Below, piece by piece: positions 1 to 64,000 of a stretch of 64,000 nt of DNA. The notes beneath the pieces are model-generated. The model had not been told where the DNA came from, searched no databases, and saw only the letters and a list, made by a program, of their open reading frames with translations. This DNA is from Nitrosopumilus sp. (GTDB lineage Archaea > Thermoproteota > Nitrososphaeria > Nitrososphaerales > Nitrosopumilaceae). Both the position numbers and the translations under genes were made by a program. The stretch spans positions 128,001-192,000 of the forward strand of contig CBDBGZ010000009.1 of assembly GCA_965205425.1 (NCBI GenBank). Direction: 5' to 3'. The stretch's first letter is position 1; the number at the start of each line of letters is the position of its first letter.

Positions 1-153
1 TTCCATGTATTTTTTATTCACAAGTGCAATAATTTGATCTTCAGGGACATTAACTTTTTTTAATAATTTCCCACGTTGATGAGCATAAGCATTTTTCCAA
101 AATCCAGCACCATCTAAAGTTTCAATTTTTGGCATGTATTTAGTGGGTTTCAT
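1..153 (-). CDS. hypothetical protein, runs off window start (MKPTKYMPKIETLDGAGFWKNAYAHQRG...)
   Basis: Manual translation: open frame from ATG 153 to the window edge. Confidence 0.6.
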   Translation of the reverse strand, partial: MKPTKYMPKIETLDGAGFWKNAYAHQRGKLLKKVNVPEDQIIALVNKKYME

Positions 154-172
154 TTTATTTCAAATATTAAGT

Positions 173-251
173 GACTGTGACGGAAGAATGGCAAACGCCA
201 TTGGAACTGGAGTTAATGTTCCGGATTTTAGGCATGTTACCCATCACAGTC
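173..251. ncRNA. candidate structured RNA (multi-branch hairpin)
   Basis: 11-bp closing stem GACTGTGA(C/T)GG / CCATCACAGTC with two internal hairpins (AATGGC-AAAC-GCCATT; GGAAC..GTTCC); GC-richer than flanks. Confidence 0.35.
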
Positions 252-308
252 TATTTCAAATGCAGTAGGAATCTAATATATTTGATGTAGAGGCAATGAT
301 TGTAAGAC

Positions 309-725
309 ATGGCTACAATCGAAGTTGAGGTTGAAATTAATGCATCAATTGACAAAGTATGGGAAGTCGTCTCAGACATTGACAATGAACCAAAATTTTG
401 GAAGGGAACAAAAGAAGTTAGGAATATTTCCAAAGAAGGTAATACAATCAATAGAGAAGTAACAATAGCATTCAGAGATCAAAAATGCTTACAAGAAGTA
501 AAAATTCATCCAAAGGAAAAAATCAAAGCCAAATTTACAAAAGGCATTATTGATGGAGAGAAAATAATATCACTTACTTCAAAAAATGAAAAGACAATAC
601 TTTCAGCATATTGGGACATCAAATTAACTGGCATGATGAGCATGTTTACAGGTATGATTAAAAAACATATCAAAAGTGGAACAGAGCAAGCGATGCAAAG
701 CATCAAAGAAGAAATTGAGAGATAA
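309..725 (+). CDS. SRPBCC/START (polyketide cyclase-like) family protein
   Basis: IEVEVEINASIDKVWEVVSD..EPKFW N-terminal signature, 138 aa. Confidence 0.8.
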   Translation: MATIEVEVEINASIDKVWEVVSDIDNEPKFWKGTKEVRNISKEGNTINREVTIAFRDQKCLQEVKIHPKEKIKAKFTKGIIDGEKIISLTSKNEKTILSAYWDIKLTGMMSMFTGMIKKHIKSGTEQAMQSIKEEIER

Positions 726-730
726 GTTTC

Positions 731-1939
731 ATGGAAATAATTACAGATATTTTCAATTATGTAATAGTTGCAATTTTAATTGGGATTTGCGGAGCATGGG
801 TTTTTCTCATCAAATCAATGGCAGATTCGTTTAGATTAACACCACATCTAGATCAATTTGAAAATACATCGAAAACTAATCCTAAAGTATCAATTATTTT
901 ACCAGCTAGAAATGAAGAAGAATACATAGGAAAATGTCTAGATTCTCTAACCAAACAAAATTATGAAAATTATGAGATTATAGTAATAGATGATTCTTCA
1001 GAAGACTCTACTGGAAAAATAATTTCAGATTATTCAAAAAAACATCCAAACATCATACCAGTTTCTGCAAGACCCAAACCAGAAGGATGGATGGGGAAAA
1101 ATTGGGCATGTATGGAAGGATATCAAAAAGCATCAGGAGAATTATTACTTTTTACAGATGCAGATACAAAACATGCAGCGAATGTCATATCACTTGCAGT
1201 TTCACATTTGAATTCCTTTAATCTAGACGCATTATCATCCATTCCAAAAATGCTTACATTTGATTTTTGGACAAACATTACACTTCCCATGATTTCTACA
1301 TTTTTACACACAAGATTTTCAGCTTTGAATGTAAACAACCCGTCTAAAAAAACAGGATATTTTTTTGGCAGTTTTTTCATATTGAAAAAAAAGACATATC
1401 AAGAAATTGGAATGCATGAAGGAGTAAAACATGAAATAATTGAAGATGGAGCACTGGGTAAAAAAGTAAAAGAAGCAGGATACAAAATGAAAATGGTCAG
1501 AGGCGAACATCTGATCGAAGCAGTTTGGGCTCGAGACAAGGGTACATTATGGAATGCTCTAAAAAGATTGATGGTGCCATTGTATCTTCAAAGTGGAAAG
1601 ATTGCAATAGGGATATTTTTTGCCATAGTTTTTTTGTTGTTTGTACCATTTCCAATATTTGCAATATCATCGGCTTTACCAATAGAAACAACATCTGGAA
1701 AAATACTTTGTATTACATCAGCAATTGCATCAATTCTGATTTACATTGGTGCAGTTATTGAAGTAAAAGTAGGGTTGAAGTTAAAGTTAGTTTATGCCAT
1801 ATTTGCTCCACTTGGAAGCTTGGTAGTAATTTTAGGATTTTTGAGCGGATTATTACAAGCAAAAAGAGCATCATCAGTTACTTGGAGAGGAAGAAGTTAT
1901 TCGATGAAAGATCATTCTCAAAGTTCAATCAGTGTATAG
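731..1939 (+). CDS. glycosyltransferase family 2, membrane-anchored
   Basis: VSIILPARNEE, IDDSSED, FTDAD, IIEDG motifs; N- and C-terminal TM helices. Confidence 0.9.
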   Translation: MEIITDIFNYVIVAILIGICGAWVFLIKSMADSFRLTPHLDQFENTSKTNPKVSIILPARNEEEYIGKCLDSLTKQNYENYEIIVIDDSSEDSTGKIISDYSKKHPNIIPVSARPKPEGWMGKNWACMEGYQKASGELLLFTDADTKHAANVISLAVSHLNSFNLDALSSIPKMLTFDFWTNITLPMISTFLHTRFSALNVNNPSKKTGYFFGSFFILKKKTYQEIGMHEGVKHEIIEDGALGKKVKEAGYKMKMVRGEHLIEAVWARDKGTLWNALKRLMVPLYLQSGKIAIGIFFAIVFLLFVPFPIFAISSALPIETTSGKILCITSAIASILIYIGAVIEVKVGLKLKLVYAIFAPLGSLVVILGFLSGLLQAKRASSVTWRGRSYSMKDHSQSSISV

Positions 1940-1976
1940 CAAGCCTTTTAGATAGAAAATAAAAAATAAAAAATCT

Positions 1977-3110
1977 ATGGACAAATCAGGAATGATTGTA
2001 GGAGGAACTATAGGTGCTGCAATGGCATTAGTCATTGTTGCAGTACTGTTTATTTCACCACCAGAATCACTAAAACCAGAAACCAGTGAACCAATTCCAA
2101 TTGAAAAAATTATTCCGCCAGTTACAGATAGTTTGTCACTAATTGAAATTTTTGATAAATCAGAGCCAGGAGTGGTCAGAGTTAATGTTCAAAGAGAGAA
2201 ATCAGAAGATGTCAGAGGAGGAGTAGGATCCGGTTTTGTGTTTGATAAAAAAGGACACATCATAACAAATGCACACGTAGTAAAAGACGCAAACAAAGTC
2301 ACAGTAACATTTCTTGATGGCAGATCATATAATGCAGAAATTATTGGAACAGATGAATATACGGACATTGCAGTAATCAAAGTTAATGCAGATTTGGCAT
2401 TGTTGAATCCTCTATCAATTGGAGATTCTTCAAATCTTAAAGTAGGTGAGGGGATTGCAGCAATTGGAAATCCATTTGGGTTATCAGGATCTATGACATC
2501 AGGAATAATAAGTCAATTAGGAAGACTTCTTCCTTCAGGTACAGACCCAGCATATAATATCCCAGATGTAATTCAAACAGATGCGGCAATCAATCCAGGA
2601 AATTCTGGAGGGCCTCTACTCAACATGCGTGGAGAAATAGTTGGCATCAATACAGCTATACAATCAACCACAGGAAGCAATACAGGAGTAGGATTTGCAA
2701 TACCATCACAAACAGTAGCAAAAATTGTTCCAACATTAATTGAAAATGGAGAATACAAACACCCATGGATTGGAATTTCAGGTAGAGATATTGATCCAGA
2801 CATGGCAAAAGTTCTGAACTTGAAAGATGCCGTAGGATTTTTAGTGATTACAGTAGTTGAAGATAGTCCTGCATTTAACACAGGGTTGATTGGTTCTAAT
2901 AAAACCATCAACGTTGAGGGGGTTAACTATCCAATTGGAGGAGACGTAATTTTAGTAGTAGATGATATAGAAGTTAGAAAAATTGATGATATTCTGATTC
3001 ACCTACAAAGAGCAAAATCAGTAGGAGATGAAATGATCTTAGAAATACTAAGGGATGGAAGAACTACAAGTGTCACAATTGTACTTGAAGAAAGACCAAT
3101 TGGAAATTAA
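1977..3110 (+). CDS. HtrA/DegP-like trypsin serine protease with PDZ domain
   Basis: TNAHVV, DIAVIK, TDAAINPGNSGGPL motifs; C-terminal PDZ. Confidence 0.93.
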   Translation: MDKSGMIVGGTIGAAMALVIVAVLFISPPESLKPETSEPIPIEKIIPPVTDSLSLIEIFDKSEPGVVRVNVQREKSEDVRGGVGSGFVFDKKGHIITNAHVVKDANKVTVTFLDGRSYNAEIIGTDEYTDIAVIKVNADLALLNPLSIGDSSNLKVGEGIAAIGNPFGLSGSMTSGIISQLGRLLPSGTDPAYNIPDVIQTDAAINPGNSGGPLLNMRGEIVGINTAIQSTTGSNTGVGFAIPSQTVAKIVPTLIENGEYKHPWIGISGRDIDPDMAKVLNLKDAVGFLVITVVEDSPAFNTGLIGSNKTINVEGVNYPIGGDVILVVDDIEVRKIDDILIHLQRAKSVGDEMILEILRDGRTTSVTIVLEERPIGN

Positions 3111-3114
3111 TTCA

Positions 3115-4156
3115 TGTTCTTTCCAAAAATTATTTCGTGTCACTTTCATGAGTAATTCCTCCATAGAATACTTGGGTCTATGAGTATTTCGTTTGTTATC
3201 ATCTTGGAGTGATACGCATCAGATGGTGTCTCCATATTATCCAAGTCTAGTGCGCCATGAACTCTAATGTGATTGTACCAATGCATAAACTGCTCCACTG
3301 ACTCAAAGTATTCTATTTTACACTCAAAGATATCCCAGAACTTTTCTAGCTTACCATTTGTTTGTGGATGTCTCACTCTTGTACGAGAGTGCTTTACGTG
3401 ATGTCTCATTAGTTGCTGCTCAAAGTCTACTGGCTTGTTATGATCAAGAGTATTGACATTTGATGTGAACTGTTTTCCATTATCAGATAGTACGGATGCT
3501 GGTCTACCGTGATTCTTTATTGCATCAGATAGTACTGCAGAAGAATTCACAGATGTTGCCTCATCATACACTCCGAAACCCGTGATAAATCGTGAGGCAT
3601 CATCTTCAAATGCAATTAGTTGTTTTCCTGCCCAGCGTGAATCATGTATTGTGTGCCAGTCAGTATGCCACAGTGAATTTGAATATTCACGTTCATACCT
3701 GATCCACTTTCTTCTCATCTTTTTCCGTGGTTGCTCAACTGATAATCCTTCATCTAGCATAATCTTGTGGATGCGATTGTGGTTTATCTTGGTATTGTAC
3801 AATTTTGATATGATTTTCTCAAGGTATAGTGCGTTTGTATGAAATTTTTCTTGAACTTGTTTGACTAGCTCTATCTCGTGTACAGTGACTGGCTTTTTTG
3901 GACGCCCTGGCCTTTTGAGTGTGGGAATCTTTTTGGTTTTTTTGTACTGAGAGTAGACTTGTTGTACTCTTCTAGGCGTTATCTTGAGGATTACTGAAAT
4001 ATCTAAATTCTTGACTTTTTCATTTTTAGATTGTATAATCCACCTGATCTTATTCTCATCTAACTTTACCATAGGCATGCCACGATACCCACGCATACGA
4101 TAGTATGGGAATGATGCTCTCCTAGTTAAGGGGTGAAATAATTTCCGGAAAAGATA
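3115..4156 (-). mobile_element. IS481-family element A, copy 1 (1042 bp)
   Basis: Imperfect TIRs TGTTCTTTCCAAAAATTATTTC / TATCTTTTCCGGAAATTATTTC; 15-bp direct repeat TTGGAAATTAATTCA at 3100-3114 and 4157-4171. Confidence 0.92.
3146..4096 (-). CDS. IS481-family DDE transposase (likely start ATG 4072, MVKLDE)
   Basis: WHTDW, FEDDASR, LSDNGKQF, HPQTNGKLE, YNHIRVH integrase-core motifs. Confidence 0.92.
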   Translation of the reverse strand: MRGYRGMPMVKLDENKIRWIIQSKNEKVKNLDISVILKITPRRVQQVYSQYKKTKKIPTLKRPGRPKKPVTVHEIELVKQVQEKFHTNALYLEKIISKLYNTKINHNRIHKIMLDEGLSVEQPRKKMRRKWIRYEREYSNSLWHTDWHTIHDSRWAGKQLIAFEDDASRFITGFGVYDEATSVNSSAVLSDAIKNHGRPASVLSDNGKQFTSNVNTLDHNKPVDFEQQLMRHHVKHSRTRVRHPQTNGKLEKFWDIFECKIEYFESVEQFMHWYNHIRVHGALDLDNMETPSDAYHSKMITNEILIDPSILWRNYS

Positions 4157-4209
4157 TTGGAAATTAATTCAATACAAGCATAAATACTTCTTAGCAAGAA
4201 ATTCTTCTG

Positions 4210-5379
4210 TTGAACAATCTTGTCTTTGACTCTGAGAGTTTAAACAATGTTTTAGAGAATAAGCAGATATCTCATCAAGAAGCATTAGAAGTTTATCAAA
4301 AGGCAACTGAGAATCCAAATGAATTATTTTCAGTAGCACAGAATTTGAGAAAGAAATTCAAAAAAGAGACAGTAACATTCTCGAAAAAGGCATTTTTCAA
4401 TATTGTAAATCTCTGTAAAGATACATGTTCCTATTGTACTTACAAATCAGAACCAGGCGAAGCAAAGCTTTCTTTAATGTCAAAACAACAAATTTTAGAA
4501 TTATTAACACTTGCAAAAAAGTATAGATGTGTAGAAACACTTTTTGTGACAGGTGAACAACCAGAACAAAGATATCAGGAGGCTAGAGATTGGTTGAAAA
4601 TAAATGGATTCAAATCTACTGCAGAATATCTAATTCATTCTTCAGAACTCGCTTTAGAAACAGGGTTATTTCCACATACAAACGCAGGTAATCTAAATTA
4701 CCAAGAGATGAAAGAGTTGAAAAAAACAAATGTTTCGATGGGCATTATGCTTGAAAATGTTAGTGAAAGGTTAACAGAAAAAGGAATGCCACATTATTTG
4801 GCTGCAAGTAAAAGACCAAAAGCAAGATTAGAGATTTTGGAGAATTCTGGAAAACTAGGCATTCCAATGACTACAGGAATTCTTGTAGGGATTGGAGAAA
4901 CAATGAATGAAATAATTGATTCATTATTTGCAATCAAAAAACTAAATGATAAACATGGAAACATACAAGAAATCATTTTACAAAACTTTCAACCCAAACC
5001 AGATACCAAAATGGAAGATGAACCATCAGCTGATGAGAAATATTTCAAATTGGTTGTTGCACTATCAAGAATCATTATGCCACAGATGAACATACAGATT
5101 CCACCAAACCTATCTCCAAAATCATATCAAAGTTTCTTATCAGTTGGAATAAATGATTGGGGAGGAATATCTCCACTTACACCAGATTTTGTTAATCCAG
5201 AATTTGTTTGGCCTGAAATTGACAAAGTTGAGGATAATTCAAAAAAAGCAGGTTATGATTTAAAATGTAGATTCCCAATATACCCAGAATATTTTTCTTT
5301 TATTAGCAAAGAGTTAAGAGATAAGATATCAATCATTGAAAATGAGGAAGGATTCGTAAAAGAGGAATATTGGAGATGA
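4210..5379 (+). CDS. cofG: FO synthase subunit CofG (radical SAM)
   Basis: CKDTCSYC, PHTNAG, TTGILVGIGE, IQIPPNL, INDWGGISP. Confidence 0.92.
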   Translation: MNNLVFDSESLNNVLENKQISHQEALEVYQKATENPNELFSVAQNLRKKFKKETVTFSKKAFFNIVNLCKDTCSYCTYKSEPGEAKLSLMSKQQILELLTLAKKYRCVETLFVTGEQPEQRYQEARDWLKINGFKSTAEYLIHSSELALETGLFPHTNAGNLNYQEMKELKKTNVSMGIMLENVSERLTEKGMPHYLAASKRPKARLEILENSGKLGIPMTTGILVGIGETMNEIIDSLFAIKKLNDKHGNIQEIILQNFQPKPDTKMEDEPSADEKYFKLVVALSRIIMPQMNIQIPPNLSPKSYQSFLSVGINDWGGISPLTPDFVNPEFVWPEIDKVEDNSKKAGYDLKCRFPIYPEYFSFISKELRDKISIIENEEGFVKEEYWR

Positions 5380-6632
5380 CAATCAACATAGATTCACTTT
5401 TCAAAAATGCCGATCCGGTAGTTGCAGATATTCTACACAACGCATTATCTGAAAAAGAGGTATCAGTCAAAGAAGGATTAGAATTATTCAATGTCAAAGG
5501 AATAGATTTTCATCTAGTAGGTCTAGTTGCAGATGAATTAAGGAGGAGAAGAGTAGGAGATGTAGTATCATATGTTGTTAACAGAAATATCAATTTTACA
5601 AATGTCTGTATCAAACAATGTGGTTTTTGTGCATTTAGCAGAGATTTCAGAGAAGAAGAAGGATACTTTTTACCTAATGAAGAGATAGTGCGTAGAGCAA
5701 AAGAAGCATACCAATTAGGTGCAACTGAAGTATGCATTCAAGCAGGGCTTCCACCAGACATGAAAGGAGATTTGTATGAAAATATTTGCAGATATATCAA
5801 AAAAGAAATTCCAGATATTCACATTCATGGATTTTCTCCTGAAGAGATCCTATATGGTGCAACCCGTTCAAACGTTTCAATTAAAGAATTTTTGAAAAGG
5901 ATGAAAGAAGCTGGAGTGAACACACTTCCAGGAACTTCAGCTGAAATTCTAGATCAAAAACTTAGAGACAAAATTTCACCTGGTAGAATAACCGTAGAAG
6001 ATTGGGAGACAGTCATCAAAAGTGCTCACAAGATGGGGATCAATACCACCTCAACTATGATGTTTGGTCATTTAGAAACACTAGAGGACAGAGTAAAACA
6101 TATTGCAAAATTAAGAGATATTCAAAAAGAGACGGGAGGATTTACAGAATTCGTACCACTAAATTTCATCCACACAGAAGCACCAATGTACAAACATGAA
6201 TTACATGAAGGTATAAGGCAAGGAGGAAGTGGAAATGATGTTTTGCTTACCCATGCCGTTTCACGAATAATGTTGAATAATTCTATTGATAATTTACAAA
6301 TGTCATGGGTTAAAGAAGGACAAAAAATGTCTCAACTATTGTTAATGTGGGGAGCAAATGACTTTGGAGGTACTCTAATCAATGAAAGCATCTCTACATC
6401 TGCAGGTTCAGAATACGGTCAATTACTAAAACCTAAAGAAATTAGAAGAATGGTAAAAGAAATTGGAAGAGTGCCAGCTGAAAGAAATACACATTATAAA
6501 ATTCTAAAAAGATTTGACGGAGAAGAAGAAATAGATGACAAGTTAGATAACGTTACAGATTCTCAATTTGGATCATATGTAGAGTTGGTAAAAATAAACA
6601 AATTCAATTATAAAAATCCAAGGAAGCAATAA
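5370..6632 (+). CDS. cofH: FO synthase subunit CofH (radical SAM)
   Basis: VVNRNINFTNVCIKQCGFCAF, LPGTSAEIL, GANDFGGTL; adjacent to cofG. Confidence 0.92.
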   Translation: MEMTINIDSLFKNADPVVADILHNALSEKEVSVKEGLELFNVKGIDFHLVGLVADELRRRRVGDVVSYVVNRNINFTNVCIKQCGFCAFSRDFREEEGYFLPNEEIVRRAKEAYQLGATEVCIQAGLPPDMKGDLYENICRYIKKEIPDIHIHGFSPEEILYGATRSNVSIKEFLKRMKEAGVNTLPGTSAEILDQKLRDKISPGRITVEDWETVIKSAHKMGINTTSTMMFGHLETLEDRVKHIAKLRDIQKETGGFTEFVPLNFIHTEAPMYKHELHEGIRQGGSGNDVLLTHAVSRIMLNNSIDNLQMSWVKEGQKMSQLLLMWGANDFGGTLINESISTSAGSEYGQLLKPKEIRRMVKEIGRVPAERNTHYKILKRFDGEEEIDDKLDNVTDSQFGSYVELVKINKFNYKNPRKQ

Positions 6633-6633
6633 T

Positions 6634-7992
6634 TTGTCAGCCTTAGAAAAGGCACTTAGTCATTCAAAAAAAATAGGAATAGATGAATGTGACGTTATCA
6701 GAGTAAAGAAAAAGATCACAACAGTCAGAATTACAGATTCAGAAATTGCAGAGATTAAACAAAATTTTGATGAGAGTTTTGGCATCAGGTTAATTCAGGA
6801 TAAAAAAATTTCATCTATGGAAACAACAAACGAAGATGAAATAGAGCAAACAATAGATAATGCATTTAAATCATCATCCAATCTTAAACCAAGGGAATTT
6901 TGGAGGGGGTTACCATACAAAGTAGAACATAAAACACTTGATGGAACATTTGATGAAAAACTAGATCAGATTTCAGGCTCTGGGAGTATGGATATCGCAC
7001 AAAGTATGATTAATTCAGCCAACAATGATAAAATTAATACGATTACAGGATCATTAAATGTTGTATCAGAGAACTTTGAATTAATGAATTCAAACGGATT
7101 AAATTTCAAAGATAAAGCCACATACATTTCAGGAATAATTAATGCAGAATCAGAACAAGGAATACTTCCAGTATCAGGAATAGGACATGCAAGTGGAAGA
7201 ACATTGGCAAACTTTTCTGCAGAACAAACAGGAATTGATGCTAAAACAATGTGTGTTGAATCAATAAATCCACAAAAAGTAGATTCAGATTCATATTCTA
7301 TAATTTTTGAGCCATATTCGGTAGGAGAGTTATTAGCATTTGTAGTAGCTGCTAATTTCAATTTTAAAGCATTTAAAGAAAAGAAAAGTTGTTTTTCAAA
7401 CAATTATGAAAAAGAAATTGCAGTGGAACAACTTAGTTTAATTGATGACCCACACATTCCAGAAGGAATTGGAACAAAATCAGTAGATGATGAAGGAGTT
7501 GAAACTAGAAAAAGAAGTTTAATAGAAAACGGGATTTTTAAAAATACATATTCAAATCTGTTTGACAGTTACAAAGAAGGTGAAGAATCAACAGGCAATG
7601 CATCACGGCCAAGTTCACCAATGGGAAGAAGTACAGAACCAATTCCAATGTCTGCCCCACACAATCTCAAAATTATGTCAGGCGAACAATCTCAAGAAGA
7701 AATGATCAAAGAGACTAAACATGGGATTTTAGTAGGAAGATTATGGTACACATATGCTGTAAATCCAATTAGAGGAGATTTTTCATGTACTGCAAGAAGT
7801 GGAATTAAAATTATTAAAAATGGGGAAATAGTGGGTCCAGGAAAATCAGTGAGAATAATTCACAATCTACCTACAATGATGAAAAATATTTCAGCCATTG
7901 GAGACAATCAAAAAAATGTTATTCAATGGGCATCACTGCCATCAATTACACCATCAATAAAGGCTGAGAATATCGCAGTGAATTCAATATAA
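6634..7992 (+). CDS. TldE/PmbA family protein
   Basis: DDEGV..LIENG, STGNA, GDFS motifs; no HExxxH. Confidence 0.85.
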   Translation: MSALEKALSHSKKIGIDECDVIRVKKKITTVRITDSEIAEIKQNFDESFGIRLIQDKKISSMETTNEDEIEQTIDNAFKSSSNLKPREFWRGLPYKVEHKTLDGTFDEKLDQISGSGSMDIAQSMINSANNDKINTITGSLNVVSENFELMNSNGLNFKDKATYISGIINAESEQGILPVSGIGHASGRTLANFSAEQTGIDAKTMCVESINPQKVDSDSYSIIFEPYSVGELLAFVVAANFNFKAFKEKKSCFSNNYEKEIAVEQLSLIDDPHIPEGIGTKSVDDEGVETRKRSLIENGIFKNTYSNLFDSYKEGEESTGNASRPSSPMGRSTEPIPMSAPHNLKIMSGEQSQEEMIKETKHGILVGRLWYTYAVNPIRGDFSCTARSGIKIIKNGEIVGPGKSVRIIHNLPTMMKNISAIGDNQKNVIQWASLPSITPSIKAENIAVNSI

Positions 7993-8012
7993 AATGAAAA
8001 TTTAGGCACAAA

Positions 8013-8948
8013 TTACTTGAAAAATGTGACTGCCAAATATACAACATATCCAATTGTAAGACAAACCCCCATAGCCCTTCCAATTATTCCAGTTTTCAGA
8101 GCAATTAGAAGGGATAAACTGAAGATAATCATTATTGCATAGTCAACATAGACATCAGCGCCAACCATCACACCACCAAGGGCTGCACCCACTCCCATGA
8201 TCATCAAAATATTGTAAATATTACTTCCAATGATATTTCCAACGCCAATATCAGCATGACCCTTTCTAATTGCAATAATAGATGTAATTAATTCTGGAAG
8301 AGAGGTTCCAATTGCAATAACAGTTAATCCAATTATTTTTTCAGATAATCCAAATTCTGTAGCCAACACAACAGCATTATCAACTGTAAGTCTAGCACCA
8401 ATATACAAAAGAATAACACCTATGCCAATTAATCCAGCAGATTTTAGATATACATTATTTTTACCGGGTTCTGTTTTTTCTTTATTGTCTACTCTCTGCC
8501 TCATTGCATTTTTGAAGGTATAAAATGTAAACACCCCCAAGCCAACAAGCAATAAGAATCCATCATATTGAGAAAGTTCACCATCAATGGAAAGTAAAAC
8601 TAAAAGTAATGAAACCCCAAGCATTATTGGAATTTCTTTTTTTAAGATAGATTTTCTTACAACAAGTGGAACAAAGATTGCAGCAATACCAATAACCATA
8701 CCAACATTTGCAATATTACTTCCAATAATATTTCCAAGAATTATTGCACTGTGTTCTCCAGCTGCAGCAACACTTGCTGCAAGTTCAGGAGTTGAAGTAC
8801 CATATGCAACAATGGTCATTCCAATTATCAAGTTACTAATACGGAATTTTTTTGCGATTGTTACACCGCCGCTAACTAACCAGTTACCACCAAAACATAA
8901 CATAATTAATCCAACTACAGTTAGTATAGCACTTATTGCAATTTCCAC
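8013..8948 (-). CDS. calcium/sodium antiporter (YrbG/CaCA)
   Basis: Two alpha repeats GTSTPEL..GNIIGSN and GTSLPEL..GNIIGSN. Confidence 0.92.
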   Translation of the reverse strand: MEIAISAILTVVGLIMLCFGGNWLVSGGVTIAKKFRISNLIIGMTIVAYGTSTPELAASVAAAGEHSAIILGNIIGSNIANVGMVIGIAAIFVPLVVRKSILKKEIPIMLGVSLLLVLLSIDGELSQYDGFLLLVGLGVFTFYTFKNAMRQRVDNKEKTEPGKNNVYLKSAGLIGIGVILLYIGARLTVDNAVVLATEFGLSEKIIGLTVIAIGTSLPELITSIIAIRKGHADIGVGNIIGSNIYNILMIMGVGAALGGVMVGADVYVDYAIMIIFSLSLLIALKTGIIGRAMGVCLTIGYVVYLAVTFFK

Positions 8949-9110
8949 AAATTGATTTTGAGTTTTGGTTGTTTAAATCAGGTGATATACTATAATTTCA
9001 CAATTCAAACAATTCAAGCTAATTCCAAAATAACCGATCTAGTCACGATCAGGTGTAAAAAAACCAGCTGAGAAGATCAACAAAACTCATATCAAACACT
9101 AATAAGGTAA

Positions 9111-9131
9111 CATACCGTACTATACGGTATG
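9111..9131. promoter_or_regulatory. perfect inverted repeat overlapping the start of a wHTH gene (candidate operator)
   Basis: CATACCGTA-CTA-TACGGTATG. Confidence 0.5.
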
Positions 9132-9485
9132 ATGCGAGCAAGACTAACATATGTGCCACTAGAAGTGGCAGATCAATTTGAGGATTTTATCATACAAAGA
9201 GATGAACAAGTTCTCGATGCAGTAAAAGCAAGGACAAAAGATTACAGTACGTTATCTTTATTGAAATTATTATACCAATTAAGAGGAAGTCCCATGACAT
9301 TTTCTGATTTGTATTCAAAGTCAAAGATAAGAATGAAAAAATCATTTTTGAATTACTTACACTTGTGTGTAGACTACAAATTTATCGAAAAAGAAGCAGT
9401 AGGGGCAAATATGATCTACACAATTACAGACAAGGGAAGGGTCATGTTGAATCTATTCATGCAAAAAAATGATTATGCATGTTGA
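9129..9485 (+). CDS. winged helix-turn-helix protein
   Basis: MTFSDL..YLHLC...FIEK...YTITDKGR wing motif. Confidence 0.75.
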   Translation: MMRARLTYVPLEVADQFEDFIIQRDEQVLDAVKARTKDYSTLSLLKLLYQLRGSPMTFSDLYSKSKIRMKKSFLNYLHLCVDYKFIEKEAVGANMIYTITDKGRVMLNLFMQKNDYAC

Positions 9486-9520
9486 CAAAAGTAATTAATC
9501 AGAACAAATCGACGTAAACA

Positions 9521-10246
9521 GTGCAAAAAGAATTTCCAGAAGCTGAAGTCTTTGAAATCAAAAAGGCAGAATTAAAAAGTCCCATAATTTTTGCAGGATT
9601 TGTAGGAGCAGGTCTAGTAGGACCAGTTGCAATTAATCACATCATTGCAGAATTGGAAATGGATGAAATTGCAGTAATGAGATCAAAATATCTTCCACCA
9701 TCAACTGTTTTCATGAGAGGTAGATTGCGACACCCATTTCGATTTTATGCAAATAAAGAAGGAACCGTGTGTGCAATAATTTGTGAGATAACATTGAGAA
9801 TGGAGGGATTATACACATTGGTATCTTCAATTTTAGATTGGGCAGCCCAAAAAGGTTCCAAAGAAATTGTAATTTTAGACGGAGTTGCAAGTACAGAGCA
9901 TGATAATAAAGCATATTGTGCAGCAGAGGAAGATTTGGTAAGGACTATGGCAGACAAAGGCATCAGCATGATCCCACAAGGATTCATCACAGGAATACCA
10001 GGAGGTCTACTAAATGAGTGCCTAGTAAGGGAAATTCAAGGATTAACCCTATTGGCAAAAGCAAACAAAGAAGCACCAGATTCAGCAGCAGCTAAAACTC
10101 TGATAGAGGCAGTAAATCGATTCTATGATATGAAAATAGACACATCTGAACTGCAAAAAGAGAAAGACAGAATTCATTCAGAATTTAGCGAATTGTCTCA
10201 GAAATACGTAGAACACAGAGAAGAGATAGCTGGCATGTACATGTGA
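9521..10246 (+). CDS. proteasome assembly chaperone PAC2 family protein
   Basis: GFVGAGLVG, PFRFY, ITGIPGGLL, PDSAAA. Confidence 0.87.
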   Translation: MQKEFPEAEVFEIKKAELKSPIIFAGFVGAGLVGPVAINHIIAELEMDEIAVMRSKYLPPSTVFMRGRLRHPFRFYANKEGTVCAIICEITLRMEGLYTLVSSILDWAAQKGSKEIVILDGVASTEHDNKAYCAAEEDLVRTMADKGISMIPQGFITGIPGGLLNECLVREIQGLTLLAKANKEAPDSAAAKTLIEAVNRFYDMKIDTSELQKEKDRIHSEFSELSQKYVEHREEIAGMYM

Positions 10247-10295
10247 TCGAAACCATAGGCAAATTCTTTTATTCATATCAGATACGCAACAAACT

Positions 10296-11318
10296 ATGGC
10301 TCTGACCTACAAAAAAGCAGGTGTAGATATTTCTAAAATTAAACAGAGTCAAAAAGCAATTGGGAAATTAATTTCATCAACTCACAGACTACAGAAAAAA
10401 GCCAAGATGACACATGGGTTTGGCCATTATGCAGGAATTGTAGAGATTCCAGGTGGAAAACTTTTGGCCACACATACTGATGGAGTTGGAACCAAAGTAA
10501 TAATTGCAAATATGATGAAAAAATACAACACAATAGGAATTGATTGTGTTGCAATGAATGTAAATGATATAATCTGTATTGGGGCAACACCAATTTCATT
10601 TGTAGATTACATTGCTGCAAACAAAAATGATGTACCAATATTTAAAAAAATTGTAGAGGGACTAGTAACAGGTGCAAAAAAATCTGCAATGCCAATTGTG
10701 GGTGGAGAAACTGCAATCATGCCAGATGTGATTGAAGGAAATGGATTTGCATTTGATTTAGCAGGAATGATAGTAGGATTATTAGAGAAAAAAGAAATGG
10801 TTCTTGGAAATAAAATCAAAACAGGAGATGTGATTATCGGAGTGAATAGTTCAGGAATTCATTCTAATGGATATTCACTTGCAAGGAAGGCATTACTAAC
10901 AAAATATTCAGTTAAAGACAAAGTCAAAGGAGTAGGAGTGATAGGGGATGCATTGCTAAAACCAACTGAAATTTACACAAAACCAGTTCTTGAGATTAAT
11001 CAAAAATGTAAAGTTAATGGATTTGCACACATTACAGGTGGGGCATTTACCAAACTATTACGCCTCAAAAACATAGGATATGATATTGATTCACTTCCAA
11101 AAATCCCACCAATTATGGGATTAGTAGAAGAACAAGGAGTAAAACCAGAAGAGATGTACAAGACATTCAATATGGGAGTGGGATTTTGTGTAGTTGCACC
11201 AAAAAACCAAGCAACTAGAATCAAATCAATATTCAAAAAACACAAAATTTCAAGTCAGGAAATTGGACAGATCGTTTCTAAAAAAGGTGTTTTTGTAAAT
11301 TCTACAAAAATTGCTTAA
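10296..11318 (+). CDS. purM: phosphoribosylaminoimidazole (AIR) synthetase
   Basis: YKKAGVD, TDGVGTK, VAMNVND, GGETA, HSNGYSL, HITGG, TFNMGVG. Confidence 0.96.
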   Translation: MALTYKKAGVDISKIKQSQKAIGKLISSTHRLQKKAKMTHGFGHYAGIVEIPGGKLLATHTDGVGTKVIIANMMKKYNTIGIDCVAMNVNDIICIGATPISFVDYIAANKNDVPIFKKIVEGLVTGAKKSAMPIVGGETAIMPDVIEGNGFAFDLAGMIVGLLEKKEMVLGNKIKTGDVIIGVNSSGIHSNGYSLARKALLTKYSVKDKVKGVGVIGDALLKPTEIYTKPVLEINQKCKVNGFAHITGGAFTKLLRLKNIGYDIDSLPKIPPIMGLVEEQGVKPEEMYKTFNMGVGFCVVAPKNQATRIKSIFKKHKISSQEIGQIVSKKGVFVNSTKIA

Positions 11319-11392
11319 TTTAACAACAACAAAATAATTTTTGATTCAGTATCACCTTATATGACAGATTTCTCAGCATTAATCAGGAAAAG

Positions 11393-12652
11393 ATGGCAGC
11401 AGAAGCACAATTCATTGAGACAATTATCGGAGTAGGAATTCTACTTTTTGCAGCCAAATTAATGGCAGAGCTTTTCCTCAGATTAAAACTTCCAATTGTG
11501 TTAGGAGAATTATTAGCAGGAATGATTGTAGGACCATTTGCACTAGGGGCATTCTTTGTAGTGGATGGAAAGCAATTACTCCAAATTAATGATGAAATCA
11601 AAATACTTGGGGAAATGGGCGCAATCGTAATTTTGTTTATGGCAGGACTTGAGATGACTCCAAAAGAATTTCTCAGAGGAGGGAAAGCATCGTTTACAGT
11701 TGGAACGTTAGGAGTAGTAGTTCCATTTTTTGCAGGATTAGTAGTATTTCAAATGTTTGGATTTGAAGCATTAGAATCAATGCTAATTGCAACAGCGCTT
11801 ACAGCAACAAGTATTGCAATTTCAATTCAAGTACTAAGTGAATTTGGGAAAATCAAAACTCCAGAAGCAAGACTCATCATTGGAGCAGCAGTAGTTGATG
11901 ATATTCTAGCAATTGCAGTATTGTCAGTAGTCATATCAATTACAGGTTCAGATGCAGGAATTGAAAGTATAGACATTACAGAAGTTACAATCACAATTTT
12001 GAAAGTGTTGGGATTCTTTGCAATAATGCTTATTGTAGCAGTTGTTGTAATTCCAAAAATAATCACACCAAGGTTATGGAAGGCAAAGGGAAGTGTAGAA
12101 GGAATAGCGACGGCATCTTTCTTTGGTGCGGCTGCACTAGCAGGTTCGATTGGACTATCACCGATAGTGGGAGCGTTTGCAGTAGGAATGGCATTATCAA
12201 CCACAAAAGTATTTGAGAAAATTGAAAATTATATTGGGAAAATAGGATTAATTTTTGCGCCGTTGTTCTTTGCAATTATCGGAGCACAAGTCGACTTGAG
12301 AGCAGTTAATTTTGAGATTTTGGTGATAAGTGCCGTAGTTATCATAGTTGCAGTTGTAACAAAATTAGGCGGTTGTGGATTACCAGCAATGTTCTTTTTG
12401 AAAAGCAAGGCACAAGGAATGAGAGTAGGAATAGGAATGATCTCCAGAGGGGAAGTTGGATTAATCGTAGCAGGGGTAGGGGTTACAGCTGGAGTTTTAA
12501 CATCAGAAGTCTACTCTACAATTGTAATCATGGTAGCAGTAACTACAATCATTACACCAATTTGGTTGAAAATGGAATACAGAAAAGAGCAGAAAAAAGG
12601 AAACGGTGATGATACAATATCTAGAAAAAGCATAGACAAAAAACCCGAATAA
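11393..12652 (+). CDS. cation:proton antiporter (CPA2)
   Basis: LGELLAG, LTATSIAI, AAVVDD, MISRGEV; about 12 TM helices. Confidence 0.9.
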   Translation: MAAEAQFIETIIGVGILLFAAKLMAELFLRLKLPIVLGELLAGMIVGPFALGAFFVVDGKQLLQINDEIKILGEMGAIVILFMAGLEMTPKEFLRGGKASFTVGTLGVVVPFFAGLVVFQMFGFEALESMLIATALTATSIAISIQVLSEFGKIKTPEARLIIGAAVVDDILAIAVLSVVISITGSDAGIESIDITEVTITILKVLGFFAIMLIVAVVVIPKIITPRLWKAKGSVEGIATASFFGAAALAGSIGLSPIVGAFAVGMALSTTKVFEKIENYIGKIGLIFAPLFFAIIGAQVDLRAVNFEILVISAVVIIVAVVTKLGGCGLPAMFFLKSKAQGMRVGIGMISRGEVGLIVAGVGVTAGVLTSEVYSTIVIMVAVTTIITPIWLKMEYRKEQKKGNGDDTISRKSIDKKPE

Positions 12653-12699
12653 ATCCTCAACAAGTCTTAAATTACATAGAAAATTCTTCATGTCAACTC

Positions 12700-13071
12700 A
12701 TGTCAGAGACAAATAACGATTCATTTAGAGTAGAAATGATTGCAGAGATTAAAAGAATACAATCAGAATTAAACGAACTAAAAGATATCAAAAAAATGGC
12801 GGTTAGAAAACCAGCTAGAAAGACTGCAGCAAAGAAAAAGGTAGTAAAGAGAAAGACTGCAGCAAAGAAAAAGGTAGTAAAGAGAAAGACTGCAGCAAAG
12901 AAAAAGGTAGTAAAGAGAAAGACTGCAGCAAAGAAAAAGGTAGTAAAGAGAAAGACTGCAGCAAAGAAAAAGGTAGTAAAGAGAAAGACTGCAGCAAAGA
13001 AAAAGGTAGTAAAGAGAAAACCAGCTAGAAAGACTGCCAAGCTCAAAAGAAAGACAACTAGGCGTAGATAG
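12700..13071 (+). CDS. Lys/Ala-rich histone H1-like basic repeat protein
   Basis: Six RKTAAKKKVVK units flanked by RKPARKTA. Confidence 0.75.
   Translation: MSETNNDSFRVEMIAEIKRIQSELNELKDIKKMAVRKPARKTAAKKKVVKRKTAAKKKVVKRKTAAKKKVVKRKTAAKKKVVKRKTAAKKKVVKRKTAAKKKVVKRKPARKTAKLKRKTTRRR
12817..13014 (+). repeat. 33-bp coding tandem repeat x6
   Basis: AGAAAGACTGCAGCAAAGAAAAAGGTAGTAAAG, six identical copies. Confidence 0.95.
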
Positions 13072-13127
13072 ACAGCAGATATCCTAAATTATTTAACGAA
13101 TTTATGTCCAAATTAGTATGATTATTC

Positions 13128-14714
13128 ATGAATAAGCTAGACCCTGTTGTATCCAAAGCATGTAATGAGATAACTCAGAATCTTCTAACAATTCAAGAGC
13201 CTAGCAAAAAACAGGTAAAAGAAGAAATCATAAAAATTTGTACAAAATATGCACTAGAAAGAATTCCAAGAAATTATGAAATTCTATCCATGGCAAAAGA
13301 AGCAGATTTTGATAAATTAAAAAAAGTATTGTTAAGAAAGCCTGCAAAAACAGCATCAGGGGTATCAGTAGTTGCATTAATGCCAAAACCATATGCGTGT
13401 CCACATGGACGGTGTACATATTGTCCAGGAGGTATTGAGTTTAATTCTCCTAACAGTTACACCGGAAAAGAACCATCATCACTAAACGCAATAGAAAATG
13501 AATTTGATCCTAAATTACAAATCACATCAAAGATTGAAAAATTAATTGCGTTTGGACATGATCCATCTAAAATGGAAATAGTAATTGTAGGAGGAACATT
13601 TTTGTTTATGCCAAAAGATTATCAAAAAGATTTCATAAAATCATGCTACGATGCTCTTAATGGAACAAATTCAAAAAATTTAGAAGAAGCAAAATCAAAT
13701 AACGAACATGCATCAATAAGGAATGTAGGATTTACAATTGAAACAAAACCAGATTATTGTAAACAAGAACATGTAGATTTAATGTTAAGTTATGGAATTA
13801 CAAGAATAGAGATTGGAGTTCAATCGTTACAAGAACGAGTTTACAAAATAGTCAATAGAGGTCACAATTATAATGATGTCGTAGAATCATTTCAGATTTC
13901 AAAGGATGCAGGATATAAAATTGTGGCACATATGATGCCAGGATTACCAACGATGACACCAGAAGGAGACATTGCAGATTTTAAAAAATTATTTTCAGAC
14001 CCACAGTTACGTCCAGACATGTTGAAAATTTATCCCTCACTAGTAATTGAGAATACTCCACTGTATGAAGAACACAAACAAGGAAAATACACACCATATT
14101 CAGATGAGGATATGATCAAAGTACTAACCGAGGCTAAAAAAAATGTTCCAAAATGGGTTAGAATTATGAGAGTTCAAAGGGAAATTTCTCCAAAGGAGAT
14201 CATTGCAGGCCCAAAATCAGGTAATTTGAGACAAATCGTGCATCAAAATCTGGCAAAACAAGGTCTTTCATGCAAATGTATCAGGTGTAGGGAAGCAGGA
14301 CTATCAAATAAGAAAACAGATGGAGGAGATGTAAAATTAAACCGAATTAACTATGACTCATCAGGAGGAAAAGAAGTATTCTTGTCTTATGAAGACAAAA
14401 ATGAATCAATCTATGGATTTTTGAGATTAAGAAAACCAAGTGCGGATGCACATAGGGATGAAATTAATCAAGACGCATGTATCGTAAGAGAGATTCACGT
14501 GTATGGAAAATCCTTAAAGTTGGGAGAAAAAGGAGAAGGCGAAATTCAACATTCAGGATTAGGAAAAAATTTGATGAAAGAAGCTGAAAAAATATCTAAA
14601 GAAGAATTTGATGCAAAGAAAATTCTAGTAATTAGTGCCGTAGGTACACGAGAATATTATCAAAAATTAGGGTATTCGTTATATGGGCCATACATGTTCA
14701 AATCATTGAACTAG
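13128..14714 (+). CDS. elp3: Elp3 tRNA uridine(34) acetyltransferase (radical SAM + GNAT)
   Basis: CPHGRCTYCPGG, HMMPGLP, LKIYP, RCRE, REIHVYG, QHSGLG, VISAVGTREYY. Confidence 0.95.
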   Translation: MNKLDPVVSKACNEITQNLLTIQEPSKKQVKEEIIKICTKYALERIPRNYEILSMAKEADFDKLKKVLLRKPAKTASGVSVVALMPKPYACPHGRCTYCPGGIEFNSPNSYTGKEPSSLNAIENEFDPKLQITSKIEKLIAFGHDPSKMEIVIVGGTFLFMPKDYQKDFIKSCYDALNGTNSKNLEEAKSNNEHASIRNVGFTIETKPDYCKQEHVDLMLSYGITRIEIGVQSLQERVYKIVNRGHNYNDVVESFQISKDAGYKIVAHMMPGLPTMTPEGDIADFKKLFSDPQLRPDMLKIYPSLVIENTPLYEEHKQGKYTPYSDEDMIKVLTEAKKNVPKWVRIMRVQREISPKEIIAGPKSGNLRQIVHQNLAKQGLSCKCIRCREAGLSNKKTDGGDVKLNRINYDSSGGKEVFLSYEDKNESIYGFLRLRKPSADAHRDEINQDACIVREIHVYGKSLKLGEKGEGEIQHSGLGKNLMKEAEKISKEEFDAKKILVISAVGTREYYQKLGYSLYGPYMFKSLN

Positions 14715-14723
14715 TGATAAGAA

Positions 14724-16313
14724 ATGGTAGAGCAAGAAATAATTGGCAAAGGAACTTGGATTGACAAATTAGCTTCAGAATTACTTGAACGTGAAAAAGC
14801 ACTTGGAAGAAACACAGATCTTCTTAGAGTAGAAAGTGGTCTTGGCGCATCTGGCATTCCACATATTGGAAGTTTAGGAGATGCTGTCAGAGCATATGGT
14901 GTAAAATTAGCATTAGAAAATTTGGGATACAAATCAGAATTAATTGCATATTCAGATGATCTTGATGGTTTGAGAAAGATTCCAGAGGGAATGCAAGAAT
15001 TTGGATTAGAAGAACATATTGCAAAACCAGTATCGCTTATTCCAGATCCTTATGGATGTCACGATTCTTACGGAATGCATATGAGCAGTATTCTATTAGA
15101 AGGATTAGAGAAGGTTGGAATAAAATATGAATTTAGGAGAGCAGTTGACACTTACAAACAAGGATTACTAAAAGATCAAATCCACATAATATTACAAAAC
15201 AGTACAAAGATTGGAGATAAAATTTCAGAACTAGTAGGACAAGAGAAATATCAAAAATATTTGCCATATTTCCCAGTTTGTGCAAATTGTAATCGCCTCT
15301 ATACAGCAGAAGCTACAGAGTACATTGCAGACGAAAAGAAAGTGAAATATACTTGCCACGATACAGAAATTGGCTCAAAGATGGTCAAAGGATGTGGGCA
15401 TGTAGGAGAGGCAGATATTGGAAAAGACCTAGGAAAACTAGCCTGGAAAGTAGAATTTGCAGCAAGATGGACTGCATTTGACATTAGATTTGAGGCATAT
15501 GGTAAAGACATCATGGATTCTGTAAAAGTAAATGACTGGGTAGCAGATGAAATTTTAGAATTCCCACATCCACACCATGTAAAATATGAAATGTTTCTAG
15601 ACAAAGGTGGAAAAAAGATTTCAAAATCATTAGGAAATGTCATCACTGCACAAAAATGGTTAGAATTTGGCAGTCCAAAATCAATTCTATTATTATTATA
15701 CAAAAGAATCACAGGTGCAAGAGAATTAGGATTTGATGACATTCCATCATTAATGGCAGAGTATAATGAGCTTGAAGATATTTACTTTGGACGAATCAAA
15801 GTGGATAATCAAGCAAAACTGATAAAATCAAAAGGCTTGTATGAATATGTAAATCTTCTAAATCCACCTAAACAATCAAGCACACATGTAAACTATAGAC
15901 TTGCAATTGAATTAGCTAAAATTTTCAAAGAAAACAGAGCAGAACGAGTAATGAAGAAACTATTAGATTATGGTGTAATTAAAAATCCAGAACCAGCGAT
16001 AGAAAAACTCATTGAACTAGCAGGAAACTATTCAGATGAATTTGATGAACAAGAAAAAATACAAGTTGATTTGGATGAAACTGCAAAAAAGGCATTAAAA
16101 CTACTAGTTGATGAATTAGGTGGAGATAAAGAACTGGAAGATATTCAAAATACAATATATCAAATTGCAAAAGCCAACAATGTACAACCAAAAGATTTCT
16201 TTAAAATATTATATCAAATAATTCTTGGAACTTCAAGAGGTCCAAAAATAGGTCCATTCATTTCAGATATTGGAAGAAAACAAGTAGCAAAAACACTTTC
16301 AGAGTATACATAA
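14724..16313 (+). CDS. lysS: lysine--tRNA ligase, class I
   Basis: SGIPHIGS (HIGH), GKLAWKVEF, KISKSLGN (KMSKS), RGPKIG. Confidence 0.95.
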   Translation: MVEQEIIGKGTWIDKLASELLEREKALGRNTDLLRVESGLGASGIPHIGSLGDAVRAYGVKLALENLGYKSELIAYSDDLDGLRKIPEGMQEFGLEEHIAKPVSLIPDPYGCHDSYGMHMSSILLEGLEKVGIKYEFRRAVDTYKQGLLKDQIHIILQNSTKIGDKISELVGQEKYQKYLPYFPVCANCNRLYTAEATEYIADEKKVKYTCHDTEIGSKMVKGCGHVGEADIGKDLGKLAWKVEFAARWTAFDIRFEAYGKDIMDSVKVNDWVADEILEFPHPHHVKYEMFLDKGGKKISKSLGNVITAQKWLEFGSPKSILLLLYKRITGARELGFDDIPSLMAEYNELEDIYFGRIKVDNQAKLIKSKGLYEYVNLLNPPKQSSTHVNYRLAIELAKIFKENRAERVMKKLLDYGVIKNPEPAIEKLIELAGNYSDEFDEQEKIQVDLDETAKKALKLLVDELGGDKELEDIQNTIYQIAKANNVQPKDFFKILYQIILGTSRGPKIGPFISDIGRKQVAKTLSEYT

Positions 16314-16315
16314 TC

Positions 16316-16516
16316 ATGGTTCACGGAGAACATAACAGATCAAAAAATAGCGGAGGTTTTGCATTAATCATACTGGGAGCATTACTGCTATTTCTTGCCC
16401 CACAAGAGGCTGTAACCGAGACGGGATTAGGTCCAATTGGATGGATTGCAGGAATCGTCATAGGAGGGATAGGATTTTATCTGAAATTCTTTAGATGGCG
16501 AGTCAAAAAAGGATAA
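16316..16516 (+). CDS. small two-TM membrane protein
   Basis: Two hydrophobic helices; operon spacing after lysS. Confidence 0.65.
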   Translation: MVHGEHNRSKNSGGFALIILGALLLFLAPQEAVTETGLGPIGWIAGIVIGGIGFYLKFFRWRVKKG

Positions 16517-16552
16517 GAAAGGTTCATCTTTTGGAGAAAATCTGGTAGAGAC

Positions 16553-17323
16553 ATGGGGTTTTTTGGGAAAAAGAAAGTAATAGAAGAAACGCCAGATGCT
16601 AATGAAGAAGTTATTCTAAAAGAAGATCTCGAATCAGAAGTTGAAAAACTGCAAAAAGAATTTAGAGAAAAACAAGAGCAATTAGATGACATTTCAGAAA
16701 AAATCACTACTGTGAAAGAAGAATATGATTCAACTGTGAGCAGCCTTATGCTGGTAAAAAAAGAGTTGAATCAAAAAAAGATGGAATTAGATATTATCAA
16801 ACGAGAATACAGAGAAACTAGGGAGAAGAATAAAAAAGCAGAATTAATCAAAGGTTCAGAATCAATTGACAAATTTAAGAAAACAGAAGGGGCTCATTCA
16901 AAAATAAAAGAAGAAGTAGATGAATTTACAAAAAAACGTAAAGAAATCAAAGAGCAAGTAGAACAAGAACAAGCTGCATTGCACAATATCAAAAAACAAC
17001 AAGTGGAAGTTGAAAAAGAATTAGAGGAAGCCAATTCAAGATTATACAATGCAAAAGAAGAATTGGATAAAAAAGACACTTTTGAAGATACAAGTATTCT
17101 AACTCCGTCTGAAAAAGAATTCATTGGAGCAGATGGTAAAGATCAAAAAAGTTCTGCAGGTATTATTGAGGCTGCAAGTGCAGTAGTAGGCTCATTAAAA
17201 TCAAAACTCAATACAACACAAAAAGAATTAGATGCAATACAAACACTTCTAGAAAAAGAAAGAGAAGAGCATGAAAATACTAGAAAAAAATTAGAAAAAT
17301 TAAAACAATCTACAAAATCATAA
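16553..17323 (+). CDS. coiled-coil hypothetical protein
   Basis: E/K-rich heptads, MGFFGKKK N-terminus. Confidence 0.75.
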   Translation: MGFFGKKKVIEETPDANEEVILKEDLESEVEKLQKEFREKQEQLDDISEKITTVKEEYDSTVSSLMLVKKELNQKKMELDIIKREYRETREKNKKAELIKGSESIDKFKKTEGAHSKIKEEVDEFTKKRKEIKEQVEQEQAALHNIKKQQVEVEKELEEANSRLYNAKEELDKKDTFEDTSILTPSEKEFIGADGKDQKSSAGIIEAASAVVGSLKSKLNTTQKELDAIQTLLEKEREEHENTRKKLEKLKQSTKS

Positions 17324-17758
17324 ATTTGTAAAATGTTTTTGCCATTTTGATTTTATTTCTTCTTCTGAAACACCAAGATCATACAGTGGAGAAATGACAT
17401 CAGACACATTAGAAACATCAACTAATACAATTGAGTGGATTGGACTCTTAATTCCATTTTCTCTATAATGATTCAATATTTCTTGATATAGAAATCCATC
17501 TTCAAGTACAGTGGCTTTACCTTGAAACAAATATCCCTTACGAAGAAGAGGATCAATTACATTAATTTCTACATCAGGATTATCTTTTAGATTCTTCATA
17601 GTATCAGGAGAGCGAATATCTGCAAATGCTAATGTGTTACCAGTCCAGCCAATGATAGTTCCTTTTGGAGAAATATTTGGTTTGCCATCAGATGTTACAG
17701 TAGCAACATATCCAAGTTTTTGTAAATTCAAAAAATCTTTAATTTCTTCAGTAATCAT
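17318..17758 (-). CDS. pyridoxamine 5'-phosphate oxidase-like FMN-binding protein
   Basis: VATVTSDGKPNISPKG, TMKNLKDNP. Confidence 0.85.
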   Translation of the reverse strand: MITEEIKDFLNLQKLGYVATVTSDGKPNISPKGTIIGWTGNTLAFADIRSPDTMKNLKDNPDVEINVIDPLLRKGYLFQGKATVLEDGFLYQEILNHYRENGIKSPIHSIVLVDVSNVSDVISPLYDLGVSEEEIKSKWQKHFTNL

Positions 17759-17797
17759 AAAAATTATTTTAAAATAGAATGTATTTAGTTTTCACAA

Positions 17798-17896
17798 TTA
17801 TCGCATAAATTCTGCCATCTCAATTGAGAAGAAGAAAAATGCAATTCCGCCACCAATTATTCCAACCCAGGCAGCAATTTGTTTAATTTTAGACAT
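17798..17896 (-). CDS. small single-TM protein (32 aa)
   Basis: Manual translation MSKIKQIAAWVGIIGGGIAFFFFSIEMAEFMR. Confidence 0.45.
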   Translation of the reverse strand: MSKIKQIAAWVGIIGGGIAFFFFSIEMAEFMR

Positions 17897-17979
17897 TTAA
17901 AAAGAAACTTTCAAACTCATTATTGAATCTAATTGCTTACCTCAGACAATTATAATTAGACTGAGAGAGTAAAAACAGC

Positions 17980-18129
17980 ATGTCAAGCATTAAAGATATT
18001 GGAAAATTATTCTTATTCCTAGTTACAGGGTTAGTAGCCATAATTGTAGGATCATTTATGGTTAGAGGTACAATGCACATGTGGGACAAACCAGGCGAAA
18101 ATAAAAAAGACCGAAAGAAAAAGGACTAA
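17980..18129 (+). CDS. small single-TM protein (49 aa)
   Basis: Manual translation MSSIKDIGKLFLFLVTGLVAIIVGSFMVRG...; TATA-like TTATAATT upstream. Confidence 0.5.
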   Translation: MSSIKDIGKLFLFLVTGLVAIIVGSFMVRGTMHMWDKPGENKKDRKKKD

Positions 18130-18158
18130 AATGCAAGTTCTTTTAATTTGTATTTGAG

Positions 18159-18458
18159 TTGTTACAAGATTCAACAATTAGAAAATCATTAGATCAATAT
18201 ATTCAAAGAAGAATTTTAGAAATTCCTACCGAAATCAAACAAACATTTCCAGGAATCAAACAAATTTGGAAATGTGAAAATGAAAGTGATTTTCTATACG
18301 GATACTATGTAGGAAAAATTGAGGAAGGAGCTTTGCATTATTTACTTAAAGCAACTCGAGCATCAGCAGGCGGGTATGTAGACACTTTTGAGATAAGAGG
18401 CATAATTGAAACTCAGAAAAAAGATTTGCAAGAAGCAATAAAATCAGCAATCAATTAG
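18159..18458 (+). CDS. hypothetical protein
   Basis: 99-aa ORF, DFLYGYYVGKIE; host-like codon use. Confidence 0.7.
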   Translation: MLQDSTIRKSLDQYIQRRILEIPTEIKQTFPGIKQIWKCENESDFLYGYYVGKIEEGALHYLLKATRASAGGYVDTFEIRGIIETQKKDLQEAIKSAIN

Positions 18459-18493
18459 TGAAGTAAAAATAGAGCCTCAGTTTAGAGAAATAC

Positions 18494-18667
18494 ATGGTAG
18501 GTCCACAAGACGGAGGATTTGGATTTGATCAATCAAAAAAATACACAAAAGTAGAGAATATTGAAGAAATTTGTGTTCAATGCCAAGCAGGTCAACACAA
18601 AAAATGTCTAAAGAAATCCAAAGAACAAGAAGTTTGTGAATGCGAACATTGTATGATTTACGGTTAA
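18494..18667 (+). CDS. small Cys-rich protein (57 aa)
   Basis: Manual translation, CVQC..HKKC..CECEHC. Confidence 0.55.
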   Translation: MVGPQDGGFGFDQSKKYTKVENIEEICVQCQAGQHKKCLKKSKEQEVCECEHCMIYG

Positions 18668-18714
18668 AGAAATAAGATAATTCTAATCAATAACACAATG
18701 TATAGAAAATGAAA

Positions 18715-19047
18715 TTAAATTCCAGATAGTTTATTTTCTAATTCTTGAATTTCTTTTTGATAAGATTCAGATACATTATGTGCAAATTCTTTGTGAGCAG
18801 AAATAATACTTGTTAATGCATCCTTGTAGTTAGGATGTCCTTTTTTGAGTACATCACAGGATTCAAGGGATGTAATATGCCCAGTAACGGTTGCAATTGC
18901 ATTTTTTTGATTAAATTGTACAATACCACCAAAGGCCTCAATGAGCATGTATGCAGATTCTGCTTTACATTTGTAAGTAACTCGTCCAGTCTCAGTGTTG
19001 AATAGTTGTGTAATGCCACCAGGCTTTCTAGTTACTGTAACTGTCAT
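18715..19047 (-). CDS. hypothetical protein
   Basis: 110-aa ORF downstream of ferritin. Confidence 0.6.
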   Translation of the reverse strand: MTVTVTRKPGGITQLFNTETGRVTYKCKAESAYMLIEAFGGIVQFNQKNAIATVTGHITSLESCDVLKKGHPNYKDALTSIISAHKEFAHNVSESYQKEIQELENKLSGI

Positions 19048-19089
19048 AGAAGGATTGGAAATGATGGAGTATTAATTATTTTAGAAACT

Positions 19090-19602
19090 CTATACTGCAG
19101 GTTCAGGTGTTGCGGCATCGGCTGCAAGAATTTTATCTATTTCATTTATTGCAAGTTTATCTCGTCCAATAAGATCAAACTTTTGTAATAAAGTTTCAAA
19201 CTTTGTTTCTTCTTGGACTTGTTCGTTTACAAACCATTCTAGAAACGCATACGTTGAATGATCTTTTTCCTTTTGAGTAATTTCGACCATTTTGTGAATT
19301 GCTTTTGTAACAGTTTGTTCATTTTTCAATGCAGTTTTGATTAATCCTTCAAGTGATTTGTAAGAACTAGCAGGGGCTTTGATTGCAGGAATGCTTGCTA
19401 TTGCACCCATATCATTAAGATAATGTACAATTTTTAGCATGTGAGTCCTTTCTTCATCAGATTGTACGTAGAAGTAATTTGCAGCCCCTTGATATCCAGT
19501 AACTTCACACCAAGATGCCATTGCCAAGTAACTATTTGATGCAGATGCTTCTAAAGTAACTTGATCATTTAATGCTTTTTTCATTTTAGTGGAAATTTTC
19601 AT
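19090..19602 (-). CDS. ferritin
   Basis: ALNDQVTLE..YLAMA, QSDEERTH, FLEWFVNEQVQEE ferroxidase residues. Confidence 0.93.
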   Translation of the reverse strand: MKISTKMKKALNDQVTLEASASNSYLAMASWCEVTGYQGAANYFYVQSDEERTHMLKIVHYLNDMGAIASIPAIKAPASSYKSLEGLIKTALKNEQTVTKAIHKMVEITQKEKDHSTYAFLEWFVNEQVQEETKFETLLQKFDLIGRDKLAINEIDKILAADAATPEPAV

Positions 19603-19654
19603 AAAAAGAATTTGGATTCATTAAATTTAAAGGATTAGGAAGAGAATTTGATTT

Positions 19655-20696
19655 TGTTCTTTCCAGAAATTATTTCGTGTCACTTTCATGAGTAATTCCT
19701 CCATAGAATGCTTGGGTCTATGAGTATTTCGTTTGTTATCATCTTGGAGTGATACGCATCAGATGGTGTCTCCATGTTATCCAAGTCTAGTGCGCCATGA
19801 ACTCTAATGTGATTGTACCAATGCATAAACTGCTCCACTGACTCAAAGTATTCTATTTTACACTCAAAGATATCCCAGAACTTTTCTAGCTTACCATTTG
19901 TTTGTGGATGTCTCACTCTTGTACGAGAGTGCTTTACGTGATGTCTCATTAGTTGCTGCTCAAAGTCTACTGGCTTGTTATGATCAAGAGTATTGACATT
20001 TGATGTGAACTGTTTTCCATTATCAGATAGTACAGATGCTGGTCTACCGTGATTCTTTATTGCATCAGATAGTACTGCAGAAGAATTCACAGATGTTGCC
20101 TCATCATACCCTCCGAAACCCGTGATAAATCGTGAGGCATCATCTTCAAATGCAATTAGTTGTTTTCCTGCCCAGCGTGAATCATGTATTGTGTGCCAGT
20201 CAGTATGCCACAGTGAATTTGAATATTCACGTTCATACCTGATCCACTTTCTTCTCATCTTTTTCCGTGGTTGCTCAACTGATAATCCTTCATCTAGCAT
20301 AATCTTGTGGATGCGATTGTGGTTTATCTTGGTATTGTACAATTTTGATATGATTTTCTCAAGGTATAGTGCGTTTGTATGAAATTTTTCTTGAACTTGT
20401 TTGACTAGCTCTATCTCGTGTACAGTGACTGGCTTTTTTGGACGCCCTGGTCTTTTGAGTGTGGGAATCTTTTTGGTTTTTTTGTACTGAGAGTAGACTT
20501 GTTGTACTCTTCTAGGCGTTATCTTGAGGATTACTGAAATATCTAAATTCTTGACTTTTTCATTTTTAGATTGTATAATCCACCTGATCTTATTCTCATC
20601 TAACTTTACCATAGGTATGCCACGATACCCACGCATACGATAGTATGGGAATGATGCTCTCCTAGTTAAGGGGTGAAATAATTTCCGGAAAAGATA
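19655..20696 (-). mobile_element. IS481-family element A, copy 2
   Basis: Near-identical to copy 1; repeat GAAGAGAATTTGATT at 19639-19653 and 20697-20711. Confidence 0.92.
19686..20636 (-). CDS. IS481-family transposase
   Basis: Same protein as copy 1 with a V-to-G change (GFGGYDE). Confidence 0.92.
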   Translation of the reverse strand: MRGYRGIPMVKLDENKIRWIIQSKNEKVKNLDISVILKITPRRVQQVYSQYKKTKKIPTLKRPGRPKKPVTVHEIELVKQVQEKFHTNALYLEKIISKLYNTKINHNRIHKIMLDEGLSVEQPRKKMRRKWIRYEREYSNSLWHTDWHTIHDSRWAGKQLIAFEDDASRFITGFGGYDEATSVNSSAVLSDAIKNHGRPASVLSDNGKQFTSNVNTLDHNKPVDFEQQLMRHHVKHSRTRVRHPQTNGKLEKFWDIFECKIEYFESVEQFMHWYNHIRVHGALDLDNMETPSDAYHSKMITNEILIDPSILWRNYS

Positions 20697-21958
20697 GAAG
20701 AGAATTTGATTATTAAAAATAATAATGCAAATCCAATTAAAAATACAATTCCTATAACACTAGTAATTTTCATAATTACAGATGGATGGTCTAATTTTGG
20801 AAGGTATTTTCCAGTAACTAGTCTAAAATTGAAAATAGCAATTATTGGGGCAACGACAAAAGACAAAACAGTAGCAAAATCTACTAGGGCTTTGAGATTA
20901 TTACCAAACTGGAAGATTACAATTAGTGAACCAATTGCAATTATCAAAAGAAGAGCAATATACAAAATTCTAGATTTTACACCTTGAATATTCTCATTTT
21001 GAGTAAAAAGGAGTTCAATAGTTCTTTTCAGAGACCTAGAATATCCATCAAATACTGCAATAATAGTTCCAAACATTATTGCAAAAGCTGAAGCTGAAAT
21101 TATGACATGACTCCAATCTCCAATGGTTTGAGTGTATAACGTAACTACTTCATGTGCAAATTGAGCATTGTTATTTGGAAGTTCTTCTCCAGACCCAAAG
21201 AAAATGTAAGAACCCAAAGTTACAAACATTATTGCAAGAACACCTGTAAGAAAATATGCAAATTTGAATTCAAATATAGTTTCTTTTAATCGAGGTTTGT
21301 AGTTTGATTGTTTAATTCGTTCTAATGTCCACAAACTATTCCAACTAGATATTTCTAAAGGTGCAGGCATCCAACCCATTAATGCCAACAAAAAGAAAAT
21401 ACCAGATACGGTTAGCAAATCTTTTGGTGTAAATCCTTCAACAGGTTCTATTGGTCCATTGTATAAAACAAGAAGAAAAGCAGTTACAGTAGATACCAAC
21501 ATTACTATTGCAACAATTTTAATCAAACTATCAAGAGCATTATATTTTCCAATTACCAATATCACAACACAGATAGCAAATAAAATAACTACAGTCCACT
21601 CACCTAAAAAATTAATTCCAAAAAGATTCTCAAAAAATCCTGCAGTAACAAATCCTACTGCACCTGTAACAAAAAACATTGAAGTGATTATTAAAATAAA
21701 ATATAGCCATAATGCAGGTTTGCCTAGTTTTTTGTAACCATCTATGATACTGGTTTGTGTAGAATTAGCATAACGGGAACCATATTCAAAGAAAGGATAT
21801 TTCAATATTATGGCTAAAATTACAAATCCCATAATCAACAAGCCAAAGTCAGCACCAGCTCTTGTAGATTGAATTAGATGTGAAACGCCAATGGCAGTAC
21901 TAGCAAATAAAATACCAGGTCCTGCAGTTTTGAAAAATCTAGATAATTTTTGATTCAT
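20666..21958 (-). CDS. NRAMP-like divalent metal transporter; C-terminus now read into the IS end
   Basis: GPGILFASTAIGVSHLIQSTRAGA, LMGWMPAP; last residues IFSGNYFTP come from the IS terminus. Confidence 0.85.
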   Translation of the reverse strand: MNQKLSRFFKTAGPGILFASTAIGVSHLIQSTRAGADFGLLIMGFVILAIILKYPFFEYGSRYANSTQTSIIDGYKKLGKPALWLYFILIITSMFFVTGAVGFVTAGFFENLFGINFLGEWTVVILFAICVVILVIGKYNALDSLIKIVAIVMLVSTVTAFLLVLYNGPIEPVEGFTPKDLLTVSGIFFLLALMGWMPAPLEISSWNSLWTLERIKQSNYKPRLKETIFEFKFAYFLTGVLAIMFVTLGSYIFFGSGEELPNNNAQFAHEVVTLYTQTIGDWSHVIISASAFAIMFGTIIAVFDGYSRSLKRTIELLFTQNENIQGVKSRILYIALLLIIAIGSLIVIFQFGNNLKALVDFATVLSFVVAPIIAIFNFRLVTGKYLPKLDHPSVIMKITSVIGIVFLIGFALLFLIIKFSSIFSGNYFTP

Positions 21959-21962
21959 TATA

Positions 21963-22328
21963 TCAGACAGGAACTATATTCCAGGAATCATCAACCCAAA
22001 CACCAATAATTTTGGCATTAAAATTCCACGATGAAATTACTTTAACTGCATTTTTAATTTGGGCAATATGTTCTTCATCAGATACAGGATTTGCAGCACA
22101 ATCATAGTGACCAGATACAACAACTAGTTCAGATTTGTGGGCATTGATAGAAATTCCAATTTTTGTTTTAATTGATTCAACTACATTAGAGATGGTTTTA
22201 TCTACGCCAGGTTCTGTTATTGTATCCACATAATCTGCTGAAAAATTTTCTTTTATCCACTTGTTTAGTGGAATCTGAATTCTTCCATCCATACAAGATA
22301 CAGATGTTGCAAATTTTCCTTCAGCCAT
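21963..22328 (-). CDS. putative small beta-type carbonic anhydrase
   Basis: CMDGR and GHYDC zinc ligands. Confidence 0.75.
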   Translation of the reverse strand: MAEGKFATSVSCMDGRIQIPLNKWIKENFSADYVDTITEPGVDKTISNVVESIKTKIGISINAHKSELVVVSGHYDCAANPVSDEEHIAQIKNAVKVISSWNFNAKIIGVWVDDSWNIVPV

Positions 22329-22358
22329 GATTAATTGAAAAATAATCTACCTTAAAAA

Positions 22359-22937
22359 TTATTTTTTATACAAATAACAATCAGAGGTATGATCATTTAC
22401 CATACCTATTGCTTGCATCAAGGCATAACAAATTGTAGGGCCTACAAAATTAAAACCACGTTTTTTAAGATCTTTACTTAATTTTTCAGAAATTTCAGTT
22501 GATGCAGGCAAATCAGACATTTTTTTGAATTTATTTTTAATGGGTTTGTGATTCACAAATTCCCACAAATAGTCATCAAAAGAACCAAATTCTGATTGGA
22601 TTTTTAAGAACTGTTTTGCATTGTTAATTGCAGAATTCACTTTGAGACGATTTCGAATTATCGATTCATCTAAAAGCATCTTTTCAACACGCTCTTGAGA
22701 ATATTTTGCTACTTTTTTTGGGTTAAAATTTGAAAATACCTTCCTATATCCATCTCGTCTTTTGAGGATAGTCACCCATGAAAGGCCAGCCTGAGCCCCC
22801 TCCAATATCAAAAATTCAAATAATTTTTGATCATCATGTTCAGGAATTCCCCATTCATTATCATGATATGTTGTATTTGGTTCGTCTTTTGCCCACGTAC
22901 ATCTCTTTTTCACAGTTTGATTTATCAAATGATACAA
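22359..22937 (-). CDS. tag: DNA-3-methyladenine glycosylase I
   Basis: RCTW, YHDNEWG, LEGAQAGLSW, IIRNRLK, FVGPT, GMVNDH..C. Confidence 0.95.
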   Translation of the reverse strand: MYHLINQTVKKRCTWAKDEPNTTYHDNEWGIPEHDDQKLFEFLILEGAQAGLSWVTILKRRDGYRKVFSNFNPKKVAKYSQERVEKMLLDESIIRNRLKVNSAINNAKQFLKIQSEFGSFDDYLWEFVNHKPIKNKFKKMSDLPASTEISEKLSKDLKKRGFNFVGPTICYALMQAIGMVNDHTSDCYLYKK

Positions 22938-22961
22938 AATATTAGTTACTAAAGAAAGATT

Positions 22962-23387
22962 ATGAAACTAAATCCACAGCTAGTACAAATTAACAGAAAC
23001 TTTCTCATTTGTTTTGTTATTTCAGCATCACTATCTGCTGTAGCATCTCAACTATTAGGAGATCAAGAAAATTATCTCAACACAACAATCACAATAATTA
23101 TTGGATACATCATTTACTTTGGAATTTTTTCAATCTTGTTTTATTTTGATAACAGGGATCGTTACAAATCCATGAAATCAAATTTAATAAAAAAAGAATT
23201 GTTAACTTTAATTTCATCATTTGGGGTAGGTGAAATAATTTATCTCGGAATCAGATGGCCAACTCTGTATTACTTTTTAGAAATTGGGATTGAACCGTAT
23301 TTGGCATCACTAATTTCAGAAGTTATTACAACAGGATGCTATATGACATCAGTAACGATTTTTTTAAGAAAAACAAAAACGTTTTAG
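22962..23387 (+). CDS. membrane hypothetical protein
   Basis: About four hydrophobic segments. Confidence 0.65.
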   Translation: MKLNPQLVQINRNFLICFVISASLSAVASQLLGDQENYLNTTITIIIGYIIYFGIFSILFYFDNRDRYKSMKSNLIKKELLTLISSFGVGEIIYLGIRWPTLYYFLEIGIEPYLASLISEVITTGCYMTSVTIFLRKTKTF

Positions 23388-23786
23388 TTATTTTGCTAAC
23401 TGGGTAACTAAATCAGTGGATGTGATTACCCCTACTATTTTTCCATTTTCAGTTACGGCTAATTTTCTAATTTTTTTAGTTGTCATTCTTTCTGCTGCAG
23501 CAGAGATTGGTTCATTGTGATTAATCGTAATCAAAGGAGTTGACATTATGTTTTCTACAGCAGTTGCAAGAGGAAGATCATTTGCTGCAATTCTTGTTGC
23601 ATAATCTCTGTCAGTTACAATGCCCACAGGTTTACCATTATCTTGGACAAATACTGCTCCTATTCCACCTTGTTCCATCATTTTTGCAACTTGCAATGCA
23701 GTAGTAGAACAATTAACAGTGATTAATGCTTTGGTCATAATATCCTGAATTAGAATAGAAGAATAATTGAAATCTTCACGACTCAT
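23388..23786 (-). CDS. CBS domain protein
   Basis: DIMT..PVGIVTDRD..IMSTP..VGVITSTDL. Confidence 0.9.
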   Translation of the reverse strand: MSREDFNYSSILIQDIMTKALITVNCSTTALQVAKMMEQGGIGAVFVQDNGKPVGIVTDRDYATRIAANDLPLATAVENIMSTPLITINHNEPISAAAERMTTKKIRKLAVTENGKIVGVITSTDLVTQLAK

Positions 23787-23846
23787 TATTTGGTTAAGGG
23801 ATCATAATATTTAAGATCTTCAGATTCAAATAAAAAATTTGGGCGA

Positions 23847-23939
23847 TTAAATTTTAGAGAGAATCTTTTTCTTTTTTTCTTCAAATTCTTTCTTTGTAAT
23901 AATTCCTGCCTTTTGTAAATCTCCAAGTTTTTTTAACAA
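23847..23939 (-). pseudogene. 3' remnant of a SHOCT-domain gene
   Basis: LLKKLGDLQKAGIITKKEFEEKKKKILSKI* with no 5' part. Confidence 0.7.
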
Positions 23940-24141
23940 AGATCTATTCAAAAAATTCTACCAAGTTGATGCAACACTCACTAGAGAACGAGGTGGAAGT
24001 GGATTAGGTTTAGCAATCTGTAAAGGAATTATCGATAACCATCACGGTGAAATTTCTGTTCACAGCATTCCAAATCAAGGTGCAACATTTTCATTTACAA
24101 TTCCAAAAAACCATAGTGAAACAGCAAAAACAGCATTATAA
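23938..24141 (+). pseudogene. 3' remnant of a sensor histidine kinase (HATPase_c F/G2 boxes)
   Basis: KDLFKKFYQVD..RERGGSGLGLAICKGIIDNHHGEI..QGATFSFTIP with no 5' part. Confidence 0.85.
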
Positions 24142-24218
24142 TCTACTTAAAGAAAACAAACTTTCAGAACTAAAATCACTCACACTCTTGACAAAATGTA
24201 GATTTATTCAAATACATT

Positions 24219-24359
24219 ATGGAACAGTCTCACGATAAAAATAAGGAATTTTACAAAAATTGTACTGAATATTTTGAATTTTTACGTAAAAAAGGCACCA
24301 CAGATTATGAATTTGAAGACGAATACTATTTCACCATGCCTGCAATTTCAAGTCATTAA
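24219..24359 (+). CDS. small hypothetical protein (46 aa)
   Basis: Manual translation MEQSHDKNKEFYKNCTEYFEFLRKKG... Confidence 0.5.
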   Translation: MEQSHDKNKEFYKNCTEYFEFLRKKGTTDYEFEDEYYFTMPAISSH

Positions 24360-24399
24360 CTAACAGAAGACTTACGAATCGCTTAAAAATTCAGATATC

Positions 24400-25812
24400 A
24401 TGGATACGGAGTTACAAAATCTTGCAGAAAAGGCAATTAATTATGCTGAGAAATCAGGGGCCAAATATTGCGATGTAAGGGCAGAACAACAAGAACTAAA
24501 ATCAGTACTTTTAGAAAACAATGAAACAGAATATGTCAATACAAATGATGATAGAGGAATAGGAATTAGAATTATCAAAGACAACATATGGAGTTTTTGT
24601 TCAATTACAAATCCAAAATCATATGATCAAATTAAAGATGCAATTGATAATTCTTTTAAAATTAACAATGACAATTCAAAAAATGAAATTGATCTTCATC
24701 CAAATATTATAAAGAAAATTAAAGTGGATTATCCAGTAATAATAAAACCAGAAATAGATGAGATAATTAAATTAGGGTTAGAGTGTAATAAAATTATTTT
24801 AGATACTCCAAAAATTATAAAGTCAATTGTACATCCATGGTATACAACAAATTCAAAATACTTTGTAAATTCAGAGGGCTCAGAAATATTACAAAACTTT
24901 ACAGATGTTGTAATAGATATGATAGCAACTGCACATGAATCTGGAATCACACAATCTCTAAACATTACTGAGGGAGGACGCGGAGGATTAGAACAAATTA
25001 TTGATAAAAATAAAATTCAACATAGTGCAAAAGAGATTTCAATTAAAGCATCACAATTAACACTTGCAAAATCAGCTAAAGAAGAAAAAGCTACAGTAAT
25101 TATGAATCCAGATTTTGTGTCTTTACTTACACATGAAATATTGGGACATCCATCTGAAGCAGATAGAGTATTAGGAAAAGAGATGGCATGGGCAGGAGGT
25201 GCATGGTGGAAAAATAAGATTGGAGAAAAAATCGGGTCAGATAATCTAAATGTGTTTGATGATCCGACAATAAAAGAAAGTTTAGGATGGTATTTGTTTG
25301 ATGATGAAGGAGTTGAAACTAAAAAAACTAATCTTGTGGAAAATGGAGTATTGAAAAGTCATATGCAAAATAGAGAGACATCTCAAATTTTTAATTCCCC
25401 TCCAACAGGAAACATGAGAGCCACAAACTATAGATTCATGCCTCTGATTCGTATGGCTTGTACTTGTATAGATAAAGGAGATTGGAATGTGGATGAAATG
25501 ATAAAAGATGTCAAAGAAGGTTATCTTATTTCAAATATGAAAATCCCTTCAATAGACATGAAACGTTACAATTGGAGCATATCATGCCAATATGCACAAA
25601 AAATTGAGAATGGTGAAATTAAAGATTTGTTAAGAGATGTAATAGTCATGGGAACAGCACCAGATTTCTTCAAATCAATAGATGCATGTGGAAATGATTT
25701 TACAGTTAGGCCCATAACAAATTGTGGGAAAGGAGATCCGATGCAATCAATGATAATGGGGAATGGAGGACCATCCATAAGAGGCACTGCAACGGTAAAG
25801 AGTGTAAATTAG
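24400..25812 (+). CDS. tldD: TldD family metalloprotease
   Basis: HEILGHPSEAD, FDDEG, CGKG motifs. Confidence 0.88.
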   Translation: MDTELQNLAEKAINYAEKSGAKYCDVRAEQQELKSVLLENNETEYVNTNDDRGIGIRIIKDNIWSFCSITNPKSYDQIKDAIDNSFKINNDNSKNEIDLHPNIIKKIKVDYPVIIKPEIDEIIKLGLECNKIILDTPKIIKSIVHPWYTTNSKYFVNSEGSEILQNFTDVVIDMIATAHESGITQSLNITEGGRGGLEQIIDKNKIQHSAKEISIKASQLTLAKSAKEEKATVIMNPDFVSLLTHEILGHPSEADRVLGKEMAWAGGAWWKNKIGEKIGSDNLNVFDDPTIKESLGWYLFDDEGVETKKTNLVENGVLKSHMQNRETSQIFNSPPTGNMRATNYRFMPLIRMACTCIDKGDWNVDEMIKDVKEGYLISNMKIPSIDMKRYNWSISCQYAQKIENGEIKDLLRDVIVMGTAPDFFKSIDACGNDFTVRPITNCGKGDPMQSMIMGNGGPSIRGTATVKSVN

Positions 25813-25815
25813 AAA

Positions 25816-26409
25816 ATGAACCAAAAATTAGAAAAGATAAAACAAAATGTAATTGAATGTACAAAATGTGAACTGAGTGAAACCAGAGCAAACTCTGTAC
25901 CAGGTAAAGGGAATTTTCACTCTAATGTGATTTTTGTGGGAGAGGCACCCGGAAAAAATGAAGACAAGCATGGAGAGCCATTCATCGGAATTGCTGGAAA
26001 AAAATTATCAGCAGCTTTAGAAAATGCAGGAATAACAAGGGATGAAGTATACATTACAAACATTGTAAAATGTAGACCTCCAAAAAACAGAGTTCCTACT
26101 ACAAATGAAAGAAACACGTGTCAAGAATATCTAAAACAGGAAATTTCAATTATCAAACCAAAAATAATTTGCATATTAGGAAATACTGCATTTAATTCAC
26201 TTTTAGGAGGTTCAGAAATTACAAAATTCAGAGGCAAAGTAGTTACAAAAGATAATCAATTATATTTTTTAACTGTACATCCAGCAGCTACAATTTACAA
26301 TCAAGAACTAATTCAAGTATTAAATAATGACATTCGAAAATTATTTGGTTTAATCACAGAGTTAAAAAACAATAAAGAAATTAAAATAGATATTGACTAT
26401 TCTGCCTAG
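25816..26409 (+). CDS. uracil-DNA glycosylase family 4
   Basis: CTKC, VGEAPG, VKCRPP, HPAA. Confidence 0.93.
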   Translation: MNQKLEKIKQNVIECTKCELSETRANSVPGKGNFHSNVIFVGEAPGKNEDKHGEPFIGIAGKKLSAALENAGITRDEVYITNIVKCRPPKNRVPTTNERNTCQEYLKQEISIIKPKIICILGNTAFNSLLGGSEITKFRGKVVTKDNQLYFLTVHPAATIYNQELIQVLNNDIRKLFGLITELKNNKEIKIDIDYSA

Positions 26410-26950
26410 GGAATTTTATTCAAAAGATACAGTAACTGTTGCAAAAAATCTCTTAGGGAAAAAAATTATTAGGAAAATAGGAAAACAGGAAATTTCAGGG
26501 ATCATTATTGAAACTGAAGCATATAGGCATAAAGACGATCCAGCAAGTCACGCATTTAACAAAATAACCAAAAGAAACAAGGTTATGTTTGAAGAGGTAG
26601 GTTTAGCATATGTTTATTTCACATATGGAATGTACTTTTGTTTCAATGTTGTAGCCCGAAAACCCAAAATGAAAGCAGGTGCAGTATTAATTCGTGCAAT
26701 TAAACCTGAAAAAGGAATTAAGATTATGCAGACTAATAGAGGCAATGTAAATTTGAAAAATCTTTCCAATGGACCAGCAAAATTAGCACAAGCACTCAAT
26801 ATCACCAAAGAACATTATGGGATAGATCTGACAAAAAAATCAAAACTGTTTATATCTGAAGGAATTAAATCAAAAAAAATAATTGCATCACCAAGAGTAG
26901 GAATTACAAAAGCTACTGACAAATTATGGAATTTTAAAATAACAATCTAA
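26393..26950 (+). CDS. 3-methyladenine DNA glycosylase (MPG/AAG family)
   Basis: IIETEAY, DPASH, YVYFTYGM, AVLIRA, NGPAKL, RVGI. Confidence 0.92.
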   Translation: MTILPREFYSKDTVTVAKNLLGKKIIRKIGKQEISGIIIETEAYRHKDDPASHAFNKITKRNKVMFEEVGLAYVYFTYGMYFCFNVVARKPKMKAGAVLIRAIKPEKGIKIMQTNRGNVNLKNLSNGPAKLAQALNITKEHYGIDLTKKSKLFISEGIKSKKIIASPRVGITKATDKLWNFKITI

Positions 26951-27579
26951 TCTTTATTGTTTTCATCTAATGTCCAAGGTGCAAACTTTCCAAGAATTCT
27001 TGCCCAATCTAATCTTAATAACAACACAATAACTGCAGTCATCATTACTCCAAAAATTATAATTCCAATGTAGATAGGAGTAGCATCATTAACATTTTCA
27101 AGATAAGGTTCGATTAAAGATAATCCTAAATGATGTGAAATAAATACAATTGAATAACTTAGTACAATTTTTCCAGTCAAAGTTGCAATAAAGAATCGCT
27201 TTGGATTGTATTTTGCTAATCCTAACGGCACATACACCAAATCATCAGGAATTGGAGTTGCTGCAGCAAAAAATGCTGCTGCTGCACCATATTTTTTAAT
27301 TAATCTTTCAAATGGGCGCATTCGTTTTCGAGTTTTTTCATTAATCATTCTCCTACCTCTAGAGCTAATGTAAAAAATAATTTGTTTTGCAATAGTTGCA
27401 GTTATTGCAGATACCAATGCCAAAATATGTAGATCGTATTGATTGCCAACAGACATTGTAGCAAGAAGTAAAAATCCAGGTAATGGAACAAAAGGTACCA
27501 AAGAACCAAAGAAATTGACCAAAGCTAAAAGAGAATAACCCACATCGGGGGCAAATGGAAATATGTCAATAAAATCCAC
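26947..27579 (-). CDS. DedA/VTT-family membrane protein
   Basis: AATPIPDDLVYVPLG..FFIATLTGK. Confidence 0.8.
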   Translation of the reverse strand: MDFIDIFPFAPDVGYSLLALVNFFGSLVPFVPLPGFLLLATMSVGNQYDLHILALVSAITATIAKQIIFYISSRGRRMINEKTRKRMRPFERLIKKYGAAAAFFAAATPIPDDLVYVPLGLAKYNPKRFFIATLTGKIVLSYSIVFISHHLGLSLIEPYLENVNDATPIYIGIIIFGVMMTAVIVLLLRLDWARILGKFAPWTLDENNKD

Positions 27580-27714
27580 AAATCAAACTATTTTTGACGT
27601 TATTTAATGAAAACGATGTTTTTGGAGAATAATTAGTTATTTTGAATATGAAAATAAACGTGTAAAATGTAATATCAATACATCAAAGAAGCAACCAGTA
27701 TTTCACAAATTCAA

Positions 27715-28086
27715 TTAACCATCATTAAATTCCTGAATGATCTTTTTTTGGATAATTTCTAACTTGGATTCAATTTCAAGTATATCACAATCAATATCAG
27801 TACTTACCAACATCAAATCATTCTCACCAATAGAAAGAGTGATTAGATATACCTCATCATATCTAGATATCTCAAAATGAGGCATTCCAAGTTTGTGTTT
27901 TAATGATTTTCTTGACCCCCAACGAATAACTGCAGATCGTAAACTACTCATAGTTTCATCAATTGTAAGTATAGATTCTAATCCATCACGAAGTAAACAA
28001 GTTAATTCTGATTGATAATAAAGTCCTACAAATCTGATTTTAGGATCAAGTGATATAATTTCTTTACAAAATTCATCCAAATTCAC
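27715..28086 (-). CDS. thaumarchaeal roadblock/profilin-like small protein (likely GTG start)
   Basis: CKEIISLDPKIRFVG, similar to 29913-30287; the longer ORF in the track extends into the IS630 end. Confidence 0.6.
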   Translation of the reverse strand: MNLDEFCKEIISLDPKIRFVGLYYQSELTCLLRDGLESILTIDETMSSLRSAVIRWGSRKSLKHKLGMPHFEISRYDEVYLITLSIGENDLMLVSTDIDCDILEIESKLEIIQKKIIQEFNDG

Positions 28087-28106
28087 ACCATAGGAAGGGA
28101 AACATA

Positions 28107-29188
28107 TAGCGAAAAGATAAAGTTCGTGAACTAAATTATTCCAAAACAAAAAACTTTTTGATCACTATGTATGGTAAAATTTGATGAACAAGTTAGAATC
28201 ACTTGAAAGCAGCATACAAAAAAAACTCCAAGGTTGCAGTAAGGATGCTTGCAGTGTTGATGATTCTAAAGGATGGAAAGGACATACAGTGCACTGCAAA
28301 GACATTACACCACTGCACAAGCTGGGTGAGAAAATGGACGAGTCGTTTTGAGATAGATGGCCTCTACGACCACCCAAGAAGTGGCAGGCCAAGAACAATC
28401 TCCCAGACTCGAATGGATGCTATCATGTCAAAAGCAATGCTAACTTTGTTTACCCCCATAATGTTGCAACAAAGTATCTTTTATTCCACTGGAGTAAAAT
28501 TTCACATAACCCACATCAGAAAGATAATGCACCAATACGGCATGTCTGCAAAAACTGCACAAAAATATCACATCAACCATGCAAGTATATCTGCTGTGAG
28601 AAGCTGGCAACAACGCATCAAAAAGAGAATTTCACGCCTAAAAAAGAAAGGATTTGTAATTGCAATGGCTGATGAAGCATTCTTTGTAAGGGATACAAAA
28701 ACAGGAAAAAAGTACTGGTCACCAGTTGCCAAGAGAATATTTCTTCCATATACAGGACGACATGAGAGTCTGGCAGTGTATGGTACAATTACAGAAAATG
28801 GTGATCAACTATTCAGAGTTTATGACAAATTCAATGCTGTAACATTTGTAGAATATCTAAAAGAGTTACATTGGAAATATGGCAAGATTGCAATATGCTA
28901 GACTGAGCATCAGTTCACAAATCAAAAAAAGTAAAAGAATATCTTGCAAACAATAGAGATGTCAAACTAATATGGTTGCCAAAAGGATCACCATACTTGA
29001 AGAACATGATAGAACAGTCCTGGAAGATAAGCAAGTATGCGTTGTTGGTATCAGAATATTGTGCAATGTTTACGATGATGAATGATGCAGTGTCAAAATA
29101 TTTTAGAGTAACAAGATTCAAGCTTGATGTTGCAAATTATATCTTTAGAAATCCTGCAAAGATGTTTGCGAACTTTTGATCGTCGCTA
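28107..29188 (+). mobile_element. IS630-family element, decayed
   Basis: TIRs TAGCGAAAAGATAAAGTTCG / TAGCGACGATCAAAAGTTCG; TA duplicated on both sides. Confidence 0.85.
28183..29179 (+). pseudogene. IS630 transposase pseudogene
   Basis: PRSGRP, ADEA, LPKGSPYL..IE motifs; frameshift near 28200, frameshift plus TGA near 28900 at the second catalytic Asp. Confidence 0.85.
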
Positions 29189-29341
29189 TACAATGAACAA
29201 AACATGATAAGATCCTTAGCTTTTTCTATTTGAATAATTTGAGAATTGACTCAAAAATTAGAATTAGTTATGCCCATGTCTCATTTATATCAAATTTTTT
29301 ATGATTGGGGTTTAATTCCATTGTTACCTAAAAATCCAAAC

Positions 29342-29698
29342 TTAGTTAGTCATTACCTGTAATAATTCACTTAGTTGAACTGGTTTTTTAAGAAAAGTTA
29401 CAATACCTTCTTTTTTTGTAATAGTTTCAATATCAACATTCGAAATTGAAGACACAGTTAAAATGATGATTTTATTATTTTGAAGCGAATCATCTTTTTC
29501 CAGAGATTCAATTACATCAAGACCTCCAAATTCAGGCATCGACATATCTAAAATCACATAATCAAAAGTTTGATTTTTTATTAAATTAAGAGCATTAGAA
29601 CCACTATTAGAAATTACACATTCATAACCCTTCAATGAAAGATATTTTGAGAACATTTCGGTGATGTCAACATTGTCATCAACAACTAAAACTTTCAT
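29342..29698 (-). CDS. single-domain response regulator
   Basis: VLVVDD, ILDMSMPEFGG, FLKKP. Confidence 0.92.
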   Translation of the reverse strand: MKVLVVDDNVDITEMFSKYLSLKGYECVISNSGSNALNLIKNQTFDYVILDMSMPEFGGLDVIESLEKDDSLQNNKIIILTVSSISNVDIETITKKEGIVTFLKKPVQLSELLQVMTN

Positions 29699-29912
29699 GA
29701 TAAGTATTAGGTTGTAGTTATTTGTAATCGATAGTGTGTAACATAAGTTACGGACACATGATATTAGTGTAATATTCTAATCATATGGTATGAAAATACG
29801 TCTAAAAGGAACCTAACAGATTATTATGAATAATTAGAAGTCGTTTTTAGTAAATTTTGTCTTAAAACACAACAATAATGATTAAAATATCATCTTTTTA
29901 CAGCCTAAGAAG

Positions 29913-30287
29913 ATGTCAAAGAAAGATTTTGAAAAAATTTGTGATAATATTGCCACAATTAGTCCATTCATCAGATTTGTAGGCGTAATAGGAGAAAGTG
30001 GAAATTTGCTAGCATACAAAAGAAGGCCAGATTTAGTGCCGCTTCTAAATGAAAAGAATACTCAGTATCAATTTTCACACATTGCGATAAAGACAGATTT
30101 GGAGGGCTTTTTTGACAAGAATTTAGGAGGGATAGAATTTGTGTGGGAAGAGCGAAAAAAAGTGCAGACTATTTCATTTGCTATCAAAAAATCAAGGGTG
30201 TGGATTTCAATTGATAAAAAAGTGATCAGATCAGAAATGCTTCGAATTATAGATTCGTGTTTACCCATAGTAAAAAAATATTCCTGA
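29913..30287 (+). CDS. thaumarchaeal roadblock/profilin-like protein
   Basis: CDNIATISPFIRFVGVI..RPDLVPLL. Confidence 0.65.
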   Translation: MSKKDFEKICDNIATISPFIRFVGVIGESGNLLAYKRRPDLVPLLNEKNTQYQFSHIAIKTDLEGFFDKNLGGIEFVWEERKKVQTISFAIKKSRVWISIDKKVIRSEMLRIIDSCLPIVKKYS

Positions 30288-30417
30288 TACGTTGAAGTGC
30301 CCCTATTGTGAAATCAATTTGGATTCACTTAGTATGACTGATGGATTAAAGCACATATTAAAACATAAAAAAAGAAATACAAAATTAAAATATTTGAGTA
30401 TTTTTTATTAAAAAATA

Positions 30418-30705
30418 ATGATAGAATCAGATGAAATTCAAAAATTAATTGACGAAATAAGTTTTAGAAAATCAAATACAAAGAATTTTGAAAATATGAA
30501 AGCAGAAGAAATCAGTAAAGAATTAAGAGAAATAATGAAATTTGAACAAGAGTCATTTAAAAAAATTGAAGAGTTTGAAAAAACTCAGAAAAATACAGAT
30601 TTGATTCAATACGCAAAAATGATTTCAAGAAATACTACAGGTAGAGAAATTGCAACATTACAAGAAATATACTTAAAAAAAATTGATGAAGAATATCTTA
30701 ATTAA
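30418..30705 (+). CDS. hypothetical protein
   Basis: 95-aa ORF. Confidence 0.65.
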   Translation: MIESDEIQKLIDEISFRKSNTKNFENMKAEEISKELREIMKFEQESFKKIEEFEKTQKNTDLIQYAKMISRNTTGREIATLQEIYLKKIDEEYLN

Positions 30706-30713
30706 AAATAAAT

Positions 30714-31652
30714 TTATTTTTCATCTTCATATAACCAACACCGTACATATCCTGTTTCAGTTTTAAATTTAGGTGGAAGCTTTTTACATTTTTCTATTGC
30801 TAATGGACATCTTTCAATAAATCTACATTGTGTAGGAGCATCAAGTAAGCTTGGAGGAATACCTTTGATGTATTTTGGAGTGTTTCCTTTTAGAGTAGGA
30901 ATAGATTCTAAAAGACCTTGAGTGTATGGATGTTTTGGATTCTTGTAAATTTGTTCTGAAGAACCAAATTCTACCATTTGCCCACCATACATGATACCAA
31001 TGTTATCTGCAATTTCAGATAAAACAGCTAAATCGTGCGTAATTAACATGAAAGACATTCCATCTTTTTTAAGAGATTTTAATAAATTGATAATTTGTGC
31101 TTGAATTAAAACATCTAATGCAGTAGTTGGCTCATCTGCAATTACAAATTTTGGTTTGAGTAGTAATGCCATTGCAATGATAACTCTTTGTTTCATCCCA
31201 CCACTAAGTTCATGAGGGTATTTTTTTAATACATGCTCATCTAAACTGACAGAGTTTATTGCATCTAAAATTATTTTTTCAACATTACCTTCAAAATTAT
31301 GTTGTTTTAGAATTTCGAGGAATTGTTCATTGATTGTAAATACAGGATCCAATGAATTCATTGCACCCTGGAAGATCATAGAAATTTTTTTCCATCTAAA
31401 TTGATTTTCAAAATCAGATTCACCCATATCTAAAATTGAATTATCGTCAAATGTGATCTTTCCATGAGCAGTACCACCAGAAAGCATTCGGATCATAGAT
31501 AATCCCAGTGTACTTTTTCCACAAGCACTTTCACCAGCAATACCTATTGACTCACCATGATCTAATTCAAAATCAACGTCATCTACAGCATATACTGGGC
31601 CCTTTGATGAAGAATATCTTGAGGATAGTCCATCAACAACAAGAAATGTCAT
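30714..31652 (-). CDS. oligopeptide/dipeptide ABC transporter ATP-binding protein
   Basis: GESACGKST, LSGGMKQR, ADEPTTALD, HPYT, C-terminal Cys cluster. Confidence 0.93.
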   Translation of the reverse strand: MTFLVVDGLSSRYSSSKGPVYAVDDVDFELDHGESIGIAGESACGKSTLGLSMIRMLSGGTAHGKITFDDNSILDMGESDFENQFRWKKISMIFQGAMNSLDPVFTINEQFLEILKQHNFEGNVEKIILDAINSVSLDEHVLKKYPHELSGGMKQRVIIAMALLLKPKFVIADEPTTALDVLIQAQIINLLKSLKKDGMSFMLITHDLAVLSEIADNIGIMYGGQMVEFGSSEQIYKNPKHPYTQGLLESIPTLKGNTPKYIKGIPPSLLDAPTQCRFIERCPLAIEKCKKLPPKFKTETGYVRCWLYEDEK

Positions 31653-31733
31653 GATTCTTTTAGATCCAACCTAGGATTTTTGTTTTGCACTAAGGGATAT
31701 AAACAACATTATCAGAATGAAAAAGTCGTTCAA

Positions 31734-32246
31734 ATGAAATTACCAATTTGTGGCTTTGATGCAAAAAATGCAATATTATGTCCTCAATGTGAGAGTAAAG
31801 TAGAATCAGGGGAATTAACAAAAGCAGATGTTGTAGCATCAATGAATCTTGCAGATATTGCAAAGTCAGTGAAAGAAATTGATAATTTTACGCTATATTC
31901 ATGTAAAGAATTTGATGGGAATTTTGTATTATCATTGGCAAAAAATGATATTATGATTATTCGACAGAGCCGTACTATATACAGAACATTACAAGATAAA
32001 TTCAAGGGGAAAATTTGGCTAGTAGAGGCAGATGAGACAGATAAGCGGTTCATCGAAGACTTGTTTTTTCCAACTAAAATTTTGTCAATTAATGCAGTAT
32101 GGGCCCCAGGAGGAGTTCAAAAGACAAAAGCAGTGGTTTCAGGAAAATGGACTCCTAAATTTCCAATAGATACTGAGAAAGTTGTTCAAATAGTTAGAAA
32201 TGCCCGAAACCTTGACATTGAGATAGAATTTGAGGATAAAAGATAG
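31734..32246 (+). CDS. NusA-like KH protein with N-terminal Zn site
   Basis: MKLPIC..LCPQC start; directly upstream of aspS. Confidence 0.6.
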   Translation: MKLPICGFDAKNAILCPQCESKVESGELTKADVVASMNLADIAKSVKEIDNFTLYSCKEFDGNFVLSLAKNDIMIIRQSRTIYRTLQDKFKGKIWLVEADETDKRFIEDLFFPTKILSINAVWAPGGVQKTKAVVSGKWTPKFPIDTEKVVQIVRNARNLDIEIEFEDKR

Positions 32247-32248
32247 AT

Positions 32249-33535
32249 ATGGTTTTTGTAAAAACACACGATATTTCTGAATTGAATGAAGAGTTGATTG
32301 GAAAACAAGTTGTGCTAGGGGGATGGATTGAAGATCTTAGAAAATTAGGAAAAATGTCATTTATTACACTTCGTGACGTATCAGGGATTTCTCAAGTTAT
32401 AGTTAAAGGAGAACTAAATGACAATTTAGGGGAAATTAATCGTCAAAGTGTTGTAAGCATTAAAGGAATCGTACAAGAAACCAAGGCTAGAGATTTTGCA
32501 TTTGAGGTAAAAGCTGATGAAATCGAAGTTTTAGGAAAAGCAATTCATCCACTACCAGTAGACCCAATTGGCAGACTAGAAAGTAATATCGATACACGGT
32601 TAAATCATCGAGCATTAGATATGAGAAATCAAAAAACAGCTTCGATTTTTAAATTACGTCATCATGTATTGCAATCATTAAGAAAAACTCTTGCAGAGAA
32701 AAAATTCTTAGAGATTACGACACCAAAAATTATTGGTAGTGCAAGTGAAGGTGGGGCAGATTTATTTTCATTAGATTATTTTGGAAAAACAGCATATCTT
32801 GCTCAAAGTCCACAATTATACAAAGAACAAATGACCATCGGATTAGAAAGAGTGTTTGAAATTTCAAATTTTTACAGAGCTGAAAATTCCCACACAGGCA
32901 GACATTTGACAGAATTCACTAGTATCGACATAGAGGCTGCATTCATGGACTATGAAGATGTCATGAATGTTTTAGAATCTTTAGTGTTAGCAGTTTACAA
33001 AGACGTTTCAGAAAATTGTAAAGAGGAACAAGAATCTATTGAGCACATAATAGAAGTACCTACAGCACCATTTGAGAGAGTAACATACACTCAATGTGTT
33101 GAAGAATTGAAAAAAGAAGGTGAAAAAGTTGAGTTTGGAGACGATTTACTTGATTCGCATCTTAGAATTATTGGCAAAAACCACCCTGGATTTTACTTTT
33201 TGACAGATTGGCCAATGAAACTAAAACCATTTTACATTAGAGAAAAAGATGAAGATGCCACATTATCACGTTCATTTGACTTACAGTATGGATTTTTGGA
33301 GTTATCTTCAGGAGGAACCAGACTGCACAATCCAGAAATGCTCAAAGAGAGACTGAAAGAACAAGGATTAGACCCCACTCAATTTAATGACCATTTGAAA
33401 ACATTTGATTGGGGAATGCCACCTCATTCTGGATGGGGCATGGGATTAGATAGACTGATGACTACACTAATTGGAATTGATAATGTTCGTGAAGTTGTTT
33501 TGTATCCACGCGATCCAGACAGGTTAAGTCCATAG
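32249..33535 (+). CDS. aspS: aspartate--tRNA(Asp/Asn) ligase, archaeal type
   Basis: LAQSPQLYK, YRAE, ELSSGG, GMPPHSGWGMGLDR, YPRD. Confidence 0.95.
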   Translation: MVFVKTHDISELNEELIGKQVVLGGWIEDLRKLGKMSFITLRDVSGISQVIVKGELNDNLGEINRQSVVSIKGIVQETKARDFAFEVKADEIEVLGKAIHPLPVDPIGRLESNIDTRLNHRALDMRNQKTASIFKLRHHVLQSLRKTLAEKKFLEITTPKIIGSASEGGADLFSLDYFGKTAYLAQSPQLYKEQMTIGLERVFEISNFYRAENSHTGRHLTEFTSIDIEAAFMDYEDVMNVLESLVLAVYKDVSENCKEEQESIEHIIEVPTAPFERVTYTQCVEELKKEGEKVEFGDDLLDSHLRIIGKNHPGFYFLTDWPMKLKPFYIREKDEDATLSRSFDLQYGFLELSSGGTRLHNPEMLKERLKEQGLDPTQFNDHLKTFDWGMPPHSGWGMGLDRLMTTLIGIDNVREVVLYPRDPDRLSP

Positions 33536-33549
33536 AGAGAATTAGAAAA

Positions 33550-33783
33550 ATGACATTATTTTGTAAACAATGCAATGAAAGAAGGATGCCAATAGTTTTT
33601 GCAAAAGATAAAGCTCCATTATGGTTATGTGAAAAATGTGGAAATTTTGCAGATGGAAATGATGTTATCGTTCGTGAACAGACTAAAGAAGAAAAAGATG
33701 AAATGAATACTAAATTAGAGAAATTCCAAAAAGATTTCGTTCCAACAGGAGAGAAGAAAAGTAGGAGAAAGGGAGTAAATTGA
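33550..33783 (+). CDS. small zinc-ribbon protein
   Basis: CKQC..CEKC. Confidence 0.7.
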   Translation: MTLFCKQCNERRMPIVFAKDKAPLWLCEKCGNFADGNDVIVREQTKEEKDEMNTKLEKFQKDFVPTGEKKSRRKGVN

Positions 33784-33811
33784 GATATAATGCATTCAAA
33801 TTTTTATTCCA

Positions 33812-34084
33812 TTGAGGTTTTACAATCACATGATTGAACAAGAAGATGCAAAAAAAGTAGTTGAAGTTATAGGAAATAACTTGATTGGAGTATCACATGA
33901 TTCAAGCAATTTTGCAAAACTACCAGATTCTTTTTGGGGGTATTTCGCAAGAGGGCACGATAAAAAAGGAACATTTGGAGTAATAGTCACTTATTCTGAA
34001 GATGGAAAGGATGTTGATGAATTAATAAAAATGTATGAAGATTGGGCTGCAAAAAACAAAACAAAATCAGAAGAATCTACTTAG
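33812..34084 (+). CDS. hypothetical protein
   Basis: 90-aa ORF (start may be the internal ATG, MIEQ). Confidence 0.6.
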   Translation: MRFYNHMIEQEDAKKVVEVIGNNLIGVSHDSSNFAKLPDSFWGYFARGHDKKGTFGVIVTYSEDGKDVDELIKMYEDWAAKNKTKSEEST

Positions 34085-34208
34085 TTTCTTTAAGTAATTT
34101 TCTATATCCAGCACATTCTTTACAAATTGGTTTTCCCTTATACTTTGGATTACCATCAGTAATTTTTAGAGTTCCCGGAACTGCTTTACAAATACAACAA
34201 TCCGCCAT
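34077..34208 (-). CDS. micro zinc-finger protein (43 aa)
   Basis: Manual translation MADCCICK...PICKEC. Confidence 0.55.
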   Translation of the reverse strand: MADCCICKAVPGTLKITDGNPKYKGKPICKECAGYRKLLKETK

Positions 34209-34472
34209 ATGGTTTGATTAAATTTACAATTTATAAAAATTGGCAATTATACAAAATATGAAAATAACTAAGGAAAACAGGCTCAAAAGATTTGCATAAC
34301 TAATCGATCAAATTTTTTACACATTTTGATCTTTATCAAAAAGTATCTAGTAATTTTCATGAATACAAATTATGAAGTATTTTTGTGGATCATACAAAAT
34401 CAGAAAAAAACTCATGATGAATATATTCAGAAAATATCCTAGTTGAAGAAATTATCATCAGATGGAAATTAG

Positions 34473-35501
34473 TCTATTATCCTCAAATTAGTTCACCCCA
34501 TTATTTCCAGACTAAAGTCAAGATACGTTTGGAAAAGAGGAAAGAATCACAAGATTATGCAAAAATTAGATCCAATCCAGATATCCTGGATAATCAAGTC
34601 AAAAGAGGACGGTGCCAAGAACGCAGACGTTGCCTCATCCATGAAGATATCTGTTCGGTGGGTGCAGAAACTCTACTCACGGTATAGCCGTACTGGTGCA
34701 GTTCCGATTCTAGGCAAGCCTGGAAGGCCAAAGGGAATAATCACAGAGCAGATGGTACAAACTGTCCAGTCTACATTTGAAAAGTTCAGGTGTTCTGCAG
34801 TATTCTTGGAGAAAATAATTGATACTACTGGAACACACATACCTCACAATACCATACACAAAATTATGAGAGATGAAGGGTTGGCAGAAGCTCAGCCAAA
34901 GAAGAGGAGAAGACGAAAGTGGGTTAGATACGAGAGGACATATTCAAACTCCATGTGGCATACTGACTGGAAGAAGCTAGATGATGGCAGATGGTTCTTA
35001 TGCTACCAGGATGACGCATCAAGGTTTATCGTTTCTCATGGAGTGTTTGCAGAGGCAACAACAGATAACGCACTTGTAGTATTACATGAGGCAATTGCAA
35101 AGCACGGTAGGCCTGCATCAATTCTAACTGATCATGGCTCCCAGTTTTATGCAAACCAATCAGAATACAAGAGAAAAGGAGCATCCCAGTTTGAGCAAGA
35201 ACTGGTAAAATTAGAGATAAAGCATATCATGGCAAGAGTGAACCATCCTCAAACCAATGGCAAGCTCGAAAGATTTCACGGCGAGATTCAGAGAAAGCAG
35301 AAATGGTTTGGCACCATTGATGAGCTGGTCCACTGGTACAATCACATAAAGCCACACATGTCACTTGACTGGGATAATCTTGAGACCCCTGCAAAGGCAT
35401 ATGCAAGAAAGATGCCAGAGAAAGGAACAAGAGTTATTGATGAGCAGACAGGAGAAGAATACGATGTCAAATAAGGGACGAACTGATTTTGGGATACAAC
35501 A
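34473..35501 (+). mobile_element. IS481-family element B (1029 bp)
   Basis: Imperfect TIRs TCTATTATCCTCAAATTAGTTC / TGTTGTATCCCAAAATCAGTTC; 15-bp repeat TCAGATGGAAATTAG at 34458-34472 and 35502-35516. Confidence 0.9.
34557..35474 (+). CDS. IS481-family transposase (relative of element A)
   Basis: WHTDW, DDASR, TDHGSQF, HPQTNGKLE. Confidence 0.92.
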   Translation: MQKLDPIQISWIIKSKEDGAKNADVASSMKISVRWVQKLYSRYSRTGAVPILGKPGRPKGIITEQMVQTVQSTFEKFRCSAVFLEKIIDTTGTHIPHNTIHKIMRDEGLAEAQPKKRRRRKWVRYERTYSNSMWHTDWKKLDDGRWFLCYQDDASRFIVSHGVFAEATTDNALVVLHEAIAKHGRPASILTDHGSQFYANQSEYKRKGASQFEQELVKLEIKHIMARVNHPQTNGKLERFHGEIQRKQKWFGTIDELVHWYNHIKPHMSLDWDNLETPAKAYARKMPEKGTRVIDEQTGEEYDVK

Positions 35502-35703
35502 TCAGATGGAAATTAGGATCATCGTTAAATATGATTTTGACGTAATAGATATGACGAGAAACCATTGTTCTGCATCGTAGAATGATAGGTCTGGAAAACA
35601 CATCATGTTAGGAATACGTCCTCGATTCAACGTGTTTTCCTTGTATCTCGTTGTATCAAAAAAATTGTGATAAGATTATGACCAAACTAAATGCAACTGG
35701 AAT

Positions 35704-37023
35704 CAGTAGATGGGAAAGTACATCAAATTACACATTCTAGAAAATAATTATTTTTGTTATTTCTAAAGTAATGAATAATTATCTTTACAAAGAAATATTT
35801 GAGAATTTCAATTGATATTATTGGTTTGTAATTTTTTACATTAGTTTCTTCTGAGATAATCAAATTAGCAATTATCCATGCATTGTACAAAATCAATGAA
35901 TAGTAAAAATACAACAATCTTATGGATTGGTTTGAACTGGTGGTTTTTGGTCTGAACCTTCCCACACATGCATAGCCTGTTTCAATTCCCCAACGTTTCT
36001 TGTAATCAGTTGGAATGTTTTGTATGTTATATGATATTTCTTTTGGTGAAACGTTTGTTGCAAACACAACATACTGATCAATAATATCTGATTTTTTTCT
36101 TGCATTTTTGTTTGGTAGAATAACTAGATTAAATGATTCTACATGTCCTGATGATGATTTTATTGTGTATGGCGAGATTGACTTTCTATCTCCATTAACG
36201 TATTGTAAAATGGCATCTTTGATTCGAGAATTCTTTTTTGCAGGCATTAGAAATTTCAGATTCTTTTGTTTTATTTCTGAAATTGTTCCAGCTGTGAAAA
36301 ACTCCCTATCCACTAGCAATAGTTTAATCTTGATTCCATTATTGATGCCATCAGAGAGTAATTTACGCACAAAATCGGCATTTGATATGTTGTCATACAA
36401 AGGATAACAACCTAATTGAGCCCTGATTCTTTTTTCAACGCACTGCATGGTGCAGTAACTCTCAAAATGAGTAGTACTGTTTTTTGATTTTGATTTTATT
36501 AAAGAATGGTTTGGCAATTTGTCATATCTTGGGATTAGATGTTTGTCAATTGCTACAGTAACTGGTTGCTCCAATACTCCCAATTCTTGTAATTTTGATA
36601 TGGTACTATCCAGTGAACGATGTAATTGAATTTGCATTGTTTTTTGTGATATTTTTGATATAATTTTTCTCAACCATGAAACCCGTTGGAGAATGATTCT
36701 GGGATTCCATTGCCAGTCTCTTTAATCCAGATTCAGAATATGAATTTCCCAAACACAATGACATGATAGAATTGTGTGCATCAGCATTGTGGAACCGTGA
36801 GTTATTTTTACTAGAGCATGGAAACAACAAGATATTGTACATTATTTTAGTGATAATCTCAAATGCTTTAGATAGTATCACGCCTTGGTGTGTCATGGTA
36901 TCAAATGAAGTACAATGCATATTTGATGGAGTGACATACTTTCATCAAGCTTTTTCTATCTGAATAGATTGATTGAATAATTGATAGTTTTTGATCTAAA
37001 TTGAGTTACTTTCCCATCTACTG
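35704..37023 (-). mobile_element. ISH3 (IS4-like) family element, 1320 bp
   Basis: 17-bp perfect TIR CAGTAGATGGGAAAGTA; 5-bp duplication GGAAT. Confidence 0.9.
35723..36920 (-). pseudogene. ISH3-type transposase with a 1-nt frameshift near 36680
   Basis: VAIDKH, LVDREF, YKKRWGIETGY; deleting one T in GGTTTCATGG joins SPTG-SWLRK. Confidence 0.8.
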
Positions 37024-37397
37024 GGAATCGATCATGTAAACATGAAAGTAAAGAATTTAGAACAAAGTATAGAATTTTACAAAAATCTTTTCGGCTTTGA
37101 AGTAAAAAAGGAAGAAAACGAACCAAACAAACTCGAAGCTCCATCAAAAATTATTGGGAATGATTCTATCAAATTATGTATGTATGAGATGCCAGATATG
37201 AAACCAGAGGGTGGAATTGCACATTTTGGATTCAATATTGAAAATTTTGATGAAGTGATTTCAAAGTGCAAAGAACTAGGAGTGCAGATTCTATATGGAG
37301 GAACTATTGACTGGGAGAAATCAAAATCAGTATACATTGTAGATCCTAGCGGATATGGATTGGAATTAGGGCAAGTTTCTGGTGGCGGATTATAGCA

Positions 37398-38411
37398 TTA
37401 GAGATTATCTGTAATCTGTTTTGTAAACTCTAAAGTACTTTTATCCCCACCAATATCTTTAGTTTTGATACCAGACTTTACCAAATCAAATATTGTCGAT
37501 TCCAATTTCTGACCAACTTCAATACATTTAGAATCATTGTGTTTCTTTCCCAACCAATCAAACATCATCTTAATAGATAACAAGAATGAGGAAGGATTTG
37601 CAATATTTTGTCCTGCAATGTCAAATGCTGCACCATGTACAGGCTCAAACAATGCAAATTTGTCTCCAATGTTAGCAGTTGGGGCCATCCCCAATCCACC
37701 AACTACTTGAGAGGATTCATCAGATAAAATATCTCCAAACAAATTAGTTGTAACTACAACATCAAATTGTTCGGGTTGACGAATTAAATTCATTGCACAT
37801 GCATCTACATACATTTCTTCAAATGTAATATCAGGATAATCTTTAGAAACTTCAGTGCATGCTTTTGCAAACATGCCATCAGTAACTCGCATGACATTTG
37901 ATTTATGTACACAAGTAACTTTTCTCATAGAGTCACGTTGTTTTGCAGTTTCAAATGCATATTTTGCTATTCTTTTTGAGGCAGCTTCAGAAATTATTCT
38001 TAGAGCAACAGAGGAATCACCTAAACTGAATTCTTTACCAGTGTAAAGATCTTCAGTGTTCTCTCTAACTATCACCATATCAATATCATCACGCAATGCA
38101 GGCATATGTGGGTAGGATTTTGCAGGACGGATATTTGCATAAAGATCAAGCATTCTTCTCAACACCACAATGACATCAGCTGCACTTTCACCAACAGGAG
38201 CTTTCAAACAAACATCAGATTGTTTTATAGTTTCAACAGTTTCATCAGGAAGTGCTTTTCCAGTTTCAGATAAGGCCTTGTCACCTGCAGATAATTTTGT
38301 GATATCAAATTTCAGATCAAGCTTATCATGGATTGTATTTAATACAGAAATTGCAGATTCGGATAATTCAGGACCTATTCCATCGCCCGTAATTAATGAT
38401 ATTTTATACAT
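37398..38411 (-). CDS. leuB: 3-isopropylmalate dehydrogenase (isocitrate/IPM dehydrogenase family)
   Basis: GDGIGPE, RENTED, HKSNV, NLFGDILSD, EPVHG; operon context. Confidence 0.82.
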   Translation of the reverse strand: MYKISLITGDGIGPELSESAISVLNTIHDKLDLKFDITKLSAGDKALSETGKALPDETVETIKQSDVCLKAPVGESAADVIVVLRRMLDLYANIRPAKSYPHMPALRDDIDMVIVRENTEDLYTGKEFSLGDSSVALRIISEAASKRIAKYAFETAKQRDSMRKVTCVHKSNVMRVTDGMFAKACTEVSKDYPDITFEEMYVDACAMNLIRQPEQFDVVVTTNLFGDILSDESSQVVGGLGMAPTANIGDKFALFEPVHGAAFDIAGQNIANPSSFLLSIKMMFDWLGKKHNDSKCIEVGQKLESTIFDLVKSGIKTKDIGGDKSTLEFTKQITDNL

Positions 38412-38444
38412 AATTACACATCACACAAAGGGAGATTTTAGGAT

Positions 38445-39962
38445 TTAGCTTACCTGTTTTTCACTAAGCATTTTTTTGAGCATGATTCTATTGATTGCAT
38501 CAATGACTGCTTTTACAGAAGTAGTAACAATATCCTCACCAACAGATTTTGCTGAAACCTTGTTTCCTAATGGATCCTCAACTTTTACTGTAACTTCACA
38601 TAATGCTCCAGAACCGCCAGAAATAGATGCCAATCCATAGTCCTTGATTCGAATTTCGGAAATCTTACCAGTGATTTTTTGAATTGCATTTAATGCAGCA
38701 TCTACAGGACCAACTCCGTAATCAGTACCAATATGATCCTGACCATCAACGTTTAATTTTACAAATGCGTATGGCATTGTTCCAATTCCAGTAGAAACTG
38801 AAAAACCAGTTAATTGTACAATTCTTTTGAGTTCTTTTTCACCCAATACTTCACTTGCCATAGATAACAATTCTACATCAGTGACTTGTTTTCCTTGATC
38901 ACCAAGTACCTTTACTTTTTCCAAGATTTGTTTTGCTTGTTCCTCAGTTGGTTTTACACCATATTCTTCCAACATTGCATTCATTCCATGAACTCCTGCA
39001 TGTTTTCCAACCTTGAGCCATCTTTTTCTTCCCACTAATTCAGGGCTAATGGGTTCGTAAGTGAGAGGATTATTCAATACACCATGAGTGTGGATTCCAG
39101 ACTCGTGACCAAATGCATTAGCACCAACTATTGCTTTGTTTGGTTGTACAATAATTCCAACAGTTTTTGAAATAAATCTAGATGCATCATAGATTAATTC
39201 AGATTTAATGTTAGTTTCATAATTTTGTTCATATGGCAAACATTTGAGTGCCATGGAAAATTCTTCTAATGAAGCATTTCCAGCTCTCTCACCAATTCCA
39301 TTAATTGTAACATGTGCACATGCAGCTCCTGCATGAATTCCAGATAATGCGTTTGCTACAGCCAATCCAAAGTCATTGTGACAGTGAACACTCACTGGAA
39401 GTTTTGTAGCTTCAATGGCATCCCTAGTAATTTCAGCCATATACTCAGGAGTTGAATAGCCCACAGTATCAGGAATGTTAACACGGTCAGCCCCTGCTTT
39501 AGCAACATCGCCGAAAACTTTTTTCAAAAATTCTCTGTCTGTTCTAGATGCATCTTCAGCTGAAAATTCTACTTGCAAGCCACGAGACTTTCCATATTCT
39601 ACAGCTTCAATTGCTTTTTCAAGCGCTTGGTCTCTAGTCATTTGGAGTTTGTGTTCCAGGTGAATATCTGAAGTTGCGATGAATGTATGGACATAGTTTA
39701 ATCCGGCATCAACAGCTGCATCAATATCTTTTTTGATGGTTCTAGTCAATCCTGCAATTTCACAAGATAATCCTTCTGAAGTTATCATTTTAACAGCTTG
39801 TGATTCACCTGCAGAGATTACTGGAAAACCTGCTTCAATAGCATCAACACCTAATTCATCAAGTTTTTTTGCAATTGCTAATTTTTGATCAGGTGATAAC
39901 GATACACCAAGTGTTTGTTCTCCATCTCTTAATGTGGTATCAAAAATTCTGACATTTACCAT
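38445..39962 (-). CDS. leuA: 2-isopropylmalate/citramalate synthase
   Basis: DTTLRDGEQ, HCHNDFG, GERAGN, HESGIH, GPVDA regulatory domain; LeuA vs CimA not resolved. Confidence 0.8.
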   Translation of the reverse strand: MVNVRIFDTTLRDGEQTLGVSLSPDQKLAIAKKLDELGVDAIEAGFPVISAGESQAVKMITSEGLSCEIAGLTRTIKKDIDAAVDAGLNYVHTFIATSDIHLEHKLQMTRDQALEKAIEAVEYGKSRGLQVEFSAEDASRTDREFLKKVFGDVAKAGADRVNIPDTVGYSTPEYMAEITRDAIEATKLPVSVHCHNDFGLAVANALSGIHAGAACAHVTINGIGERAGNASLEEFSMALKCLPYEQNYETNIKSELIYDASRFISKTVGIIVQPNKAIVGANAFGHESGIHTHGVLNNPLTYEPISPELVGRKRWLKVGKHAGVHGMNAMLEEYGVKPTEEQAKQILEKVKVLGDQGKQVTDVELLSMASEVLGEKELKRIVQLTGFSVSTGIGTMPYAFVKLNVDGQDHIGTDYGVGPVDAALNAIQKITGKISEIRIKDYGLASISGGSGALCEVTVKVEDPLGNKVSAKSVGEDIVTTSVKAVIDAINRIMLKKMLSEKQVS

Positions 39963-40447
39963 TATGCACCACTTCTCTGTAATGCAGCAACCCCAGTTCG
40001 TGCAACATCAAGAATTCCAAATGGTTTTGCTAATTCTTCAAATGCCTTGATTTGATCTGGGGTGGCAGTTAATTCCACCATGATAGAATCTTTCTTTACA
40101 TCATGAACTTTACCATCATATGCATTTGCCAATTTGTTAATTTCCATACTATCATTAGCATTACTGAGTTTTATCTTAAAAATACTAAGTTCTCGAAATA
40201 CAGTTTTGTGCTCATCTAAACGCTCAACTTTGACTGTGTCAATCATTTTATCGAGTTGTTTGACTATCTGAGCAATTTGCTTTTCATCACCATATGTAGT
40301 AATAGTCATTTTTGAATAATCAGGATTCTCAGTGGTCCCTACAGAAATACTATCAATATTGAAATTTCTTGCTCTAAAAAGATGAGTTACCTTAAACAAG
40401 ATTCCAGGTTTGTTTTCAACTAAAATAGAAAGAATTGCCCACATCAT
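39962..40447 (-). CDS. ilvH: acetolactate synthase small subunit
   Basis: VENKPGIL..RNFNIDS, ARTG. Confidence 0.92.
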   Translation of the reverse strand: MMWAILSILVENKPGILFKVTHLFRARNFNIDSISVGTTENPDYSKMTITTYGDEKQIAQIVKQLDKMIDTVKVERLDEHKTVFRELSIFKIKLSNANDSMEINKLANAYDGKVHDVKKDSIMVELTATPDQIKAFEELAKPFGILDVARTGVAALQRSGA

Positions 40448-40454
40448 AAATCAC

Positions 40455-42167
40455 CTAAGAGGGTAAAATCATATCCGATAACGAAGTTCCAGGAGCTACA
40501 AATGGCAATACGTCTTCCTCAGGATCAATTGGAATGTCAATTACGGTTGCCACATCACTGCTTAATGCATCTTTGATAGCTTTATCAAGTTCATCCATAG
40601 ATTGTGCTCTAATTCCTTGAGCACCATAAGACTGGGCTAATTTTACATAATCAGGACAACTGTGTTGTTCAACACCAGTCATTCTTCTATCATAGAAAGT
40701 TCTTTGCCATTGAGCTACCATTCCCAACGAAGAATTATTCAAAAGAAATACAATGACAGGAATATCTTCCAACACTGCAGTTGCAAGAGAATTTTCAGTC
40801 ATACTAAAACTACCATCACCTGCAATATCTACAACAGGAACATCAGGTTTTGCAACTTTAGCACCAATAGCAGCTGGAAAACCCCAACCCATAGTACCAA
40901 GGCCAGTAGAACTAAAGAAAGTACCAGGTTGAATTACATCATAAAATAATGATGCCCACATTTGATGTTGACCTACTTCAGTTGTTACAATAGATTCTTT
41001 TGGCAATAATTCACGTAATTTACGTAAAAGTTTAGCAGCACCCATTTCACCTGGATGAAGTTTCAAATTTTCTTTCCAATAGGATTTAGTTTCTTGTACA
41101 TGTTTAAACCAAGGAGTTTCTTCTGTTTTTCTAATTGCTTTTTGTAAAAGTATCTTAACCATAACTCTAAGATTTACACGTACATCTCCAATTACTGCAA
41201 TTTGCGCATTTTGATTTTTGCCTATTTCTGCAGGATCAACATCCATATGAATAATCTTTAATCGTTTTTCAAATGCCTCAAAGGTTCCAACAGATCTATC
41301 CGAGAATCTAGTGCCTATTGCTAATACACAATCAGCCTCTGCCATCATTTTGTTAGCTTCTGCATGTCCATGCATTCCAATTGGGCCTAATGATAATGGG
41401 TGAGTTTCAGGAAATGCACCCTTGCCTTTGAAAGTTGTAACAACAGGAAGCATTAGAGCTTCTGCAATTGATTGCAATTCAGGAAATGCAGAAGAAATGA
41501 TTACACCACCACCAGCTAAGATGATTGGTTTTTCTGCATGAAGTAACATGTCTATTGCTCTTTCAACATTAACAATATCAGGATCAGCCCAAGGATGATA
41601 TCCTTGAATTTTAAATTCATCTGGAAAATTCATTGGTGCTTCATTTGTTTGTACATCTTTTGGAACATCAATTAATACGGGTCCAGGTCTTCCAGTTTCT
41701 GCAATGAAGAATCCTTTTTTGACAACTTCAGGAACTTCAGCAGCAGTTCTTGGTTGAAATGCATATTTTACAACAGGATTTGCCATTCCAATAATGTCAC
41801 TTTCCTGAAATGCATCTTTTCCAATCATATTAACAGATACTTGTCCAGTTACTGCAATCATCGGAGCTGAATCAGCTTGAGCTGTTGCAATACCAGTCAA
41901 AATATTAGTTGCACCAGGTCCGGATGTTGCAAAACATACACCAGGTTTTCTACTTACTCGACCAAAACCATCAGCCATATGAGTAGCAGATTGTTCATGT
42001 CTTACCAAGATATGTCTAATATCACATCGATTAAACTCATCATACATTGGAAGATTTGCACCTCCTGGTAATCCAAATACTTGTTTGACGCCTTCTTTTT
42101 CCATAGCCGTCATCAAGGCCTTTGCACCTGTCATATTTTCCATTTTATTCATTAAATTTCTCTCCAT
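40455..42167 (-). CDS. ilvB: acetolactate synthase large subunit (start may be ATG 42152)
   Basis: FGLPGG, RHEQ, TSGPGATN, GQHQMW, GDGS..NN TPP motif. Confidence 0.95.
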   Translation of the reverse strand: MERNLMNKMENMTGAKALMTAMEKEGVKQVFGLPGGANLPMYDEFNRCDIRHILVRHEQSATHMADGFGRVSRKPGVCFATSGPGATNILTGIATAQADSAPMIAVTGQVSVNMIGKDAFQESDIIGMANPVVKYAFQPRTAAEVPEVVKKGFFIAETGRPGPVLIDVPKDVQTNEAPMNFPDEFKIQGYHPWADPDIVNVERAIDMLLHAEKPIILAGGGVIISSAFPELQSIAEALMLPVVTTFKGKGAFPETHPLSLGPIGMHGHAEANKMMAEADCVLAIGTRFSDRSVGTFEAFEKRLKIIHMDVDPAEIGKNQNAQIAVIGDVRVNLRVMVKILLQKAIRKTEETPWFKHVQETKSYWKENLKLHPGEMGAAKLLRKLRELLPKESIVTTEVGQHQMWASLFYDVIQPGTFFSSTGLGTMGWGFPAAIGAKVAKPDVPVVDIAGDGSFSMTENSLATAVLEDIPVIVFLLNNSSLGMVAQWQRTFYDRRMTGVEQHSCPDYVKLAQSYGAQGIRAQSMDELDKAIKDALSSDVATVIDIPIDPEEDVLPFVAPGTSLSDMILPS

Positions 42168-42203
42168 AATTTTAAGATACTAGACTACTGTTGTTACAGG
42201 AGT

Positions 42204-42257
42204 TTAATTCACAACCTCCAGTAGAATAATTGAAGAAGCAGCTACTGGATTGAACAT
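42204..42257 (-). CDS. candidate ilv leader peptide MFNPVAASSIILLEVVN
   Basis: 7 of 17 codons are Ile/Leu/Val; ATG 21 nt after TTTATAAG; stop 36-51 nt before ilvB. Confidence 0.65.
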   Translation of the reverse strand: MFNPVAASSIILLEVVN

Positions 42258-42291
42258 ATTACATCAAAGTTACAGATTCTTATAAAATTAG

Positions 42292-43059
42292 CTAATTTTG
42301 AGATTGTTTATCAGCGGGCTTGAGCGGTCTTTTAAAATGAGCAGTAACCAATTTTACAAAATCCAAAGTATTTTTCCATTTATCAGCACCCTCTACATCG
42401 GCAAGATGTTCTAAACGATAATGAATGAATTGAATAAGAGTTTGTTCTTCTTTCCTAAGAGATACACCTTTCAGATGACCAAAAAAATGATGAAGATCAA
42501 CATCTTGAAAAACGAGAGCGTAAGTCTCCAATGATTTACCATTCTTTACAGGTACAGAATAAGGATAAAATCTACTTTTAAGAACTACATAATCAGAATC
42601 AAAAAATCTATCAACTACGCTAAATGCACTAGGAGTCAAATGAACTCCAATCCAATTTGCATGTTCATAATACTGAGCTGCTTCATCAATAGCAGGTCCT
42701 AAAATCATTTTGTTTGACTCATAAAAATTTCCAATACTCATACAACCTCGTAAAAATATACTACGAGGTAAACCAAAAAGAGTAGCACTAAGCACATGAA
42801 CACCTAACTCATAAAGCAATTTTTCAATAGGATGTTTTCCGGAACAAGTAAGTATCAAAGTATCTGAAAAAGCATATAGATTAAAGACAAATCCGTTTTT
42901 ACGAGCATCCGAAAAATGATCATCAAGAACATTAACAAAATATTCCCAATTTGCGATTACTTCTTGAGGGTTTTTTTGTTTCCAGATACCTTTAGTACCT
43001 AACGCATCAAGAATACAGATTGCACCATATTGTTTAGAATGTTGTATTTTCTTAGCCAA
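42292..43059 (-). CDS. class III nucleotidyl-cyclase-like protein
   Basis: ILDALG, FSDT, LRGCMSIG, GPAIDEAA pattern. Confidence 0.6.
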   Translation of the reverse strand: MAKKIQHSKQYGAICILDALGTKGIWKQKNPQEVIANWEYFVNVLDDHFSDARKNGFVFNLYAFSDTLILTCSGKHPIEKLLYELGVHVLSATLFGLPRSIFLRGCMSIGNFYESNKMILGPAIDEAAQYYEHANWIGVHLTPSAFSVVDRFFDSDYVVLKSRFYPYSVPVKNGKSLETYALVFQDVDLHHFFGHLKGVSLRKEEQTLIQFIHYRLEHLADVEGADKWKNTLDFVKLVTAHFKRPLKPADKQSQN

Positions 43060-43307
43060 AAGATAGATCTTAATTCAGGTTAAATTTCAATCTTTAGTAA
43101 TGAACTGAGAACAAAAATAGTCACAGAAAATTTGAGGATTCATTAAACTCTCCGCAGAATGGGACGCTAAGTTAGTAAATTTTAGGACACTATAGTAGAA
43201 CAACAAGAGGCAAATCATTGCCCAATCTTTCAGTTAATTTTGTATCCATTGAAATCATAAAAATAATCAATTGATAATTAATAAAGATTATCTGAAAAAT
43301 AATCGAG

Positions 43308-44349
43308 TGTTCTTTCCAGAAATTATTTCGTGTCACTTTCATGAGTAATTCCTCCATAGAATGCTTGGGTCTATGAGTATTTCGTTTGTTATCATCTTGG
43401 AGTGATACGCATCAGATGGTGTCTCCATGTTATCCAAGTCTAGTGCGCCATGAACTCTAATGTGATTGTACCAATGCATAAACTGCTCCACTGACTCAAA
43501 GTATTCTATTTTACACTCAAAGATATCCCAGAACTTTTCTAGCTTACCATTTGTTTGTGGATGTCTCACTCTTGTACGAGAGTGCTTTACGTGATGTCTC
43601 ATTAGTTGCTGCTCAAAGTCTACTGGCTTGTTATGATCAAGAGTATTGACATTTGATGTGAACTGTTTTCCATTATCAGATAGTACGGATGCTGGTCTAC
43701 CGTGATTCTTTATTGCATCAGATAGTACTGCAGAAGAATTCACAGATGTTGCCTCATCATACACTCCGAAACCCGTGATAAATCGTGAGGCATCATCTTC
43801 AAATGCAATTAGTTGTTTTCCTGCCCAGCGTGAATCATGTATTGTGTGCCAGTCAGTATGCCACAGTGAATTTGAATATTCACGTTCATACCTGATCCAC
43901 TTTCTTCTCATCTTTTTCCGTGGTTGCTCAACTGATAATCCTTCATCTAGCATAATCTTGTGGATGCGATTGTGGTTTATCTTGGTATTGTACAATTTTG
44001 ATATGATTTTCTCAAGGTATAGTGCGTTTGTATGAAATTTTTCTTGAACTTGTTTGACTAGCTCTATCTCGTGTACAGTGACTGGCTTTTTTGGACGCCC
44101 TGGTCTTTTGAGTGTGGGAATCTTTTTGGTTTTTTTGTACTGAGAGTAGACTTGTTGTACTCTTCTAGGCGTTATCTTGAGGATTACTGAAATATCTAAA
44201 TTCTTGACTTTTTCATTTTTAGATTGTATAATCCACCTGATCTTATTCTCATCTAACTTTACCATAGGTATGCCACGATACCCACGCATACGATAGTATG
44301 GGAATGATGCTCTCCTAGTTAAGGGGTGAAATAATTTCCGGAAAAGATA
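43308..44349 (-). mobile_element. IS481-family element A, copy 3
   Basis: Near-identical to copies 1 and 2; 15-bp repeat TGAAAAATAATCGAG at 43293-43307 and 44350-44364. Confidence 0.92.
43339..44289 (-). CDS. IS481-family transposase
   Basis: Same protein as copies 1 and 2. Confidence 0.92.
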   Translation of the reverse strand: MRGYRGIPMVKLDENKIRWIIQSKNEKVKNLDISVILKITPRRVQQVYSQYKKTKKIPTLKRPGRPKKPVTVHEIELVKQVQEKFHTNALYLEKIISKLYNTKINHNRIHKIMLDEGLSVEQPRKKMRRKWIRYEREYSNSLWHTDWHTIHDSRWAGKQLIAFEDDASRFITGFGVYDEATSVNSSAVLSDAIKNHGRPASVLSDNGKQFTSNVNTLDHNKPVDFEQQLMRHHVKHSRTRVRHPQTNGKLEKFWDIFECKIEYFESVEQFMHWYNHIRVHGALDLDNMETPSDAYHSKMITNEILIDPSILWRNYS

Positions 44350-44426
44350 TGAAAAATAATCGAGTTTTTACTTCATACACTCCAGAAGACTTAAACTGAT
44401 ATTTTCTGCATTCGAAATGAACTGTT

Positions 44427-44831
44427 TTGAGTGATAATGAAGAGATCATCAATGTTATAGAGACATTATTTCAAGCAGGAATTACCAAAAATTTGGAGAT
44501 GTTGAAAGACATTCATCTAAATGATCCCAAATTCTCTAGTTTCAGTGATTTACCACCATATGATCTTAAAGATTATCAAACAACCATAGAACTTGAAGAA
44601 TTAAGATTTATCAGTATTTCAGACTATACTTACGAGATAAAAAATCCAAAGATTAGCTTATTTGGAGATACAGCAGTTGTTGCATTAGAACTAATTCAAA
44701 AAGGAATGTTAGTAGATAACAAGGCATTCACAGGAGAACACATGGTAATTACAGGTCGTGCAACATTTGTTCTTGTAAAGCAACCAACATGGAAAATTGC
44801 TCACATTCATCTATCAAAAATTGATGGGTGA
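44427..44831 (+). CDS. NTF2/SnoaL-like protein
   Basis: FGDTAVV..GRATFVLVK..WKIAHIHLS. Confidence 0.82.
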   Translation: MSDNEEIINVIETLFQAGITKNLEMLKDIHLNDPKFSSFSDLPPYDLKDYQTTIELEELRFISISDYTYEIKNPKISLFGDTAVVALELIQKGMLVDNKAFTGEHMVITGRATFVLVKQPTWKIAHIHLSKIDG

Positions 44832-44834
44832 TTT

Positions 44835-45773
44835 TTATTTTTTAGTAGAATCAGGTTTCTTTTGATTAGGATTGTTTGGTTTGTTTGATTTCTTTTGATT
44901 AGGATTGTTTGGTTTGTTTGATTTCTTTTGATTAGGATTGTTTGGTTTGTTTGATTTCTTTTTTTGTGATTTTTGTTTCTTTTTTGGTTCTTCGCTAACT
45001 AATTTTTGGTACAATTTGAAAGCTTGATCAACATTTAGATTTCCATGAATAATTGCTCTAGCAGCTTTTATCATAGGTACGGGATGTTCAGATTGCCAGA
45101 TGTTTCTACCCATATCAACTCCAACTGCACCGGCTTTGATTGCATTATACGTTAACTGTAATGCATCACGTTCAGGAATTTTCTTTCCTCCGGCTACAAT
45201 AATTGGAACAGGACACGATTGAACTACTTTTTCAAAATTATCACAATAGTAAGTTTTGACAATATGTGCACCTTGTTCTGCAGCTACACGACATGCTAAA
45301 GAAAGATATCTTGCATCTTTTCCTAGTTCTTTTCCAACAGCAGTTACTGCTAAAACAGGTATTCCATATTTTTCAGCCTCACTTACAAGTTTTCCAAGAT
45401 TAACAATTGTTTGATATTCATATTTTGAACCGACAAAAATAGACATTGCAAGAGCGCTAGCATTTAGTCTAATTGCATCTTCAATTGACACAGTGATATC
45501 TTCTTGAGATAAATCCTCACCAATAATACTGGAACCACCAGAAACTCTCAAAACCATAGGAGTGTCAGTTGTTGCCGAAACAGATGCTCTTTGAACACCT
45601 CGAGTTACCATTAAAGAATCGCAATGTTTCAAGAGAGGGGCAATTACCTTTTTTGGGTCTTCTAGTTTTTCAGTTGGACCAAGGAAATAGCCATGGTCTA
45701 CTGCCAACATTAATGCACGATTATTTTGTGGTTTAATGATACTTGAAATTCTATTTTTTAATCCCCAATCCAT
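44835..45773 (-). CDS. lsrF: LsrF/DhnA-type class I aldolase-thiolase
   Basis: MDWGLKNR, LAVDHGY, IVKTYY, AGGKK, GVDMGRNIWQ. Confidence 0.82.
   Translation of the reverse strand: MDWGLKNRISSIIKPQNNRALMLAVDHGYFLGPTEKLEDPKKVIAPLLKHCDSLMVTRGVQRASVSATTDTPMVLRVSGGSSIIGEDLSQEDITVSIEDAIRLNASALAMSIFVGSKYEYQTIVNLGKLVSEAEKYGIPVLAVTAVGKELGKDARYLSLACRVAAEQGAHIVKTYYCDNFEKVVQSCPVPIIVAGGKKIPERDALQLTYNAIKAGAVGVDMGRNIWQSEHPVPMIKAARAIIHGNLNVDQAFKLYQKLVSEEPKKKQKSQKKKSNKPNNPNQKKSNKPNNPNQKKSNKPNNPNQKKPDSTKK
44856..44954 (-). repeat. 33-bp coding tandem repeat x3 (SNKPNNPNQKK)
   Basis: TTTCTTTTGATTAGGATTGTTTGGTTTGTTTGA x3. Confidence 0.9.
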
Positions 45774-45818
45774 ATTTCTTCGATTTTGAAAGAATGAAAA
45801 TCCCTTCTTAAGCCTTTC

Positions 45819-46847
45819 TTATTTTGTAATGATAATTTTCATCGCATTTTCACCGGTTCGCGCATGATCAAATGCTTTTTGAGTATCAGAAATAGAATAA
45901 GTGTGAGTAACTAATTGTTTGACATCAATTTGAGAAGACTCTATCAAAGATAGGGCTTCTTTGGTATCTAAATCAGAAGCAGCATAACTAGTAACTATAG
46001 TAATTTCTTTTGAGTAGATTTTACTCATGTCTAAATCTAATTTTGCACCTTTTGATGGGACACCAAACATCATGACTGTACCGCCTTTTCTAACCATGTC
46101 TATTGCATCATCTAGTGCTTTCAAACTACTTGTAGCAACAATTGCAACATCTACACCTTGACCATCCGTGTTATCCAAAATTTGTTGTTTTCTAGTTTCA
46201 TCCAAAGATGAAATTGAAGAGGTGATATTGAATTTTTTAGCAAAATCTAATCTAAAATCATTTACATCAAAACAGAAAATCTTTGAAAACTTTTTTGCAT
46301 TTGCAAGCATTACATGCATCATGCCAGTAGGACCTACACCAAAAATAGCAGTGGAATCACCTTCACTATAGGAAAATTTTGTCCAGGCCCTAACACAGCA
46401 TGCCAAAGGTTCAATCATTGCAGCCTCTTCATAACTAAGAGAGTCAGAAATTTTCAAAACACCACCATGAGAAACATTCCACGATGGAACAACATATTCT
46501 TCGGATAATCCACATGGAGATAGATTTGTTTCATAATATTTTTTACACATTGTTTCATTTCTATGATTACAAAAATGACAATCATAGCAAGGGACATGAT
46601 GGTGTGTGAATACTCTATCACCTTTTTTAAATTCAGTTACATCAGAACCAACATCTAAAATAATTCCAGAGGGTTCATGGCCTAAACGCATTGATGGTTG
46701 ACCATATTGACCAAAAACTTTTTCCAAATCAGAACCACAAATACCACATGCATGCATCTGTACTAAAATATCACCAGATTCCAATTGAGGATTTTCTGTT
46801 TCATCAATGGAAATTATAGAAGGCTCTTTAACAGATGCAGTTTTCAT
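45819..46847 (-). CDS. zinc-dependent alcohol/sugar dehydrogenase (MDR)
   Basis: CGICGSD, GHE, CYDCHFC..C, GVGPTG. Confidence 0.92.
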   Translation of the reverse strand: MKTASVKEPSIISIDETENPQLESGDILVQMHACGICGSDLEKVFGQYGQPSMRLGHEPSGIILDVGSDVTEFKKGDRVFTHHHVPCYDCHFCNHRNETMCKKYYETNLSPCGLSEEYVVPSWNVSHGGVLKISDSLSYEEAAMIEPLACCVRAWTKFSYSEGDSTAIFGVGPTGMMHVMLANAKKFSKIFCFDVNDFRLDFAKKFNITSSISSLDETRKQQILDNTDGQGVDVAIVATSSLKALDDAIDMVRKGGTVMMFGVPSKGAKLDLDMSKIYSKEITIVTSYAASDLDTKEALSLIESSQIDVKQLVTHTYSISDTQKAFDHARTGENAMKIIITK

Positions 46848-46879
46848 GGTAGAACATTAGAAATTTGAGTATAAGTAGA

Positions 46880-47173
46880 TTATACGCCGAGAATCTTCTT
46901 TAGCATTACTCTATAATCAACTTCGTTCTTTTCACTTCCAGTTGCAGGTAATGCAAAGACAAGAGTAGATTTTTCAGCTCTTAATGCAGTCAATTCATCA
47001 TTAATGGATTCTGTAATATCATCACTAACTAGAACTAAACCCACATCAGAATCATCAGTTAATGTTTTAATTTCCTCCAAGGCTTTTTGTGGATTTTCAG
47101 AAATTTTTCCTGGAATTCCAGCTAATTGGAAACTAGTTACAAAGGATTTACTGCCAACAGTAAAGATTTTCAC
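46880..47173 (-). CDS. V/A-type ATP synthase subunit F
   Basis: MKIFTVG..FQLAGIPG..DVGLVLV, 97 aa. Confidence 0.85.
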   Translation of the reverse strand: MKIFTVGSKSFVTSFQLAGIPGKISENPQKALEEIKTLTDDSDVGLVLVSDDITESINDELTALRAEKSTLVFALPATGSEKNEVDYRVMLKKILGV

Positions 47174-47260
47174 AGTTGAGAATTTTGTACGTTCTAATTT
47201 AACCCTTTTTGGCGGAATTAGATCAGGAAGGTTGATTTAGTTTGAAAAATAGGTGATTTT

Positions 47261-47560
47261 ATGGCAGAAATTGATACTCAGAAAGATGTCTATTTGTTCC
47301 TACATGGAAAAATGGATCTTAAAGAAAAAGCAACAAATGCATTAACTGCAAAAGGATTTGCAGCTGATAAAGTCACCATGGCCCTACCAACCAAAGTTGG
47401 AGAAATAGGAGATTACATGGCAATGTTATGGATGCCTCCAAACCCAGATCACATCAAGATTCAACAAATTACAAAAGTTGAAGAAGTTAAACCGGAAGGA
47501 ATGGTGGGTCTTTGGAAAGGTGTTTCAAAAGACGATATCGATACTATACCATTAGAATAG
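47261..47560 (+). CDS. hypothetical protein
   Basis: 99-aa ORF with AGGTGA SD-like site. Confidence 0.7.
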   Translation: MAEIDTQKDVYLFLHGKMDLKEKATNALTAKGFAADKVTMALPTKVGEIGDYMAMLWMPPNPDHIKIQQITKVEEVKPEGMVGLWKGVSKDDIDTIPLE

Positions 47561-47562
47561 GT

Positions 47563-47814
47563 TTAGCTGAATCCAGCTCCAAACTCATTACCTTTTTCTA
47601 AAACATCACTAGAATCAGAATTTTTTAATTTTCTATAAAGCAATGTCTCATAAACAATTTTCATTGCCTGTTCATCATCTAAATCACAATCATCTTTGAT
47701 TTGATTTTTGTATTTTGCAAGTTTTGTTTCATCTTGTTCATCAGGAGATATCCCATCATGAACCATAAGATTTGCAATCTTTTCAATTTCAGAATTTTGT
47801 TGGTCTTCATCCAT
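47563..47814 (-). CDS. hypothetical acidic protein
   Basis: 83-aa ORF. Confidence 0.65.
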   Translation of the reverse strand: MDEDQQNSEIEKIANLMVHDGISPDEQDETKLAKYKNQIKDDCDLDDEQAMKIVYETLLYRKLKNSDSSDVLEKGNEFGAGFS

Positions 47815-47862
47815 GATTTTATAAGAAATTTCTAGTTATTAACACATTCGAATAACTGATTA

Positions 47863-48165
47863 TTACAAATCAGATATCAATCCAGAAAGAAAATCAGTAA
47901 ACTCATCATCTGAAAAAATAATTTTTTCAACTTGGTTTTGAGTTCGAGCTAATTGTGCGGATTCTAAATGATAGCATGTCGTTTTTCCATTTAATTTTCC
48001 AAAATAGAATCCAGGACAAGAACAATAATTGCTTTCAGGATCAATCCAGTGCTCTTCCCCTTTTCCAACTACAGTCCAGATTTTTCGTTGAGTGGGCTCA
48101 AAAACATGTAGTTTTACACGTTTTTCAGAAACCATTGATTGAACTCGATCCGGATCTTTGTTCAT
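47863..48165 (-). CDS. SWIM zinc-finger protein
   Basis: YCSCPGF..CYH. Confidence 0.82.
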   Translation of the reverse strand: MNKDPDRVQSMVSEKRVKLHVFEPTQRKIWTVVGKGEEHWIDPESNYCSCPGFYFGKLNGKTTCYHLESAQLARTQNQVEKIIFSDDEFTDFLSGLISDL

Positions 48166-48196
48166 AAGAGTTTAATCAGATATCTACAGTATAACT

Positions 48197-48454
48197 TTGA
48201 TGTTACAAACAAGAATAGTCCCATCAAAACCAGCTTTAATTTTAGAGGGAGAAAAAAAGAATCTCATAGTCACAGATGTTCACATAGGATTTGAGAATAG
48301 TATGTCTTCAAATGAAATTTTCATAGGTAAAAATTCAACGATAAATGAAATAATTCAAGAATTATTAGAAATAATTGATGTAGAAAAACCAGATTCTGTA
48401 ATTTTACTAGGAGATGTTAAATCCAGCATCAAAAGTATTTCTAGAAAGCAGTAG
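48197..48454 (+). pseudogene. 5' fragment of a metallophosphoesterase, cut at the element boundary
   Basis: TDVHIG and LLGD motifs present; GNHD and later motifs missing; stops after SISRK. Confidence 0.8.
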
Positions 48455-48595
48455 AAAGTTAGATTAGATTAAGAAAAAATTCCCACGAATTTCACGCCAT
48501 TAATGTATTCTAAAAAGGATTAATTTGTTTGAATCGCTGTAAAGCGTTTGTGTGTATGTATATTTTTTAGGAAGATAATTTGTATTTGACTAAAA

Positions 48596-48754
48596 TCATT
48601 TTTTCCATATTGACGTTTTCTTTCTACTAGAACAGAATCTTTCATAATTACCACAGTTATTGCATTTTAACAAATGATCGGAAGATAACCATGACCATCT
48701 AGTATTTTTTAAAAATCCTTTGTTGCATTTCTTACATCTTCTTTTTGTACTCAT
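48596..48754 (-). CDS. micro zinc-ribbon protein (52 aa)
   Basis: Manual translation CKKC..CNNC; ATGA overlap with the upstream gene. Confidence 0.6.
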   Translation of the reverse strand: MSTKRRCKKCNKGFLKNTRWSWLSSDHLLKCNNCGNYERFCSSRKKTSIWKK

Positions 48755-49095
48755 CTTGATCGAATCTTATTACATAATTTTTCTACTGGTTTTAGAACTG
48801 TAAAATATACAAATGTCACACAAAAGGCAATTCCAAAAAAGAATTCAGAGAATCCATTAAGCACGTAATCAATTTCATCAATCAAAATCACAGTAAGTAA
48901 AATAATTGCAAGTGGTGGTAAAAGAATTCTTAATACTAATTTTTCATAATTTTTAGCAGTATTCTTGTTTTTCTTTTTGTCTGGATAATACTTGTTGCAT
49001 TTACAAGAGTTACAACCGCCTACTTCATTTTTTGGTTTGGTACATTCTGCATGAGTTCCTCTTGAATGTCCACAAGTACAAAAGAATCTTAACAT
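48751..49095 (-). CDS. Cys-rich two-TM protein
   Basis: CTCGH..H..C..CNSCKCNKY plus two TM helices. Confidence 0.7.
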   Translation of the reverse strand: MLRFFCTCGHSRGTHAECTKPKNEVGGCNSCKCNKYYPDKKKNKNTAKNYEKLVLRILLPPLAIILLTVILIDEIDYVLNGFSEFFFGIAFCVTFVYFTVLKPVEKLCNKIRSR

Positions 49096-49766
49096 TTTAT
49101 TTTACATGCCTCTTTCATGTTTTGCCAATGATTCAACTCATTCCAAGCCTTTGATGAATTGTGATTAAATGAAAATTGCTCTTGTTGGATAATTTTTACT
49201 GTGTTTAATCTATCAAACTCACAACCAGTGTATAGATAATAAATCGTATCAGGTAAAACATATCTTAAATTATCATCAGATATGGTTGCACTGTGACAGT
49301 TTGAATCAACATAGCGTGTATTGTGTAATGTTCTGATTCCGTCTGATATTTTATGATCACCAGATAAAACAAAATCACCTAGTTGTGGTTCTACATATAT
49401 CATGAAAATTTTGTTTCTAATGTCAGCAGGAGGATCAATAAAGATAGCATTTGTGTTAAAATGATCATACCATTTGAAATGATGTTCTAGTTGTGGTGGC
49501 TCTCTTTGGAATATTTCATTAACATAATCAAAGCCACCTGAAATGTTTCTATTTGAACTATCAAGATGAATCAACAAAAGATCATCATATTTGATGCAAT
49601 TCTCAGACAACATACATGATTTGCTTAGTGCAATGCCTATCTTCTGATTGTATGTTTCTTCTTCTGCATATGAATATTCGATTAAACCACCTACAGCAAA
49701 TCCAATAACTCCAAATATTATGGATAATGTAATTGTTTTTTTCCAGTTAATCCGCCTATTTTTCAA
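49089..49766 (-). CDS. membrane-anchored/secreted hypothetical protein
   Basis: N-terminal TM/signal segment, paired Cys. Confidence 0.75.
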   Translation of the reverse strand: MKNRRINWKKTITLSIIFGVIGFAVGGLIEYSYAEEETYNQKIGIALSKSCMLSENCIKYDDLLLIHLDSSNRNISGGFDYVNEIFQREPPQLEHHFKWYDHFNTNAIFIDPPADIRNKIFMIYVEPQLGDFVLSGDHKISDGIRTLHNTRYVDSNCHSATISDDNLRYVLPDTIYYLYTGCEFDRLNTVKIIQQEQFSFNHNSSKAWNELNHWQNMKEACKIKC

Positions 49767-49803
49767 CAGTATAGATCAATTTCTGAGAATAAAAAAACTA
49801 GGT

Positions 49804-50355
49804 TTAGTAGCCAATTACTCTTTTTCGCAGTTTTGATAATAGAGAAGGTTTCATCGATGCATTTTTGGCTAGAATTTTTCTTCCCTCTACATAACCGTGT
49901 CTGTCTAGTATTGCATGTTGTTTCTTTCGTAGTTTTTCAGCCTGAATTTTTTGAATTCTTGCTTGTTTTTCTTGCTGTATTTTCTTAAGATATGCCTCAT
50001 CTCTGATTCTTTGGGCATTTAGTTTTTCTTGCTTTTTGTGTGCTGTTACTTTATCGTGCATCTTTCTTGTTTCTGCATTTCTCACATTTTGCTTGAAGTT
50101 TTTGATGTCATGATACATTGTCTGCATTCCTTGTATGGAATCCTCAAATCCTTGAGCATCAATGCCAAAATAGTTTTCAGACTTTTTAGTAGATGATTTT
50201 TTACTTTTTCTCTTTCTTTTTGGAGTTGTATGTGATGTCGATTTTCTTTTTGGTGGATTAGGTAATGAAAATCCATCTGCAAATACATTATTTTTCTTTC
50301 TCTTTGATATTTTATGATCACCATAATCTAGCAAACCCATTGTATTATTTGCCAA
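49804..50355 (-). CDS. Lys-rich basic protein with GLLDYG motif
   Basis: 183-aa ORF with its own TATA-like site (TTTAAATA). Confidence 0.75.
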   Translation of the reverse strand: MANNTMGLLDYGDHKISKRKKNNVFADGFSLPNPPKRKSTSHTTPKRKRKSKKSSTKKSENYFGIDAQGFEDSIQGMQTMYHDIKNFKQNVRNAETRKMHDKVTAHKKQEKLNAQRIRDEAYLKKIQQEKQARIQKIQAEKLRKKQHAILDRHGYVEGRKILAKNASMKPSLLSKLRKRVIGY

Positions 50356-50400
50356 AAAAAGGTTATTTAAAGAAAAATTGCGATCAATAAAAAATTAGAT

Positions 50401-50499
50401 TCATTTTTGTATGTTTCCTACACATTTTGGACATGTCAGTTTATTTTTCAAAGCATCATGCACGATTCCTTTACCATCACAGTTTTTGCATAAACTCAA
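50401..50499 (-). CDS. micro zinc-finger protein (32 aa)
   Basis: CKNCDGKG..CPKC; overlaps the Dam stop. Confidence 0.5.
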   Translation of the reverse strand: MSLCKNCDGKGIVHDALKNKLTCPKCVGNIQK

Positions 50500-51047
50500 T
50501 TTTCTTTTCTCCTGAAAATTATCCAGCATGAATCATATGGTGCAGAGGTTTCAGCCATCTTTTCTGAACATTTAGGACAGAACATTTCTTCAACATCATA
50601 AAATGACTTTTTGCAGATTTTACAATTTTTTGGTACAATTCCATTTAGAGTAAATTTTATTCTGTGGTCTATGGGTAGGAATTCTGCTAACCACTTGTTG
50701 TTTTTCCTGTCATATACAAACTCATGAAACCATTTTACACCAATCTTACCAAAGACCAAAATCAAGGCATTAACGTTATACTTTAGATGTTCTTCATATG
50801 CTTTTTTCATCCACGTGCCAATTTGAGAGTATGGTGGATTCATGAAAAAATCCTCATTCCATTGTTGATTTAGCGCATTGTCTTTTTCTGAGAAATATTT
50901 CTCACATCTTCTATTTTTCTCATTTGCACATACGTCTATTGCAGGAGTAACGTCATAGTTCCAGACTGCATATGCATATTCAGATCGCGGGGTTTCCCAA
51001 TAGTCATTTACGTTAATAATCCCTAGATGTTGGATTGCTTTTTTCAT
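50496..51047 (-). CDS. phage-type DNA N6-adenine methyltransferase (Dam family)
   Basis: DYWETP, IDVCA, NALNQQW, FMNPPYS, RIKF, APYDSCWIIF. Confidence 0.88.
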   Translation of the reverse strand: MKKAIQHLGIINVNDYWETPRSEYAYAVWNYDVTPAIDVCANEKNRRCEKYFSEKDNALNQQWNEDFFMNPPYSQIGTWMKKAYEEHLKYNVNALILVFGKIGVKWFHEFVYDRKNNKWLAEFLPIDHRIKFTLNGIVPKNCKICKKSFYDVEEMFCPKCSEKMAETSAPYDSCWIIFRRKEN

Positions 51048-51193
51048 TTTTGATACCTCATAATCACTGCAAAAACAAAGGCACAATCACAACGACTACA
51101 AACGTTTAGTTTGTCTTTTAGTGTAACAAGATCATATTCTTCTGATAATTTCTTTCTACAAACAGGACACCAAATAACTAATCCATCAATCAT
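51044..51193 (-). CDS. micro zinc-ribbon protein (49 aa)
   Basis: CPVC..CSRC; ATGA overlap with Dam. Confidence 0.6.
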   Translation of the reverse strand: MIDGLVIWCPVCRKKLSEEYDLVTLKDKLNVCSRCDCAFVFAVIMRYQK

Positions 51194-51296
51194 ATTCTTC
51201 ATCCTCATATTCTTCATCCCCATACTCCCAATCTTGGGGGTTTTGTGTATCCTCATGTCCATTAGGATCAACATCAAAAGGAATTGGAAAACTCAT
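51186..51296 (-). CDS. small highly acidic protein (36 aa)
   Basis: Manual translation MSFPIPFDVDPNGHEDTQNPQDWEYGDEEYEDEEYD. Confidence 0.5.
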   Translation of the reverse strand: MSFPIPFDVDPNGHEDTQNPQDWEYGDEEYEDEEYD

Positions 51297-51586
51297 GCCA
51301 TACACTCCTGGACCTGTGCGGTTGTGTGATGGTCTTTAGGTCTGCCACAGGATATGCATTTCTCTTTTACTTTACCCCAAAAAGAGCCAGAGGATTTGGT
51401 TTTGTATCTTGGTTTAACAGATACAACAGTTACTGTATCATCTTCCGAATAATCATCTATTGTACAATTTGATTTTACTTTTATCGCACATTCCAAATGA
51501 TAGAATCTGTGATTAATTTTGATAAATGAATCCTGTAACTCTGAATACAATACAATGTCTTTTTTGCAAAAGGTACATTTTGTCAT
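51293..51586 (-). CDS. zinc-finger protein
   Basis: CTFC..YHLEC and CISC..H. Confidence 0.65.
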   Translation of the reverse strand: MTKCTFCKKDIVLYSELQDSFIKINHRFYHLECAIKVKSNCTIDDYSEDDTVTVVSVKPRYKTKSSGSFWGKVKEKCISCGRPKDHHTTAQVQECMA

Positions 51587-51821
51587 AGAACAACCTCCAA
51601 AGAGAAGATCCCTTGTGCAGTAGCAGTATCTACACAAGGGATACTATGGTCGGTTTGTGCCATGTTATTTGTATGACAATTTGCAGTGACTCCAAAGCTG
51701 CACAAATTACATGACAAGCAAAAATGATTCATCAATTATTCCATCCCTTACACATTCGGCAAATTTTATTTTCCGTGTCTGTTCTTCTACCACAGTCTTT
51801 TATGCAAAAATAATATCTCAT

Positions 51822-52244
51822 TTAGCACACACTCCATCCACATTTTAGACATTCTGAATAAATTGGGATATATTCTTCATCTGAAAATTCGTCTGCTTCT
51901 GATAGGTGGTATTCTGTTTCGCACTTTGTGTTGCATTCAGGACAAACTATAAGATCGTAAGGTATCTTACCCTCATCATTTTCAATATAATTATCTGCAC
52001 CATCAAAGATAGATTCCTCAATGTTGTTTCCTTTTTCATCCTTGATTTTTCTTACAACAGAGATTTCATCACATTCAAAGTCTATTGCAAATGTTGTTCC
52101 ATCATGACCTAGTTTCTTTACATAAATTGTATCATCCAAATCATCAATGGTACAATATCTTTTGAGATATTGTATGGTATGTTGTTTTGATAGTGTTGGT
52201 AGGATTTCAACACCAGGAAATAGGATTATTGGTTTTTGGTTCAT
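51822..52244 (-). CDS. acidic protein with C-terminal zinc ribbon
   Basis: CPEC..CLKCGW. Confidence 0.7.
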   Translation of the reverse strand: MNQKPIILFPGVEILPTLSKQHTIQYLKRYCTIDDLDDTIYVKKLGHDGTTFAIDFECDEISVVRKIKDEKGNNIEESIFDGADNYIENDEGKIPYDLIVCPECNTKCETEYHLSEADEFSDEEYIPIYSECLKCGWSVC

Positions 52245-52426
52245 GGTATAACTCCTGGTGGAACTTTGACATCCATAATTTCCGTCATGATGACAAAAGT
52301 GGTATTGCAGTCATTGCAGCAAAAACTATGCTCATTTAGATCCTCCCTTGTACTGACGCTGTTTGTCAATTCAACATCTTCTGACATACATTGACCATTG
52401 ATGCAGTGAATCTCGATTGATGCCAT
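52241..52426 (-). CDS. small zinc-ribbon protein
   Basis: C..QC..CNDC; coupled to neighbours. Confidence 0.65.
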   Translation of the reverse strand: MASIEIHCINGQCMSEDVELTNSVSTREDLNEHSFCCNDCNTTFVIMTEIMDVKVPPGVIP

Positions 52427-52574
52427 TAGATAATAATCTCCTTTTCTTTTTTGATTGATTTTTTATGATGTCTAATTATCTCATTTTTGATTTCATTTAG
52501 TGCAGCATATTTTAATTTGAGATGGTTACACTTTGAACATACCAGAATAAAAGATCGCAAGTTGCTAGGAATAA

Positions 52575-52787
52575 TCATTGAATAATTACCTCTTTTGTAG
52601 AGATTAAGCAAAAATTCTCTAGTGTGAAATTGATTGATACTTTTCTTATCTGTCTGTGTTTGTGATGTGTAGCATGGTGCTTTGATGATGATACCATAGT
52701 TTCAAAGCATTTACCGCATTTCTTGCAAGAGTATGGTATTTCAAACCCGAACAGATCAAATTGAACTGGTATTGATGGTGGTGTCAA
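52575..52787 (-). CDS. C2H2 zinc-finger protein
   Basis: YSCKKCGKCF..HHATHH. Confidence 0.65.
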   Translation of the reverse strand: MTPPSIPVQFDLFGFEIPYSCKKCGKCFETMVSSSKHHATHHKHRQIRKVSINFTLENFCLISTKEVIIQ

Positions 52788-53356
52788 TTCGGATAAATCT
52801 CCATGAGTTCTTTTCTTTCTGATTCGTAAAGACTGCCATGTGAGATTTCAACGTGCTTTCGGTAATCGTCTAGTTGTTCAAAGTTAAATGCCCTCATCTC
52901 TATTTTCTTGTTGCATCTCATGCAACGCAGAGTACCATTTTCTTGCAAGATTTTCTTTGGCTTGTGAGTTATTGTGGTACCGTATGACTTGAATTCCACT
53001 TTTGGTGTATCATCTGTTGCTGGTTCTGTGTGATTCTCTATTAAATTTGGAATCTCGCCATTGTTTACCAGTCTGGCAAAATCCTCAGGAGTTCCACCGT
53101 CTTTTCTAATTTCTTTCCATAGTTTAAGGCGATCAGATCCTAGTTTGATTCTTTCATGTTCTTGCTTTGTAGTTAGTGTTGTGTTGTATTCTGTATTTTC
53201 TGATTGTACCGTCTGAGTATTTTTTCCATTGATGAAATCTGTGAATAGATTCTTTGCAATTTCGTTTCTCTGCTCTATTGGGTATTTTGAGAGATATTTT
53301 TCTAATGTTTTATCATCCATGTTAAATTGAACTTTACGCTCAAAACTCAATGGCAA
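52784..53356 (-). CDS. putative DNA-binding protein (RHH-like N-terminus, C2H2 C-terminus)
   Basis: RKVQFNMDD..; CMRC..HVEISH. Confidence 0.65.
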   Translation of the reverse strand: MPLSFERKVQFNMDDKTLEKYLSKYPIEQRNEIAKNLFTDFINGKNTQTVQSENTEYNTTLTTKQEHERIKLGSDRLKLWKEIRKDGGTPEDFARLVNNGEIPNLIENHTEPATDDTPKVEFKSYGTTITHKPKKILQENGTLRCMRCNKKIEMRAFNFEQLDDYRKHVEISHGSLYESERKELMEIYPN

Positions 53357-53357
53357 A

Positions 53358-53771
53358 TTACTTGTTCCTCCTTTGTGTTATCAGTAGTTGGGAAATATTG
53401 AACAAAACACATTTTGCATAGACATCAAAGGAAATGTTTTGTGATTGACACCATTCCTCGTTAATAATTACTGGGTGATACCCAGCAGTGACATAGTCTG
53501 AATTTCTGTTATACGTTTGAGAAGACATTGACATTTCATCACCTGAACCGTGAATAGTACCATCTAGTTCTATCGGGATGGTATGACCATACTTTTTTAC
53601 TATAAAATCAGGATAACGCCTTTCATGAATGAAAGAATGATTAATGATAACCTCATTACGTAATGGATGAAATTCTGATAATTCCTTTTGCAGTTTATCT
53701 AGTTTGGTACTATCTGAATTACGATCTCTTTTTTTGGATGTTGCTGCCCTTACAAAGGATTTTCCTTTCAT
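53358..53771 (-). CDS. PD-(D/E)xK nuclease, Vsr/DUF559-like
   Basis: RYPDFIV..IELDGTIH..RN..Y...GY. Confidence 0.7.
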   Translation of the reverse strand: MKGKSFVRAATSKKRDRNSDSTKLDKLQKELSEFHPLRNEVIINHSFIHERRYPDFIVKKYGHTIPIELDGTIHGSGDEMSMSSQTYNRNSDYVTAGYHPVIINEEWCQSQNISFDVYAKCVLFNISQLLITQRRNK

Positions 53772-54028
53772 GCAGAAAACCTCTTGTTGATAAATTGGAT
53801 TATCTCGTTTAATTTTTTGCGATTATCTAGTGCAAGTGCTTCAGAGTAGGATATTTCACCAATAGATACAACAGGTAACGGAATGATTATTTTGCCTTGT
53901 TTTTTCCTAATGTGATGTTCCAACTGTACAATTATAGTTTCAATTTCAGATATTGCAGTTGGTGTATTGCCTAGTTCTAAGAGTTTTTTTATCTTGTCTA
54001 ATATTATGATGATGTTCTGATCTTCCAT
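53768..54028 (-). CDS. hypothetical protein
   Basis: Coupled 86-aa ORF. Confidence 0.6.
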   Translation of the reverse strand: MEDQNIIIILDKIKKLLELGNTPTAISEIETIIVQLEHHIRKKQGKIIIPLPVVSIGEISYSEALALDNRKKLNEIIQFINKRFSA

Positions 54029-54234
54029 TATTGTATAGCCCCCAATGGAATTTTTAATTTCCTAACGTCTGATTTTGTGACAAATGATAATCTTATTGCA
54101 CAACGCAAACAGAACTGTTTACTTCGTGGTCTTGATACTGCATACTTTCCTTCTAGTATGATTTTGCAGTGATAACAGGTGATGTTATGATACTTACAGA
54201 TGTATAATCGAGAGCCACGTGTCAGTTTGACCAT
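54028..54234 (-). CDS. small zinc-finger protein
   Basis: CYHC..FCLRC. Confidence 0.6.
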   Translation of the reverse strand: MVKLTRGSRLYICKYHNITCYHCKIILEGKYAVSRPRSKQFCLRCAIRLSFVTKSDVRKLKIPLGAIQ

Positions 54235-54346
54235 TATTTTTCATCCTCCATATTTGAGATTCCTAGTTCATCGCAAATTGCTACAAACTGTACCTTGCCA
54301 TGAGCCGATACATACTGATCATGTATGATTCGTCTTACTGCTGAAT

Positions 54347-55750
54347 TCATTGTATTACTCCTTTAAGTGAAGATTCAGATTTGTTACCGTTTGAATAGTA
54401 AATTAGGGCATGACCCCAAGAGCAGAACATTCTATTTGATTCAGGAATGGTGACTTTAGGAGGTCTGCAAAAATCACACCTTCCAGCGTGTAGTCTCTGC
54501 TCGTTTGTGAGTTTACCGTAAACTTGGGTGATCATGTTTGGATCATCCCAGCCTAAGGACATTACATATACGACATTGTAATTGCAACGTCTTAGCCACA
54601 TATGGCATCCTGAATGTCTTAAGGCGTGTCCTGGCTTGTTTGACAGATAGTATCTGTCACCATCAATTACTTTTTTGTAGACGTTAGGGTTGGTTACTGC
54701 ATCTCCTGAAATTCTATCTACACTTGCATATGCTTCTCGTAGTAGTTTATTGAATTTGGATTTTACATCTGATAGACTGGAATATTTCACGAATGTTTCA
54801 TTTGGAGTTAGCGTATTGAGTAATTCTAAACATCTTGGATTGAAAATCAGCTTGTCAAATGAAGCAAAGGTTTTCTTTTCATATACTCCTAGTGCTTCTG
54901 CATAATTGCAAATGTGATCCTCTATTGCTTCTTTCTTTAGTGTGAGATTATTTTTCATGGTGTGTAAAGTATCAGGTCTTGGTATCATTTCATGTGCTAT
55001 TGCAGTTAGTGCCTCAAAGTTGTATTTTGTTGAATGGTCTTTCATGAAATCTAGTATTTTATCAACTTCTAAATCTGATAGTTGGACGTTGGCATATGCT
55101 CCATAGTTTTCTTTTTTTCTTGATAATACACCATCAGAATTTTTTGGCAATGGCTTACCATTTCTAAAACAAAAGTTTGCAACTGCTGATACATATGCAG
55201 TAATTGATGTGTCTGCTCCTGACTTTAGATGTAGTTTGGAATTTTTCGATGTAGAATATTTTGTCTCACCAGCTAGGAATAATTCTTTGAATCTTGATAG
55301 TAGTTTTTCTGTTTCTTCTGGAGAAATTAAAAATGATAATGGTGCAACGTTTAGTGTTTTGCATACTGTGTAAAATGCTGAAACCTTACTTTTCCATGCA
55401 ACGATACCAGTTCCTTTCTTGCCACCTTTGAGCATTTTGTCAATCCATATTTTGACCTCTGGATTCTTACCATCAAGCCATTCTGATTTTAGTAATTCTT
55501 CATAGTGCTGTTTCTCTTTTTGAATTTGTGATTTTTTCACTCTACCTGATTTTGTCTTTTCTAATCTACCTTGTGAGATTAATTTCTTGAAATAATTAGT
55601 AATCATTGGAGGCGAACGATTAACTAATTCTGAGATTTGGTTTCTATTGTAGCCTTGAATTACCAAATCATAAACTCTGTCCAAAAGACGATTCTCATCA
55701 TCTTCTGAGCCAATACGACCACCGAAATTCTTGTAATTTCTACGTGCCAA
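54347..55750 (-). CDS. tyrosine recombinase/integrase with N-terminal HTH
   Basis: Catalytic set R(PDTL), K, HALRHSG, LGW, VY; N-terminal GYNRNQISELVNRSPPMI HTH. Confidence 0.85.
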   Translation of the reverse strand: MARRNYKNFGGRIGSEDDENRLLDRVYDLVIQGYNRNQISELVNRSPPMITNYFKKLISQGRLEKTKSGRVKKSQIQKEKQHYEELLKSEWLDGKNPEVKIWIDKMLKGGKKGTGIVAWKSKVSAFYTVCKTLNVAPLSFLISPEETEKLLSRFKELFLAGETKYSTSKNSKLHLKSGADTSITAYVSAVANFCFRNGKPLPKNSDGVLSRKKENYGAYANVQLSDLEVDKILDFMKDHSTKYNFEALTAIAHEMIPRPDTLHTMKNNLTLKKEAIEDHICNYAEALGVYEKKTFASFDKLIFNPRCLELLNTLTPNETFVKYSSLSDVKSKFNKLLREAYASVDRISGDAVTNPNVYKKVIDGDRYYLSNKPGHALRHSGCHMWLRRCNYNVVYVMSLGWDDPNMITQVYGKLTNEQRLHAGRCDFCRPPKVTIPESNRMFCSWGHALIYYSNGNKSESSLKGVIQ

Positions 55751-55992
55751 ATTCTTGCACTCCTGAAACCAGAATGCAAGGAAATGGTAGAAACTACAGT
55801 ATTGACTGAGAAGTTTGTGTATGAATTTTCTATTTTGTGTGTTTCCTTTGCATGCATGTTTGGACGTTGTGACTATGAATTAGTTGATCTTAAAGGTTAC
55901 TGTCAAGAAATATCGATCTAAATTTGTAAAAATTACGTCAAATTGACAATTCAGATCGCCAGAATATTATAGATCAATTCAAAAAAAAAAGA

Positions 55993-56064
55993 TGCAGTTG
56001 GGGTCAGCATACGTGTTTGGACGCTTGTATTGACTGTGTGGTTAAATCCATAGCCTCAACTGCA
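55993..56064. ncRNA. candidate small structured RNA
   Basis: Closing stem TGCAGTTGGGG / CCTCAACTGCA next to an A10 run; contains a 19-bp repeat. Confidence 0.45.
56025..56043 (+). repeat. 19-bp direct repeat, second copy at 61215-61233
   Basis: TTGTATTGACTGTGTGGTT. Confidence 0.85.
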
Positions 56065-56105
56065 CTAGAATTATAACCAGTATGATAAAGTCATGAAGGT
56101 TATTA

Positions 56106-57251
56106 TAGTTAAGGCATTAAATATTTGAATATTTTAACAACTCGAACGTCTCCATTATCTAGTCTCTTCTGCATGTGTTTTCTCATCTCAGTTCCATTTG
56201 CAAAGAATGTATTGGCATTACCATTTTTCTCTTCTCTCCACTGTACCTCAATTGGATTGAGTTCTGGGGTGTATGCAGGAAAATATCTTATGATTACATT
56301 TCTTTTTGATTTCTTGAGAAATTCTTTTACTCTGACACTTTTGTGGTATGATGCATTGTCTGCAAATAATAACAGTTTCTTGCCAAATTGTTTCTGCAGT
56401 GATTCTAAAAAATCAAGAAATGAGTCTGTGTTTGATTTATCATAGAACCTACAAAAAAATACGCCGTCATCCCCCAATGCACCAAATGATTGAAATTTTT
56501 CTCGAGTGTAATTAATTGGTGTGGTAATGTTATTGCCTGCAAGATACCATCCGCGCTTTATGTTAGGTGCTATCTTGTTTGTTGACTCATCCAGACATAG
56601 TGTGGTGTATCCCAATTTGGAATATTTTTTGATACTCCTTTTTGCGTTTTTTTAAAACGGGTTTGTTCCTCTTTTGAGGCTGATTTGTGATGTGTGGGAC
56701 GTGGTTTTTTTGATGAGAATCCAATTCTGTGCAGCAATTCACGCATTCCTCTTGCAGAGTATAGGGTGTTGTATTTTTTATTCACATGTGTAATTACCAT
56801 TCTTGTACTCCACATGAATTGGTTAAATCCAAACTTTTCTGGACCTGAAATTAGATCATTTCTTAATGATACTAGCTGTTTTTCATTTAGAAAACATCTA
56901 GAACCAGAATATTTCTTGCGGTGTGATGCAGATATTCCCTCTTCATCCATTCGATTTAGCCAGTAGGACAAAGTTGATGGTATGACATCCAGACTTGCAC
57001 ATATCACAGAATACGGAATATTTTGTTTTCTTAGTATTGCAGCCTTTAATCTTATCTTTGCTTTTGCATTTTTTTCATTCTTGCATACTTTTCTTAAAAA
57101 ATTAATGCTTGTACCTTTCATGAATTGATTTCCAGAGGAAACCTTGGATTGTCTTGTACTCTTTGACATGGTTTCATGAATTGATTCTACGATCTAGATC
57201 TTTTGAGTTAAAATACTTGACAGTTTATTCAAAATTTATATGCCTAAACTA
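56106..57251 (-). mobile_element. IS630-family element inside the provirus
   Basis: TIRs TAGTTAAGGCATTAAATATTTGAATA / TAGTTTAGGCATATAAATTTTGAATA; TA duplication. Confidence 0.9.
56109..57169 (-). CDS. IS630 transposase, two ORFs joined by a probable -1 frameshift
   Basis: TTTTAAAAAAAC slippery site at 56646-56657; LDES, ADNASYH, YTPELNPIE. Confidence 0.85.
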
Positions 57252-57324
57252 TATGTTCTAATCAGATTTGATAAAAATAGAAATAATTCTCAAAAGATTT
57301 AAGATTGTAAATTTATTCCAATAC

Positions 57325-57867
57325 ATGAAAATTGCATTAATTGCAGTTGTTGCAATAGTCGGAATTTTTGGAATTATTTATGTCATGGGTGATGATGATG
57401 AATCTACAAAATATTACAATGAATTTACAGAAGAAGATGTTAGGAATTTTGAGTTAGAATTATTTGAAATTACAAATCAGAAAAGAATTGAAAATGGTGT
57501 GCAACCCTTAGTATGGGATGATAGATTACATAGTATAGCAAAAAATCATAGCCAAGACATGGCAGAAAAGAATTATTTTAATCATAATAATTTGGATGGA
57601 ATGTCTGCTTTTGATAGGGGAAATAATGCATACTATGAATGTGAAAAAGAAAGAGAGAGTATTATGTATGAAGGAATTTCTGAAAATATTTCTCAAATGG
57701 GATTAGAACGTAAAAATTATGAATCAATAGATGAAGAAACTATCGTTGATGGTTTGATGAATAGTTCAGAACACAGAGAAAACATGTTAGATAATGCATA
57801 TATAAAAATTGGAATTGGTATTGCAATAAATGAAAATCATTTGTACACAACTCAAAACTTTTGTTAG
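57325..57867 (+). CDS. CAP/SCP domain protein 1, membrane-anchored
   Basis: TNQKR..L.WD..L..IAKNHSQDM..YFNH, ENI, NSSEHRENML, IGIG. Confidence 0.88.
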   Translation: MKIALIAVVAIVGIFGIIYVMGDDDESTKYYNEFTEEDVRNFELELFEITNQKRIENGVQPLVWDDRLHSIAKNHSQDMAEKNYFNHNNLDGMSAFDRGNNAYYECEKERESIMYEGISENISQMGLERKNYESIDEETIVDGLMNSSEHRENMLDNAYIKIGIGIAINENHLYTTQNFC

Positions 57868-57910
57868 TTTAGATCGCCAGAGATAAAAAGACAAAAGTAA
57901 TTTTTATTTT

Positions 57911-58108
57911 ATGAGTAAATTGTCAAACACAGACACAATGATTTTACTTGGAATTATTGGAATTGTCGTGTATGCCTTAATGACATATTCTTTAGACATA
58001 TCAAATAATGATACAATATGGATTGCGTGGATTATAATCAGTATTATTTTACTTGTAGTTGGGATTACAATCAAAGTATACACTAAAAATTCATCATCTG
58101 AAATTTGA
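57911..58108 (+). CDS. small two-TM protein
   Basis: Two hydrophobic helices. Confidence 0.6.
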   Translation: MSKLSNTDTMILLGIIGIVVYALMTYSLDISNNDTIWIAWIIISIILLVVGITIKVYTKNSSSEI

Positions 58109-58242
58109 TCTGTCAAACCTAAATTTTGCCACACAGTATCCTAGAAAAAATACTTTTCCCATCAATCCAAACAAAATTAATTCATACAACGGAGATTCCA
58201 AGATCCATCAGATACAACAAATGAGAATAAAAAAACTAGGTT

Positions 58243-58422
58243 TTATAGTTCCCACCATGCTTTAGTTTTCTTTGCTTTCTTTTTTGATTTAGTTTTCTTC
58301 TTGGAAATTCCAAAATCCAACAATCCTGGAATAGATGATTTACCATTAGACCTTTTCTTTGGGATTTTATCTATTGGATGTGGGCTATCTGCATGAATTC
58401 CTATTCTTGATTTTTCAAACAT
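58243..58422 (-). CDS. small Lys-rich protein with GLLDFG motif (59 aa)
   Basis: Manual translation MFEKSRIG...IPGLLDFGISKKKTKSKKKAKKTKAWWEL; below the ORF-track cutoff. Confidence 0.7.
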   Translation of the reverse strand: MFEKSRIGIHADSPHPIDKIPKKRSNGKSSIPGLLDFGISKKKTKSKKKAKKTKAWWEL

Positions 58423-58536
58423 AACGATAGAATTTAATGTATTTTATAGGAAATAATGATCTAAAAAGATTAGGTTTTGTTAGATTTAGATCCATAGTTT
58501 TTCACAATCTAAATAAATGATCAGATTTAGTAATAA

Positions 58537-59082
58537 ATGATGTCAATTTCAGTATCTTATCCAAAAATTATAGAATTGGAAGACGGTAATCAAGTTGAAA
58601 TTACAACAGACGTATGGAAAAATAGACAACTTGTTGTAGAAACTGACAGAACAGAAAAAGAAGTTAGGGAAATTTTTGAAAAAGAAGGCTTCAAAACAAC
58701 GATAAAAGAATTTGTTAAAAATAATCAATTGGGTTCTGGAATGGTTAAAAAAATTGATGATTGGCAAGTGCATTTTAGATTTTTCCAACATGGCGATCAT
58801 ATACAAATTGATGGAGAAGTTGAAGTTTCCAGTGATTACACACAACATCTTACACATGGTTGGATCTCTGCATTCAAAGAAAGTATGGATATAATTTCAC
58901 GACATTTTAATGAACTTTGGGTTTATCACACAAAACTAAAAAAATATGTGAAAAGAATTGTCAAAGAGAATATTTTAGAACTTACTGAACCAAAAACAAA
59001 GACAGATGTTATTGATTTGTTATTGATTGGTATTGGAGCATTGTCTGCTGGTTTGTTAGTTGCAAGTGCTTTGAAGAAATAA
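58537..59082 (+). CDS. hypothetical protein with C-terminal TM anchor
   Basis: 181-aa ORF. Confidence 0.7.
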   Translation: MMSISVSYPKIIELEDGNQVEITTDVWKNRQLVVETDRTEKEVREIFEKEGFKTTIKEFVKNNQLGSGMVKKIDDWQVHFRFFQHGDHIQIDGEVEVSSDYTQHLTHGWISAFKESMDIISRHFNELWVYHTKLKKYVKRIVKENILELTEPKTKTDVIDLLLIGIGALSAGLLVASALKK

Positions 59083-59084
59083 AA

Positions 59085-59621
59085 TTATTTGATTCCTTCT
59101 ATCAATGTTAAAATCTGAACAAAAATTATTATTTTTTCCATTGTTGTTTTTTTATCTCTAATTATATATGTTGAAATATTTTCAAAATTTCGATATGATG
59201 TTATTTGCTCACAAATATTTTTTGATGTTTCATAAAAATTTGAAGTTCTTATTTTATCTAGTATTTTCTTAACTTGAATATTATCCAACTTGTTCTCTAA
59301 TTGTTGAAAACAATACAATTTCCCTTTTTCTGTAAATATTAGAGAACCTGATGAAATGATTTGATTATCGTCATTTTTATATTCAATTGCTACATCATCT
59401 AGGATTCCAACCTCTTGAAAATATTCTAATTCTTTTTGTAATTGAGCCATATCATCATCATAGTTTTCTATATTGATATTGTTTTTCGTTTTATCACAAA
59501 AATTATTTATTTCATTTTTCACATGATTCATCATACTTCCTTTATTACGAATATAGAAAATAACCCATTGTTGAAAGTTTGTTAATTCAACAAACGGAAT
59601 AATCCTTGTTTCATCACTCAT
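59085..59621 (-). CDS. hypothetical protein, possibly winged-helix
   Basis: LTNFQQWVI..LEYFQEVGIL..FTEKGK. Confidence 0.6.
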   Translation of the reverse strand: MSDETRIIPFVELTNFQQWVIFYIRNKGSMMNHVKNEINNFCDKTKNNINIENYDDDMAQLQKELEYFQEVGILDDVAIEYKNDDNQIISSGSLIFTEKGKLYCFQQLENKLDNIQVKKILDKIRTSNFYETSKNICEQITSYRNFENISTYIIRDKKTTMEKIIIFVQILTLIEGIK

Positions 59622-59668
59622 CAGGTTAATTCAAATTTTTACATTTAATTATTTTATGTTGATCGCAA

Positions 59669-59884
59669 TCACCTATCATCTTTTTTCTCATAAATTTTTC
59701 CTAATTCCTCAAATAGTTTCTCATACTGCATCATTAGACTTTCAATTTCAGACTTTATTGTATCTGAATCCCATTTTGCTGCGATCAAGATTTGTATTCT
59801 TTCTAGTATTTCACGTTCAGTATCATATGATTCCTTTTCTAACGCTTCTTCTTGTTTGGTTTCTTTTGTTTCTTCTTTTTCCAT
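59669..59884 (-). CDS. acidic coiled-coil hypothetical protein
   Basis: 71-aa ORF overlapping the HNH 3' end. Confidence 0.55.
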   Translation of the reverse strand: MEKEETKETKQEEALEKESYDTEREILERIQILIAAKWDSDTIKSEIESLMMQYEKLFEELGKIYEKKDDR

Positions 59885-60825
59885 TTTTTAGATTCCTCAA
59901 GATTCCATCCGTGTAACTCATTATGACACTTTCGACATAGGGCGATCCCGTTGTTTTTGTTTAGCGAGAGTTTTGGTTGGATTGCCTTGTAGATTAAGTG
60001 ATGTGAGATTTCTGCTTTGGAATGACATATTTGGCACTTGTAATTGTGTAGTTTTTTGATGGTTGCAGACCATGATTGGAGGGCATAGCGGTATTCAGTA
60101 GGAGGGAGTTTGAGGGGAAAGCCTAGTTTTTTGAGTTGGTTTAGATTGGATTTTAATATTTTCTCAGGATAGAGTTTTCTATATTTCTTCTTATATTTTT
60201 TAGCCGTATCTTTATGTTTTAAACGATATTGTTTAGCTCGTTTATCGCATGTCTCTTTATTTTTTTGGTAATGATCTTTTTTGGCTTTTTTAATTTTTTC
60301 CTTATTTTCTAATGCATATTGTTTCTTACCTTCTCTGATCTTTTCTTTATTCTTTAAACGATATTGTTTTCGTTGTTGTTTTACATTATCTATATTTGAA
60401 TGATAATATTGATTAGTTTTCTTTTTGATTTTTTCTTTATTTTTGTGATAGTGTTCTTTTTTCTGTTGTTTTATTTTCTTTTTATTATCTAACCTGTATT
60501 GTCTACTTTGTTTATTGAGAATTATTTTATTTTTTTGACGATATAATTTAGTCTTTATTGAAATCTTTTCTTTATTCTTTTGTACATATTGTTTATTGAT
60601 TTGTTTGATTTTTTCTTTATTGTGTATACGATATTGTTTGTTATGTTTTAATATTTTTACTCTGTTTTTCTGATAATGTCTTTTTTTCTGTTTTCTAATT
60701 TTTTCTTTATTTCTTTTTCTATATTGTTTAGCTTGTTGTGCTATTTTTATTTTATTATTTTCATAATATTTCTTATCATATTTCCTTTGATTTTCTTTCT
60801 CTTCTTTTGATTTCTTTTTTGCCAT
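59839..60825 (-). CDS. HNH endonuclease with long Lys-rich helical repeat
   Basis: Many KQYRxxNKEKI units, then CQIC..SHH..NGIALCRKCHNELH. Confidence 0.85.
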   Translation of the reverse strand: MAKKKSKEEKENQRKYDKKYYENNKIKIAQQAKQYRKRNKEKIRKQKKRHYQKNRVKILKHNKQYRIHNKEKIKQINKQYVQKNKEKISIKTKLYRQKNKIILNKQSRQYRLDNKKKIKQQKKEHYHKNKEKIKKKTNQYYHSNIDNVKQQRKQYRLKNKEKIREGKKQYALENKEKIKKAKKDHYQKNKETCDKRAKQYRLKHKDTAKKYKKKYRKLYPEKILKSNLNQLKKLGFPLKLPPTEYRYALQSWSATIKKLHNYKCQICHSKAEISHHLIYKAIQPKLSLNKNNGIALCRKCHNELHGWNLEESKKWKKKKQKKPNKKKR

Positions 60826-60830
60826 TTCTA

Positions 60831-60923
60831 TTATTCTAATATTTGTCTACACATTTTACAAAAAATAGAATCATCCTCATCAATCTCATTTTCAAATCCA
60901 CAACGAGAACAGATAACTATCAA
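60831..60923 (-). CDS. micro zinc-ribbon protein (30 aa)
   Basis: CSRCGFEN..FCKMC. Confidence 0.55.
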   Translation of the reverse strand: MIVICSRCGFENEIDEDDSIFCKMCRQILE

Positions 60924-61075
60924 GAATAATACCTCTCAATTTCCTTGTTGCAGGTAACACATTGAACAATTACAATATCAGTAGATGGGATTTTGAATTC
61001 AGATGTTGATTCGTGTTTGCAAAATCCAGTTCTTAGATATAGGACTTGATCCTGTGTGTAATCTTTTTTAGGCAT
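60920..61075 (-). CDS. small zinc-binding protein (51 aa)
   Basis: CKH..CVTC; overlaps the next ORF. Confidence 0.55.
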   Translation of the reverse strand: MPKKDYTQDQVLYLRTGFCKHESTSEFKIPSTDIVIVQCVTCNKEIERYYS

Positions 61076-61080
61076 TATAG

Positions 61081-61177
61081 TTTAGAGTTATTGAGGGCTC
61101 AGAGGGTCACGGCTTCATCATATTGAAGTCAGAAATCACGCTTCCCGATTCTCATCATTGCCCTCAATTATTCTAAA
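61081..61177 (-). ncRNA. box C/D guide sRNA
   Basis: Stem-A-AUGAUGA(C)-19 nt-CUGA(D')-7 nt-AUGAUGA(C')-12 nt-CUGA(D)-stem; perfect 9-bp terminal stem AUUGAGGGC/GCCCUCAAU. Confidence 0.85.
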
Positions 61178-61252
61178 TTTTCACCTCCAGTTTAGGCCAG
61201 CAAACGTTTTGATTTTGTATTGACTGTGTGGTTTTAGTTTGCATAGTTATAA

Positions 61253-61314
61253 TAGGGCCCTACTTTAATATTAATGTTTAGGGCCCTATACAGTTAAATA
61301 TAACTAGGGCCCTA
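61253..61314. promoter_or_regulatory. three TAGGGCCCTA palindromes at 26-bp period in a divergent promoter
   Basis: Copies at 61253, 61279, 61305; AT-rich TATA-like 16-bp spacers. Confidence 0.8.
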
Positions 61315-61325
61315 TATCAAATCTA

Positions 61326-61490
61326 ATGATGCGAATATTAAAAAAAATAAATCGAACAGTTGGTGATAAACAATACTACAAATATCTAATTCCTGTTCCT
61401 AAAGAGATAATTGAAGATATGGGATGGTCAGAACTAACAAATGTTGATTTTAGGATAAAAGGAAAAATGCTCATCATTGAAAGAGAATGA
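61326..61490 (+). CDS. AbrB/SpoVT-like DNA-binding protein (54 aa)
   Basis: YYKYLIPVPKEIIEDMGW..VDFRIKGKMLIIE; ATGA overlap with CAP gene 2. Confidence 0.75.
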   Translation: MMRILKKINRTVGDKQYYKYLIPVPKEIIEDMGWSELTNVDFRIKGKMLIIERE

Positions 61491-62086
61491 ATTATTATCT
61501 CCTAGCGATTCCAGCTATTGTTTTTCTTTTTGCTTTTGCAGTTTTTAGAGATGTTGAACAATCTGATCCAACACTTGAACAATACATATCACTAGAACAC
61601 AGACCTAATTATGACTTGAAAAATATAGAAAAATTGTTAGTAGAATATACAAATGAAAAAAGAATCAAACATGGAGTACAACCATTAGAGATTGACAATC
61701 AATTATACCTTCTTGCAAAAGAAAGAAGTCATGATATGGTAACAGGCAATTATTTTGATCATGTGAATTTGGATGGTTTGACTGTACAAGATATTGCAAT
61801 CAATACAGGATACAAGTGTGAAAAAGAATATGAAGGAATATCTTATGACGGTGTATCTGAAAACATCGCATTAAGACCACTTTCAAAATCATACATAATT
61901 GAAAATGAAATAAAATTATATGACTGGCATACAAATGAAAAATTGTTTGCAGAATTGAGTATTAATTCCGTAATGGATTCAACGGAACATAAAGAAAATA
62001 TGTTACATCCAGTTAATACTAAAATAGGGATTGGAATAGCAATTAATTCTGAGAATAAATTATATCAAACACAATTATTCTGCTAG
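61487..62086 (+). CDS. CAP/SCP domain protein 2, membrane-anchored
   Basis: TNEKR, RSHDM..YFDH, SENI, DSTEHKENML, IGIGI. Confidence 0.88.
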   Translation: MNYYLLAIPAIVFLFAFAVFRDVEQSDPTLEQYISLEHRPNYDLKNIEKLLVEYTNEKRIKHGVQPLEIDNQLYLLAKERSHDMVTGNYFDHVNLDGLTVQDIAINTGYKCEKEYEGISYDGVSENIALRPLSKSYIIENEIKLYDWHTNEKLFAELSINSVMDSTEHKENMLHPVNTKIGIGIAINSENKLYQTQLFC

Positions 62087-62709
62087 TAATCCATCATACC
62101 TTTGAATCCAAAAGGATCATCATCACTCTTTTTCTTTCTTCTTTTTGATTTGGTTCCACTGCTTCCATAATCAAGTAATCCCTTAAACACAAAATCATCA
62201 TTGCTTTTCTTTTTACGTATGGTGGTTTTTGTATCGCTTCCATAATCTATCAATCCACTAAAACCAAAACTATTCTTTTTCTTTTCTCTCTTTGTAGTTG
62301 TCTTTCTCTTTCTCGTTTTCTTTTTTGGTTTCTCAGGTTCCATAAATCCAAAAAATCCACCTGAATCTTTCTTTGTTTTTCTCTTGGGCTTTGAATCTCC
62401 AAAAATTGAATCAGTTAATACAAACGGATCATTTTTCTCACGTTGCTTTCTTACTCTGATTTTTGTCTGTCTTTTTGTTTTGTTTCTGTGACAGTCAAGA
62501 CATAATGCTTGAAGATTTCCTATTGAGTTGTTACTAGGATCACCATCTCTATGATCAACATCATAATGTATTCCTCCTCTGCCTATCGGCTTGGAACAGT
62601 GATTGCATAGTTCTCTTTGACCTCGTGCTATTTTTTCTCGATTTGATTTTCCAACGTTCTTTCTCTTTGGTCTTAGTTTTTCTGTGAATCCATCAAAGAA
62701 GCCTGTCAA
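62083..62709 (-). CDS. HNH endonuclease with Lys-rich tail carrying three G[LM][LIM]DY motifs
   Basis: CNHC..VDHRDGDPSNNSIGNLQALCLDCH. Confidence 0.88.
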   Translation of the reverse strand: MTGFFDGFTEKLRPKRKNVGKSNREKIARGQRELCNHCSKPIGRGGIHYDVDHRDGDPSNNSIGNLQALCLDCHRNKTKRQTKIRVRKQREKNDPFVLTDSIFGDSKPKRKTKKDSGGFFGFMEPEKPKKKTRKRKTTTKREKKKNSFGFSGLIDYGSDTKTTIRKKKSNDDFVFKGLLDYGSSGTKSKRRKKKSDDDPFGFKGMMDY

Positions 62710-62779
62710 ACGATCTGATCATGAAAAAGGTAAAATAAAAAAGATCATAGATCGCTATTTTTACAAATATCTAATTTGC

Positions 62780-64000
62780 CTAAAAATCCCAAAATCCTTT
62801 TTTCTTGGATTTTTTAGTTATTGTTTTCTTTTTTTTCTTTTTTACTGGTTTATCATAATCCATCATTCCAGTTATGTTTGATTTTTTCTTCCCTCTCTTT
62901 TTGGTTGCAGAATAATAATCATCAATAGGTTGAGAACTGAAAACAGATTTACCTACTTGTGATTTTTCGAATACACCACGAATAGCATGTGCCTCATAGA
63001 TTTTTTTAGGTCTACCTCCACCACCTCCGAAATAACCAAATCCACTACCATATTTTCTAAATGCAAATCTTTGTCTTTTACGTTGTTTTGGTGTTGTAGT
63101 TGTTTTTGTTGTAGGTGGTCGATATACAGGAACAAAAACAGGATCTTCAACAGGAGGATCATCAATTATAGGATCTGTTATCTGTGTAGGTGGGTGATCC
63201 CAAAACAAAGTTACAAATCCTTGGTCCTGATCTTGTTTTGGTTTGGTTCCTTGTTTTGAATCCGGTTTTTTCTTGAGAGGATTATCAATTAACGGTTCTA
63301 ATATTGGTCTAACTTTCTGCTTTGGTTTTGTTTTTCTTCCAACTGCCATAATACTTAACATACCTCCAACCTTAACACCAGGCTTTACACCACTTTTCAA
63401 TTTACTTTTACTTCCTGTCTTTGCACCTTTTCTCACAGTTTTACTAACTTGTTTGGTAACCTGTCCGTTCTTTCCAGTGTTCCAAAAGTCTTTTAGTTTC
63501 TGTGTTTGATTTTTTACAGTCTTTCCAGTTTGCTTTGCTGCATTTTGTTGTACCCATTTAGGTTGAGTTTTTTGTTTAGTAGATTGTTTAGTAGATTGTT
63601 TGGTTTTATTTTTTTGTATCAACTGCTGCTTTCCTGATTTGACAACTTTTCCAAATCCTGATGATTCACCTAATGCTGCTCTACTGTTTTTGTGTGGTTG
63701 CTTTACTTTGGCATCTTTTCCCAATTTTAAAATTCTGTCTGAGACCTTTTTGTTATTTGCCATAATTTTTTTAACAGCATTACCCTTTGCAGTTTTTACA
63801 ACACCTTTGCCAAATATTTCTGAAATAGTTCTAGGTTCTAAATCAATTCCTTTTGGAATTTCTTTTGATGTAATGTTTCCAGTTTTTCTAATTAGTAGAT
63901 TAGGGTTTACTTTGTAAGATTCAGCCTTGCTAGTTCTGATACGATTTTTGTCAATTTTAGGAACCTTGCTTGTAGCTCGTGCATAACTTATAGGATCACC
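62780..64000 (-). CDS. C-terminal part of a large Lys/Gln/Thr/Pro-rich protein; 5' end outside the window
   Basis: Frame stays open from 63763 to the window edge (GDPISYARATSK...KKIMANNKK); ends GMMDY..KKKGFWDF. Confidence 0.8.
   Translation of the reverse strand, partial: GDPISYARATSKVPKIDKNRIRTSKAESYKVNPNLLIRKTGNITSKEIPKGIDLEPRTISEIFGKGVVKTAKGNAVKKIMANNKKVSDRILKLGKDAKVKQPHKNSRAALGESSGFGKVVKSGKQQLIQKNKTKQSTKQSTKQKTQPKWVQQNAAKQTGKTVKNQTQKLKDFWNTGKNGQVTKQVSKTVRKGAKTGSKSKLKSGVKPGVKVGGMLSIMAVGRKTKPKQKVRPILEPLIDNPLKKKPDSKQGTKPKQDQDQGFVTLFWDHPPTQITDPIIDDPPVEDPVFVPVYRPPTTKTTTTPKQRKRQRFAFRKYGSGFGYFGGGGGRPKKIYEAHAIRGVFEKSQVGKSVFSSQPIDDYYSATKKRGKKKSNITGMMDYDKPVKKKKKKTITKKSKKKGFWDF

What the first reader, a model, noticed from the sequence alone, without database searches (positions are those of the whole stretch)
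61081..61177. A provirus-encoded box C/D guide RNA
Seen (minus strand): AUUGAGGGC-A-AUGAUGA-gaaucgggaagcgugauuu-CUGA-cuucaau-AUGAUGA-agccgugacccu-CUGA-GCCCUCAAU. All four boxes match consensus exactly (C 61158-61152, D' 61132-61129, C' 61121-61115, D 61102-61099). The 3-nt K-turn bulge is correct, the D guide is the typical 12 nt, and the 9-bp terminal stem extends to about 18 bp. Known: archaeal C/D sRNAs load L7Ae, Nop5 and fibrillarin and methylate the ribose paired to the fifth base upstream of D/D'. That rule predicts targets AGGG[U]CACGGCU and AAAU[C]ACGCUUCCC. The 19-nt D' guide is long and can self-pair. I could not assign the targets; they loosely resemble tRNA arm junctions. Inference: the element reprogrammes the host 2'-O-methylation machinery (shielding RNA from defence nucleases or tuning translation), decoys it, or uses L7Ae binding to control its own operon, since the RNA sits in the leader of a leftward transcript. 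I know of no described archaeal viral example, but could not search.
Basis: partly seen in the sequence, partly recalled or inferred. Interest (0 to 1): 0.9.

Follow-up and report, generated by a model that had tools for sequence, protein, structure and literature searches.

The report
Guide RNA gene inside archaeal provirus
A textbook-looking box C/D methylation-guide RNA gene sits inside a 25-kb spindle-shaped-virus-like provirus of a marine ammonia-oxidising archaeon (Nitrosopumilus), which suggests that mobile elements of these archaea carry their own RNA-modification guides.

Summary
The minus strand 61177-61081 carries perfect C, D', C' and D boxes, a 12-nt D guide and a 9-bp terminal stem that extends to 18-nt arms. 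It is the only strict hit in the 2.2-Mb genome, against 0 hits in 10 simulated genomes.

The host is a Nitrosopumilus with fibrillarin, Nop5 and L7Ae. The RNA lies in a roughly 25-kb insertion that splits a phosphoesterase gene which is intact in relatives. This insertion shares an ATPase and several other genes with Nitrosopumilaceae spindle-shaped viruses, so "provirus" holds.

The sRNA is not a conserved viral gene: it was found in 0 of 5 related virus genomes and 0 of 9 related genomic loci. It belongs instead to an accessory class of perfect-box, long-stem C/D sRNAs that occurs in few Nitrosopumilus genomes. Members of this class sit beside IS transposases, plasmid-like genes and defence islands.

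Its D guide is identical to a guide of another species' accessory sRNA. The best candidate targets are tRNA-Ala(UGC) U47 and the tRNA-Asp(GUC) anticodon arm, and neither match is statistically compelling. The D' guide is an orphan.

Expression and protein binding are untested, because no RNA run was listed. My library searches found no archaeal-virus C/D sRNA in print. Verdict: a real, moderately novel feature whose function is unproven.

The parts
61081..61177 (-). box C/D sRNA gene with its extended terminal stem (arms 61160-61177 and 61081-61098)
   Evidence: Covariance model R1 scores it 69.2 bits; it is one of the model's training sequences.
61152..61158 (-). C box AUGAUGA
61133..61151 (-). 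D' spacer/guide GAAUCGGGAAGCGUGAUUU (19 nt). Alternative reading: the 12-nt guide GAAUCGGGAAGC followed by a variant D' box GUGA (61139-61136).
   Evidence: No target found under either reading.
61129..61132 (-). D' box CUGA
61115..61121 (-). C' box AUGAUGA
61103..61114 (-). D guide AGCCGUGACCCU (12 nt)
   Evidence: The same 12-mer serves as the D' guide of a different sRNA in G177. The core GCCGUGAC recurs in sRNAs of G207, G213 and G344.
61099..61102 (-). D box CUGA
61253..61316 (.). three copies of the palindrome TAGGGCCCTA at 26-nt spacing between divergent genes. Read as operator sites; a TATA-like TATTATAA (61254-61247, minus strand) abuts the copy nearest the sRNA.
   Evidence: repeats. 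The promoter and operator roles are inference from reading.
60920..61075 (-). 51-aa Cys-rich ORF whose start codon lies 6 nt after the sRNA's outer stem. The sRNA therefore sits in the leader of the leftward unit.
   Evidence: No Pfam family.
61326..61490 (+). 54-aa ORF on the other side of the palindromes; possible small DNA-binding regulator
   Evidence: PHROG 661, E 7.8e-6, function unknown. The only Pfam match is a non-significant MazE/AbrB-like one, E 0.16.
48447..64000 (.). left 15.5 kb of a roughly 25-kb provirus that runs on to contig C9:201394 (window-equivalent 73394)
   Evidence: an empty site in three relatives defines both junctions. Viral homologues are shown.
48438..48446 (.). 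left copy of the 9-nt junction repeat TTTCTAGAA; the right copy is at window-equivalent 73395-73403
48197..48454 (+). N-terminal 85-aa fragment of the host metallophosphoesterase gene that the provirus split
   Evidence: 13 of the 20 other genus genomes searched carry an open frame of 256-260 aa. maps the junctions. The C-terminal part at L003:9457-9903 has a PHROG phosphoesterase match.
54347..55750 (-). 467-aa integrase-like gene
   Evidence: 37% identical over 462 aa to a gene of the colinear G038 provirus. No Pfam match at E 1e-3. The recombinase assignment is inference.
56109..57169 (-). IS630-like insertion sequence (HTH plus DDE_3) inside the provirus
57268..57867 (+). CAP-domain gene, paralogue of 61487-62086. 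The two copies bracket the lineage-specific module that holds the sRNA.
   Evidence: Both match one gene of the G038 provirus, and nothing between them does.

Best explanation
Shown: the locus has the full sequence anatomy of an archaeal box C/D sRNA gene. It lies inside a roughly 25-kb provirus related to Nitrosopumilaceae spindle-shaped viruses, which is integrated into a phosphoesterase gene of a Nitrosopumilus chromosome. It sits in a lineage-specific accessory module between two CAP-domain paralogues. It resembles a patchily distributed class of perfect-box, long-stem C/D sRNAs that other Nitrosopumilus genomes carry next to IS transposases, plasmid-like genes and defence islands.

Inferred: the RNA is transcribed leftward from a promoter that overlaps the TAGGGCCCTA operators, as the leader of a small operon. 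It is cut out or stabilised by its long stem, and it is loaded with the host's L7Ae, Nop5 and fibrillarin, since the provirus encodes none of them. The resulting RNP acts in trans. Its D guide directs 2'-O-methylation of a host tRNA. The best-fitting site is U47 of tRNA-Ala(UGC), with 10 contiguous pairs at guide positions 1-10. The alternative is U35 of tRNA-Asp(GUC), with 9 pairs at positions 4-12. The D' guide has no identifiable target. The gene is best seen as mobile cargo, acquired from the pool of mobile sRNA genes and ultimately from a host sRNA gene, and not as a core viral function.
For: Anatomy and non-randomness.

Rfam: in E-value mode the matches at this spot are C/D families only, the best being sR3 at 28.1 bits, E 6.8e-5.

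Host machinery: fibrillarin 296 bits, Nop5 232.5 bits and L7Ae 91.6 bits, all outside the island.

Provirus:
- Three relatives have an uninterrupted site, and the insertion spans window 48447 to 73394 with a TTTCTAGAA repeat at both junctions.
- The island ATPase matches 10 phage-collection records, all of them Nitrosopumilaceae spindle-shaped virus.
- Five island ORFs, lying near both ends of the island, match the 5 fetched virus genomes at E <= 1e-3.
- G038 carries a colinear provirus that shares the ATPase, seven or more structural-module ORFs, the CAP gene and the integrase.

Relatives of the RNA:
- The pattern GAGGGCR-AUGAUGA...CUGA-GCCC, scanned over 185,579 species genomes, gave 19 stretches. 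Thirteen are in Nitrosopumilus, Nitrosopumilaceae or uncultured-archaeon MAGs.
- The terminal stem covaries at 3 of 8 predicted pairs.
- In 37 genus genomes most have 1-4 model hits at 29-37 bits. Hits of 45 bits or more occur only in G000, G207, G209 and G329.

Mobile contexts.

Guide conservation: 21 identical nucleotides (C/C' box, guide and the next 2 nt) are shared with a differently built sRNA of G177. The core GCCGUGAC occurs in sRNAs of G207, G213 and G344, three copies in G344.

Candidate targets. Both tRNAs are 99-100% identical in 5 of 5 genus genomes checked.

Positive control: the same target search gives 10 to 11.5-pair targets for 3 of the 5 other sRNA candidates of this genome. 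These are LSU 2014/2040, LSU 2018 and the tRNA-Leu(CAA) anticodon loop.
Against: There is no expression or binding evidence.

Rfam gathering thresholds are not reached: 0 matches in the window and 28.1 bits against 41 for sR3.

The tRNA matches are weak statistically. A score of 9.5 or more was reached by 17% of shuffled guides against the same 9.3 kb of stable RNA.

No site anywhere in the genome matches the 12-nt D-guide complement with one mismatch or fewer, apart from the gene's own antisense strand.

The D' guide is an orphan in both readings, and its 19-nt spacing breaks the usual 12-nt rule.

U47 and U35 are not positions I know to be ribose-methylated in archaea (recalled, not tested).

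The register of the shared guide core relative to the box differs by one nucleotide between sRNAs, which is odd for a site-specific guide.

The RNA is absent from 5 of 5 related virus genomes (best 16.8 bits, E 0.07). It is also absent from 229 kb around the ATPase homologues of 9 genomes (best 17.7 bits, E 0.028). The virus therefore does not need it.
Confidence: 0.55

Rival explanations
1. A selfish mobile sRNA element. The long inverted arms and the family's habit of sitting in IS-rich DNA mean the sRNA is a MITE-like or IS-associated passenger that landed in the provirus. Its guides are orphans or relics, and it does nothing for the virus or the host.
For: The arms are 18 nt long. Relatives occur in multiple or tandem copies: L045 has 3, L043 has 2, L025 has 4, and G344 has 3 near-identical copies. 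In L030, L031 and L089 an sRNA lies 36-80 nt upstream of an IS240-like transposase start codon, and the conserved sequence begins at the base of the stem. MITE-like C/D sRNA elements with orphan guides were described in Pyrobaculum calidifontis (PMC6009581, passages read). The D' guide is an orphan. The RNA is absent from related viruses.
Against: G000 holds a single copy. I saw no target-site duplication flanking the arms when reading. All four boxes are perfect and the D guide is identical to that of a distant sRNA, which argues for selection on function and against decay. This rival is compatible with the best explanation as an account of origin.
Confidence: 0.2
2. A cis-acting leader element. 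The two K-turns bind L7Ae on the nascent leftward mRNA and control translation or stability of the 51-aa ORF, the HNH gene and the rest of the operon. The guides are irrelevant.
For: The outer stem ends 6 nt before the ATG of ORF 60920-61075. I saw no separate promoter-like sequence between the sRNA and that ORF (reading). L7Ae binding to K-turns in mRNA leaders has been proposed for Sulfolobus (PMC5539422, abstract seen in the listing). Relatives also sit directly upstream of transposase start codons.
Against: A single K-turn would suffice for this role. The full C/D'/C'/D layout with a 12-nt C'-D spacing and a guide conserved across species is not needed for L7Ae repression. The downstream genes differ among family members.
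Confidence: 0.12
3. A decoy. A highly expressed perfect-box RNA titrates L7Ae, Nop5 and fibrillarin away from the host's few, weaker-box sRNAs during induction.
For: The five other sRNA candidates of the genome, apart from C8:147041, have degenerate boxes such as AUGAAGA or AUGAUGU and score 27-37 bits. The provirus RNA scores 69 bits, although it is a training sequence of the model.
Against: This is pure inference. There are no expression data. It does not explain why the guide is conserved.
Confidence: 0.05
4. A chance motif cluster or a dead relic with no RNA product.
For: There is no transcript evidence, and no Rfam gathering hit.
Against: There was 1 hit observed against 0 in 10 simulated genomes. 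The stem z-score is -3.54. The family shows stem covariation. A 21-nt identity links it to the G177 sRNA (E 5.4e-5 per genome).
Confidence: 0.04

Closest known systems
Archaeal box C/D sRNAs (methylation guides bound by L7Ae, Nop5 and fibrillarin; for example Sulfolobus sR3, Rfam RF01133)
   Same: C, D', C' and D boxes, a 12-nt D guide, a terminal stem closing the C/D K-turn, and a size of about 60-70 nt between the stems. The host has all three proteins.
   Different: It is carried by a provirus. The terminal stem is unusually long (18-nt arms). The C-D' spacing is 19 nt unless GUGA is the D' box. No convincing rRNA target was found. It scores below every Rfam gathering threshold.
MITE-like C/D sRNA elements of Pyrobaculum calidifontis (Lui et al. 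2018, PMC6009581; passages read)
   Same: The sRNA is flanked by inverted repeats, lies in unstable regions that do not align between genomes, and has orphan or non-conserved tRNA guides. Relatives are multi-copy.
   Different: It is a single copy in this genome, with perfect rather than degenerate internal boxes. It sits inside a virus-like element. No target-site duplication was seen.
Epstein-Barr virus v-snoRNA1 (Hutzinger et al. 2009, PMC2718842; abstract seen in the listings)
   Same: A box C/D guide-type RNA encoded by a virus genome that must use the host's snoRNP proteins.
   Different: That case is a eukaryotic herpesvirus with expression demonstrated. This one is an archaeal spindle-shaped-virus-like provirus with no expression data.
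Nitrosopumilaceae spindle-shaped viruses (BK067782-BK067792; PMC10866085, passages read)
   Same: The ATPase, named there as a core gene, plus the 225-aa protein, the Ig-like protein and HNH homologues. The size class is similar: 25 kb here against 27-37 kb.
   Different: This element is integrated and has an integrase-like gene. That paper has 0 occurrences of 'integrase' and 'provirus'. None of the 5 genomes fetched has a C/D sRNA. The major capsid protein was not identified here.

Membership tests
archaeal box C/D sRNA | 5' C box RUGAUGA and 3' D box CUGA | tested here: met
   AUGAUGA at 61158-61152 and CUGA at 61102-61099
archaeal box C/D sRNA | internal D' and C' boxes | tested here: met
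   CUGA at 61132-61129 and AUGAUGA at 61121-61115, separated by a 7-nt loop
archaeal box C/D sRNA | terminal helix that brings C and D together | tested here: met
   A perfect 9-bp helix that extends to 18-nt arms with 89% complementarity. The helix covaries in the 18-sequence alignment at 3 of 8 pairs.
archaeal box C/D sRNA | guide spacers of about 12 nt on both sides | tested here: inconclusive
   C'-D is 12 nt. C-D' is 19 nt with CUGA as the D' box, or 12 nt if GUGA (61139-61136) is the D' box.
archaeal box C/D sRNA | guide complementary over 10 nt or more to rRNA or tRNA around the fifth position from the box | tested here: inconclusive
   D guide: 10 pairs including one G-U with tRNA-Ala(UGC) 43-52, and 9 pairs with tRNA-Asp(GUC) 34-42. 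Of shuffled guides, 17% score as well. D' guide: best 7 to 7.5.
archaeal box C/D sRNA | score above the gathering threshold of an Rfam C/D family | tested here: not met
   There were 0 gathering matches. The best is sR3 at 28.1 bits against 41. Rfam C/D families are guide-specific, so this speaks against membership of those named families and not against the class.
archaeal box C/D sRNA | assembly with L7Ae, Nop5 and fibrillarin, and methyl transfer | not testable with these tools
   The host genes are present. Binding and activity need wet-lab work.
archaeal box C/D sRNA | expressed as a discrete small RNA | not testable with these tools
   No RNA run was listed.
provirus of the Nitrosopumilaceae spindle-shaped virus group | insertion absent from related genomes, with defined junctions | tested here: met
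provirus of the Nitrosopumilaceae spindle-shaped virus group | core ATPase shared by the group | tested here: met
   All 10 phage-collection matches are this virus group, with E values from 4e-21 to 6e-9.
provirus of the Nitrosopumilaceae spindle-shaped virus group | major capsid protein and the other core genes named in PMC10866085 | not tested
   Only the 225-aa, Ig-like, HNH and methyltransferase ORFs matched in addition to the ATPase. The capsid protein was not identified.
MITE-like sRNA element | several copies with conserved flanks in one genome, and a target-site duplication | tested here: not met
   G000 has one copy. I saw no duplication next to the arms. Some relatives in other genomes do meet the multi-copy criterion.

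The most novel reading that the evidence does not exclude
Mobile elements of Nitrosopumilus (a spindle-shaped-virus provirus, IS240-like transposons, plasmid- or ICE-like elements and defence islands) traffic a pool of perfect-box C/D guide RNAs that re-write host tRNA and rRNA ribose methylation. The provirus copy, and the relatives that share its GCCGUGAC guide core, would methylate the tRNA-Asp anticodon arm or the tRNA-Ala variable loop. This could shield these tRNAs from tRNA-cleaving defence nucleases or bias decoding in the element's favour. That would amount to an RNA-guided epitranscriptomic counter-defence carried by an archaeal virus.
Probability: 0.12. Interest if true: 0.9.

Novelty: new variant of a known kind. 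Interest (0 to 1): 0.62.

Why it matters
Box C/D guides are regarded as housekeeping genes of the cell. [quoted passage not shown]

This work gives a concrete, testable case of such a guide inside an archaeal provirus. It also shows that in one genus the best-formed C/D sRNAs are accessory genes that travel with viruses, transposases, plasmid-like elements and defence islands.

If the RNA is active, viruses and other mobile elements can alter host tRNA or rRNA modification simply by supplying a 70-nt RNA and using the host enzyme. The case would also give mesophilic ammonia oxidisers, which have very few sRNAs, a variable epitranscriptome.

Tried and rejected
- Expression: the look-up of sequencing runs listed no RNA holder.
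- Sequence variation: laying contigs of four DNA runs showed only identical sequence, so there is no variation with which to test selection.
- Rfam at gathering thresholds: nothing in the window.
- Exact D-guide pattern: 0 matches in IMG/VR and 0 in JGI metagenomes.
- Family pattern in IMG/VR: 1 stretch, GC 0.62, which did not reach E 0.001 with R1.
- Family pattern in metagenomes: 16 stretches. Four reached E 0.001 with R1, the best being L078 at 46.6 bits. None was followed up.
- blastn of the sRNA against the phage collection: only a 24-nt chance match.
- Integrase-like protein: no match in the phage collection or IMG/VR.
- ATPase in IMG/VR by peptide patterns: none confirmed.
- A BLAST search for att repeats between the island flanks missed the 9-nt repeat. 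Comparison with empty sites in relatives found it.
- A permissive scan for antisense 9-mers next to box-like motifs gave 536 hits and was uninformative.
- blastp between island ORFs and the contexts of relatives' sRNAs (L025-L028): no shared proteins. The sRNA therefore does not travel with a fixed protein partner.
- rRNA as target of the window's guides: the best match is LSU 1077, 10 of 12 pairs with a mismatch next to the target nucleotide. I judged it unconvincing.
- The TTTAGAATAA directly upstream of the stem as the sRNA's own TATA box: rejected by my own positional reasoning, because it would place the start site inside the RNA.
- Not done: 5 of the 10 matching virus records were not fetched. 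Structure prediction, complex prediction and the large protein searches were not used.

Full report
**1. The observation**

Reading the minus strand confirms every element at the stated coordinates:
- the stem AUUGAGGGC (61168-61160), followed by a single A;
- the C box AUGAUGA (61158-61152);
- a 19-nt spacer;
- the D' box CUGA (61132-61129) and a 7-nt loop;
- the C' box AUGAUGA (61121-61115);
- the 12-nt guide AGCCGUGACCCU;
- the D box CUGA (61102-61099);
- the stem GCCCUCAAU (61098-61090).

The stem continues after a 3-nt internal loop, giving 18-nt arms with 89% complementarity. The 105-nt RNA folds at -28.1 kcal/mol. Its z-score is -3.54, and 0 of 200 shuffles fold as well.

A strict four-box expression hits only this site in the 2,195,935-base genome. 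It hits nothing in 10 simulated genomes of the same dinucleotide make-up.

Rfam gives no gathering-level match. In E-value mode the spot matches only C/D families, and the best is Sulfolobus sR3 at 28.1 bits against a gathering score of 41, E 6.8e-5.

One refinement: a GUGA lies exactly 12 nt after the C box. The D' guide may therefore be the canonical 12-mer GAAUCGGGAAGC with a variant D' box. The aligner placed that GUGA under the D' boxes of the relatives.

**2. The organism and its machinery**

The genome has 33% GC, 9 contigs and 99.55% completeness. G177, a genome of the same genus, is a record titled Nitrosopumilus sp., with matching length and locus position.

Fibrillarin, Nop5 and L7Ae are all encoded in the chromosome and outside the island.

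A covariance model built from 18 related sRNAs (A1 and R1) finds six sRNA candidates with E < 1e-3 in the genome:
- the finding itself, at 69.2 bits (it is a training sequence);
- C8:147041, at 43.1 bits;
- four further candidates at 27-37 bits with degenerate boxes.

As a control on my target search, three of the five other candidates get clear targets:
- C9:443443 pairs with LSU 2012-2021 and 2037-2046.
- C9:124218 pairs with LSU 2015-2025.
- C9:836222 pairs with the tRNA-Leu(CAA) anticodon loop, at 11.5 pairs.

**3. Is it in a provirus?**

Yes. Window 1-48,000 is housekeeping DNA with IS copies. From about 48.5 kb onward the ORFs are mostly without family.

The 85-aa ORF at 48197-48454 is the N-terminus of a metallophosphoesterase. 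In 13 of the 20 other genus genomes searched this gene is one open frame of 256-260 aa. Three relatives align continuously across the site. In G000 the alignment breaks at window 48447 and resumes at window-equivalent 73397. A 9-nt repeat, TTTCTAGAA, marks both junctions. The insertion is therefore about 24.95 kb.

Links to known viruses:
- Its P-loop ATPase matches 10 records of the phage collection, all named Nitrosopumilaceae spindle-shaped virus. The paper that describes these viruses names this ATPase as a shared core gene (PMC10866085, passages read).
- Four further island ORFs match the five virus genomes I fetched. They are the 225-aa protein at 49089-49766, a Dam-like methyltransferase, an HNH protein and a 530-aa Ig-like protein.
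- These ORFs lie near both ends of the island, so it is one element.

G038, of the same genus, has a colinear relative. It shares the ATPase (40% identity), seven or more ORFs of the adjacent module, the CAP-domain gene and the 467-aa integrase-like gene (37% over 462 aa).

An IS630-like element has inserted at 56109-57169. Short att sites and integration into protein-coding genes are reported for thaumarchaeal elements (PMC6563490, passages read).

**4. Is the RNA a viral feature?**

No, not a conserved one.
- R1 finds nothing significant in the 5 virus genomes (best 16.8 bits, E 0.07).
- R1 finds nothing significant in 228,671 bases around the ATPase homologues of 9 other genomes, including the G038 provirus (best 17.7 bits, E 0.028).
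- BLAST of the RNA over 201 family genomes finds no orthologue.

The sRNA lies in a segment (57.9-61.5 kb) bracketed by two CAP-domain paralogues. Both paralogues match a single gene of the G038 provirus, and nothing between them matches. This is a lineage-specific accessory module.

Upstream of the RNA are three TAGGGCCCTA palindromes at 26-nt spacing, between divergent genes. I read these as operators. A TATA-like TATTATAA abuts the nearest copy, which would start the leftward transcript about 45 nt before the stem. The 51-aa ORF starts 6 nt after the stem. The promoter and operator roles are inference.

**5. Relatives of the RNA**

The stem-plus-box pattern was scanned over one genome for each of 185,579 species. 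It gave 19 stretches:
- 13 in Nitrosopumilus, Nitrosopumilaceae or uncultured-archaeon MAGs (12 distinct places, because two stretches overlap);
- 6 in high-GC bacterial or unclassified contigs that lack the internal boxes.

The archaeal copies have canonical boxes and mostly 12-13-nt D' guides and 10-13-nt D guides. Three of the 17 could not be parsed by my script. They have long stems that covary.

In a scan of 37 genus genomes, hits of 45 bits or more occur only in G000, G207, G209 and G329. Nearly all genomes have 1-4 hits at 29-37 bits. The perfect-box class is therefore accessory.

Its surroundings:
- An IS240-like transposase starts 36-80 nt downstream in L030, L031 and L089. In G177 (L026) one lies about 500 nt downstream.
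- Actin/ParM-like and TraG-like genes flank L045, L047/L028 and L090.
- Restriction-modification, BREX-like or Abi genes flank L025, L031, L037 and L103.
- Tandem arrays occur: L045 has 3 units, L043 has 2 and L025 has 4.

G000's own second perfect-box sRNA (C8:147041) lies between an AbiE pair, IS fragments and a TraG-like gene.

Some guides of this class converge on rRNA sites that the other (chromosomal) sRNA candidates of G000 also target. Examples are the LSU 2018-2027 region and SSU 1345-1355. Overall, 8 of 30 guides reach 10 pairs or more, against 8.7% of shuffles. This is a modest excess.

The 5' flank and stem of the finding (UUUAGAAUAAUUGAGGGCAAUGAUGA) resemble those of a chromosomal sRNA of a relative (L013) and of G000's C9:1058284. 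This hints at capture from a host gene, which is inference.

**6. Targets**

No site in the genome matches the D-guide complement with one mismatch or fewer, except the gene's own antisense strand. The best rRNA match is unconvincing.

The D guide pairs with two tRNAs:
- tRNA-Ala(UGC) positions 43-52: 10 contiguous pairs, one of them G-U, at guide positions 1-10, which predicts Um47.
- tRNA-Asp(GUC) positions 34-42: 9 pairs at guide positions 4-12, which predicts Um35.

A score this good is reached by 17% of shuffled guides, so neither match stands on its own.

Guide conservation adds weight:
- The same 12-mer, with its adjoining box and the next two bases (21 nt in all), is the D' guide of a differently built sRNA in G177. 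That sRNA is itself absent from 30 other genus genomes.
- The core GCCGUGAC is the D' guide of GAAGGC-stem sRNAs in G207, G213 and G344, three copies in G344. There it pairs with 9-10 nt of the tRNA-Asp anticodon arm.
- Both tRNAs are 99-100% identical in the 5 genus genomes checked.

Against a strict site-specific role, the register of the core relative to the box shifts by one nucleotide between sRNAs.

The D' guide has no target in either reading.

**7. Literature**

My searches found no archaeal virus-encoded C/D sRNA. The two thaumarchaeal and archaeal provirus surveys have 0 occurrences of sRNA or snoRNA.

The nearest precedents:
- EBV v-snoRNA1 (PMC2718842, abstract only).
- MITE-like C/D sRNA elements of Pyrobaculum calidifontis (PMC6009581, passages read).

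[quoted passage not shown] I did not read supplements, and subscription journals are outside the library.

**8. Verdict**

The "provirus" label is right. The RNA has the sequence anatomy of a C/D guide.

It is not a conserved viral function. It is cargo of an accessory, mobile class of C/D sRNAs in Nitrosopumilus.

Its activity, its targets and any benefit to the element are unproven. tRNA-Ala(UGC) and tRNA-Asp(GUC) are candidate targets only.

Counts include three unpublished genomes (G077, G092, G093). No specific claim rests on them.

Noticed in passing
window 61253-61316: Three copies of the 10-bp palindrome TAGGGCCCTA at exactly 26-nt spacing, between the divergent 54-aa ORF (61326-61490, +) and the sRNA / 51-aa ORF unit. 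It looks like the operator array of a genetic switch of the provirus.
   Followed up: partly
G000 contig C8:147041-147135 (L103:8042-8136): A second perfect-C-box sRNA of the same genome (GAAGGC stem, 43.1 bits). It lies between an AbiEii/AbiEi pair, IS4/5 and IS630 fragments and a TraG-like ATPase. By BLAST, relatives occur in only 3 of 61 genus genomes, with 4 matches in G344.
   Followed up: partly
L030:2501-3661, L031:2501-3733, L089:8001-9251: Perfect-box C/D sRNAs lie 36-80 nt upstream of the start codon of IS240-like DDE transposases in three different Nitrosopumilus genomes. The conserved sequence begins at the base of the sRNA's roughly 20-bp stem, and a shared TTATTAATTTT[CT]GAGGT motif precedes the ATG. 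The sRNA may be part of the transposon.
   Followed up: partly
L025:1796-1844 (-): A type I hammerhead ribozyme (Rfam RF00163, 35.4 bits against a gathering score of 34) lies directly downstream of one of four tandem sRNA units on a Nitrosopumilaceae contig, next to a BREX-like methylase and a PLD-helicase. Hammerhead-like motifs follow other units there and in L043 and L092, but these did not reach the threshold.
   Followed up: partly
L045:2501-3032: Three C/D sRNA cassettes in tandem at a period of about 234 nt, with conserved flanks and different guides. Two of the D' guides pair with SSU 1345-1355.
   Followed up: no
G000 C9:443443-443528, C9:124218-124302, C9:836222-836303, C9:1058284-1058367: The other chromosomal C/D sRNA candidates of this mesophile have degenerate boxes. 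Three have clear targets: LSU 2014 and 2040, LSU 2018, and the tRNA-Leu(CAA) anticodon loop.
   Followed up: partly
window 48197-48454 and relatives G195, G214: The metallophosphoesterase gene split by the provirus also appears truncated or split in two other genus genomes. It may be a recurrent integration site.
   Followed up: no
window 3149-4096, 19689-20636, 43339-44289: Three copies of a 316-aa rve-type IS transposase gene within 45 kb of host DNA, plus further IS elements at 28203-28898, 34557-35471 and 35726-36673. This chromosome region is very IS-rich.
   Followed up: no
window 59839-60825, 62083-62709, 62780-64000: Lysine-rich repetitive proteins of the provirus. Two carry HNH nuclease domains, and two end in MMDY or FWDF. 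Their function is unknown.
   Followed up: no
L037 and L048 (Nitrosopumilus MAG record OY759726.1): Two sRNA-bearing loci with about 60% GC in a genus whose genomes are about 33% GC. This is presumably foreign or mis-binned DNA.
   Followed up: no
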